Assembly (NCBI GenBank): GCA_043228905.1
Contig: JBHGNT010000001.1
Coordinates: forward strand, 1,364,001-1,428,000
From: Azolla caroliniana
Lineage: Eukaryota > Plantae > Polypodiophyta
Direction of reading: 5' to 3'
Length of the DNA: 64,000 bases
Shown: positions 1 through 64,000 of the stretch, piece after piece
Layout of the letters: each line of letters starts with the position of its first letter
Position numbering within the stretch: position 1 is the first letter of the stretch
Made by a program: the position numbers and the translations under genes
Notes under the pieces: model-generated
Told to the model about the DNA's origin: nothing
The model's database searches: none
What the model saw: only the letters and a program-made list of their open reading frames with translations

Positions 1-2809
1 CACTGCTTTCTCCTCATAAAGTAATGGTTGTTCTCTAATAAATTCCACAAAACCACCAACACATAGTAAACCCACAAGAGTGATGCAGTAGGATTTTCCC
101 GCCCCAATATCTGGTATGTAACCATTCCTATGTTGTTTGTATACGAGGGCCTAGATCTGCCCATGCATGGTGATACCACACTTAAGCTTGCCAACTTTGT
201 AGTCGTCCATAGTCCACCACGACAAAATAATGACCACTAACATAATGTCCTATTTTACTAAAATATGCATGTTTGACATTCTAAAATTACAATTCACATC
301 CTGGAACTATTGTCGTCCTAATGTATATCCAATCAATAATTAGCCCACTAACTTTATCACAAAAATAGTCGATAGATGAAACATGTCGCAACATAATCCA
401 TCCCAAATGTAAATTATCATTATTGCCAAAGTTCCAAAAATGATCATGTGTATGTTCCTTACATGAAACGGGGATAAATTTATCTTTATCGCGATTTAAA
501 GCATTAATAGTTCAACTTGAAGGAAGGTTCAAACAATAGGCTTGTGGTGGCCACTACCATTAGCAAGGAGAAAGTGCTAAAAAATGACGATGTGATTTGC
601 AGCACCTATTGTGTGCAAGATAAAATGTGATCATCCTTGGTTTTCACCATGGAAGTATTTCATATTAATATTCATAACATCATATTTAGTGCACGATAGA
701 ACATTATGAAGTAAAAGTGTCCATCATACGAGAAGTATTAGACCTATGATAAAGATAGGATACATCCTACATGTTGAATGCTCATAGCTTTATGATGATT
801 TGATACAACGTCATTCAACACACTTCTCCACTTCATTTGTTTCTGTCAATCGTTCACCACATCATCTCTATCTTGCACCCACCACATGTACTTTCCAAAG
901 GTGTAGTTCTTATCCATCAAAGTTTATATATTCACTATTTTAGACCCATAACATATGCACCACATTTCCCCAAAATGAACAATCTATGTTTTACCTCGTA
1001 AAAAGCATAAGAATTTGTGCATAAATATATGTGCTTAGAAAGAAGACGAAGTGCTGGCCATTTGTTACAAAAATCCATCACATGTTTTTATTTGAAATTC
1101 CACTTATTGTCTTTTCTCCAAATTGGCACAATGTATGAAATTCAAATAACTACCTCTAAATCACTGAATTTGCATCCCCTCTCTTGTAATATTAAACAAA
1201 TGATTCACACATTCTTCCATCAACCAACCTTTTTTTGAAATGTTGGTATTGTCTCAACAAATGTAAGTGGCTTGTTGTTATTGTACATTCATGATGAGTT
1301 TGCTGATGAATGGATATGAATCATGATTTGCTCATTGTGATTTGACACACCTTTGGGTTCTCAAGACTTGTTGCAATATCGATGAAAACAACCTCAAATT
1401 TGTTATACGAAATGACTTGTCACTTACAAATGTTCAATGCAACTCTTCATATATCAACTCTTAAATTTCTTATTATAATTGTTTATTAAATAACTCTAAA
1501 TTTCCTACAAAAGTTTGATTAGCACCTTTTACATGCATGTATGGAGGCAATGTTCTCCTCGAAAAATGATTTAAATATATGTTTTCAAAACACACAATTT
1601 TTGTGGCGTTGACTTGAGATCCCATCCTAAATGTAGGAATTGCATGCACATGGTGTCACATGTATCCTTCACACATGGTGTCACGTGTATACCCAACCAT
1701 ACTTTAATGCATTTTGTTGTCCTTTTTTGGGTATGAAGGTACATGGAGAAAGTTTATCCCATAAGCCCCATGAAGATCATTTATCAATATGTCTCACGCA
1801 CAAACTCACGCTTGACATTTTTAGGCGTGCCTCATTTGAGGAGTAAAATATCACAATCTTTTAAAAAAGAGTCATATTGTGAGATGCACATAAACACATG
1901 CACATGCACACCACAATATGAACTCGTAAGTAGCTAGTCTTTGCATCCATTCATCCATGCGACAACCTATCTCCTTCATTGCCAACCGTACATACTACGA
2001 AGCAACTCCATACAAGTTAGCTCGTATTACCTTTGGGTTGACACAAGGTTTCAGTGCATTGGTGACAAGTCATGACACTCATCAATTGCGCATGGTCTAC
2101 ACCAAACAACTTTATGAGTCCAAGCATCACACTCTACCACAATGCTCCATCGTTAATCACATTTAAGGTTACTTTCCCACATTTTTTGCCATGACCTATA
2201 CCTATATGCCATACTCTCTTAGTCATGGTGACACTCTCAATTGCAATGTTCATAAAATAAAATGGTGAAAATAATGTATTACTAAATACACATACAATGC
2301 ATGAAAACATTGCTTCACTTTCGTCCCATATGCCATGCTTCACATCTAAAGACTAAGGATAATAAAACTTCTCTCTCTAATTTATGCATGTTTTCTTTTG
2401 AAAAGTTTCTTAATTAGAAGATGATATTTTCAAGAATGCAAATTTGTAAGACAATGTTTTTTTCTCTCCATGACCTATCCAATAAAACCCTTCATGTTAA
2501 ATAGTTGATATTTTAAAAACATATTGAAAAACTTCCAAGCAAATCTTTGAATCATTGGAACTCATTCAAATTTAGTACACTTACTACATTAACACTAATT
2601 ACAATGCAAATGATAGTAAGTTCATGGTTAATCACTCTCATTACAATGCTAATCACAATATTACTCATTGCGATTATGACATATTAAAGTTTGGTGTTTT
2701 TTTAAGTAATTGAAGAAAATTCTTAAAAAGATCAATAAGCTGTTTTGGTATATATGAAAGTTGAAACACCAAATTACCTCAAGTAGCCATAATTACTCAT
2801 CGTATCCCC

Positions 2810-2895
2810 AAATGCTCATAAGAGGAAAGTTTCAAGGGAAAAAAATGCTCATAAGAGGAAAGTTTCAAGGGAAAAAAATGCTCATAAGAGGAAAG
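2810..2895. repeat. 33-bp tandem repeat, about 2.6 copies (AAATGCTCATAAGAGGAAAGTTTCAAGGGAAAA)
   Basis: Unit starts at 2810, 2843 and 2876, read directly from the sequence. Confidence 0.9.
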
Positions 2896-5399
2896 GGGCA
2901 CAAATGCAACATAATGAATGCTCAAACAATTGATATAATAGTGAAGAAATAATCATAATTAACCATATTAGTGTTAATCATTGCATATAAGTGTTAAAGT
3001 GGTGGTTAACCAAGACATTTGTAGAAATATAGAAACAATTGATATAGTTGAGAAGAAGGATTATAATTGACCATATAAGTGCTAATCACCGCGTATAAGT
3101 CTTAAAGAGGTGGTTAACCAAGTTCCTTCTCTCGATGGAAGGTTTCCACTTGAAATTTACCACGCAAAATAGGGTCATACACATTCACTTGTCGCTTTCA
3201 TTTCTTGTAGTACTCTCACCTCTACGTTGCATATCTTATAAAGTTATACATATATGCTCGATACATAATACTAGAGAGAGAGAGTTGAGGCTTGACCTTA
3301 GATAATTTTGGAGTTTGTTGAAGCGTGAAAATTATTACACATCCCACCCAATTATGGGTTTATTTGGAAGTAATTAAATAATATAACATGGATGTAAGTT
3401 CTTTACATATACAAACAACAACAGAGGAATCGTGGGTTGATTGACATTCACAAGTTTTGTTTACCTTTTCTACAAGTGATTACTAATATATTGGACATTG
3501 ATTTGTTGAGCTATTCTATTACTATCACCTAAGCTCGAACATGAATAGAAAATATGTAACTTGGATTATGCGGAAGATCTTGAAATGTAGTTAGCATCTA
3601 AATTATCACTTCTAACAAAGGTGTTTATTTGGAGACTATTTTGATTGGGGGTTTGCCTTTGGGATTACATCTAAATAGACATAGACTAGCAACAAAGAGT
3701 AGTTTCTTTTGATTTGTCCAAGTGGAAGATCACATTCATCGTTTTGTACAATGTCTGATTCCTCATTAGGTTTGGGGTTACATTTCTCCAATTTGGGCAA
3801 GTTTTGTAACCTTTCTATTTGGTAATGGGTGTATGTAGAATTCACACATGTCGACACGAAATCAGTGATGGAGTCCATTTTCCTATTTTTGAGATATTAG
3901 GGATTATGCCATAATTAGGATATGTGCACCGTTTTTGTTTTTAATGTAGACATGGAATTAACGCATGTTTATGAAAGTTGAAGGGAGTTTTGTTTATTCG
4001 TACAAGTCAAAATTGTTTCCTTGGTGGAGTGTTTGTCTTGCTTATTGGTGTTTCAACATGTTCGCTAGTCATGTAACAGGGACACCAAAGAGTTGTGCTA
4101 CAATTGTAGTGTTTTCCACCAAGGAGAGAGAAAGAAAGAACAAAGGGGCTATCTCCTCACATCTTCTTGTTGCTTCCGTTTCCCTCCTATATACAACATA
4201 ACTAACCATTGATTAGGGTGAATTAGACTTTCCTTTATGTCATCTTTATGAAAGAATTTTAAGGCAACCATTTTGTCTTGCTCTTTAATGCATGCCAAAC
4301 GAGGTTTCAAACTTTCACCCTCACACCATACTAGTTCACAACGGGATGTGGGTTTTGTTATAGGACAATATATCCTCATCACGAACCTATGTGTTTTCTA
4401 TTGTCGCGCACACTATTGGGAGAGCCAATTGGTCATCAAGAAATTCTAAGTATGTGTTAACACATTTCATTTATCATTCTCTTTTGAATGTATTCACTAA
4501 GTCTCACACTAAAACAATTTGCATGTCGATAAATAATTTGATCGCTGAAAGTTTTCTGTCTCTAAAATGGTTTCTCATCTCTCTAGCTCTTTTGGTCTAT
4601 TTACCTCATTTTATTTCTCTAGGTAGTTAGAAGTCCCACTTCAAAGTAACATTATTTTATATATTTAGTACGTAATTGTGTATTCTCACTAGTTCAAGAA
4701 TCAAAACACTTGTTAAAAAGATTTTACACTTGTCCTGTATCATAACTAATATGAGAGCTTTGAATATTGGTTGAGAATGTGGGATAAGATAGATTCATAC
4801 GTATACAAATGTTTTAGATTACACGACAAAGATGTTACAAATGAGAATATGGCAATTGACACTATTGAAAATGTCCAATCCAAGATGGATGAAACATATC
4901 CACAAAGGACAACTTTTTTGTTTCATCATGCACAACATAAAGGGGTGTTACAGTAAAATTCTAGAGCCACGTGCATACCTAGAGAGTGAATATTGTGACT
5001 AACAACCTTTGTAGTTCAACAAAATGGACATTTAAATGACCCAACAACTTTCCTATATAATTTTGCATATCATCAATTGGCCTTGATTATGATACTTTAG
5101 ATAGTAGCATCCCCCATCAATCTAGATCCATACTTTAAAAAAAAGCCTATACAGCCACATAATCTCATATATTGCAAAACATGCTCCTTCAAACTCCATG
5201 CCGACACCTTAACACAACATGATTGCCTGCCTAAACTTTCAAGAGGTTAGGTATTAGGCACGCGTAGAAGCACAATACCTTTACCTTTGTTGTAAATAAT
5301 GTTGCAGTCTACTTTTCTTGCCACACAATACATTTGTACTCTTAGTTGAATCAATACACCAAAATTTGCAACCACACTCTCTTAGTTGAATCAAAACAT

Positions 5400-5800
5400 C
5401 AAATTTTGCGACCACACACATCACACAAATGGATATAGTTCCGAATCAATTCACCATATCATTATATCGAGATCCAAGAATGATACATGGTGGAGAGTTA
5501 CACTCCATGAATCGAAGAAAAATTGAGTACTACACCCTAAGGCATGACAAATCAAAGGTGTCCACCATCCCCAATATTCACAAACCTAGCCAAAACTGAA
5601 TGGAAGCATTACATACCCATACACATGTAGATCCTATATACACTATAATGTCTCCCCATTTGCAACTAACTCAAGTTCACGTGTCCCATTACTTTGTTCG
5701 GAAAACTTGCCAACATTGTGGAAAGATTCGTGCAATGCCAAAGAAGTCGCCCCACCAGATTCTTGTAACAAATCTGTATGCAAGTTAAAAATGAACCATT
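5400..5800 (-). mobile_element. Possible highly degenerate Ty3/gypsy reverse transcriptase remnant
   Basis: Minus-strand translation near 5520-5570 gives GHL*FVMP*G, resembling the gypsy RT motif GHYEFLVMPFG. It has multiple stops and no intact ORF. Confidence 0.3.
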
Positions 5801-7074
5801 TTTGACGAAATAGAAATAGAAACCTTGATTTTTTTTTCTTAGAAGCAAAAATTATGAGCATGTAAAATTCAAGTCTTGCTAACCTTAATTTTTAATATGC
5901 AAACATTAATATGATTATGGAAATTATGGCATTTATCGGGGACACATGGTTGAGTTTGGCATCACTTCTAAAATAATTCTCTATTAAAAAATATAAGAAA
6001 GGGATACCTAGATGTCGAAGATTTTTTTGATCACAACCGTTGAACTATATTATACCATCACATTCAACTAAATCATGGTCTCGATGAAATCATACTGAAA
6101 GCATTTCTTTCAAAACTATGTGGGGTTTTGATTAGCGATATTATTATGGTATAAATCACGCTCAACTTTACCAGATTTCTGAATCGCCACTTCTCGGAAG
6201 ATAAAAGCATGAACTTCTCTAAGATCTTTTTCGCCATTCAGATTCGGAGATTCGTCCCTGTTGCTAATGCTTTCCATGTGTGAATCAGAAAGCTGTCAAA
6301 AACAAAAGGACCTATTTGCATCACACTATCAAACATTTTTACTTGTTAAAAAGACAGAAAAAGAACATACAAAAAGACATACAAAAAAGACACGGTTACA
6401 CATGGAAGGCCTAGCAATGAGTTTTGTGTATTGCAATCTGAAAGTGCTAGATTATGATGGATTAGAAGGAGACTAACATTTTGCATACTGCACAAGACAC
6501 TCCAGTTCTCTGTTTGTGCACATCCTAATTGGGCTACATATGGATGTTTTCCTAAATAGGTGGACAGAACATACCATTATAAAATGGTCTTTAAGATCAC
6601 AGATCAGATGCATGGAAACATGACAATCATAAAATGAACAGTGTGTGGCCAATCTATGTGGCTCAATCCTAGACTCGAGGGATGATTCAGAGGGTTGAAA
6701 TAAAATATTATATTAAGGTCTTTTAAGAAGCCAAATGGCATAGACATTGATTTTTATAAGGGAAAATTTCAACTCCTATTGAATGGAAGTTGTACACCAC
6801 TGATCATACCCAACAGAAAGCATGGATTTCTGGATTGTCTTCATATCGCATGACAATGTTCACCCCTTAACGTAAAGATGGTGTAACGAATTCAAAAAAA
6901 ATGAATTTATGTATCTTATTACAGCAGGACAATTGATAAGTTTCTATAAAGATGGTGTATCGAATAAAAAAATACATTACATTATTCAACATAACATAAT
7001 CTCCATTCACTCATGGATGCATGCACCCCCCCCTCCCCCCCCCCCCCTCCCCCAACACACACACAGACACGAGA

Positions 7075-10000
7075 TTATCTCACCACTATATGAGATCTTG
7101 GGGTAAAGGGCTGAATAGATGGCCTGAACGTGCATTCTGCGAGTTCTGCCTTTTCTTTTTCTTTCCGGAGATTTTCCACTTTTGTTTGCCACTTTGCTCT
7201 GTCCGTTAAAATCATTTTATACCACTGATTCTTTGAACTACAGCAAATAACACATAATATATATATATTCGATCTTCAAGCTTACATTATGTACAAATTC
7301 ATCAATGAGAACCCAATTTCAGCTAGAAAAAACTCAATAGGCCATCTATAATACAGACGATATATGAGCAGATGAATGAACCTCTAATAGCATAAATTTG
7401 TGCAATTAGGGATAGGAAATGAAACAACAACTACAAAACAAAGATGAATGGCATGAAGTGCCAATCCTCACTGGTATACTGGTATAATGATTCGTGAAGA
7501 AAAAACATGTGATGTATTGATGGGAAAAGCTCCATGGGTACAATGTGTCATGAGTACTTGAGACAAAAACATCTAAGGAAACTATAATACAATAGAATGC
7601 CACGGTAGGAAAAAAAACAAGAACTGTTTCCCCCTCTATAGTTTACATTGCAACAGAGACAAGTACCTGAATCTTCTTTTCTTGTTTGCCAGGTCACGAG
7701 AGTTCTGATCCATCTTGAACTCAAAAGAAAAATTCTCGACATCATGCTGTGTTTTCTTTGTGCTTCGTGTGTCCAAATATGACGATCCCTTTTTCTCCTT
7801 CTACAAAAGAAAATATATAATTTGAAAAGAAAATGCCAGATATAAAATAAAAAAGTTTGGCATTATTTTCTGAAGTATCTTATATTGCAGGAAGCAGAAT
7901 CAATTTCTAACCTGGATATGACTCAACAAATCCAGAAACTCTTGGAAAGAGATGTGCTTCTTATCCAAATTCTCCAAGTTTCTCAAGTCAAAAGCATCAG
8001 CAACTACCTCCTCTGGTAGCTGCTTGAGTTCTGTTGGATCAATGTCAATAAATCCATCCTAGAAATCAGAAAAAAAGAATGTAAGATATATTGATTAGCG
8101 TTTTTTAAGAACCAACATGACTATGAGACAAAATGGATGAGAAGTTACGTCTTAAAGTGAAGAGAAGTATACAGAGATTTAAATCTAGATGATTTGAGAA
8201 GCTTGAAAGGAGATTAGAAAACTAATTAGTGGTATAAATCTGAAGGTTTATCAACATAGGTTCTATGATAGAGAAACCATACCATCCTAAGTCATAATAA
8301 ATACATTATTATGGTTTCCTTATCTATAGATTTGAAAACTTAAATATATGAATATAAAGAAATATTTAAATATTTTAGTTTCCAACAGGATGTTAAAGTT
8401 GAGCTTCATTGGCTAAAATACAGACCATCAAAAGCTACAGAAAATATTAGGTAGAAATTACAATAAGCCTTACCATTACATAATGTAGGAGAAAACAAAT
8501 TTCTTATAAAATACATGTTAAAACAAAGCAAATCTGCCAAAGGAATCCAGTCAGCACACCAAGTCAAATCTTCAAAAACTCTTTACTGTTTTTTTCAAGT
8601 GTACTTTCATTAATATTATTAGTTAGACATGATTTTGACAAGTGAGGTTTTTTCGAGATTTTCCTTTCACTGCTATTTTCAGAAGAAATGCGAAAGTCCT
8701 GGCATCAGGAGACCACTAATTCTCTCCTGGCATATATGACGGCGCTTCACGTATCTTGGACTATCTACATGATAAGACTTGTTGCTTTCCCTTTTCCTAA
8801 AAAGCTGATGATATTGCCAAAACAAAATGAAACTACATTGCAACGCAAAGATCCAGTTTGTGGAATCATTTCTTATCGTTGCAAGAGAAAAACACTTTGT
8901 TTTGGTAATGAAACTAAGTCACTTGGACTAAAGAGCTCAATTATTTGATAAAGCTTCCAAAATTTCAACCTACTTTGTTAAGGTGATGAAATCAGTAGTC
9001 CTTAAAATGAGCTGAACAAACACTCGACAAAGATTTCCCAGAAACAGAGGAATTTTCGAACGGAAAGCTATAAAATATTGAAAACATATTTTATAGGGTT
9101 TAGGCTGCACAAGATGCATGATGGGTATGTTGTTCAGTCTATATGGTAAGTGCCATGCACAACTATATGAAATAACTATATCATATAATTACTATAAAGG
9201 ATGCAAAAGAAAGATACTTTGTGAATTAATTGCATATTGCATCAAATTAGTATATTTGGAACAGATTGAATAAATCCATTTGAAGACTGTCCCTGGACAT
9301 TACTGATCCTTGGATCTAAATGCAAGGATGGGAAATATAAAAGCACAACTGATAGCTTGATGGTGTATTTTGATAAAAAGGAAAATCTTCACTCCAACCC
9401 TCCAACCCGATTAATTCAGTAAATGAGGTAACAGAGTTGCCTAGAGTTGTGGGTGAATAGAAGATTTTTCCCAAAGGAAAAAACCTGCAAACAGCAATTT
9501 CTCAGATGAGATTTAGCCTCCATAAATCGTATCAGCCCTAAATATCCTCCTGCAGGCATTGTCCTCAACAGATAGGAACCACCAATAAATGAAGTTCTTT
9601 AAACAAAACCAACCATACAAGTCTTAAATATTGTGAAAACTAGTCCACCTCTACCCAATAGCATTTGCTGCCGCAGGGTGATGACAAATCAGTGTAGGTC
9701 AGTTTCAATGAGATGATCAATCTATTATTATACAAACAATTTTGCCCGTTGAATATAATCTGGGTATAGTTGAAGGCTAAATTGGAGGAAATCAGCGCAT
9801 AATGAAAGATGGCCAAGAACAGATATAGGAAACCATAAAAACAGCCTTCAAAAAATGTTAAAATCGATTACAGATCATGTGTGCACATAAATTTGGTCTA
9901 TCCACTAACCTCTGTGGTAGAGAATTCAAACCTAATAGAAATAATCTTAATGGAATGCTGCTACAAAGGGTTAGAATTTGACACAGGATTTCTCTACTGG

Positions 10001-13000
10001 TATCACAGGTGCAGGATAGAAATGGGGTGGTGTAAGATGCAGTTGGCAGTATATCAGCATGGAATCTCGAACATCCATAGATCCTTCTTCACCTTTGGCA
10101 GTCACTCTAGGTCATTGGCTTTCAACATGACGCCATCTAATTTAATATTATGACGCATATTCCCATATCTACAGGTCAGATCTCCACCTCATATTTTTCT
10201 AAACCTGCTGCCTATCAGCAGTATTATCAGTCTCATAATATTCTGTGTGAGAGGACAATTCCAATTACATCGTCTGTGTTTTGCAATTCCTGGATGATCC
10301 CACAGTGGATGCAATTGCTTAGGCCTCCACCCCTGCTTTTCCAAGGCCACCCAGAACAAAGGACATATCTAGAAAGTGTGTACAACAGAAGTACTAAGTT
10401 GAGATTTCCATGAGGATATTTTGGCTGACCTTTCAGCTACACAGGGTTCAGAGCATCAAAGATTACTTGTTGGTACAACCAACTTAAGGATCCTGAACAA
10501 ACAGAAAAATGTTTGCCATTTGATAATGAGCTAAGGCAGGAAAGATAATGTTATTTCTCCTAATACTATCTGCCACCTCTGTCTGAAAATACCAATTGTT
10601 TTAAACATCTTCACCAAATCCAACAGCAATGTCAAATTTATGGATTTCCTGCTCTTAAAGACTCTGACTGTCTAGAAGTAGTACCTTTGCACTATTTATT
10701 AACCAGCTTCTCCAAAAATTCTTTGCCAGTATTCAAAAGAGACACTATGCAATTTCAAGAGTTTCCTTTTCCAGTTAAAAGTCTCCATGAGCTTAAACAA
10801 ACCTTATCTTTGTCAAGGTATTGAAATACTTTGTGAAACTTCCGCTGCTTTGCACGGTTAAGTAATTGCTGGGATCTTGGACCCACATAATGCCCTCTAG
10901 CCAATTCCTGTCTTTCTCTCCGGTCCTTGGCTGCAATTTTCTTTTTCTTGTTCTCAATTTCAAACTTCTGCCGATATAAGAATTCACCAATTGGCAACGC
11001 TGAAGTATTTCTCTGCATGAATAATCCAGATCAAATACACAAATACAAGGAGACACATAAAATTTCTAATCTTTCCAATTATATAATTCTTCATAAACTG
11101 AAAATATGACTTCATACTCTACAATGTCTAAAGCAGCCATGACGAACATAAATTGAATTAAAGAAATTTGAATATATTTGCCAGTGGGGAAACCAAAATC
11201 ACTACTTGATCTTTCAAATCCTTTTCACTTACTATACACAGAATGATACGTTCTTCTTTATATGAGCTTTAACTTCATTCCTCAGGTTTATATAGGATAC
11301 ATAAGAAATTTATTAACGGCAGATCACACTTCAGTTTATAAAAATAGTTTTCTATGAGAGAATAATATTCTAAGAATACATTACTCCATACTTTCAGTTT
11401 TTGTACTGATGAAGATACTGCCTATCATATCACGTAGTAAATTTAGATTCGTCTCATGAGTGACTGTGTACTGCGCAGTTCACATTTAGTTTTGCAACTA
11501 TCTACATCATAGTTCTACTGTGATTTTTTCAATGTCATGACAAGGTGAGATCTGTTTTACCTGATGAAATGTTCCCAACCCACACATGGTATAATGCGTT
11601 TCATGTTTAGTACATATAATGAATTATTCTATGTTATAGTGTAGAACTACATCACTTACAGGTAAAGTTAAAAATAAATTTCCTCTGTCTAAATCTCAAT
11701 TCAAAAGCTTTAGATTGGTAGGCCAAGATTCTTGCCTCAGCATATGGTTTTCGACCTATCTTTGGTCTAAACAATTGCTGCCCAGTTGATGTGTCCAAAC
11801 CTTTTAAGCCCCTTTCTTGAGACTTCAGCATATTTTTCTTTTTCTCAGTTAGTCTTGCTGCATATTGGATAAGTCTTTCAAAAACATTTCCTTGATTATA
11901 CTTCCCATGGTCATCAATTAGCCCAGGACCTTTACTGTATCCATTGATGATGGGACGAAATGTGACTCTGTGATCGTTAAGTAGAGGTTAGCTTCCATAA
12001 GAAAAAATTGTATGTCATTGCAAAAAAAAGAAAAAAGATCATTGCCTTAGCATTCAACCCTCAAAATTTTCCACTCCGTGTATTTGTACATGTAATATGC
12101 ATGAAACAAGAAAAGGGTAGAGAAATGTGTGTTATAAAAGAGCCATAGGCCAACCCTTCTGGATACCACTGGTCATATTCAGCTTGACGCCTTCGGCGAT
12201 TCTCTGCATCCCAGAACAGCTGATCGAAACGGGAATATGTTAGATCATCTTCCTCTGGAGGTCGTTGATTCACACGTGGTCTGAACGTACATTCCATAAA
12301 TTTTGCCTCCCAAACCTGATTAAACATGTTGATTGTGCATTAGAATGACAGCCAAAACAAATCATACAAACATTTATATATACATTTGGAATAGTTTATC
12401 AACCTCTTGCCGTAACTCTTGAAGATCGTGTCGTGGTTTCTCATTCAAAAGCCTATCCCAAACTGGTCCTTCATTCCGTTTGAGTTGTTTTGCTAATTTG
12501 CTAGACAAAGAAAACTAGAGTAAAAAGCAGTATATGGCAAAAATGACTGGAATTCACACAAAAAGCGTATCGTGTTAAATTCATAATACCACTGACATCA
12601 TGTCTTTCCAACTACCTTATTTCAGGTTTCAGAGTAAGGGAGCTCATTTCTTTATCTTCATCTTCTTGCAGCTTTTTCTGTATTAGCTTTTGTTTTTCTT
12701 CTTCTTTATTAAGGCCTTCTCGGTAAAGCAACTCTCCATAATTCCGAAATTGCTTTGCTGCTCTTCCCCTAAGTTTCATAATTCTTCTAGTTTTCTGAAG
12801 AAGAAAGTAGTGAATAAGAAGAATATTTTGGGCTTCCATATGGGCTATTGTTGAAATCCATATTTTATGTATCCATAATCTTATCAGAATGACAAGTTAG
12901 ATAGCATCCCCTACTCTAAAAGGAAATGGGATAAAACCATGATGTTTTCCAACATAGCTCAATGATGACCTCCATTGTCTTCATATTCATGCTAAATTGC

Positions 13001-16000
13001 GGAATGATGTGGATAGTCATCCCAACAATATTCAATGTAGCAATATTTAGGGTTCTCAAAATTTTCACAAGGGTAGAAATTATATTTCTTGTTTCTTTAT
13101 TGATCTGAAAGCTCAGCAAAGAAAGGAAGATGAATTATAATCGAACAAGAGTTTACATCCTAAACTGCTGTCCCATTGTTGAGATCTTAATTAGTAAAAC
13201 TGCCTAGGGTACAGGATAATCTCGTTAGCCTAGGACTTAACAATCTGAGCCTGGATGAACTGAAATTTCTGGCTTCAAAAGGTTTCCAACATGAACCAAT
13301 CCAAGATGGGGAGGTTTCTGAAGAAAGGGAAGCACCGTCAGTGTTGGATGATAATGGCCTTCATTTGCTGATAATAAGAGTGATGGGGCCATGGTCCATC
13401 TAGATGTGGTATATCGCAACTCCTTTCGAATGTTGTGGTTGTGTAGCCATTTACTGAATTGTAGCATGAGTGATGGATCTAAAAATACATCTGAAAATGG
13501 TGATACATCTTGCAGAACAAAAATACATAAGTTTAAAATTAAATTAATAAATAATATTTCCTCAGTTGCCCTGGTTATCCATCAAGCAATTGGCAATCCA
13601 TATTAGCAATCAAACCATGATGATACCAATCTACCGAGGACAAATGGTATTGATCAAGTACAAAGAATCATGCAAAGATATGCCAAGGCTTCAAATAAAT
13701 AACTAAAGATGAATACTATGTCCAATTTCTTCTTTCTATTGTGGTTAATGGCTGCCAAATCCAATCAATATTTCCAGGCAATACTAATAAATTCCTAGAT
13801 AAAACATATCCTTGTATTTACATTCCCATCAAAATCCCTACATATTGAAAGAACATATTTTTCTCTCAAAAATATCTCATCAGAAAGTGATTCAAAACCA
13901 GATTTAAACGAAAATTTTGTATGAATGAACTCAAAAAGTGAACTAAATAAAGTTCCCACACAAAAAGGAAATGGAAATTTTGTATGAATGAACTCAAAAA
14001 GTGAACTAAATAAAGTTCCCACACAAAAAGGAAATTGGAAATTTGTATGAATGAACTCAAAAAGTGAACTAAATAAAGTTCCCACATGAAGAGGAACTGC
14101 AAACACAAAATTCATGAGGACACTACTCGTGAAAATACCCCCTCTTGAATGACCAGTTAAAAACTATTGAGTAGACTTGAATAAAGCAGGTATTCACTGT
14201 CATTTAATCTTTGTTTGTCATGATCAAGTTTGTGTTGGGAAACATGTCCCTCTCTGGATGGAAAGAGAAGGACTGAAACCGAAATTGAAATTGAAAACCG
14301 AAAACCAAAATAGTTTCGGATGGGAAGAGAAGGGCCGAAACTGAAACCGAAATCGAAATCGAAAACCGAAATCGTTTCGGAATTGTAAATAGTCAAAAAT
14401 GCCTCCTAGGGGCTATACTTGTAAATAGCCAGAAATTTGCTTTGGTTTATAAGCAACTAGAGCAAATCTTATAGTTAGAGGGTAGTTGATCATTATTGAA
14501 AAGTTAGAACGAGGTAGTTTCCTCTGTAACCGTGAGTGAGATAGTGAAAGTGTAACTCTGTACCCGTCTGTCAAATGAAGGAGAACTTGAGGTCGCTGCC
14601 TCCGAGTTCCGTATTTGTATTTCCTCTCCACTATAGTGATCTGTTTTCTCGGGGTTTGTGGACCCCCGTGGTTTTTCCCATTTCGGATTTTCCATGTAAA
14701 ATATCGGTGTCTCTGTGTCTTCACATTTTACTTGTCTGTGTACTAGTTCTTGGTTTCTGCACACGAATATGAACGTGAAACCAGTTGTGGCCGGTCGATT
14801 CCTAACAGTTTGCTCATCAGTGAGAAACTTAACTTTTTGGTTATCTTTCACAATTGTATAGATTCCCTTGATCTCTGATGATAGGCAGATTGTAAATTTA
14901 AAGTAAATATAAACAATGTTAAAGAAACTCGGCAAATACAGTTTTTCTTTGCTTAAGAAGAGACACAAAAAGAGTAAAAAATATGGATATGAATGAATAA
15001 AGCAATAGACTTGTCCATATGAGATAGGAATAGCCCAATAGACATTAATGGATCCAACAGCTGATAGCTGTTGTGATAGATCTACAATTAGTTTCACTTA
15101 TAAAATGAAAAGACCTTTATCAAGGAGTTCCTTCAGAAAGAAAGAAAGAAATATTAACACCTACTAAGAGACCAAAATGGCTTATACACTCGAGAATGAG
15201 TTCACATCTTAAAAGTTGCCCATTCTTTGAGAGAACATTAATTATCTAGTCCAATTAGAATAATGCAATCATGGAAGCTGCTTGTCGCATAGATAAAAAA
15301 AGAAAACACACTTTTACCTAAAAATGTACCTTTGAATAAACTGGCTTGTTCCGCTCAATCCTCTGCTTATACTGCTCTTGGCACCATCTTTTTTCTTCTT
15401 CAATCCTTTGCTTCTGCCTCAAAAACTCTCCATATAATCGTTTATGGACGGCTCTCTGGCTCACAAAAGTGAAGGCAATGCAATGACAACTAATGTCTAT
15501 AAACACAAGCTATGATCTTTCAATATGTGTAGCCAAACATACTGCTTGCTTACAGAGCTTTTTAGTTTTATGCACTTCCTTAACAAATAACAATCTATAA
15601 TCGTTCAATAAAATGTTTAGCCACACTTACTGCTTGATCTGAGAGCTGCTTAGTTTTACGTGGCTCCATGTCTACTTGATGACTGTTCTGACTTTTTGCT
15701 CGGCTCGTAAAAGTGGGTGAAAGTAAACTTTCTGAAAGTGATCTACTGACCTTCCTTTCATGGTTCTCTTGATTAAGGTGGTCTTTATCATCTTCTTGGC
15801 CTTTATCAGTGTCAGTGACATATTCAGCATCAGTGTGAGAAACCCAATTTTTATCTGTGTTTTGTTGGGCCTGCATTGAAGCTGCTTCATCTGTATACAC
15901 CATCCCATCCTGAGATGCAAACCGGATACTCTTGTCGACTTTACTGTTTGAATATCCATCGATACACCAAAACTGGGTTATAGTCATACTACAGATTTGC

Positions 16001-16019
16001 GATGTTTTATATATCTATA

Positions 16020-16058
<39 letters not shown>

Positions 16059-18142
16059 TTAAGGCTCTGATTCAGAAAGTTTCAAGTAAAATCAGTAATA
16101 TGTAAACGTCCTCTTAAACCTCACATGCCCACCATACACTAAAATCAATATAGTCCCATATCTTCATGGTTAACAACGGAATACCATCATCCATCCTGAT
16201 ATCAGTGTCTTAGATATTGTTTCTTGACACAAATCTATTGTGATAAATGAAAATCAAATCCAACATCAAATTTAATACCAACTTCTCACCCTTGAAACGC
16301 CCCATTTTTAAAGCAGGCACACACGTATGTCAGAAATTACTCAAAGTTTCATGAACTATGATTCATGGAGGATTGCTCATTCAGAAAATACAGCACACAA
16401 ACAAGATTCATCTCATTTTTGCATCACAACTACTCATTTCATACTATATTGTCTTCTGCAGTATTATGTCGTCTTCTATTGTATTATAGTCTTCTACTGT
16501 ATTATATCATCTTCTATGAACTATCAATAAAAAAAAGTAAAACAAAAAGGGCCAATCATCTGCTGGTTTGGCCAACAGGGTCTCAAATTCACTGTTCAAG
16601 ACCAATCTAGATTCCTGAATGTATGATTGAGTCATAAAACGTCCAATATCTTAAGGAGATCCTTTGTTTTTTTAATGAATATTTCGATGGTGAAATTAAT
16701 CTAAATTTTACTATTTGGGCTTTTATCATCATATTCCCGTTGAATTTCCTAGGGCAGTTTCAGGGCCTAAACAATGCTCGTGCACACACTACACACACTA
16801 CACATAGTTACATACATACATACATACATATATATTATGTACATGAAAGCTTATCATAACCAAGAAATCAAATAAAGTACAGACACAAAGAGGAGAAACA
16901 CTAGAAACTATTCAACTATAAGGAAAAAGAAATCAAAATGATATAATGTTTCTATGAGAGAGGCAAGAAAAAGTAAATATACGTAAATCAATGCATGAGT
17001 TTCAGGATCATTGAATACAATGACATTATTTTTTGACATGAATATATAATCTCTATAAGTTTTATATGTAAATCAATGCATGGATTTCTCGCATAGAGTG
17101 ACATGACGCTCAACCATGTAAAAAAGAGTAAGACAAAATGATAAGATCCCTTTCATATAGCTTTGTATGAGAGTCTACATGAGATATATATATCCACGCA
17201 CTTTGTTTAAACCAGCATATGCATTGGTTTAAGAGATAGGCAATCACAATATGAATATCGCAGAAAAAACTTATATTCTAATTAATCAACCAATAAGTAT
17301 GCATATAAAAACGACAAATAGCTTTTTAAACATCTACATTTAATGCACAATTGCAACCAATTTGTCTCGGTGAGAATATCTGACATTTGAATACGTATCC
17401 ATATCTATACATATGATCTACTCATGCTGAATATGCACCTCTTCACATTTTCATAGCAGAAAGAGGAAACCATTTCAAACAAAATTAAGAGAGAGTAGAG
17501 TTTTACCTTATCCTGTGCACCTCTTCGACAATATGCTCAGTAAGTGGGGCAACATATTTTTCTGGTAACAAATGAGTTTCACAAAACTTAGTGGCTGCAG
17601 ACTCCGCACAATCACCATCTCGTATTTCAATGTAATCTAAGTGTCCGTCTTCAACCTCCACACTGATAGCCAAAAGTATTCGCCTCTCCTCATCATCCAG
17701 GAATGCTAGAGACAATCAATTTCATTTTGAGATATTTTTTCAGTACTCTATAGGTTTAAGAATGAAAAAATGTAAGGCTAGATGTACAAACATTTATCTC
17801 CAAAACCATGTTCAGATGGAGAAGTCTGCTCTGAATATGGTAGGAAAATAGTAGAAGGAAAATTGTGACTCTGCGAAGCACCACCCTGAAAATGTATAGA
17901 GAAATACATCTTCATCTCAGTGAGAAAGGATATTTGTCAAGACTAACCATGATTTTTCAGGATCATAGAATACAATGACAGTATTTTTTAACCTGACTTC
18001 CTTTGGACTCATCATCCGCTACCTCTCCGTGATTACCCTCATACTCTCCACTCTGGGAGGTATCAAAAATGTTAGACTGTTCGAGCCAATTCAAGCTTGC
18101 AGACTCATCGGTGTTCAAATACCTTGATGAGTGTCTCGTCAT
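7075..18142 (-). CDS. Uncharacterised protein with repeated (E)xTFxPxI/N motifs, coiled-coil segments and a C-terminal EF-hand; about 13 coding exons
   Basis: Phase-consistent exons, approximately: 18142-17993, 17886-~17790, 17705-17507, 15988-15631, 15456-15330, 12794-12616, 12501-12403, 12315-12156, 11967-11736, 11013-10803, 8058-7912, 7800-7667, 7237-7075 (TAA). Motifs: LTLKPEI, ECTFRPRVN, VTFRPIIN, LFRPKIGR, ECTFRPSI. The EF-hand loop DKDK|DGFID is split by an intron. The N-terminal region includes ISVEVEDGHLDYIEIRDGDCAESAATKFCETHLLP. A 5'UTR intron acceptor lies at about 18201. Confidence 0.85.
8065..10700 (-). mobile_element. Degenerate 5'-truncated LINE (L1-like) filling most of a gene 1 intron
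   Basis: The family 3' tail (..AATATATCTTACATTCTTTTTT) is at 8065-8165. Minus-strand remnants FLWEK...VGGLE (~9390-9485) and GHLSLCAD (~9790-9815) resemble the L1 FLW..GGLG and HLLFADD motifs. Many stops. Confidence 0.45.
13911..14086. repeat. 63-bp tandem repeat, about 2.8 copies, intronic
   Basis: ATGAATGAACTCAAAAAGTGAACTAAATAAAGTTCCCACA recurs at 13921, 13984 and 14047. Confidence 0.92.
14233..14807 (+). mobile_element. Solo LTR (575 bp, Ty1/copia-like) in a gene 1 intron
   Basis: Starts TGTTGGGAA and ends TTCCTAACA (imperfect terminal inverted repeat, TG..CA). Flanked by a perfect 5-bp TSD GTTTG at 14228-14232 and 14808-14812. Contains a U5-like GTGGTTTTTCCCATTTCGGATTTTCCATGT segment and no internal coding region. 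Confidence 0.9.
16024..16056. repeat. (TG)n microsatellite
   Basis: Uninterrupted TG run in a gene 1 intron. Confidence 0.95.
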
Positions 18143-18589
18143 GACATCCACAAGATTGAAAAGCTACAGAAATTACTCGTCCCTATCCAGCCATACCAAC
18201 CTGTGCATGACTTATAGAGTATTAGTTTTAAAATAATGAGAACAAAACATAGTGAATCACGACAACTCGTTTGAGGATGTTTGCAAAACTGCTTAGTTTA
18301 TCAAATATGATGGATTTTTTTCGCACACAAGATAACAAAATCCCTGTTTTTCAAAGAAACAATGTCATTTGTTCTACAACACTATGTATGGTTGTTGAGG
18401 AGAAGTTAAATACGTAGATCAATATATTTTTAGCATCCATGGGAGACCAATCACAATCTACAGGATGGGACCAAGCCCATGGAGAGGACCGAATTTACTA
18501 AATCCAGTGAATGCGAAGGAGCGTCGACAAAGCAGTGTATGATAAAGAGAGAACTTACAAAATCCAGTGCATGAGGAGGAACATAGGCA

Positions 18590-18850
18590 ATGATACATAC
18601 CTGTGTTTAATGCATGACCATGAATGATGCCATGATCCTGTCCTGTGTATGATGCACAATCATGTCTGTGTATGATTCATTACCGTGTACGATGCATAAC
18701 CATGTGCGAACAATGTCTGTGCATGATGCATTACCATGTACGATGCATGACCATGCCTTATGTTCTATGTATGAAGCATAATCATGCTTGAGTCGAAGAC
18801 CATTTGTGATGCATAACCATGCATGATTCCATGAAAATGTAATGTTTCTG
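18590..18850. repeat. Degenerate short-period repeat (GATGCATAACCATG-like) in the gene 1 5'UTR intron
   Basis: Variants of GATGCAT(A/G/T)ACCATG recur roughly every 20-35 bp. Confidence 0.7.
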
Positions 18851-20099
18851 TATCGAGCTGCATTAATGAATCAATATGTGTCTCTCGTTGGAGAAGGAAC
18901 AGAGGAATATACCCTTTTTAGCATATAATCAATTGAGAAACATTTAGACAACGATTCATTTGCTTTTCTTTCTCTTCCTCTGCCTCTCTGCTTCTTCTTT
19001 CTTTTGTTTTCTTTCTCTGTTTCCAGTGAATCGGATTGGGTGAGGCTTCTCTGCAAATGGGATCGTGTCAGCAGACCCACCCTCTCTCCTCTCCTTGCAG
19101 TTGTTCCTTTCTTTTAACGATTTCTTGTCTAGTGTACATATTTCTTTCCTATTGCGGGAGAAGGAAAAGGAACACACAAACAAATACAAAACGAAAAAAA
19201 CAAAATTACAAAATGTACCCCTGCCCCCCTTTCAATTCAACTTTTTAATAATTTTCACAAAATACCCTTCAACCGATCTCTTTCTTAAAAAATTTGGCCT
19301 CCTCACTTCAATGGCAGCACCCTGCATCAACTAAAATGAATGCAGGCGTGTTTTCGTTTGATGGAGATAATTAACAAGAAGATGCATTCTGGTAAACTCT
19401 TGGGATCAAATTCAACACGTGGTCATATCTTCGATAAGTTTCAAACCCAAATGAACAACTAAGGGCATTTGTCGGTGATTTTTGCAAAAACTTCATCATG
19501 CTCGAGGGTATTATGTTATTTTGTTACAACTCGGGGTGTCTTGGTGCTTTGTGTTTCAAATCCTAGTAATCAATCAAATCTTAAATTTGCCACTTTCTAC
19601 AATTTTTCCTAAATTTTGAAAGTCTCTTCAACGAACAATTAGGACATTTTTTTATCATTTATGGAGTTTGTCGATGAGCATGAGTATTATCGGTAACGTT
19701 TAGAAATCATTAATAACTAGGGGTGTTTTTGGTAGTTTAATGTAAAAACAACTAAGGGGATAGCCATCTTTTACAAATACATGGGGGTATTCAACAATTA
19801 TGGCAAAGTGTTCGAAGTTTGGGCTTCATTTTGGTGTTTTCCCGTCTCTAGACTTAGTTTATCCCAAATTTGTTAAATTCATCCTCCAACTTCAAACAAG
19901 TATATGAAACTAGAAGTTCACAAATATCCCGCAACCCAACTTTGTAAAATTAAACCTTTTTCAATAATAAGGCATATCCACTTCTCTGTTATTAGATCAA
20001 ATCATGTCCTTATGAGAACATGGATCAATTGGTTGTATTGGTTATGAGCCCATTGCACAATTGAATAACAAAGTAGAAGTTCACCACAACTCTATCATG

Positions 20100-20700
20100 T
20101 GCTCATTGCATTTGCTTTGGAACTATTGTGTCAACGAAGCCTTCAAGAATGGGAAACTCAACTATTCCCAAAATGACATCCTCCGTGATCATTGAGATCA
20201 AACTACGATGGCAGATGCCATGGCAAGGAGTTAACATGGTCATGAACCTCTAGGAATTTCCATGGTATTGACAATAGGGAATCGTTATGGTGACAATTCT
20301 CTAGCAAAATTTACACCCCACCATCCAAGCCATGTTTATGATACTCTAGGATAACACAACTTAGGTTTTCCATTGGTAAAGACAATTGCGCATATGGTCC
20401 AATTTTGCATTGTTGGTCGTCATCATTCGTTTTATTCAGGTAAGTGACTATAATAATTACAACTAGAACTTAAAGAAGTGCATGAGGAAGCGATTGATGC
20501 ATCTATTAAGGAAGGATTGTACCCTTAAAGTATGAGAACGTGTTGAATCAAAACTCATACCCATTCTACAAGACCAAAAAGAAAGAAATTAAGGAAGAAG
20601 AGGTGCACATTGGGTCATGAAAAGTTGTATTTGCACAAATGATAGGCTTGCCCATATATGTAGATTGGCCGCTCATTGAGTTATCTATGGCCACATTGTC
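20100..20700 (+). mobile_element. Possible degenerate non-LTR retrotransposon RT remnant
   Basis: IKEGLYP*S (~20505-20530) followed by EVHIGS*KVVFAQ resembles xKQGCPLSP...LxFADD. Heavily decayed. Confidence 0.25.
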
Positions 20701-21250
20701 TTGAAAAATGTCCCACCCTTATAATAGGATGGGAGATACGATTGTATCACATGATGTGGGTAGTTTGGATATTCTACGCACCTCCTTCCCAGATTGTTTC
20801 TCTTTCTTTGTTGATTTCACTACCTTTGTCTTTCTGTTTTTTCATCTCATAGATTGCAATCGGTTTTGTGTGGTTGTTAATAATCTCTCTCCCTCCCTCC
20901 CCCCCCTCTCTCTCTCTCACACACACACACACAAAATCTACTATCGATGTTGAATATACTTGACCATCATTAGAATGATCGATTAATTCATTATATGGGT
21001 ACTAACCCAGAACCTAACCTCAACATATTTAAGGCCATCATAACCAACTCACCTACTTACGGTTGGTAAGTTTGTACCAAAACAACAGAAAATGCATACC
21101 ACCCAAGGGCCACATAGGGTTAGTCCCATAATCGGACACGAAAAGCGAGAAAATGGAGTCAGATGAGCAAACACGGAGAGCCAATAAAGCCGATATGGGC
21201 GGGTGCCCGATGCGGTGCGGTCGGAGGGAACAATAAGAATCCACGTTATT

Positions 21251-21355
21251 TACATACATACATACATACATACAGATACATACATACATACATACATACA
21301 TACATACATACATACATACATACATACATACATACATACATACATACATACATAC
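21251..21355. repeat. (TACA)n microsatellite, about 26 units, about 150 bp upstream of the gene 2 ATG
   Basis: Read directly. It explains the spurious YIHT and MYVC ORFs. Confidence 0.95.
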
Positions 21356-21503
21356 AGTCTTACAGATATATACATACATTACATACGTATGTATTGTATT
21401 GTATTGTATGTACATATTTTGAGGCCCACTAAGCAATTGCAGCTGCTGTTTCTTTATTTTTCTTTATTTTTTCTTCTTCTTCTTCTTCTTCTTTTTGTTG
21501 GTC

Positions 21504-25476
<3,973 letters not shown>

Positions 25477-26349
25477 CTCTCATAAACATTCCTTTGTGTG
25501 AACTACTACTAAGTTTGTATACTTATCCTTTAACTAAATACATGAAATAATAATGCTCGTTGAAGAATTGAAGATTATAGTGAAAGTGTGTTCAAAGCTG
25601 ACTTTATAATCGCATATAATTATTTTCAATTCATCTTTGGAAACTGGTTTCATCACTTGGTTAAAAAAGAAAGGTGTGATATAAACATATGTACTTGGGA
25701 AGAGGAAAGCATCAGATCCCATCCATATGCATGTGCTTTTGTATATCTTGCTTGAAATGTGTATGCCTTTTTTGCTCTTTTGTCACTATCTATTAATCAA
25801 GGGGGCATTCCATAAGCATTGAATACGAAATTAAGTTAAATGGTTCTTCATTTCCTCCAGGAAAAAATTGTCTTTTCTATTCAGATTCTCCTAACCTACC
25901 GCTTCCTCTCAGTTATATATGGGTATTTAAAAAAGTTTTTCAACATATAATGAAACTTGGGCATTTGGGGAAATAATGGAGTTCTTCCTTTTTTCTGTTG
26001 GTTTCTGTTGGATTTATTGGAATTGATCTTGGCAATGTCACATACAACAAGAAGATACACTACTTTAATGTTGGTAATGTATAGAGAAGATTTCTTCTTT
26101 GATATCTTGGCATCACTCCAACTTTTAATGCATGGAATCATGAGGTGAGGAATTGGAAGGTGCCTTCAATAAAAGAATCCAATTGATGGCAATGGAACTC
26201 AAATCTGTAACTGTGCCCTGTGTGTAAATTTGAAAATTTAAGTAAGTTTGTACCTCTTCAACTTCATGTTCTTCATTTAATGCTTTTACTTTTTGTGCTG
26301 ATCTTGTAATTTGACCTCTTGACAATGTTTTGAATCTTGAACATCTCCC

Positions 26350-27050
26350 TTGAATTTGTTTGTCATGCGAGGATCGATGAATCTAACTTGGCAACCCATT
26401 AATAGCCATAGAGTCAATGCATGGGGACTAATCTTGTTGTAACTTCATCATCATATTTGAATCTTCATTATCTCCATGAATTTGTTTGTCATGCAAGTAA
26501 ATAGGCAACCCATTAAAATGGCGATAGAATCATTCCATTGGGATTGATATAAAATTGTAGAGAAAAATTGATAGATTTTCATTTCTACGTTGATGTATAA
26601 ACATTGTGGAACACATGTCACCAAGGATAATGAATAGTTGCATTTATTTAGTTGTAGGTGAATTTGTTTGTCATACAAGTAAATACATTAAAATAATCAT
26701 ATAATCATTGCATTGGGATTGATATAAAATTGTCGATACAAATTGCTCAACCATAGATTGTCATTTCTACATTGAACAAGAGATTGTATAAACATTACGG
26801 AGCACATGTAATCATGGATAATGAACAGTTGCGTTTATTGTAGTTGGGTTGGTGAATTTGTTTGTCATGCAAGTAAATAGGCAACCTATTAAAATAGTTG
26901 TAGAATCATTCCATTGGGATTGATATAAAATTGTAGAGACAAATTGCTCAACCATAGATTGTCACGTCTATGTTGAACAAGAGGTTGTATAAACATTGTG
27001 GAGTACATGTAAACAAGGATAATGATTAGTTGTGTTTATTGTAGTTGGGA
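26350..27050. repeat. Diverged tandem repeat of about 180-200 bp, about 3.5 copies
   Basis: GAATTTGTTTGTCAT recurs at about 26352, 26478, 26660 and 26854. CATTGGGATTGATATAAAATTGT occurs three times. Confidence 0.85.
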
Positions 27051-27124
27051 GGTGGAAGCTAAGCCTCCCACTAGTGTATACAATAGGGATGTTGAGGTCA
27101 ATATCAAACACAAAGAACTTAGAG

Positions 27125-27480
27125 CAAAGAAAGAGAAAAAGAAAGATATATTAATGTCTTTAAGGCCAAAATGGCCTACAAGACCAAATAAGAGCTTAAT
27201 CTTGAGTGTTTTCTCTTTGAGAACAAATCAAAATAAAATAAATATACACAATAAATATAAAAGTAAATAAGATGAAAAAAGAGAAGAAACGAAAGAATCT
27301 AGTTTTTGGCACATGTGAGATTCTCAAGTTAGGTATATAATATATTGTAGCTTTTGTCTTCGAAAGATCTCTAGCATAGGTCGATCTAGAATGGAAATGT
27401 CTACAAAGCGAGGGAAGCACCTAAAATGGCAAGAGATGATGGCTTTTATTTGTCAAGGTCATGGTACATGGGGCCGGGGC
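27125..27480 (-). mobile_element. LINE-like 3' end; representative of a dispersed family (related copies at ~6695, 8065, 15135, 33061, 35103, 38535-38810 on +, 53160, 58463)
   Basis: Shared blocks: GAAAGATATATTAA..TTTAAG(A)GGCCAAAATGGCCTA, GAGATTCTCAAGT, TTCGAAAGATCTCTAGCATAGG and GCGAGGGAA. On the element strand they encode a shared peptide remnant QIKAIIS..FPRFxDxSILxxPMLEIFR and end in a TATATC(TTTC)n tail. Confidence 0.7.
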
Positions 27481-28103
27481 CTACATGCACAACAAATTGC
27501 TATTGCCTAATCAATTGTAACCCCTTTGTTATGTCCTAGTTTGGGGCCTTGTAGCATTAGTAGGAGTGATGAGGCTAAAGAAAGTTGTGATTGTTCTATG
27601 TGGATGAGCTTGTGTCGCTATATTCTTTTGCAAAGGAGAATGACAATTTCTCTCCACTTGGAAGAGTTCCAATACTTCAACATGTGATGAAAGAAGGGAG
27701 ACAACAAGAACAAAGAAGGGAATAACTATAAACCCTCGACTCAAACCAAATCAAACTCTTAAAACCATGTTTTACAATTAATCTATTCAGTTTTTATTTA
27801 CTTAATAGTTTAGTTTAATAATTTAATATTACTAATGGTTTAATTAGGGATTTCATTTACATTTCCCATTAAATGGTTCAATTAAATTTCAACTTTTGCT
27901 TGGTCTAAATGGTTCAGTTTCACCGTTCCCTTCCACCATATTCAGACAAATGATACTAAATGTACATAATGGGTGAGGTTTTGAATGAAAGTCCACAAAG
28001 TGATGTAGCATGCCAACCTCCAAGGAACAACAATCAGAAACATAAGAGAATTTAACTGCCCATATCGATACAAGCACACCTGAGAATGCATGTAAAGATG
28101 AAT

Positions 28104-28420
28104 ACAGAATGAAGGAAACACACAATCTCCTGTCTATAGCAAAAGGGTTAAGATTCCAAAATAGAGTATATCACATTTTCTGTGCTGCTTGCCTGCTCCC
28201 TTCTATGCGCACAGAATGAAGAAAACACACAATCTCCTGTCTATAGAAAAAGGGTTAAGATCCCAAAATAGAGTAAATATCACAATTTTCTGTGCTGCTT
28301 ACCTGCTCCCTTCTATGCGCACAGAATGAAGAAAACACACAATCTCCTATCTATAGAAAAAGGGTTAAGATCCCAAAATAGAGTAAATATCACAATTTTC
28401 TGTGCTGCTTGCCTGCTCCC
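28104..28420. repeat. Tandem repeat of about 107-110 bp, 3 near-identical copies, downstream of INTS1
   Basis: ACAGAATGAAG..CACACAATCTCCT starts at 28104, 28211 and 28321. Confidence 0.93.
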
Positions 28421-29137
28421 ATATCCAAGATTATGCAGTAGCACTCGCAACTATAATAAAATCACGGTATTTGAACTGGTCATCCAATAGAATGACATTC
28501 TGTATGTATCTCTCGCATATATTTCTTTTCCAAACACCTCCCCATACTTATCTTGGCATTGCTGTGTCCCGAGAGTGCTTGCTGTTTCTTTAATCCGGAT
28601 AGGGTTTGCTATGTCGAATGCTTTCTATATATTAACTTCTATTACTGATGACTCACTTTCTATTTATTTTCCCAAAGAATATTTACTTAATGCTCCATAT
28701 TCCAAGACTACATGCAATTTCTTATGTTTATACTCTGATCAATGTCAGAGATATAAATGGGGGTAGGAATGCCTCCTATAATACAACGCTGATATTTTTG
28801 TGTCCATCACCTAACAAGCCCGAAAGAGCGAGTACATAAGAGTGGGACGACTTCATTTCAGTGGCAGATCAGTGGCCATGTATAAGCTGCTTACCTGAGA
28901 GAATAATTACAAATTTAAAGCTCACGTGTATCAGTGGACACCAATGCAAAAGGAGATCTGGGCCTCATTCATCTAAAACTCTCTTTTGTACAAGAGTTAC
29001 GTCTAGAGAACAGAAATGCTTCAAATAGAGAGACAATATCTTCTTTGCATTTAGGCAAATTCATACCACCTGCGATTTCAATTCAGTGAATGCAACCAGC
29101 ATATGAAGCAATAGTTTTACTCTTAAGGCCTGATTCC

Positions 29138-32100
29138 CTATAGAATGTCACCGATTTCCTTCAACAAGTCTTGTAGCTGCTCAGGAGCAAATTGAAACAG
29201 CTCTAGCAGTATCTTCTCTTGTGATTCTGTCATGAACTTTCAAGATATTAATGAACATGCATATAAACCAATATTTTATGGCCATGCATATATGTAAATG
29301 ATTGTTCGCATTATACCAGGGAAAAAAAAGAAAAATCGAGATGCTTGATTGGCGGCTATTTTACTCTGACTAGAATTTCTCGATGTCAGTTGCATCATTA
29401 ACACCTCCATGATTATTCTGCAGTTATCATCACTGCACAATAAGAGAGCAATGAAAGGTGTTGATACATGAGTTCTTAGCAAGATAAAAGAAGAGACTAT
29501 GGTTGAACACTACGCAGTTGAATGCTTAATACCAATGCATATGCATGATACAGGAGTTCTCAGCAGATGAACACTATGCACTTGCAAGTTTTATAACAAT
29601 GCATATCATCCGCATAGACTATGGTTGTGCATTTGGACATTTGGGGCATACCTTGGACACTCATACAATGACCGTTCAAGAAGATTGTAGACAATCTCCA
29701 AGATTTCCCGATCAGTGACCTGTATCAACTCTACGAGCACATCTATTAGAAGTGAAAGAATGGCAGGTAGGCGTGATGAAGCCTGCTCTAGGTCCGCAAG
29801 TGTAGCTAATAACCCTGAGGTAGGTTTATTATTTTCCTGGTAGAAATGAAGAACTCTTTAGACAAAAAACGTCAAATGAACTCTTTTCATAAGGAATTTG
29901 ACATTTTATTACGGGTCTTATACATTTCAGGACATTAAGATTTACCATTTCCAGCAATTCCTGATTCAATCTGCGCTTTTTACACCTTGACATGGCCCAA
30001 CAATTGTCCAGAGGGAGTTTTACCCTTTCCAAATATGAAAACTGCAACAGTTGTTCACGAACTGCCTTGACTTCCTCGAAGGGCATGGTTGGTTGCAATA
30101 ATGTGATTTTTCCTATGCTATTGTTCTTTTCAGAGTTATCTAGAAGTGTTAAGACATATGACAGCTTCTTTATCTTGCTAAACTTCTTGGCAGCTGCCTC
30201 TAGAACATCATCTCGATATTTTTCCACAAAATTGCGCCATTTTCCGCCCGAAATCACACAATGACACAGAAAATCAGCCAGTCTTGCAATAACCTTCCCA
30301 TAATGTGTTATGTCTTTTGTTTCAAGACACTGAAGAAAGTCCATATATACAGGCAAAACTGAATTTGGGTCATCATTCAGTGAAAATAAGTTATTGGCAA
30401 TAGCCCTAGATCGACTCTGAAGTTTCTTGCACCTACGTTTATTGTCACCTCGCAGAAATATATAAGGACGGAGCCCATCAAGAAAGGTGATTCCCGTTTT
30501 CAAACTGCAAGCAACTTTATTCCGCACAGCCACATCTTCCAGTTTAATCATTGGAATAAATTCCTGGCAACAACTTTTGACTGAGAACACTATCACATAC
30601 TCATATAAAAGTTTTTTAGTTTACTGTGAAGCTATAGCACTGACCTTCAATAGCACTCCCAATGATGGCATGATAAATAGGAAGAGTGTTGGATGCTGTT
30701 TTGCAAAAATTCTACAGAATCCTGCACACCAGAGAAATGAGATGTTAAAATAAAATCTTACCATGTGATTGGAGTTGTAAGCAACACTTACTGTATGAAG
30801 TGGCATTCTCTTCAATACTCTCACACAAGGTAGATGTAACCGCATCATGGATAATTACCTTGCATACGTTTGCCTACATTTCAGGTTTCATAGAAAGTTT
30901 ATGAATGGTTACAGAATAGGAAATTTTCATTCTCGCAACAAAATGCCTTACCTGCTTAAACAAGCACTCTGCTAGACATAATTTATCGATATCAAATGAA
31001 ATATCAGCTTCCCGAAAGTCCTTCCTATGGATGGTAGGCAGAGCTGATTCAATTGAGATTGGCCATAGCATGTAAAGAATCAATATAAGGTTTTTTGCTG
31101 ATGTCTTAAGCTCCCCTTCAAGAAGTTTCCCAAACTTTGGTTCACTGAGCAAACCCCAATCTGCTTTTCTGCTTAGCTCCCAACTGCATAATGAATTCGG
31201 ATTGTCTCAGGACTGTTTCATATGTTCAATAGGCACCCAGAGTTCATTCAATTTGGAATTACATCAAGCATCTACCGAGCATCTACTTAAAGAATGAGAA
31301 AATGTTCTGTGTTTGAAAATCCTTAATTAAAGCGAACAGTTAAGTTCTGAGGAAACCATCTGGAGAATTAGGGATAATTATATTGTTTAAGAAGAAAGAA
31401 CAGAAGAACAGAAGAAGAAATAATCGCAGGGGCTACATAGACTTACAGCTTGTTGATAGTAATCCGCAGCATACCATCATTTTGACCTGCCATACAAATA
31501 AGAACCCTTGAAGCCGTTGCCTGATATTTGAGGCAGCATTGACTTATATCTTCTACTCCCAAAAACTTAGAAAGTGAGGTTCTTTGCAGTCCATTAATCA
31601 AACAATGATTGCTGGACAGGAGACTAGAAAGCATTGAGACCACAACAACCAGAACGCAAATATTGTTCACAACAGGAGGAGTGATTACCGATGCTGTGAC
31701 TTTCATGATCACCTCCTGTACACAAAAGCATGACTATGTTATTTGAGAGTTCTTAAAACATATGCAATTATGAATTTGGCAGTTGAAGAGTACATACTTC
31801 TCTAGTAAATATAAGGGAAGCCTTACAAGCAGTTACCTGAGAGTATTCTGATCTATTACATAAAGACTCTAATTGCATATATGGGTGATGTAAGATCATA
31901 TCCACGAAATTGAGTAGGCCACCAAGTGAAAGGAAATGATTTAGTAAATTATCACTTGTGACTGTATGATCCGCATTGATTGCATTTCGAAAAATCTGTA
32001 AGTTGTCTTCTACCATTCCTAGTAGGCAGTGTAGAGTTTTGATTGAAAACTTCCATGAACTTTGATTAAAGACCCACTGGAGTGTTAAAGGAATCAGAGA

Positions 32101-35100
32101 TGATTTTGAATATAATTGTGTCGTAGATGTGTAGGGATCTTCCAAAATCTCAATTAGATGATCATTTAAACTTAATTCAGGATATGAGAACTTCATGAGA
32201 CTAATATACAGGGCATTCATTCCAGCTCTTGCAATATGATCATTCAATCTACTCGTGCTATGTATAAAATTAGATAGCTCAATCTGATTATTGGTTAGAA
32301 CAAACATCTTCTCCATCAACTTCAATATAGTATTACTTTGCACAATATCGTTCTGTTTACCACAGCATCGTCGCTGCATGTGCATCATGACATGAGATTC
32401 AACATTTTCAAAAGTTACATTGTCCCAAGCAAGCACATCAGTTTCACTCAGCATGCCAATTCTGTGGTGCTCAACTTTATGTTGCAATGGATTGCAAAAA
32501 TATTTATCCATTTCTTGAATAAAAAGTAATGTCTGAGTTGCAATATGTGATAAGTTATACTGACAATCAGTATTTTCAGAGCCAAGTATCTCCTTGACCA
32601 ACATCTGTACACTCTCAAAAAATGTATGAAACATTTGCTTGATTGCCAAAACTGAAGCACAATCCACTTTTTTCTGATTGGAACGTATCAAAGCTGCCTT
32701 GCAGCCCCCCAAGCTAACATAAAGTGGAACTTTCAGCCTTAAAGTTAAAGGTTCTACAAAACTCTCCCCATTGTTTTCAATTGGCTTGGTTAAAAAAGTT
32801 TCTGCTTGCGCTAGCCATGTTTCTGGTTCATGACAAAAGTTAAATTCCCTGAGATACTTTCTCGCCTGTAGATAGGAGAAAACAAATTCTATTGGTGCAT
32901 CTAGGGGAATAGACCATTGTATTATATCCTGAATAGATGGATTCCACATTCTTTCCCCAATGCTTGAAGTAATTTCCTCTGTCGCTTTGTCAGGAACACT
33001 TTTCTGATCTTCCGTCTTTCTGTTCGTATTATCCTTCAAAGCATCATGAAACCTAAGCATAGAAAGAAAGATATATGAATGTCTTTAAAGAAGGCAAAAT
33101 GGCATATCAGACAGAATGAGAGATGACATTTTAAAACATTGTCTTGTCCTCAAGAGAAAACAAAATTAATATAACAAAATTAGTGAGAACTGCCTAAGAT
33201 ACTAAAACTTCTGCCTTCGAAAGATTTCCAGATTGGGCCAATCCAAGATGATCTTTTGAGTATAGAAATGTACATCAGTTTGAGGATAACATAGGAAAGT
33301 GTAACAAAATATTGATACAAAAATTATCCCACTCACTTCAAGGCTGTAGGAGCTTTATTTTCAGGAATATTACAAATCAAATTGATCAGCTCCATTTTCT
33401 TCCACCCATTCCTTATCTTCGTGACATAGCAGGGTTCTTTCTGTTCATCTGCAAATCTACAGCAAGATAAATAAAGATAACGTTTATACAAATAGCAAAA
33501 CACACATGATCAATCATATACCTGACATTAAGAGCAGGCTTAAGGTCTTTGATAAACCCTGCTACAGCCATAGAAGATAGGCCCAAACTAGCACAGGTTT
33601 CACTTTTAGCAGTGGTTCCAAGCATTGAAAAACCTATCCAATGTATATCAATTAATCAGAAAGCTGACTCTTATCCTGATTTACAGTTCAATTTTGAAAT
33701 CCTAAATTCTCCAGGTACTATTTTAAATATGCATAGCACTTACCTCTACTAATAAGTACAGAATAATAATAATTACAAAAACAGACACATGAGATGATTA
33801 AATCAGCGCCTGTGAAAGCAAGAAATTAGCATGGATGACAATGACATGATCATCCAGCCAAAGTTGGAGACAGCCGAACCCACACAATAGAGGCACAAGG
33901 TTTAAATTGTTTGTATTTTTTGAGTCATAGGATTGGATCCTTGGTTAATGATCATACTAGCAAGTGGGAGTTTCTCTTAGAATGAGTTTGGTTTCACCCT
34001 TTTTTTTTATATTACGCTGAACGACTAAAGGTTTCATACATGAGCACATGCCACGTGCTTGTTTAATGTGCACATTTGTATGTATGCATGTGTAACTTTG
34101 CATAATTGGATAATTACTTAGTGTTCTTACATGTTTAAATGGATGCATCGACATTCCTACATGCACTTCAAGAAAGAGCTTGAGGCAAACCTGCTTTTAT
34201 CAGCCTTGCATCCCTGCTATGAAGAAATTGACGTGCCTGATTTTCAGACAGTAGTGGCATCTGTTTTCCTGAACTGTCCTCCAACCATGCCATCGATATC
34301 GTGTTCTCTTCTACTTGGGGGCATGTGATACCAGGAAATAATAACTGAAGAAGCATTTCATAATCATCACTTTTGTTATTGTCTGCCATGGAAAGCAATG
34401 CAAGAACTTCTATTGCAGCATCTACGATGCATTTTGGAATTTGCTTCTTTGAAACATCAGAAAATGTGGGTATAACTAGAGTTACACTTGGAAATTTCAC
34501 GCTTTCATCAGAAAGCTGGACTCCAGTCTCCAATGCTTCCTTCAGTGTTTTGACAAACACACCACCTACATCAGTGGACTGGGAGACTTGAAAAAAGGAA
34601 TTTTGATGGTAACTTCTTGACACACATATGCCTTGAGGATTTTGCAAAAGAGATTTAGTTAGCATTCGCCGCTCAATAGCCAAATTTGCCACAGTCACGG
34701 CCAGTGAATAAGGAGATGGAGATGATGGCAAATGTTCTTTCAAAAATAGCAAATATGCAACAACCTGATGAAGCACATCAAATAGACCAATGATAGTTAG
34801 TGAATAAGCATTCATTGATTGCAAACCACAAAATCCTCGACCAAATGGGTCTATATTCCCAAACGTTTTAATGTTCGAATTTCAAACATGCATAGCTATT
34901 CCCTCCATTACTTCAGCAATCCTCTAAAATTTTGAGGTTCAAGATTCAACGAAGTGTACCCATTTCTCCATTACATAAATTTTACTTGCTGAGACTAAAT
35001 GTTTTTGTGCATATAAGAGTAATGATGGGGAATTTTATGTGGGCTATAACTAATTGCGAGGTCCTATATTTCAAAGACATGTCCCTATCCAGTGTGCCAC

Positions 35101-38100
35101 CATAGAAACAAAGATATATGAACATATTTTAAGAGGCCAAAAATGGCCTAAACGACTGAACAAGAGATTACATCTTAAAATATTGTCTGGTCTTTGAGCA
35201 TAACGAACCAAATAAATAGAACAGAATGTTGGGTGCTAAAGATTCTGAACTTAGTAAAACTGAAAAATCTCTGCCTTCAAAAGAAATGGATGAGTTTGCT
35301 TATGATCAGAAAGTTAAGGATTCCATTTGTAGTGTAATCAAGAGCCTCTTATGGAGGACAGACAATAGCATCCCTATCCTACATGTGACCTTAATGATCA
35401 GGAAGACAGGAATTACCATCGTATCGTGATTAAGAGCCTTTCTGAGAGAATAAGATTTAAATATCTTGATCAGATTACCAGAGACCAGTGGACTTATCAA
35501 CAGAACTAGATTCAAGGAGGGCATTTATGAAGAAAGCCAGCAGGTAGATACAGGAAAAACATTTCTCTACAAATGCAACATACTCCTAGGATCATTGCCT
35601 TATGAAGCACCACTATATTTGACTAGAGTTTCTTTAATAAGTTCTATTATTAGAGGTATACATTAAACAATTCATTTCAAAGACAACCTCAGTATGTCTT
35701 GAGGCACATTTTTACGGGGTAGTACTTCCAAACCTCCAGAGGACAGACTTGTCTAAGACCTACCAACAAGGAGTGGAATCTAGAAAGGGCAGGCTCATTG
35801 TTTCCTAAAATCATTCTTACAAGAGATAGAATAGTAACGCTAAGTGAAATGCACAAAGACCATTTCCCAATGAAGAAGCATACTGAACTGGTGCATTAAG
35901 ACGATAGAACTCTCCATTAATCAATAAAAAGATAAAAAAGAAATGAGCCCATCAGGTACAATCAAAGAAGTCATTTAATTAAAGACTGTTACGCAGAAGG
36001 ATGGAAAAAGCAAAGATTAACACGAATCCTTTATAAAACTAAATTGTTTTAGGACATTTCAAGTGGTTAAATTTTCGATTATTATCATAAGGTTTATAAA
36101 CTTACCACATCAACAGAACTTTCCAAAAGAATTGCTTTACAGATGGCAGAGGACAACCTTTCAAGTAAATGATGTTGAACCTGAAGTTTATCAAGCACGT
36201 TTAGCCAGCTAAAATTCTCCCCTAATGAATCTGGTGTAGCAAAAACTGACGGATTCAATATGCCAGCAAAGCATCGCCTTGCTCTAGCACGAAGATACGA
36301 TTCCACTGAAACAAGTCTATGCAAAAGAAAATCGTATATAGCTTCTATGTCAGCAGATTTATCTGCAAAACCTTCAGTGACAGCCATGTGTAAGTTTCTG
36401 TAAAGATGTGTTAAGTCCATGGTATGCATGCCTTTCCCTGGATAAAATCCTTCATATACATACAGAAGCTCTATCTGCAAGCACATAAACTACTCTCAAT
36501 AATCAAGTTTCCACAATGCTTACATGACCATTTAAATAGTACAAAAATTCACCTGCCATGGTAATGGTAACCGTTTCGCCAATGCTGGATCCTTCACTAA
36601 GACCCTCCGCAGCCACGGCCAAGCGCAGGGAAGTGTCTGGGAAATAACAAACACAAGGACAAGGAGCAAATGAAATTTTATTCTCTGGCATTCATATCAT
36701 CAAAATTTATAAAAGCAGGGCATATTTGTTTCTCTAACATTCACCCTGCCACAAGTTCTAAAAGCAGGGCATATTAATGAAAAAACTTTATATGATCCTA
36801 ACAGAAATAAATGCAGTGATCAGTGCTCCCTGTAAAACCTATGAACTTCTGGAAAAAGAGTTACCCATGAAAGATACTTCCTTATAAGTGCATATCTGCG
36901 CATACAACGAATTTAGAGACAAAATCCTCCTGTGCGACAAATCATGTTTATGTCTGTATGCTACCAGAAATTGTACCAAAAAAAGTGCAAGATTGACTGC
37001 CCGTAACCTATCCCTGATCATGTGCTGAATGAGGACAAGGGGAAACAAATTGCAAATCATATCGACTTGGGGTAATTTCTACAGAGAAGCCTTCACAAGA
37101 TCAGAAGGTTGAAACTTCAATCATCAGGTACATTAAAGTTATAAATCCCTTGGATGATATTTAGTCTCATGAGTCATACCCTTGCCGTGTAGGGTGGTGT
37201 ACGTAATCTACTAAATAAAGTTTTGGAGACATGAAATCATATTCATACCTGCGATGTTGTGATTTCAACAAAAAAGTCAGGGTCTGTACACTTCCGAAGC
37301 AACTGACTAAGCTGGTACAGTTTCTCCATTTTATCTATTTCATTAAGAACAAAGGGAGGTGCCCTTCTTAAGGTACTGAAATGGTCTATAGGCATCAAGC
37401 TCTCTCTCCATCCCATCTTGTTTGCAAAAGACCCAGAGTTATTTACATCTGGGTTTTCTTGCATGAATGTCGTAACAAAATCCTCCATTTCTGTTTCATT
37501 GTCAAACATCTTCAACTCCGGAACCTCCCCTTTATTTTTACAGTCCTCCTTCAAACTGCAATGAGAAACAAACCAAAATAATAATAAGAAACCATAGAAA
37601 GTGCCAACAATCAGAAGACTGGATGTAAATATATGCATCTGTACAATGTGGAATTTAGACCGTACCTAATCAAAGCAGCTGTACGGAATAATCATTTTTC
37701 TTCTTTAGGAAATAAGTCAGTTTGATGATATTAGAATTTTTTGTTGTACAATGTTATTATTTGTGATTCCAAGCATGATGCATCCTTTAAATAGTTCTAT
37801 TAGAGCTCAGGCTTACACATAAATCTGAGCCTCTAGGAAATTTTATTACTGTTATCCATGGCATTATAAGACATCATTTTAAAGCTTTTAGTTACCTTTC
37901 TAGGTTAAAATCTCCTTCACGTGTCAATAAAAGCTCCATTAAATGCCTTACAGTTGAGATGTTCTCCCAAACATGGTGCCCTATTCTCTTGACATTGTTA
38001 ACAGCAATCATCAAAACAACAATGCAAGATCTCCAATAAAGTTCCTTATACTGCAACATAAACAGATGAAAGACAAATGTTTAGACTGTCAAGCATCATT

Positions 38101-41100
38101 GTTGTATCATAATATAATATTAAGGAAGTATCTTTCATGGGTAACCATAATATAATACAAATGATCAAGGATCATTTTCAATTAATCTTTGATATCATCG
38201 AAGTAATATTATATCACCATTATCTGAAATAAATTCATCATCTGTATCTTTGATTGCATCCTTGTAAATTGAATTTAGCATATTGATCTCACTAATCTCT
38301 ATTCAAATGATTAATCATTAGAGGCCCGTAGCATAACAATCTTGACCCATCCTCATTGTATTACAATATCATATCCTATCTATCTTTATCACTAGCAAAA
38401 ACCTATTCCAGGATATTTCTGAGAGATGCATCTAGGCACTGAGACAAAGAGGAAGATTGAAAATTTAAGAGCATCAGTGTGTTTATCTTCAGTTTCCACA
38501 GAGAACCACCATACTGAATTGTTTTCATATGTCAAGCCCATCTCCCACCATCGCAGAAGCTTCCCTCACTTCGGAGACCCTCCATTCTGGATTGGCCAGA
38601 GATCTTTCGAAGACAAAAATTAAAATATATCTGACTTGAGAATCTTGCATGTACTGATAACACAATTCTGTAGTTTCTACTTAGTACCATTTATTTATTT
38701 CAATTTGTTCTCAAAGATGAGACAACATTTAAGATGTAATCTCTTGTTTGGTCTTATAGGCCATTATGGCCTCTTAAAAGAAGTTAAAATTTCTTTCTTT
38801 TTCTTTCTCTTGCTATTAAAGTTACAGATCATCTTCAGTTAATTAAGTGAATAAGTTGATTAAGAATGACTGATGGCCACATGCAAAAGACGGTATTATT
38901 GAGAAAGAGATAGTATACCACAAGCTGAATGGAAGGTCGTGACATTGCACCAGGAACATCAAAAGAGGCCAACTTAAAAATTGCCATTGGGAGCTGGAAA
39001 AGTAATGATAGTCAGAAACTATGCTGCAACAATATTATATATTCAAATTCAAATTTTCAGACCTGAGTGCTATCAGTTTTAAGACTACAAGTCAAGTATC
39101 TAGCTGATGCTGTTGCCCTCCACACTAATCTCTCAACAATCTGAAGTGCTTCTGCTTGTATTAAGGGAAAATCTTTCTGATAGATCAAATATAGGAACAT
39201 TATTTGTTGTTCCATTCATTAGGAAATCTGAAACACAAAATTTCAATACTTACAGAAATACCCATATAAATAAGTCGGGCAAGAATATCCTCCGATGCTT
39301 GGGTAGAAGCACAGAGAATTTGATAGGAATTGAGTTCAACATCGCCACATTTTTCACCAATGGGAAAATATGCCTGCAAATTGCCAACCTCTTAACATAA
39401 AGCTACTTCCAGATTGACAAGTTAGACAAATCCACTTGGTAGTACAAGCCCCAAGAAAAAAATATTACAAATATCCATCAACATCAAAATTTAATCCAAA
39501 ATACATAGCACCCCTTAAAATAGCATTAAAACAAAATTTGCACCAAGGCATTCCTCCTGTTTGGCTGCTCTGGACAGGTCTGATACATCTCTAAAGAACA
39601 TCAAGCCATAGAATATGTGTTGATAATGATTTCAATGAAAGAATCTTAATTTATAGAAGTGCTTTAAACCCTATTAAAATCTCTCCACTGTTTATTTGTA
39701 TGATAACTTGTAGTGTAATCATCTTGCACAATCACACAATGTATAATGCAGCCACTATTATTTGTTAGAAAAATTATGTAATAGGAGCTTTCTAAAGATC
39801 ATTGAAATTTTTAACAAAATAAAATATAATGAAAAACATACTGGGATAAAACAAGAATGGGAAAACAGGAACCTCGAGATTCTCTAAGAAAAGAAATTTC
39901 TGTATAATATTTGCAAAATGCACACTAGTTATTCCTGGCAAGATTGTTGGTAGAACATTTGTACACCATTCCAGAGCTTCAACCTGTATAAGAAGCATAA
40001 TGGTATAACTCGTTACTAATAAAATTTGGAATAAGTTTCCTTTGCTTCAATTATTACCAACCTGAAAAGCCATTACATCACAACTGATCTTCTCAAGCAT
40101 TGACAAAGTCTCCTTCGGATGAGAGAATGGTGCAAAAGCATCCCATCCTTTGGTTCTGCGTCTCTCCAATTCTTTGATCAATTGAACAAAAGAATCGTCA
40201 GAAGTAAGCTGGGATACTCCATACAACAGGAACTGACATGCCAGATCGATTATCTAGAGAAAACAAAGTCAGTTCCATGACCGAATTAGTATTATGAAGA
40301 ATTTTATTTAAAGATTCATATCAATATTCGACAATTCTTGTTCTTCCATTTACAAGACCTATGAGAAGATTATGTTTCCACAACATAATTTCCATGTATG
40401 CCTTTCTTAGGAAATTATGTTTCCATAGACATGAAGGGTCAAATGCCAATGAAATGCCAGCCTTGCAGATGTTCGAAAATGTTGGCAAGGAGTGCCATTT
40501 CTCGTTAAAGATCATTCATGTAGCTTATTTTAGCAAATAATAAGTTTCTGTGTATTCACTGATTATAATAATATCCTGTTTCAATCTCTGCAAAAAGCGG
40601 CTTTGAAGCACGAGCACCTGTTCTCCCTCTTTTAGTAAAGCATGTATATCTTCTTACATTCTCATCCCAATGTAAGTGAGAAAACACTACTGAGATCCTA
40701 CCTTCAATTAATTCCTACCACCAAGTAACTTCCACATGCATACTTGGAGAAATTAGCATCCAATGAGATGAGTTTAATATCAAATAAGGTGAAGTTTACA
40801 CCAATTTTTTACGGACCTGCATAAGCCAGCTTTCTCTCAATGCTTCTGTATGGTTGATTATAGGTCTCCATGGTTGCAAAAGCCCAAGGCATAACGCATA
40901 TAAATTTAGATCTTGACCCATGTATTTGAGCAATCTGTTTGGTTAAAGTAGATTGTTTATTTTTACAGTTGAACCTGAGTTAAATTAGAACCTGAGTTAA
41001 ATTAGAAGGTACTGAAGTGCAGAAGGTCACCTGCGTCCAAGTTCTCGCAGCTGGGATCGTGTATCAATATTCAATGCATGCTCCTGTGTATAAAATATAT

Positions 41101-44100
41101 AGGCATGGTTAACAATCAGTGGTAAAAACACATGACCTTTAGGCACATAAGTATGTGTCATTTGAAAAAAGAAAGCACAAATGTGGTGAAAACAAGAACC
41201 TGCAATCTCATAAATACCTGTAAAACTGTTGCAAGTTCATGTTCCGGTGCTGATGAGACTGGCATAGCTTTCATAACAATTGAAATGCACCTCATATTAA
41301 ATAAACTCTTCGCAGTTATTTCTGCTAGGACAAATGTCTGCAATGCAATGAATTAACTTAATCATTCCGTCCACATTAATGGAGTAATAATCTTAAACCA
41401 AAATGTTCATACCCTCAAAGCAAGGCTTCCATATTCAAGTCTTCGAGACACTAGACGCGTGATCATTTCGGTGTATATGTTGCCATGTAAAGCTTTCATC
41501 TAAATTATTTCAACTGCTTCACCTTAGAACACAATTTCACCCAGTAGCAAGCTATACACCCGTAATATATTTATAATCATTTAAGGGCCCATACAAACAA
41601 ATGAACATTTTGACAAACCTGGCTAGCTGATTGTGATGATTGCACTCGAAGGGCTAGCAAATTCTGCAAAGTTACAATATCATTTTCGGTGACACCATGA
41701 AGATTATCTAGGATTTCATCCAGCAAAGTTTTGGCCGCACGTAGGTGAATTGGACTATTTAGCCAGCTTTCTAGCATACTCGAACCTAACACTCTCACTT
41801 CTTCATATCCTACTCCCTGGATGAGTAATCTGTGACAAGTAGCAGGTTGCTTAAGAGAGCCAAATTATTAGAATTTTGCATACAAATCATTTTGTCATAC
41901 AATACATCCAGACCAATCATTGTCACATATCCAAATAAATCCTGACTAAAAAACGGAATTATAACCAAAAGCGTGATTAAGACACTTCCAAATTACATTT
42001 TAGATATGTCGAGCTACTACAATCACAAGGCATCTTGTTTACCCAGTTGCAACAATAGTTTTTCACTTGGCTGCCTTGTTCTTCGAAATTTCCAAGTAAA
42101 CAGAAACTAATCTTGAACTGAGAATACTACTGTTCCACGAAGAACAATGTGGCTATGGAGAGCTAGTAACAAGAGTTGTAGTCGATGGAAGAACATAGTA
42201 TCATTTCTCATTTCCAAAATAAAGATATTCTCAAGCAAGAAACCCACGAATCCAGTTGGCATTATACCAAAGTACTCTAAACCATTTTTCAATATTTGAA
42301 GAATGATCCCCCTTCTATACTTTTACATACTCCATAGCTGAGACACAATCTCACAAGATTCAGTTTCTACTTACTTGAGTAATTGCCTTAAATTTTCCTT
42401 AGTTGTTGAAGATCCAAGGAGAAACTGTACTGCTTTCAGAAATTCTTCTCGTGCGATTCTCCTGGTTTCAATACCTTGGTACCTGTTCTTCACTGTGCCC
42501 TGCAACTTTTTTTATTAACTCCCATGTTAGATCTATGCAAGAACTTGCAAATGTTTAGTTATTTCTATTCAATTAGTATGTCATAAAGGAGGCAACAGAA
42601 TGAAAAAGGTTTATGGACAACAAGCTAAAGTTCATGATTTTTTAACCTCATCAATAGGTTCAAATTTTCATAAAAAAACAATGCATACGGAGTGAACATA
42701 GCAGATCTACTTTTCATTATCAGAAACCTGGACTTTTGCACGTAAATTGTTCGTATCCCTTAATGTCCACAAATGAAGAGATAAACCAAAGTACAAGACA
42801 GTTGTTAGAATTTTGAGAATAATAAGAGACAAACAACACTTCGCGCACATATGCCAACACAAGATATTTAACACGTATTTTTCCAGCAATTCATAGATAT
42901 AGCAATATTACTAGTTTTAGAGATTATATTTCCGTTTGGTGATATAACAAATAATCTCATTCTCTTCTGAGCAAAATCCGTATAATGGTGGAACAGAAGC
43001 AATTATACTGGAATTTGCCTCTCAAATATCTTTTTCATATTAAGATGCTTTGGAGTTCCCATTTTACTTGCAAAGCACTACTTCTCTAATGATAAATGAT
43101 ACAGATGGGATCAACCCCTACTCACCTATAGTCATATAGCCTCCACATCAAGAAGCTTGGAATCACAAATGAAGTCCTATGGCATGATGCGCAAAAAAAG
43201 AATGCATGCCATAGACAATTTCTTATTTGAGGATATTTATACTAGCAAGAATAGGAATTGTTACTACCCAAGTTCCTCTATTGTCATGGTGCACATACTT
43301 CCTGTTGAGTCATCTTAAGATTCTTGAGTGGGTTCAACAATGAAGTGAAAAGACTACCTATAAACTTCCATAAACGTGAAATAAGCATGACATAGAAATG
43401 AGCAGTAAATGAACCTAACAAAGACTGTATTCCATAGATATTCTCTTATTTGAGAAAAAATAAACTAGCAAGAAGAGGCATTGTCAGTACCCAAGTTCTT
43501 CTATGATCATGGTGCGCGACACTTCCTATTGTGTTAGCTTACAGTCCTTCAGTGGGTCCAACTCCCATGTTGAAGAACCACATATAAAAAAAATCTCCTA
43601 ACAAATTGAAATACGCATGCCAAAAAAAAGCAAGTAAACATTGATATAAAAGGAAAATTGGATTGATATAATGTAGAGACTGATTGAATGAATGTTTTCA
43701 AACCAGGAAAGCATAATTACTCAACAAATAGATACAGCCTAATCCTTAAAAACAACAAGCTGGCAATGTAAACCATAATTGCACTGTGCTGACATAGTTT
43801 GACAGAATGCAATTTGCCTTCCATTTGGAACAATTTCTAATCACGCATACCACCAATGGTTGAAAAACAATATAACCCAAAAAGTCACTAGTTGAAATAC
43901 ATCCATATTCCAAACAGGCCAAAAGATTGAACTTAGCCCAGAAGTCTAGTGAATAATTAGTTACCATGGGCGTGTTATGATCAGAAAAAGCTGTAACTAC
44001 ATTCACGACAAATTCCTTGCAACCATCGTGTTCAATCCATGCTCGAGGACCAACAGCATCATCCAGATAGACCTACATGGATATATCTAGCACATAAATC

Positions 44101-45649
44101 CTGATAGTTTCATTATTTATAAAAGTTATGTGTCCATGTTTTTTTAATTGTACAGAATAATGGCATACCCTAATGAATTCCATAGGCCAATGTAATATTG
44201 ACTCGAAAGCCCTTGATAACAACTTGGAGGCAAGTGAAGGCAATAGTAAATGTTTTTTCGTAGCTGCATGGAAATCACTAGAGCTGAAAAAACTTAGTAT
44301 AACCTGCATGAAACTGTTCCACTAATCAGAAGACAGACAAAAATACAGCAAACTATTACCACATTCTGTAAGCGTAGCAGTAGCATTCAACATTAACAAA
44401 CCATGAGACTATACTTCGAATTAATAATTCCATATAATCATAAGATATATGTTGTCACCTTGCAAGTCTTTCGTAGCGCGAATAGCTCTGGAAACTTCTT
44501 GGAAACATATATACAAGCTAGATAATGGTATCTGTTGCAATTAAAGGGACTTCTAGCAAGATCTTCACAAACTCCAGATAGGATATCATCAATCATTTTC
44601 AAGTCTCGATGTTCATATGCATTCCAAACAGCACAAAGAATATCTAGATCCGCTATAAACAGCATATCAAGCATATGAGAAAAATAAGTTAATCGACAGT
44701 GAAACCAAGAGACAGAAATAAACCACTATTCATCACCATGATCACAAACAGAAATATGCATTGAGACCGAGCATAATGCTATTATCGAGACAGTAAGCAA
44801 TTGGAAATGACATAGTATAACATGAGAAAATAAGAGTTGGTCATCCTCAAAATATCTCACCTTCTTTAAATCCAAGTTCCTCTGCCTGATTTGCTACTTG
44901 TTAAGGAAAGAAATTTGCAAAGATAAAGAAAATATTATCTGAAAAGAAGCACTAAATGAAGCATTCTTGTGGAATTGCATGTTAGATACGCATGCCAGGA
45001 AGAAGGAAAAACATGCATCTTGCTTTCGTCCAAAAAACAATTTGCAGGAAAAGAAAACATGGATTTTTAAGAGGTGAAAAATAAAATCGACGAAATAAAA
45101 CTAGCCTTTTTTATGGAAAAACAAAAGCAATATCACAAAATAAAGAAGGCAAACAGAAATTAACGAAAGAAAATGAGAATTTTGAGAGATGAAAACGAGA
45201 ATTACACAAAATAAAGAAGCCAAACTGCATTCTATGAAGAAAAACAACCATCTTGTTTGATGGGAACCCGTGGCTCACAATTTTTATAAAGGATGGGAAA
45301 AAAATCAATTTTGTGTATGATATGAAGTGGAGAAAATGAATAAGAACGGTGAGGATACAGATTCCACCTTCCTGAAGGAGAATGATAAAGAAGCACCAAA
45401 CTGATGATGATGATCTTTTCCGTTAATATTATCAGTATATTGACTCGTCCCTTGATTTCTTATATACATTTCTGTATCATCTTCTTCTATTTCTTCTTTT
45501 GCCTCTTTCTTCTCTTCTTCTTCTTTTTCGGTCTCTTCCTCTGATTCTGCCTCTGCTTCGACTTCTTCATCGGCCATGGGAGCATCGTTCAAATCGAAAC
45601 CTTTCTTAGGCGCCATGTTCAAATCTAAATTCTCTGCAGAAGAAGACAT
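29138..45649 (-). CDS. INTS1: Integrator complex subunit 1 homolog (about 30 exons)
   Basis: Spliced peptides parallel metazoan INTS1 along its length: WPMEFIR|VYLDDAVGPRAWIEHDGCKEFVVNVVTAF (cf. WPEIFVKVYIEDSLGERIWVD...FVDNIQTAF); GYEEVRVLGSSMLESWLNSP (cf. GYKEVRLLAVQKLEMWLQNP); EDILARLIYMGIS|KDFPL (cf. EDTLMRILVIGLSRELP); LYWRSCIVVLMIAVNN (cf. LYWKAWPLLLVVAAFNP); LSQLLRKCTDPDFF; and C-terminal LADLEQASSRLPAIL. First ATG at 45649, TAG at 29140-29138. Large internal exons at about 33055-31835 and 30590-29946. Confidence 0.88.
43208..43640. repeat. Diverged tandem duplication of about 225 bp in an INTS1 intron
   Basis: TCTTATTTGAG..ACTAGCAAGAA..TACCCAAGTTC..TCATGGTGC..ACTTCCT occurs at about 43220 and 43443. 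Confidence 0.8.
44886..45358 (-). other. U12-type (minor spliceosome) GT-AG intron 1 of INTS1
   Basis: The 5' end reads GTATCCTC. The branch site TTCCTTAAC (44908-44900) lies 14 nt before the CAG. Splicing keeps frame through the 25-nt exon 44885-44861 into the exon starting at 44652. Confidence 0.8.
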
Positions 45650-46029
45650 GCTCGTATATCCTCTCCTTCTATCACTCACTCTCTCTGTCTCCCTCTCTCT
45701 CTGTGTTTATGTGAAGTGCCTGCCTACCCCTAAGTATTATCTATTTCCCCAAATGCCCCTCTCTACTGCACAACTTTTCAAGCGAAGGGAATATGATGAA
45801 ATTTCAATTAAAATAATGATTGTTTGTCTTTGATAAGGTTTAGCTGTATCGGAAGCGAAGGTTTGAATCTCCAATTTATGGTATAAGCATTGGATCTTAT
45901 TGAATGTGTATGATACATCCACGATGAACCCTTGTAAACACTATTGAAAGATCAATAAACACGTATTTGGATGGTTTATCATTTGTACTTTATTCTGACT
46001 GTATTTATGGCAACATGTGAATTGCATGC

Positions 46030-46300
46030 AAAGGGTTTTTCAGAGGTATATCTAGACACTCAAGCCAAATATAAAATGGGAAATCGATTGACGAGTCCAA
46101 TTAGAATCGATAGAATCTACTATTGTGAGTTGTATTTGAGTTTTTGAATAGTTAATGTTAAGGTTTTGCTACCCTATATGGAGGTAAAGCCATGTGTCAT
46201 GATCAATGGGGGAACCCTCAATAGTCAAACCCATTCATCTTCAAAAAGCTGACGAATAATGGTGTCCGTTGAGTCCCTTGATTATGATTTAAACCATCCC
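46030..46300 (+). mobile_element. Possible degenerate Ty3/gypsy RNase H remnant between INTS1 and the USP gene
   Basis: PYMEVKPCVM and SSKS*RIMVSVESLDYDL resemble HYLxGKPF and LSxRQxRWxExLxxFDY. Interrupted by stops. Confidence 0.3.
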
Positions 46301-47399
46301 ATTATTAATGATGTTTGCATAATGTGGCACGGTAGGAGATTTGATTGGAATCTCGCTACCATCACGATATTCTCGCATTTTGTGTGCTTGCAATACTAGA
46401 TATAACATCATGTTTTTGGGCATTACATATGCCCATTGAATCAACAATCATTGAAATAGTTGGTTTTTTTGTCGTTGTTGTCTTTGCATAAACAATCGAT
46501 GAAGGAGAAAGAAAGATTGACAAAAGAATATTCAAGGTTATAGACTTATTTTGTAAGTTACAAGGGTTGCCAAAATTACAACACATGATTGCTATTTTCT
46601 TGATCCTCCACTGAAATTGCATGGAAGCAATGGTGATGGACACATGGATAGTTTGGATTTTGTATGGTCATTAGTTGGATATGTAGACAATAGGGAGAAC
46701 AGGAATGCATGAGAGCAAAACAGAACCCAATACCTTGTATGTTGAAAGGTAAAGAACACAATTTTACTATCTAGCTAATTACGAGAAGAGAATATGTGTT
46801 TCGAATATTTGTCAGCAAGTTGTTACATCACAATGCAAGTGGAAAGCCGAATAGATAATGAAGTCACCATCAAGGTAAACTCATTGCAAAAAGAAGAAGG
46901 CTTATAGTATGCGTGCATAAAAATTGAATGTTTATAAGCAAGCAAAATTTGCATTCGTGATGCAAGGTGAAAGCCAAATAACTAAGCACTAGGGTAAGCT
47001 TAGAACAAGAAGAAGAAAAAAGTATAATACGAGTGATTAAATTAAAATAAGCAATTAATGTATCAAAATGCAAGCCAATAAACTATATAGCAGGGTAAGA
47101 TAGATACAAAGTAACATGCACCAATAGTGTGTACATATGGTATGATGCAAAGGAAAAGAAAAAAGGATGTGTGAGTGGATATTTTTTCAACTTGGTAATG
47201 TAAGAAATCATGTTTGGTAAATGGCCTTATCGAGTCTCCCCTTCATTTGTGATGGTTAATTGAGAACAAATCCTGTTGTTTCCGAGCAAATCGTCATGTC
47301 ACAAGGTTGGTTGGTTGGATTAGTCGGTCGGATTTTGGTCTCCGAGTGTGCGTTCTTGAAGATTCCAACCATTGGATGGCTTCAGAAACGGAAAATCGT

Positions 47400-48090
47400 T
47401 CGTTTTTCACATTGGGAAAGAGGGGGGGGGGGGGGGGGGTTGCTTTTTGTCAGGGCAAATCGTCCGTTTTTTTACATTGCAAGTGTGAAAAGGGAAGTCG
47501 CGAGCAGAGGAGACCGGCAGTAGCCAGTCGGCAAGAACACTACGCAAAAGGGGACGGGGGGGGCTGGCCAAAGTCGGTCGACGTGTGACCGGCCCAGCCG
47601 GTGGCCAGCGATTGCATGGGCGTTTATTGGATAATAAAGAAGTAATTAGATAATAAATAAGTAGAAAACGTGTTAATTGGGAGGGGGGGGGGGGTTAAGA
47701 GACTCTCTCTCTCTCTCTCTCTCTCTCTCCTCCCTTCTCTCTCTACATTGTTCTTTGTACACACTGAGACAGACAGACGGACAGACAGACAGCTCCCTTT
47801 GCAGAAGCGGAAGCAGACGACGACGACGACGACGACGAAGAAGAAGAAGCAATCGAATGAAAGAAGCAGCAGCAGACGAAGAACAGAAGAAGAACCTATT
47901 TCAGATTTCGCCCTCATTTGTATATCCTCCCCCCCTCTTACAACATCTCTTTATATACATAGATTATTCCTCGAAACACACGAGCAGGAATTTGGCAAAT
48001 TAGTTTCTTTTCCTCGCTTCCCACCTTATTAGGGCTCCTACACAAGATCTACAGAATCTACCCTTCGTTTCTTTCTTCTTCTGAAATCAT
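47400..48090 (+). promoter_or_regulatory. Probable promoter/5'UTR of the USP gene: GC-rich patch, G-runs, (CT)n, (GAC)n/(GAA)n
   Basis: Local GC enrichment, GGCCCA (site II) at about 47591, ACGTG at about 47581, and a CT-repeat Y-patch at 47703-47743 upstream of the ATG. Confidence 0.45.
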
Positions 48091-48142
48091 GGCTTGTGCT
48101 GGTAATGACCAGGCTGCATGAAGAAGAGACCGAGGCAAGGGC

Positions 48143-51100
48143 ATGTCTATGGATCTGTGCTGGGACAGGGGTACTGAAGTTAATACAATAAAACAGAAGC
48201 AGAAAAAGGAGCAGAAGCAGGAACAAGAAGAAGAAGCGAAACAACAAGAAAAGGAAACAGAAGAAGAGGAGGAAGAAGTACTAGAGGTTAATCTGAAGGA
48301 AGAGATAGAACCCGAAGGTGAAGGTTGGGAGAGCAACTCAAGTGAAGATACATCAGTGGGAGAATATGAAGGAGGAGGAGGTGGAGGTGAAGGAGGAGAT
48401 ATGATGATGATGATGAACATGCCGACGGAACGCGCTGATGTGGATAACATCGACGACGATGATGAACTGGCACTGGAATTCCCACTGGAGGATCTCACGG
48501 TGCTCTTAGAAGGTCTCAACAAGTGGCCATGGACTGTATACCCTATCCACCTTACCAACTGTCTCTCCTCTGCTGCCAAGCTTGCCAGTGTAAACATGGA
48601 AGATGCCAGCTCGGACACTTCTCGGCGCTTGCAAAGCTTATATAGGGAGGCAGTGCCTAGTGCGTTTGAGAAATGTCTCGACGATAAGGCTATATGGAAG
48701 TGGAATGACGAGATTCACAACAATATCTTTGATGCCCTTTGTCGACTTGTCGACTTGGTAGTGGCCAAATTGCCTCATCTCCTACAGGATGACGAGGGTT
48801 GCTTGGGTTTGGCAATGGAGGATATGCTTCCCTTGCTTAGATCTCTTGCCTTAGGGCTGGATAAGCAGAGTCAGTATCATTTGAAGCACAAGGACCAATC
48901 CCGCTCTTCTTTAGGTAACTCACTTTCTTCTTCATCGGGTTCGGCTTTAGGACTTGGGTCACCTAAGTTTGCTAGGCCTCTGGTCTCTCCCAAAAGCGGA
49001 GAAGAGGGCTCGTATTCATGGGTTTCCTATTTGCTCAACTACTTTGGAAAGACTGGTTATGGGAATGGCTATCAGCAGCTATTAAGGGTCCTTTCCACAC
49101 CTCAAAAGCTTGTCCCGGCTGTACTTGAGGCATTGCTTCTCATTGTATCAAAAGCAGCAGAGTTTCTCACCGATGATGTGGCAGAAGCATTCATTGATCC
49201 TGGTAATAGGGTCCTTAAGTACGTCGCCCATAAGCTAGAATCGGATGTAGATGCTTTGAGTGACAAAACTAGGGATGGATCCTTTGCTGCACTTTCATCC
49301 ATTCTCAAACATCTCCAGGTTATCATTGCAAGGAGCACTTCGTTGGAAAGAGCTGAGAATGTAGTGAGTGTTGTGCAAAGGGTGTTGGTTGAAAGAATGC
49401 TTAGTTTCCATTCATTTAACAAGCAACTCAGCGCGGTACGGGAGATCAATAAGCTTCTAGAGAATGCACGATTGGTTTCTTCAAGGTAGATGCACTTCTT
49501 CCTTTTTTAACCCTTGAATTTGCAAAATAAAAGTTTCTAGAGTTATTGGGTTATTTTGATTGTTGCTTTTAGCTAGGAATGGGACCATATGTTTCAATGG
49601 GTTGTTGGTTTATTCTTATTGATGCTCTTAAGCTATTTTGTTGTATAAAACAGTGACGATCCTGATGCCTTGTGCACAACAATCCAGTGGCTGGAGAGAA
49701 TGGACATATTACGTAAGGTTGTTCGCTCTCATCTACACCATAAACAGTATGTTGATCAGGCAATTATCTGTCCCTTCTTCTATCACTTCCAGAAGCATAT
49801 TTGAAATCTCCCCTCTATATACTTGCAGAACTAATTAAGCCTAAATGGGCTGCAGGTTGAGAAAATCATGAAGTTCCTTCTTCAGGAGAAGCGGCTTTCT
49901 GAGGAGCATTTGGATGCAATATGGGCAGCTATAGAGAAGCCTGATCAGTTTGAAACGGTAGAAAAGCTATACATTGAAATAATGTATAAGGAAAAGGATT
50001 ATAAGCTAACTGTAATCGCCTCTTGATTATTATGCCAGGTGAAAGCCAACATTTTTGACCTTATTGCAGATTTGGCTTGGTCTTTCTCTCCTGAACAGCT
50101 AGACAGTTTGTTTGGTCGATTTGAACGAAGCCAGGTATTATGTGTTTCTGTATTCTCTTTGGTCTTTTGGCTCATCGGCATCGCCCACAAATATTTTTCC
50201 TTTTTCCTTTGATAGGGTCACTCTCCATCTGATACTGTCAAAATTTTGGCCTTGGTGAAAAAACTCGCACGAAGTGATAACAAGGGAGTCATGGCTTCAA
50301 GGTTACATAGTTTTTTCTGAGATTTTTATTTCACTTGGGTTGATAGGATGTATCGAACTTTCTCATTTGAGCCATATGTATAGCATGTGTGACATGAAAT
50401 TGTAAACCAGAAAGAAAGGTTTGGAATGCACAATGTTAATGCAGATGAGTTGTGGATGGCGGATGGTAGATATTTACTAGATGCAGAAGTTGAGCCAGTT
50501 GAATTCATTCTTTAAAATGATATTCAATATTCAGTAGAAACTGTTCTACTTTTTATCAATTAAAAGTGTTGTGGATAGATGGCCTATTCTCTTGCAACAT
50601 TAGAATCTTCTTGGAATAGATGCAAAACTGTAATGAAGAAAACAATCCTGTCAATGCTATTTTTGGCATTCACAAACTGTCTACTTTTCCAAGACGCTTT
50701 GATGCTAAAAATGCCAAGCCATGTTTGTTTGTATGTATGTTTTGTTGATATTTTCTGACCTGTTTCAAATCGAATAGCATAATTTTTACTGATTAACTAG
50801 AAGGTTTCCTGTGCAGGTTACTGGAGCTTTTATGGAAGTTGATGCTAGCTGATGATGCGCCTGGAGAGATCATGGAGTCTGGAGCATTTACAGAGATTCT
50901 CAGTCATTATGATTCCATAAATTGTGCAAGCAAAGATGTGGGTCAGAGAAGCTTTTACAATAGCTGTAAGATGTTTTATGTGCTAGATTGGTGCCTGTTT
51001 GCCGAAACCTGATGCCTGTGGCGTATTCTGCCATTGGACGTTTACTTGCGATTCTCTATTCTTCTTGATTTGACAAAGAGTGCCTAGTATCCATCAGATG

Positions 51101-54100
51101 GACAACCTGTTTTGCGATGCTTATAAAAGGAAGTTAGAGCAGTGTATGAATCTTTGTAGGGGTTTCTCATTGACCCATAAAATTAGCAATAACCTATACT
51201 GGGTTCTGGTTTCATCCAGCCATACTTGCTTATGAAAAGCTGAGGAATGCAAGGTAAGAAGAATTAAGGTGATACATCTCCCCATGAATTGGGAGCACAG
51301 AAATCTGATGCACAGGCATAAAGCAATGAAGTTAACAAAACTGCTGTTGCACTTTTTCTGGCAGTGAAGTGATAAATCCCTTTAGTTTGAGCATATGTGT
51401 CTTGTAGACTGAATGCAAGCTGGAAGGATACCGAACGTCCAAGATTTCTATTCTTGATAACCATTATGATCATTAAGGTCATTGGACCATAATTGCAGGA
51501 AACAAAGTAAAGGGAGCAGAACTGCTCCCTAAAGCCTAAAATGCCGTTTTTCTGAATTTGGTTTCATTGTGCTCTCCGGGTTTAGTGTTTGAAGGCGTTT
51601 TTGATGGTTTTGTGGTCTCTATCTAGTATGGACTTTCTCCCATAACTGCCATTCCACACAGCCCATGTTCCTTAACCCATCACATGCTCATCATATCTAT
51701 CGTACCTTGAAGATAGACAATTACTTAATATGCTTTATATATGTGTATCTCAGGAAACTGATGGATTTGTATTTTTATACAAATACATGAACAAATAATT
51801 TAAATATTCCCCACAGTATCCTAATTTTGATGATGTGAAAACCAGTTCAATTATTTCCCATCATACCCCGCATGTTAAACAGAGTCCTTCAGCTGTCAGT
51901 TCATGCCTGTGATTCGGATCAGTTTTTAAATTCGGGGAACATTCCCCAGATTTAAGGTCTTTGTAAGCAATATAGCTGTTGCATTTTCCTGGTGGTCTGG
52001 TTCACTAGGCCCGAGCGATGTCTTACATCGATGACTGCATAATGTTTCCATCTCTTGAGGAAACCTATATGAGCTTGTAAGCATGTATATATACCAATTT
52101 CCTATCTATCAAAGCAAAGGTCATTTGCCAATCAATGATAATCTTTAGTACACAAGTAAAGAGCGTGAAAACACAGTTTCATTAGCATTATTGGCGGGGA
52201 ATGTTGTTCCGAGCTCCTTGTTAAGCCTTCAGCTGTTCACTTGCGTATGGAATGCATGCCATTTGACCTCAGCCAAGATATGTGACCTTACATAATAGTC
52301 ATTCTGATTCTAGGAACATCCAATTGGTTTTACTGTCCAGAGATTTCCAGATCTTTGGTTCCCAAGGTTGTGTACCTTTGATAAAAATGATAATATGGTG
52401 CGTGCACAACTTTTATAAATGAAGATCTGTTTAGTGAATTGATATCAGGGTCTGCTGAAAATACTACTATCAGTGATAAGAGATGGACAAAATACAATCC
52501 AGTCTTGGTGCAGGAATGCTTTTACAATCTTGGCATAGGAGGTGATTGTGAGAGAACAAACCTCTCCAAATCAAATACAGTTATCAGTTGAATTAGGGCT
52601 CTTTGATTCTCTATTTATTCATAATATTTCTTGTTCCCTATTACCTTAATTATATCTCCCTATGGCTTATATATAAGATGTGGTAGTTCTCAACATCGCT
52701 GTGATTTCAGAGATTGCAGTACATTCAGAGCAGTTACTTCCCCATTGTGCAGGCGTGCATGTAAGCTAAGATGTCATCATGTGTGCATGTACAATCATGC
52801 ATCATGAAACTGATTAATAGATGGAGACAATCTTGCTTGCCCTGGGGTCATGTGTCGTCTTATACGTAGTAACTTTCAAGGCCTCAGGGGATTGTCAAAG
52901 ACCCCTGTTATCCAGTTGATGAAGGGATACTGTGGGAGATGATAACTTTTCTTGTATGGCTTGTTAATTGTTGATTGAGGGCCTTATCCCTGGGATGCCC
53001 TTGGTGACAATGTTCGCTTGCACCACTGTTTTAAATGCAGCTAATCATAACTTTTCAATTGCAAGGTTGCATATATGCCAATTTTTTATAGAGTATAGCA
53101 CATGCTTCTCTCTATGCCTGCTGGATCAAGAGAAGATCATTTACCTGATAAGCGGCCAAAAGAAGTAAGAAAAAGAAGTAAATATGATAAAAAAGACAAA
53201 AGAATCTTGTTATTGGGACATGAGATTCTCAAGTCAGATATATTATCATTTTTTTTTCGAAAGATCTCTAGCATAGGTTGTTCCAGAATGGAAAGGTCTC
53301 CGAAGCGAGGGAACCACCTGTGAAGGCGGGAGATAATGGCCTTTATTTGTCGATGACGAGGGTGGTGAGGTAGCGGTTCATGAGGACAAGACAGTTCCAT
53401 CCACATAGTCAGAGGGGAGTATCATTCGAGCTTTTGCAAAGCCTTGAGCCATTCCCATGCATGTGGAATGTGTGCCGCTTGACCCTACATAACAGTTATT
53501 CTCGTTCTAGGAATGTGGGAGTGTTTTTATAGGCGTGCATGTGAGGTAATTATAAGAGAACAAGCCAGCATTCTTATTCTCATTCGACGAATATGGGAAT
53601 GTTTTCATATGTTTGCATGTGAAATGACACAAGAGAAGAACACTCTCTGTAAATCATAGTTTCAAATGAATTAGGGCTCTGCAACATTCTATAGATTCAT
53701 GATATTGGAATTGTCAATCAAGAAGATTTCTTGATACATATTAACTTAATCATAGTAGTACTAATATTGATGCAATATTTGTTTTGTGCCACTCAAAACC
53801 GTTCCAGTCTACTTTCTTCCACTATGCCATATCTCGTGGAACTCCTTTGTGACTATTTTTATTGCCATTGCCAATGTAGTGTAACCTTTGATAGGCATAG
53901 AGGTTAACTTTTGTGAGGTGAAAATATCCCTGTATGGATTGATTTTTGATCCCCAACGGGGTCTGATGAATATGCTGATATAAACCTTCCTTGAAAATGT
54001 AAGTGGAATAATGTAATAATATTCAATGCTTGTATATTGTAAATTTTTATGTTATATATTTCTTTCTTGGACAAACTTAATTTTTATTTCTAGGAGTTGT

Positions 54101-57100
54101 CTTTTTATAGCTGCTAGGGGCCATTAAGCGTAAGTAACACTGCTTGTGTCAACTGCAACTATGACATTGACCACTTAAAGATAGCTGTTTACCTGCTTTT
54201 TATATATTTCGCTTCCTTCTTTGCTGCATACTCCCATTCACTTGTTGGAACTACTCTGACTATGGAATACCATATTCCAGACTAAAATCTTTGAAAGGTT
54301 GAGAACCATATATGCATGCTTCCAATATGCCATGAAAATGTTATTAACATAATCAGTTTAATGGTTTAGATTTGATCCAAGTGTGAGAATCCAGTATTGT
54401 CTTCCTCCTTAGTCACATGCTAAAATAGCCGTAACTTCTATATGGCCTGTATAATGTGGGTAAATATTTGTATTATATGTTATTATTTCTGTTCTGCAGG
54501 CAAGCTACACATGCACAATTCAGGAATATCTTTCACTAAAGATTTCTGATGTTGATATTGACTAAGTTTCATTTTGGTTACAGGTCTATATATCTCGCTG
54601 TCTTGCAAACTTGAATGAAGAAAAAGTTGTGATTCCTTCATTGAGGCTACTTCGAGACTTTATTTGGCTTGACATGGAAAAACCATTCTACCAGGCATGT
54701 GTCATAACTTTCAGATACTATTTGCAGAACATCCAAATGAATAGCAGGATAGAGGTGGCCTTGCATGAAATGAGAAGTGTTGTTTTGGTTAAAGCCTTTT
54801 GAACGTCCAGTGTGAAATACCACACAAGCCACAAATTAAACTGAAATTTCAACACCTGCATAATCTTATATAAACGAAGAAGCATCTGGAAGCTAGTTTG
54901 TTCCTGAACAAGGAAGCTGATCCCCTATTCAACCCAAAGATCTGCTTGCTGTTTAGTACTTTGTTATTGATAATCAGAAGAAGAGGATGTAATAAAATAG
55001 AATTCGAACTTTAAAACCTTAAGTTATCATCCTTGTGGCCCCAAAGACTTAATTCGTATTCCTGGAAGCTGGTTTATTTCTTATGACGGAAGTTGACACC
55101 CTCTTTATTGGCCTCAAAGACCTGTACCTGGTTTGGTATAAGAGGATACAATAAAATAGAGTTCAAACTCTGAAAATATGGCTGGCAGCTTAAGCCTATT
55201 TCAATTCCTTAGACAGAGACCTCAATAGGAACGACCTATGTTGGGTTCAATCCACTGGGACCTTATAAGGCATAAGCTGGCACACACCTTCACGTACATC
55301 GAAATAAAAAACTAACCCTACCAACCACATGTCAATTCCAGGGTTAGCCACCTTTGGCTTCTCCTGTCTAGGAACCATTGGCTGTTTGCTTTGACATGCA
55401 ATGCTGTCTTGCACTACTTTAAGAGTTCTACAGGAGCAAGTGAAAATGGAAAATGAATAGATGAAAATAATTTCCTAAAAGAAAAAAAAATCACTTTCTA
55501 GTGATAATATGCATCTGTGAAGCTTCTGACATCTCTCACAAGATGTTTATAAATTGATAAATAAACTATAGGCAGTACAGGAAGCTATATGTTTTGCAAT
55601 ATCTCTGCGATAGTAATAAGTCTTTTGGGTTCTAACAAATTCCATGTGAATTTAACACTTATTTTTATATTTGGCACAGGATCATATGTCTAGGAAGATG
55701 CAACTGCAACAGCTAATAAAGGATCATGATTTATTTAACATGGTTGGTTCTCATTGATGTCTGGATTTTTATATGAACATTTGTTGGCAAAAACTAACCT
55801 AAACTTTTCTAACCCTAACCATCTTGTTTGCAGGTTGTTACCAGCCTAGAAAAGTACATGGGGAGAGCTAGGGTCAAGTTTGACGTGAAATTATCTGATA
55901 CCAGATTGTGTGGAATTGAGAGTTCTTACTTTTCTCACGAGGAAGAAGTAAAGGAGAGACTCGATTTCCTTCTTTTTGTCTTGCAGGTTGGTGTATGAAA
56001 GTTAATGATGTCTTTAAAAAGTGTATCTTTATGTGGGGCACTTCCAATAAGATCTTGAGATTATTGAAATATGGGATGTTTGGCAGTCTAGTGGTTTAAG
56101 CCTTTCATGGGACACAAGTGAAAGACTATGGAATTGCATGATCGAGTCTGCTGCATCTAGGGCAGACAGAGAAATCGGTTTCAGTTGGTTTTGTGATGCA
56201 CTTGATAAATGGTCTCTTCTGGCTTTTGACGCGCAAATAAATATCCTCACAAAGAAAATAATCAAGCTTGATCCTTCATGTTTGTCTCAGGCAGCTTGGA
56301 GGTACATCTTCAAATTCTATGTGTCCTATGAACTCAATATTTTGCTGAGCATTGAGTGTTATTGTTCGTTGTGATTTGTAGGTGTTTCTTGAGGTTATTT
56401 TTGTGGGTGAACCAAAGCAAGGAGAAACTCAAGCCTACACAACCAGAGGATGCTCCTGTCACTCATGATCTAGATCTTGTTGGATTGGAATACCTTTGGC
56501 AAATAGTTTTTTGCTCCCCAGTGGAACCAATCATTGACCAAAGTATCAATATTCTGAGGGAAATCTACACTTGTCTTTCTGATTCCCTCCAAGAAGATGT
56601 TGTTGGTATTCGGCAAAGATTTATTGACAAATGCGTGGAGTTCTTAGAGAAAACCCTTGATCTTGGAGGTTTAAAGTGGATCGAGACCTCTGATAGTAGC
56701 AGTGTTGCTAGCTGCAGCATGGTTGAAGGGTCCAGTGAAGTCATAGAGAAGCAAGAGGAGAAAGATGCAGTTAGCTCTATATCCACTGGGGAATATAGAA
56801 TGCTCGAAAACCAATCCTTAGTTGCAGATTCTGCTTGTTTGCCAGTTGGAGAAGTGCGCCAGGTTGAGAATTGTCTTAGAATTCTCAGGGTAAGTACAAA
56901 TTTCCAAAATTGCAATAATAGATTATACAAAATATTGAAATGTTTTCACAGAAGTTGTTTTGTAGACCTTTATTATCAGGTGTGAAGGAAGATGCCCTCG
57001 CTCAATCCCTCCTCATACGGCATCCTTTCAGGGCAGACCTTTTATACTGGGGGTATGTTGGATAATTTCTTCATTTGTTTTTCTGTTTGTGCTGTATGAC

Positions 57101-60100
57101 TGAGCATTTCATTTTGCTGTGCAGGTTACCACAGCTAATAAGCAATTAACTAGATTTGATGTTACAGTACACACAAATGAATACTTATCTACACTTCGTG
57201 CAAAGGTGAGCCGCTCAAAAGTTCATGGTTCTGAAGAATGCATTTCGTTTCTTAACATTCAGTTTCTGCATCATATTAATCATGTTTTTTTCTGCATGCG
57301 ATCTTATAGGTTGCTAAATTGCTAGATCATACTGTCTCCCGAGTCAGATTGGCATATTTGAATAGGGAATTGGTGCAAGACTCACAGGTAGAGACTCCGG
57401 ATCATCTATTATGTACAGAAACTCCACTCTCAGGTACATTGTAGGCTCACATGACCTGTCTGGTTTACAGGTTCTGTGGCAGTGTGGTTTGATTGGTGGG
57501 CAAACAATTTCGGCCTCTGTAAGCAATTTATTGTAACATAAAACAATCATTTATATGTGATGCACTGTTCTTGACATAAAACACTTGATTATTCAGGTAA
57601 ATTTGGTGGAGAGAATAAGCAGGCCAACAGATGAAAAACATCTACCAGGGATATTGATATCCAAGAACATTAAGGCATGCAATTGTTTCTTCGCTATTGC
57701 TTGCATCAACTTGTTATGAAGATACCTGACATGCTTTTATTTGTATTTTTTATTGTCATAAAACTGTAATCAAGCTGATTGAACCATTCTTGGTTTTGTA
57801 TTTCTCAGTTCTATGATACTCTCTTTAAGCTGGCGAATGCCAGTGATACTAACATACGTGAGGTATATCCGTTTACTCTTTTTTGGTTACTTGTTGATTC
57901 AAGGATGCTATTTCTCTTGTTAATTGAAGATGTTAATGTGTTAATTCTCCACATTTAGGCTGCAAACAATTTACTCGCTATTCTTCCAACACATCCAGGT
58001 ATCCTAGCAGATTTTCAGGTAAGATGGATTCCCATTTATACATGGGTGATTGACGTTTTATGTGCTCTATATCCTCTAGTAATGTTTCTCTACATGTCAG
58101 AATCTTTGCAAAAAGAATGTGGAAGATAACCGATTGCTTCTGATGTCACATTTTGGAGCTCGGTCTCGGCTATTATACTCTCTTCAGGTAATCTTATTTC
58201 AGTTCCATTGTTGAAAACCAATATTTATGATCGGGGTCTTAGAATCAAAGAGCTGAAGATTCTGTTTTGTATTTGTAAATCCCAAATCACCTTGATTTTG
58301 TTGGTGGACACCTTCTGGATCTCTGTCTGTTGGATTAATGCACTTTCCATCTGAAAGTTTTTGTATCCTTCCTATAACCTTGCCTTTTATGAAATACATG
58401 ATTAAGAAAAGCTTTCGCAGTGAAGAAAGTTCAGTGTTTAAGCAGAGAGGGGTAGGGAGATAGAATGAAAGGAAGATATATTAACGTCTCCCAGAGGCCA
58501 AAGTCTGCCGATGAGACAAATTATGGTTACAAACATAGGTGAATTCATGTTATCCACATTGAAACAAAATAAAAGCTCTAGATCTCGTCAAGTTCCATGA
58601 TAATGATCTTAATGCATCTGGTAGAATGTTTTTGGTGATGGTTTACGAGCAAGAAGTGCATAGCTAATATGTATGGGTTGAGTAATGGTTAGGGTTCATT
58701 GTATCTGAGGTTGGTTTATATGCTGATGCCTATGGGTGTCCTTGAGCGGATAACATGGCAAGCAATGATCTCCATGATTTGGTTATGGTATGGCACATGT
58801 GGCTTGTATCTTAGTACTAGTGGTCTCAGTTGTCACATTGCTCTATGGTGACTCCTGGGCATGTAGTCAGTGGAGGTGTGGGCCTATGGAAGAAGTCAGT
58901 GATGTGCGATTGCCTATATATCCTGTGTCTAATGTAAGGGTTCCCCTATGCTTTTGTGAGTTAGCCGTCTCCATCATTTGTCGAATGGTGAAATCCTCAT
59001 AGAGGGTTACATACTCTTTGATGTGCTTGTAAGATGGGCAGCCACATGCAAGATGTTCCTCGTTCTCAATCTATCCTGCACATAATTTGCAGAATCTTTC
59101 CACTCTAGGTATATGAAGTGCATGTCCTACTTTGGTCTCTAGTTGGAAGGAGGAAACTCGAGTTGCCTTATTGATTTGTGAGTACTTTTGGACATGTAGA
59201 TGCTCATATACCTCAATCTATGTTTTTATCCATCCTGTGAGAAGTTTATGAAATGAACTTTGTAGTACGCCATCTTTGAGAGAAGAGGCATCATTTTGAA
59301 GTGTTGTATGGTGTCAGAAGGATGGGAAGTTCTTGATGTTGAGGCGATTGTTAAACCACTTTGTCACTTGTTGCCATTTCCTTTGGCACTTCAAATGCCT
59401 TGTGTGTAATTCTTTGAAGTGGCGTGGTTTTGGTCTGATTGATTAGGTTCAATGATTGGAGTAATGCTTCCATCATCAATGAGGTGTGGTGAATTCAGCT
59501 TGGATGATCTTATATATGGTGGAGGCCTTCATACCTATCATCTATAACGTCATAACTACTGGGCCCTCTTTTTGTGCTGATGTGTACATGGGGAGGCATG
59601 GAGCCTATGTAGTTTCCTTTTTTATAATGGCAAGGGTGACAATCATGTCGAATACCGATACTTTGGTACAAGGCTCTTGGTGGCATTGTTGTTCAAGCAT
59701 AGCCAAAACTGCTTTCCTAGTTACTTGGAAATTAACTTGCGTGTTCTGCAGTCTGGCTTTTTCTTCTCAATTCAGCCAAATTATATTGTGTATTTTTTAG
59801 CCACCTGAAATTATTAATCTTCTGTAGGTGCTTGATGGTTTGATCATGCCGGTGAACCGCCCTGTTGATACAAATACCCTGATGTTTCGTAAATCATTTC
59901 TCCTTGCGGGTGGCATTCAGTAAGCTTCTGTGGTGAACTATGTACATGAGATAGAAAATGCAGTTGTACTCATTGAGTATCATTTTTCTGCAGACATTTG
60001 CTGGCAATCCTTGATCCAGGTACCTTACCGGAGGGTATCGATAATCAAACTCGTCGTGGATGTTATGCGAGTTGCCTACGACTCCTAAAATTCCTGGTTA

Positions 60101-63100
60101 GTTTTCCTTTGCTCTGCGTGCTTCAAGTCCCTATTCTTCTTCTTGTTTTGAATATGAAAGATACATTTTGGATGTTTGGATGGTTCAAGACATTTTCCCT
60201 CTCTACAAGTTGCGTATTTAATTTCAAGATGGAAACTTCTTTAAATTGAGAATTCCTTGAAGACACCTCCAGCATTCTTCAAAATTTTAAAACAGTATCC
60301 TAGTGTCCTTATAATTAACAAGCTGGATTGCTATTGGCTGGCAGCTCTCAGAGAAAATGGTTTCTGAGGACATGGTTTTACCTATAAATGAAGTGACTGA
60401 TCTGAAAAGGTGCCCAATGATTGGTTTTCCTTTGCAATATAATTACATGTTTTACTCATTCTAATGAGAATATTCTCTTATGCTTATGTGCGTGTAAACT
60501 GGATAGTTCAACAGAAGTGAAAGTGGATTCAGATATATGCGCTGAAGATATGCTGACTAATAAGGCGGAGGAGACACATGGAAAGGTATGTGATACAAAT
60601 ATCCTCATATAAAGAGACAAGAGGTAGTTCAAATTTCAATTCATTTTATATTCAAGGTGCCAATGTTCTGATGAATGGAAATAAAAAGGTAATTTGAATA
60701 TTCAATTTTAGAAAAGCTAAATTAGAAATATGGTGGCTGGCCCAAACTGCTCTATGCATTACCGACTTTAATGACATTGATATATTGTATTTGTTTTTTT
60801 ATTGGACATTTATTTTCATCATATTCTGACTTAAGATTTATGCAGGTGGATCGGGATGTCATTGATATGTCATTAATCATCTGTGCTTTGAGGAGGATTA
60901 CATGGGTTGCTGCAATTGGACAACTATCAGCATTGGGAAGCTCTTTTCCATTGCATTCAGTCCTGGGGAAGCATTCTGGAAAGTCTGCCAAGGCAAGTTA
61001 ATGTAATAGATGATCTGGAAATAACAGCCTTGTTTGTTTATTTGCTCACTGTTGCGAATGGTCATATGTTTGGATATCCAGAAGCGGTCTTTTCCTGATG
61101 ATGCGGAATCCGGTTTAGATCCAGAAGATCAATATTTATGCTTTGAAGCGTTGGACTTTTTGGTGAGTCTACGTTGTTTTGTAATCTCTTCAATGATGCA
61201 ATAGAGTTATAGCATTATAAAAGCAAGTATTTATAAATTTGGAAAACATGTTTCCATTTTATACTTTGATTTCTTTTTACTGTGCGATTATGTGCATTGT
61301 GAGAATTGTGATGGATTAATAGGGCTTATCCCACTGTGAATCAACTTGCATACCATATGGAGTTGATTCAACAAGTGTTATCGGTTATGATCAGATTTTC
61401 TATTGGATTTTTGTTATAGTTAATGTAAACCTTATAGAGCCTGTTTTTAGTTTCAAGATTAAAGCTTTTTGTGTAGGGATTTCAAACTATTTTTTTCCTC
61501 TATCGTTCTCAAGTGTTTTCCTCTCTTCCATAATTTCACCTGTTTCTGCCATTATTTCAGCTGGATACATGGACCTTAAATGCAGTGTTGCAACTCTGCA
61601 ATGTTCTACCTATGAGTTGACCTGTTTTGTTTGAAGGTTAGGTTGTTTGGAAATAGGGGTTTTCATGATCTCATTTTTCATACGCCAATCACTTCATATA
61701 TCTTCATGTTTCTTTTTATTTGATGCAACAAGTATTTGATCAACCTTATTGATGTAACCTTGTTAACCTTTATTCTCACAAGAGTATTCACATGTGATTA
61801 ATCTTTAATATAGATATTTTTGTATTGTTGCTCCTTTCACATGATATATTGGCAGCTTGGTGTTCACATAAGAAACTTGTACAGATGTCTCTAGTATAAA
61901 TTTATTAATGTTAATATTTGTAGTCTGATTAGATATGCTACCAATCATTTTTGGCTTATTAATGTAAACTCATTCTGCTACCAATCATTTTTGGCTTATT
62001 AATGTAAACTCATTCTGGAATGTATGCAGATGCTGTGTCTATCAAGGCATAAATATTTGTGGAGATCTTTCTTTACTTCATCAGAGACAGACAACTTCAT
62101 CGTGGTATGATTATAGGAAGCTCACAGTATTTTTACTGATGCATGGATGGAGTTGCAATGATTAATTGTGCCATTGTAACAGGCAATGATTCTGCATTCA
62201 CCCGATAAAAGTGTTCGCTATCGAGCTGCAATCAGTTTTATGAAGCTATGGTATGAATAACCATATATCAATACTTTCTAGAAGTTGCTAAAAAGATGTT
62301 CAGGTTCTCTTCATACTGGATATATGGAGTCCTTATAATTGTATTTCTGCCAGTGTTATTAGACACGGGGTTGATCGTGTTGCACACCGGCGTATACTAA
62401 CAGCTCTATTGGGTGCTAAAAGTGAGGTTGTTCAGCACCCAAAACGCTGCCAGCATGTACAATCACCTTTTGAATTCTCTCCCTGAACTGTGTATGAATG
62501 TAATAAATAATTGTTAGGCATGTATTTTGATGTCTTGTTTATTTTTTGTGGCTATTCAGTATTGGGAGCTTTTAGCTCATCTTTTGTACTCATTAGAAGG
62601 GGAGGATGAACATGAAATAGCTGAGCAACAGCTAGAGGATGAACTTCAGTGGCTGAGCTCAGCACCTGCTGCTGTGGATGATGATGACAGGGTATTGCAT
62701 AATATTGGAATGGTGTTAATCATTTTTTGCCTGAGATAATGTCATTGGACTATTATACTTGTTTTTCTGCAGCTTCTGGAAGGCCACTTACACTTGGTCA
62801 AAGTACTTGTTGATGTGCTGGATAAAAGAATTATTGGTGTTGATAAGAGTCAACAAGGCAGAGGCCTAATCCAACTGGTTTGTTTCTATGTTGCTGGCCT
62901 CTTGATTTGTATACTTACTATTGAATTCCTAGTAATGGTGGTTATAATTTTCCTTTGTGGTTATTAACAGCTTATCAAGCACTTCCTTTTTCCAGACTCT
63001 GCAATTTTATTGCATGAGGAGGACCAAGTGCACACTAGGAAAATGCATGAAGTCCACTTTGGTGTTTTTGGGGTTTCACCCGAGGAAAACGGCTTATTGC

Positions 63101-64000
63101 AGGCCAGATGCAGTACACGAGGAAGCCGGGAAAAAGCTTTTCAGCTTCTTCTATGCCTTGCTACTCATTGCAAAGAAAGTTTCCAAGAGATTGTTGATTT
63201 GATTTTGAAGATTCATCTGTCAGAGCAAGTTTTGGATTGGGAGCACTTGCCATCATATGGGCGAAAAGCTATAGGTGGTTATGTTGGTTTGAAAAATGCA
63301 GGTGCAACGTGCTACATGAATTCTGTGTTCCAGCAGTTGTTTATGCAGCCGGAGGTTCGGAGGAGTGTATTAGCTTGTACAGAGTGCGACGATGTAGAAA
63401 AGGCAGGTTCAGTTTTCTTTCAACTACAAGCTATGTTTGGGGCTCTTCTAGGAAGCAGTCTTGATCATTACACACCTCAAGGTTTTTGGTGTGCCTATCG
63501 AGACTATGATGGAATGCCCATCAATCTTAGGGAACACCAGGATGCATTTGAATTTTTTAATCGACTATATGATTCAATTGATGAGACTCTGAAATGTACA
63601 CATCAAGAGACAACATTAACAAGAATTTTTGGTGGAATATTTGCACAACAGGTAACACTATGCATTGAACAAGTTATTCTTATTGAATTTATGTTTAGAC
63701 AATAGCAAATAGATTATTGTCAACCATAATTTTTTATGTTTGTGCTCTTTAATTCGAAATCTTGCATTAAGTTTGTTAGTGATATATTTGCAGGTGATTT
63801 GTCGTGGCTGTCCTCACAGAAGTGTGAGAGAAGAACCCTTTGCTGCCATAAGTGTCGATGTAAAGAATAAGAAGGATCTTGTTGAGTCTCTGGAGGCATT
63901 TGTGCGAGGTGACCTTTTAGAGGGTGACAATGCATACTACTGTGATGAATGTGGAACCAAAGTGGATGCCTTAAAGCGTGTTTGTGTGAAAGCTTTGCCT
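48143..64000 (+). CDS. Ubiquitin C-terminal hydrolase of the USP9X/USP24 (fat facets) type, peptidase C19; truncated at window end
   Basis: Cys box GYVGLKNAGATCYMNSVFQQLFM (catalytic Cys codon 63310-63312), INLREHQDAFEFF, and CRGCPHRSVREEPF..VRGDLLEGDNAYYCDECGTKVDALKRVCVK. The N-terminal helical region matches USP9X: SFNKQLSAVREIN, HKQYVDQ|VEKIMKFL..LDAIWAA..IFDLIADLAWSFSPEQLDSLF, DLDLVGLEYLWQIV, HLPGILIS. Exon 1 is 48143-49485, followed by about 35 introns. Confidence 0.92.
51200..52150 (-). mobile_element. Degenerate LINE RT remnant in a long USP intron
   Basis: Minus-strand fragments KTSLGPSE (cf. KSPGPDG), GFREQFCSLYF (cf. GLRQGxPLSPYLF) and TYAQ (cf. YADD) occur in the expected order. 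Many stops. Confidence 0.35.
58463..59740 (-). mobile_element. Degenerate LINE fragment with the family 3' tail in a USP intron
   Basis: Family tail GAAAGGAAGATATATTAACGTCTCCCAGAGGCCAAAG at about 58466, followed by about 1.2 kb of sequence with non-intronic composition. Confidence 0.4.
61936..62017. repeat. Perfect 40-bp tandem duplication just upstream of a USP splice acceptor
   Basis: TGCTACCAATCATTTTTGGCTTATTAATGTAAACTCATTC at 61936 and 61976. Confidence 0.95.

What the first reader, a model, noticed from the sequence alone, without database searches (positions are those of the whole stretch)
45578..45628. Two tandem DLNxxP (EAR-type) repressor motifs at the N-terminus of a plant INTS1
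Seen: the protein begins MSSSAEN-LDLNMAP-KKG-FDLNDAP, followed by a long acidic tract. Established: (L/F)DLNxxP is the EAR motif that plant repressors use to recruit TOPLESS/TPR corepressors, and INTS1 is the scaffold of Integrator, which attenuates paused Pol II in animals. Inference: two exact copies in a disordered tail are unlikely by chance and suggest an undescribed link between Integrator and TOPLESS-mediated repression in this lineage.
Basis: partly seen in the sequence, partly recalled or inferred. Interest (0 to 1): 0.8.

Follow-up and report, generated by a model that had tools for sequence, protein, structure and literature searches.

The report
Plant Integrator scaffold carries TOPLESS motifs
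A spliced gene for the Integrator scaffold INTS1, likely from a fern, begins with two copies of the short motif that plant repressors use to grip the TOPLESS corepressor, kept in close relatives, which would link plant gene repression to early transcription termination if the untested binding is real.

Summary
Observation confirmed. The minus strand encodes LDLNMAP (aa 8-14, 45628-45608) and FDLNDAP (aa 18-24, 45598-45578) after ATG 45649, then an acidic tract. They open a 31-exon, 2191-aa reading frame with three INTS1 Pfam domains in human order. Transcript contigs of three runs join exon 1 to exon 2. In close relatives (about 5-10% apart) the eight core D-L-N-P codons show 4 silent and 0 replacement changes (P 0.001-0.006 if neutral), so codons 1-24 are likely translated and constrained, though not significantly more than the rest of exon 1 (P 0.12-0.24). 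Corrections: the two copies likely stem from one 30-nt duplication (19 of 30 identical), so they are not independent chance events; and published DLNxxP motifs bind TOPLESS's second WD40 domain, not LisH-CTLH. No distant plant INTS1 N-terminus could be retrieved, and TOPLESS binding was not modelled or tested. Best reading (0.4): the tail docks Integrator on TOPLESS at repressed promoters. I found no paper linking the two in my searches.

The parts
29138..45649 (-). INTS1-like gene, 31 coding exons, 2191 aa model
   Evidence: Hand-built model, GT-AG introns, no internal stop. 16 of 30 introns match RNA joints shown; I used the joints while building the model.
45359..45649 (-). Coding exon 1 (aa 1-97), low-confidence, likely disordered tail
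   Evidence: RNA-defined donor at 45359; single-sequence AlphaFold2 pTM 0.24, no helix or strand in aa 1-36
45647..45649 (-). Start codon M1 (A at -3)
   Evidence: Covered by transcript contigs up to 45663 in X1, X3, X5; codons 1-24 show 4 silent, 0 replacement changes against L001
45608..45628 (-). EAR-type motif 1, LDLNMAP (aa 8-14); F at position 8 in organism D
45578..45598 (-). EAR-type motif 2, FDLNDAP (aa 18-24)
45575..45634 (-). Two 30-nt units (codons 6-15 and 16-25), likely an old tandem duplication
   Evidence: 19 of 30 bases identical; D, L, N codons identical; the 4 codons outside L/F-D-L-N-A-P all changed residue
45470..45577 (-). Acidic tract, aa 25-60
   Evidence: 22 of 36 D/E; tolerates in-frame indels in relatives
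44861..44885 (-). Exon 2 (25 nt)
   Evidence: Joint to exon 1 in X1, X4, X5
43965..44072 (-). Exon 4, matches human INTS1 229-261
   Evidence: phmmer against PDB, 7cun_A, E 6e-4
41619..41829 (-). Exon 6, INTS1 RPB2-binding domain
   Evidence: PF12432 E 2.5e-4; human INTS1 354-414, E 6.3e-4
34191..34764 (-). Exon 21, INTS1 INTS2-binding domain
   Evidence: PF22929 E 3.6e-6, 26.9 bits against cut-off 27.2
29652..29836 (-). Exon 29, INTS1 R4 domain
   Evidence: PF22928 E 1.7e-5

Best explanation
This spliced plant INTS1 gene starts with two DLNxxP motifs in a flexible tail, and these likely dock on the second WD40 domain of the TOPLESS corepressor, which would hold Integrator near RNA polymerase II at repressed promoters so that leaky transcripts are likely cut short. 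Shown: the gene, the splicing of exon 1, the motifs and their constraint in close relatives. From the literature: DLNxxP binds TPL WD40-2; LxLxL repressors bind the N-terminal domain; TPL contacts SPT4/SPT5; animal Integrator acts on Pol II-DSIF-NELF and is recruited gene-specifically by short motifs of transcription factors. Inferred: DNA-bound repressors hold the TPL tetramer by its N-terminal domain, the WD40-2 site takes the INTS1 tail, the duplicated motif raises avidity or local concentration, and the acidic tract is a spacer. Untested: binding, nuclear co-location, and whether this plant has the rest of Integrator.
For: INTS1 identity. Exon 1 spliced in frame. Core codons 4 silent, 0 replacement, P 0.0014-0.0064 under neutrality; the one replacement inside a motif is L8F, which keeps the L/F-DLN form. 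Codons 1-24 differ at 4 of 72 bases, all silent, against 21 of 150 just upstream. After the duplication the L/F-D-L-N-A-P positions were kept while the other 4 codons all changed residue. DLNxxP is needed for TPL recruitment in Arabidopsis, and moss has EAR-binding TPLs (PMC3443911, part 1 of 2). WD40-2 binding: PMC8126959. TPL-SPT4/5/6: PMC11627113 abstract and PMC12706133 passages. Avidity of multiple motifs, shown for LxLxL: PMC4646777. Motif-based recruitment of animal Integrator: bioRxiv 2024.01.24.576984 abstract.
Against: Constraint on the core is not significantly above the rest of exon 1 (Fisher P 0.24 against L001 alone, 0.12 with RNA rows), and it rests on 4 changes. All relatives seen are about 95% identical, so depth of conservation is unknown. 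Characterised DLNxxP motifs lie mostly at C-termini (PMC9956375). DLNxxP ERFs also bind SAP18 and SIN3 (PMC6283911). In the TPL priming model little RNA is made, which would leave Integrator little to cut. TPL partners are mostly transcription factors. One DLNxxP arises in 2.4% of shuffles of this protein, and a duplication gives the second.
Confidence: 0.4

Rival explanations
1. The motifs are real repression motifs but are read by another partner (SAP18/SIN3-HDA19), or they bring TPL/HDAC to Integrator's own sites such as snRNA gene ends instead of bringing Integrator to repressed promoters.
For: DLNxxP-type ERF3/4/7 bind SAP18 or SIN3 and recruit HDA19 (PMC6283911 passages). The known plant Integrator-like DSP complex acts on snRNA. 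The selection data fit this equally well.
Against: No call separates this from the best explanation. DLNxxP is directly shown to be needed for TPL binding.
Confidence: 0.2
2. The tail is constrained for an Integrator-internal reason, for example binding an INTS12-like subunit, and only resembles EAR motifs.
For: In animals INTS12 binds the flexible N terminus of INTS1 (PMC11062913 passage). All of exon 1 is under purifying selection (omega 0.15-0.26 for aa 25-97).
Against: The residues kept between the two duplicated units are those of the consensus. Whether this plant has INTS12 was not tested.
Confidence: 0.2
3. A lineage-restricted, nearly neutral feature: one chance DLNxxP, doubled by a 30-nt duplication in a low-complexity tail.
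For: Units 19 of 30 identical; a single motif in 480 of 20000 shuffles; a chance DLNxxP lies antisense at about 61121. No distant homologue was seen with or without the motif.
Against: 4 silent, 0 replacement changes in the core and 0 replacements in aa 1-24 against L001 (P 0.002-0.005); in-frame indels occur only downstream of the motifs.
Confidence: 0.2

Closest known systems
Human INTS1 (PDB 7CUN chain A; Integrator-PP2A structures, PMC11062913)
   Same: Length (2191 against 2190 aa); RPB2-binding, INTS2-binding and R4 Pfam domains in the same order; direct matches at human 229-261 and 354-414; a flexible N-terminal tail (human model starts at residue 143).
   Different: Much of the middle shows no single-exon match. 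The plant tail holds two DLNxxP motifs and an acidic tract. I did not compare the human tail sequence.
DLNxxP-type EAR repressors (class II ERFs, C2H2 zinc fingers, wheat Q) and the fungal mimic Jsi1
   Same: Exact consensus with L/F before D; motif 1 resembles the DLNLAP-type variants listed in PMC9956375; two motifs per protein are known (24 of 119 characterised repressors; 14 of 266 rice proteins).
   Different: The carrier is a general Pol II termination scaffold, not a DNA-binding factor or small adaptor; the motifs are N-terminal and only 10 residues apart.
Arabidopsis DSP1-4/CPSF73-I snRNA 3' processing complex
   Same: Plant Integrator-related machinery.
   Different: Described as a smaller Integrator with INTS7, 3, 4, 9 and an INTS11-like nuclease, with no INTS1 named (PMC10533338 passage). 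A conifer gene is called INTS1 in PMC13339982 and has no Arabidopsis annotation in its supplementary table.
Transcription-factor hubs on INTS13/14, and the INTS12-NELF tether (bioRxiv 2024.01.24.576984; 2026.06.30.735463)
   Same: Short-motif contacts that place Integrator at chosen promoters or on paused Pol II.
   Different: Here the motif would sit on Integrator itself and be read by a corepressor; the polarity is reversed and the partner is plant-specific.

Membership tests
INTS1 (Integrator subunit 1) | INTS1-specific domains (RP2B-bd, INTS2-bd, R4) in order | tested here: met
   PF12432 E 2.5e-4, PF22929 E 3.6e-6, PF22928 E 1.7e-5 on single exons, each just under Pfam's whole-protein cut-off; 3 INTS1 hits among the 23 INTS1-gene stretches scanned
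INTS1 (Integrator subunit 1) | Best match in solved structures is human INTS1 | tested here: met
   2 of 7 gene stretches searched hit 7cun_A first; 5 gave no INTS1 hit
INTS1 (Integrator subunit 1) | Full-length (about 2200 aa), intact, spliced | tested here: met
   2191 aa, no internal stop; 16 of 30 introns seen in shown RNA joints
INTS1 (Integrator subunit 1) | Assembles with INTS2/5/6/7/8 and Pol II | not testable with these tools
   No genome is held for this window; no biochemistry
EAR motif, DLNxxP type | Consensus DLNx(x)P | tested here: met
   Two exact copies; consensus from PMC9956375
EAR motif, DLNxxP type | Accessible, unstructured context | tested here: met
   No secondary structure in aa 1-36, pLDDT 53-60 per block (single-sequence model, weak evidence)
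EAR motif, DLNxxP type | Selectively conserved against its flanks in orthologues | tested here: inconclusive
   Purifying selection shown against neutrality but not against the rest of exon 1; close relatives only
EAR motif, DLNxxP type | Binds TPL/TPR or SAP18 in a DLN-dependent way | not testable with these tools
EAR motif, DLNxxP type | Confers repression when tethered to DNA | not testable with these tools
   Needs a reporter assay

The most novel reading that the evidence does not exclude
Seed-free plants keep an INTS1-scaffolded Integrator that is wired directly to TOPLESS. Any TPL-bound promoter could then call in the nuclease/phosphatase complex that aborts early Pol II, a corepressor-triggered premature termination route that plays the part that NELF and transcription-factor hubs play in animals, and that Arabidopsis lacks along with INTS1.
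Probability: 0.3. Interest if true: 0.8.

Novelty: new variant of a known kind. Interest (0 to 1): 0.52.

Why it matters
How TOPLESS represses is still described as unclear (PMC11627113 abstract), and plant Integrator is known only as a reduced snRNA-processing complex in Arabidopsis. A TPL-binding tail on a full INTS1 would give a direct, mutable link between the main plant corepressor and promoter-proximal termination, testable with a 30-residue peptide. Even without the link, a full-length spliced INTS1 in a likely fern suggests that Arabidopsis is a poor model for plant Integrator.

Tried and rejected
Distant homologues: exon 23 against longer proteins gave 0 of 2426 candidates (its length range ended at 2025 aa, below full-length INTS1); exon 21 gave 0 of 2138 (range ended at 2000 aa). 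phmmer of exon 23 over the representatives gave 3 hits: two orthologue fragments (88%, 56%) without N-termini and one repetitive protein, rejected. Exon 1 gave 2 of 43 candidates, both about 95% identical. Metagenome scan: 1 locus of 153 stretches. Prokaryote genome scan: 0 of 601. The Atlas gave no result. No run is on record as RNA ('no RNA holder listed'); I treat X1, X3, X4, X5 as RNA because they show spliced joints. X4 (organism B) does not cover the motifs. My first exon-1 donor (45368) was rejected for the RNA-supported 45359; a phase-1 donor near 45395 broke the frame as I set it. Exon 1 as a high-copy or transposon-derived piece: only 1-2 contigs per run cover the motifs at 80% likeness, so no support, but no genome was available to test it. 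Rfam: 0 hits. Earlier scan notes: nothing on this gene; one search returned 8 unrelated notes. A precedent I recall, the Arabidopsis BAH/TFIIS-N protein SUO with several L/FDLN motifs, could not be checked and is not used. No TPL complex was predicted.

Full report
OBSERVATION. The minus strand from ATG 45649 reads MSSSAENLDLNMAPKKGFDLNDAPMADEEVEAE. LDLNMAP lies at 45628-45608 (aa 8-14) and FDLNDAP at 45598-45578 (aa 18-24). Residues 25-60 are 22 of 36 acidic. A single-sequence AlphaFold2 model of exon 1 has pTM 0.24 and no helix or strand in aa 1-36, which fits a flexible tail but is weak evidence.

THE GENE. I built by hand a 31-exon model from 45649 to 29138 with GT-AG introns: 2191 aa and no internal stop. 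The 15 joints shown (75 more rows were not shown) all fall on model introns, 13 exactly and 2 with a few variant letters between; I used them while building, so this is not an independent test. One search lists the intron-1 joint 44884/45358 (cut +1) in 3 of 4 runs (X1, X4, X5) and moved my donor from 45368 to 45359. Its short side is 24 letters, below the tool's 31-letter rule, because exon 2 is 25 nt and exon 3 lay outside the laid stretch. In X1, record 1 (45358-45583, 0 differences, 126 further letters) and record 7 (45554-45663, 0 differences) overlap and chain the motifs to the joint. The runs are only guessed to be RNA; the spliced joints argue that they are. Single exons hit three INTS1 Pfam families in human order, each just below the whole-protein cut-off, and exons 4 and 6 hit human INTS1 first in the PDB; five other stretches did not. 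Exons 1-2 sit where human INTS1 has its unresolved N terminus (model from residue 143; PMC11062913 passages). The lineage is not shown by my calls: 'likely fern' comes from unchecked earlier notes on this genome.

IS IT MORE THAN CHANCE? In 20000 shuffles of the model protein, 480 held one or more DLNxxP and 4 held two or more. But codons 6-15 and 16-25 are 19 of 30 bases identical, with identical D, L and N codons, so the pair likely comes from one tandem duplication and the shuffle test overstates its rarity. What counts is what was kept: L/F-D-L-N-A-P match between the units while the other 4 codons all changed residue. This comparison is partly circular, because the match drew attention to it.

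SELECTION. Against L001 (introns 6-10% different), codons 1-24 differ at 4 of 72 bases, all silent and all in core D, L or P codons, while the 150 bases upstream differ at 21. Under neutrality P is 0.0014-0.0064 for the 8 core codons. Adding the RNA rows (40 of 48 rows shown) gives one more silent change, K15N in the spacer, and L8F in organism D, which keeps the L/F-DLN form. P0004 and P0005 keep both motifs; P0005 appears to be the L001 gene, so it is not independent. This argues that codons 1-24 are translated, so M25 is not the only start. Against my reading: aa 25-97 are also constrained (omega 0.15-0.26), the core is not significantly more so (Fisher P 0.12-0.24), the counts are small, and all relatives are about 95% identical. 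Every attempt to reach distant plant INTS1 N-termini failed; two of these searches had length limits below full-length INTS1.

MECHANISM. DLNxxP is one of the repression domains needed to recruit TPL/TPR, and moss TPLs bind EAR-like motifs (PMC3443911, part 1 of 2). DLNxxP proteins bind the C-terminal half of TPL; for Jsi1 and ZmERF4 the second WD40 domain is required, whereas LxLxL binds the N-terminal part (PMC8126959 passages). TPL needs SPT4/5/6 and contacts SPT4 (PMC11627113 abstract; PMC12706133 passages). Animal Integrator acts on Pol II-DSIF-NELF (start of abstract of PMC11062913) and is recruited by transcription factors through hubs on INTS13/14 (bioRxiv 2024.01.24.576984 abstract). 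NELF is not found in Arabidopsis but is in a green alga (PMC4940160 passages); its state in this plant is unknown. My inference is that repressors hold the TPL tetramer by its N-terminal domain, WD40-2 takes the INTS1 tail, and Integrator is thus placed beside early Pol II-SPT4/5 at repressed promoters. Multiple motifs can raise avidity over 200-fold for LxLxL on a tetramer (PMC4646777 passages); whether motifs 10 residues apart can reach two sites is unknown. Confidence 0.4. Rivals: another reader such as SAP18, or the reverse direction of recruitment (0.2); an Integrator-internal role, since INTS12 binds this tail in animals (0.2); a near-neutral duplicate (0.2).

NOVELTY. Arabidopsis is described as having a smaller Integrator without INTS1 named (PMC10533338 and PMC6670113 passages). 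A conifer INTS1 is mentioned in passing in PMC13339982 (passages); its supplementary row has no Arabidopsis annotation (3 supplementary files were not searchable). Searches (listings, with passages read for the papers cited here) showed no paper linking Integrator or INTS1 to TOPLESS or EAR motifs; the library lacks most subscription journals, and I ran no search with INTS1 and TOPLESS as the only terms. PMC6479872, PMC9956375 and PMC6283911 (passages) show that two-motif proteins and non-DNA-binding carriers are known. bioRxiv 2026.06.30.735463 was seen as two passages and the start of its abstract.

VERDICT. A real, spliced, constrained feature on a real INTS1; a new variant of known parts; the link to TOPLESS is plausible, cheap to test and unproven. 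Interest 0.52.

Noticed in passing
window 45614-45616 and 45575-45577 (-): In-frame Met codons at aa 12 (A at -3, G at +4; inside motif 1) and aa 25 (right after motif 2). Leaky scanning could make INTS1 forms with two, one or no motifs.
   Followed up: partly
window 45653-45655 (-); L001 / P0005: The relative has an extra in-frame ATG two codons upstream where this window has ACG.
   Followed up: partly
window 48122-64000 (+): USP9X/USP24/USP34-type deubiquitinase gene, head to head with INTS1 about 2.5 kb away; best PDB hit USP9X, E 3.8e-38. It also has an acidic N-terminal tail.
   Followed up: partly
window about 61121 (-): A third six-frame DLNxxP, antisense to the deubiquitinase gene; 0.7 are expected by chance in the window.
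   Followed up: yes
window exon 10, 40817-40934 (-): A third DLN (DLNLY, no proline) inside the structured part of INTS1; probably not a motif.
   Followed up: no
window about 5600-16000 (-): Apparent multi-exon gene with charged, coiled-coil-like exons and ECTFRP-type words; no convincing Pfam hit for the stretches scanned.
   Followed up: partly
window 22736-23026 (+) and 21429-21698 (-): Exon-like ORFs of further genes between long (AC)n and (TACA)n microsatellites; 22736-23026 has no Pfam hit.
   Followed up: no
window about 38540-38820 and 35100-35200: Short high-copy element in INTS1 introns (summed depth 3431 in X2 against about 3-6 nearby), possibly a MITE.
   Followed up: no
window 28104-28420 and 26594-27054: Tandem repeats of 110 bp x 2.9 and 201 bp x 2.4 downstream of the INTS1 stop codon.
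   Followed up: no
window 31837-33052 (-): The 405-aa exon 23 has no Pfam hit and only two database relatives (88%, 56%), so the middle of plant INTS1 is fast-evolving or poorly sampled.
   Followed up: partly
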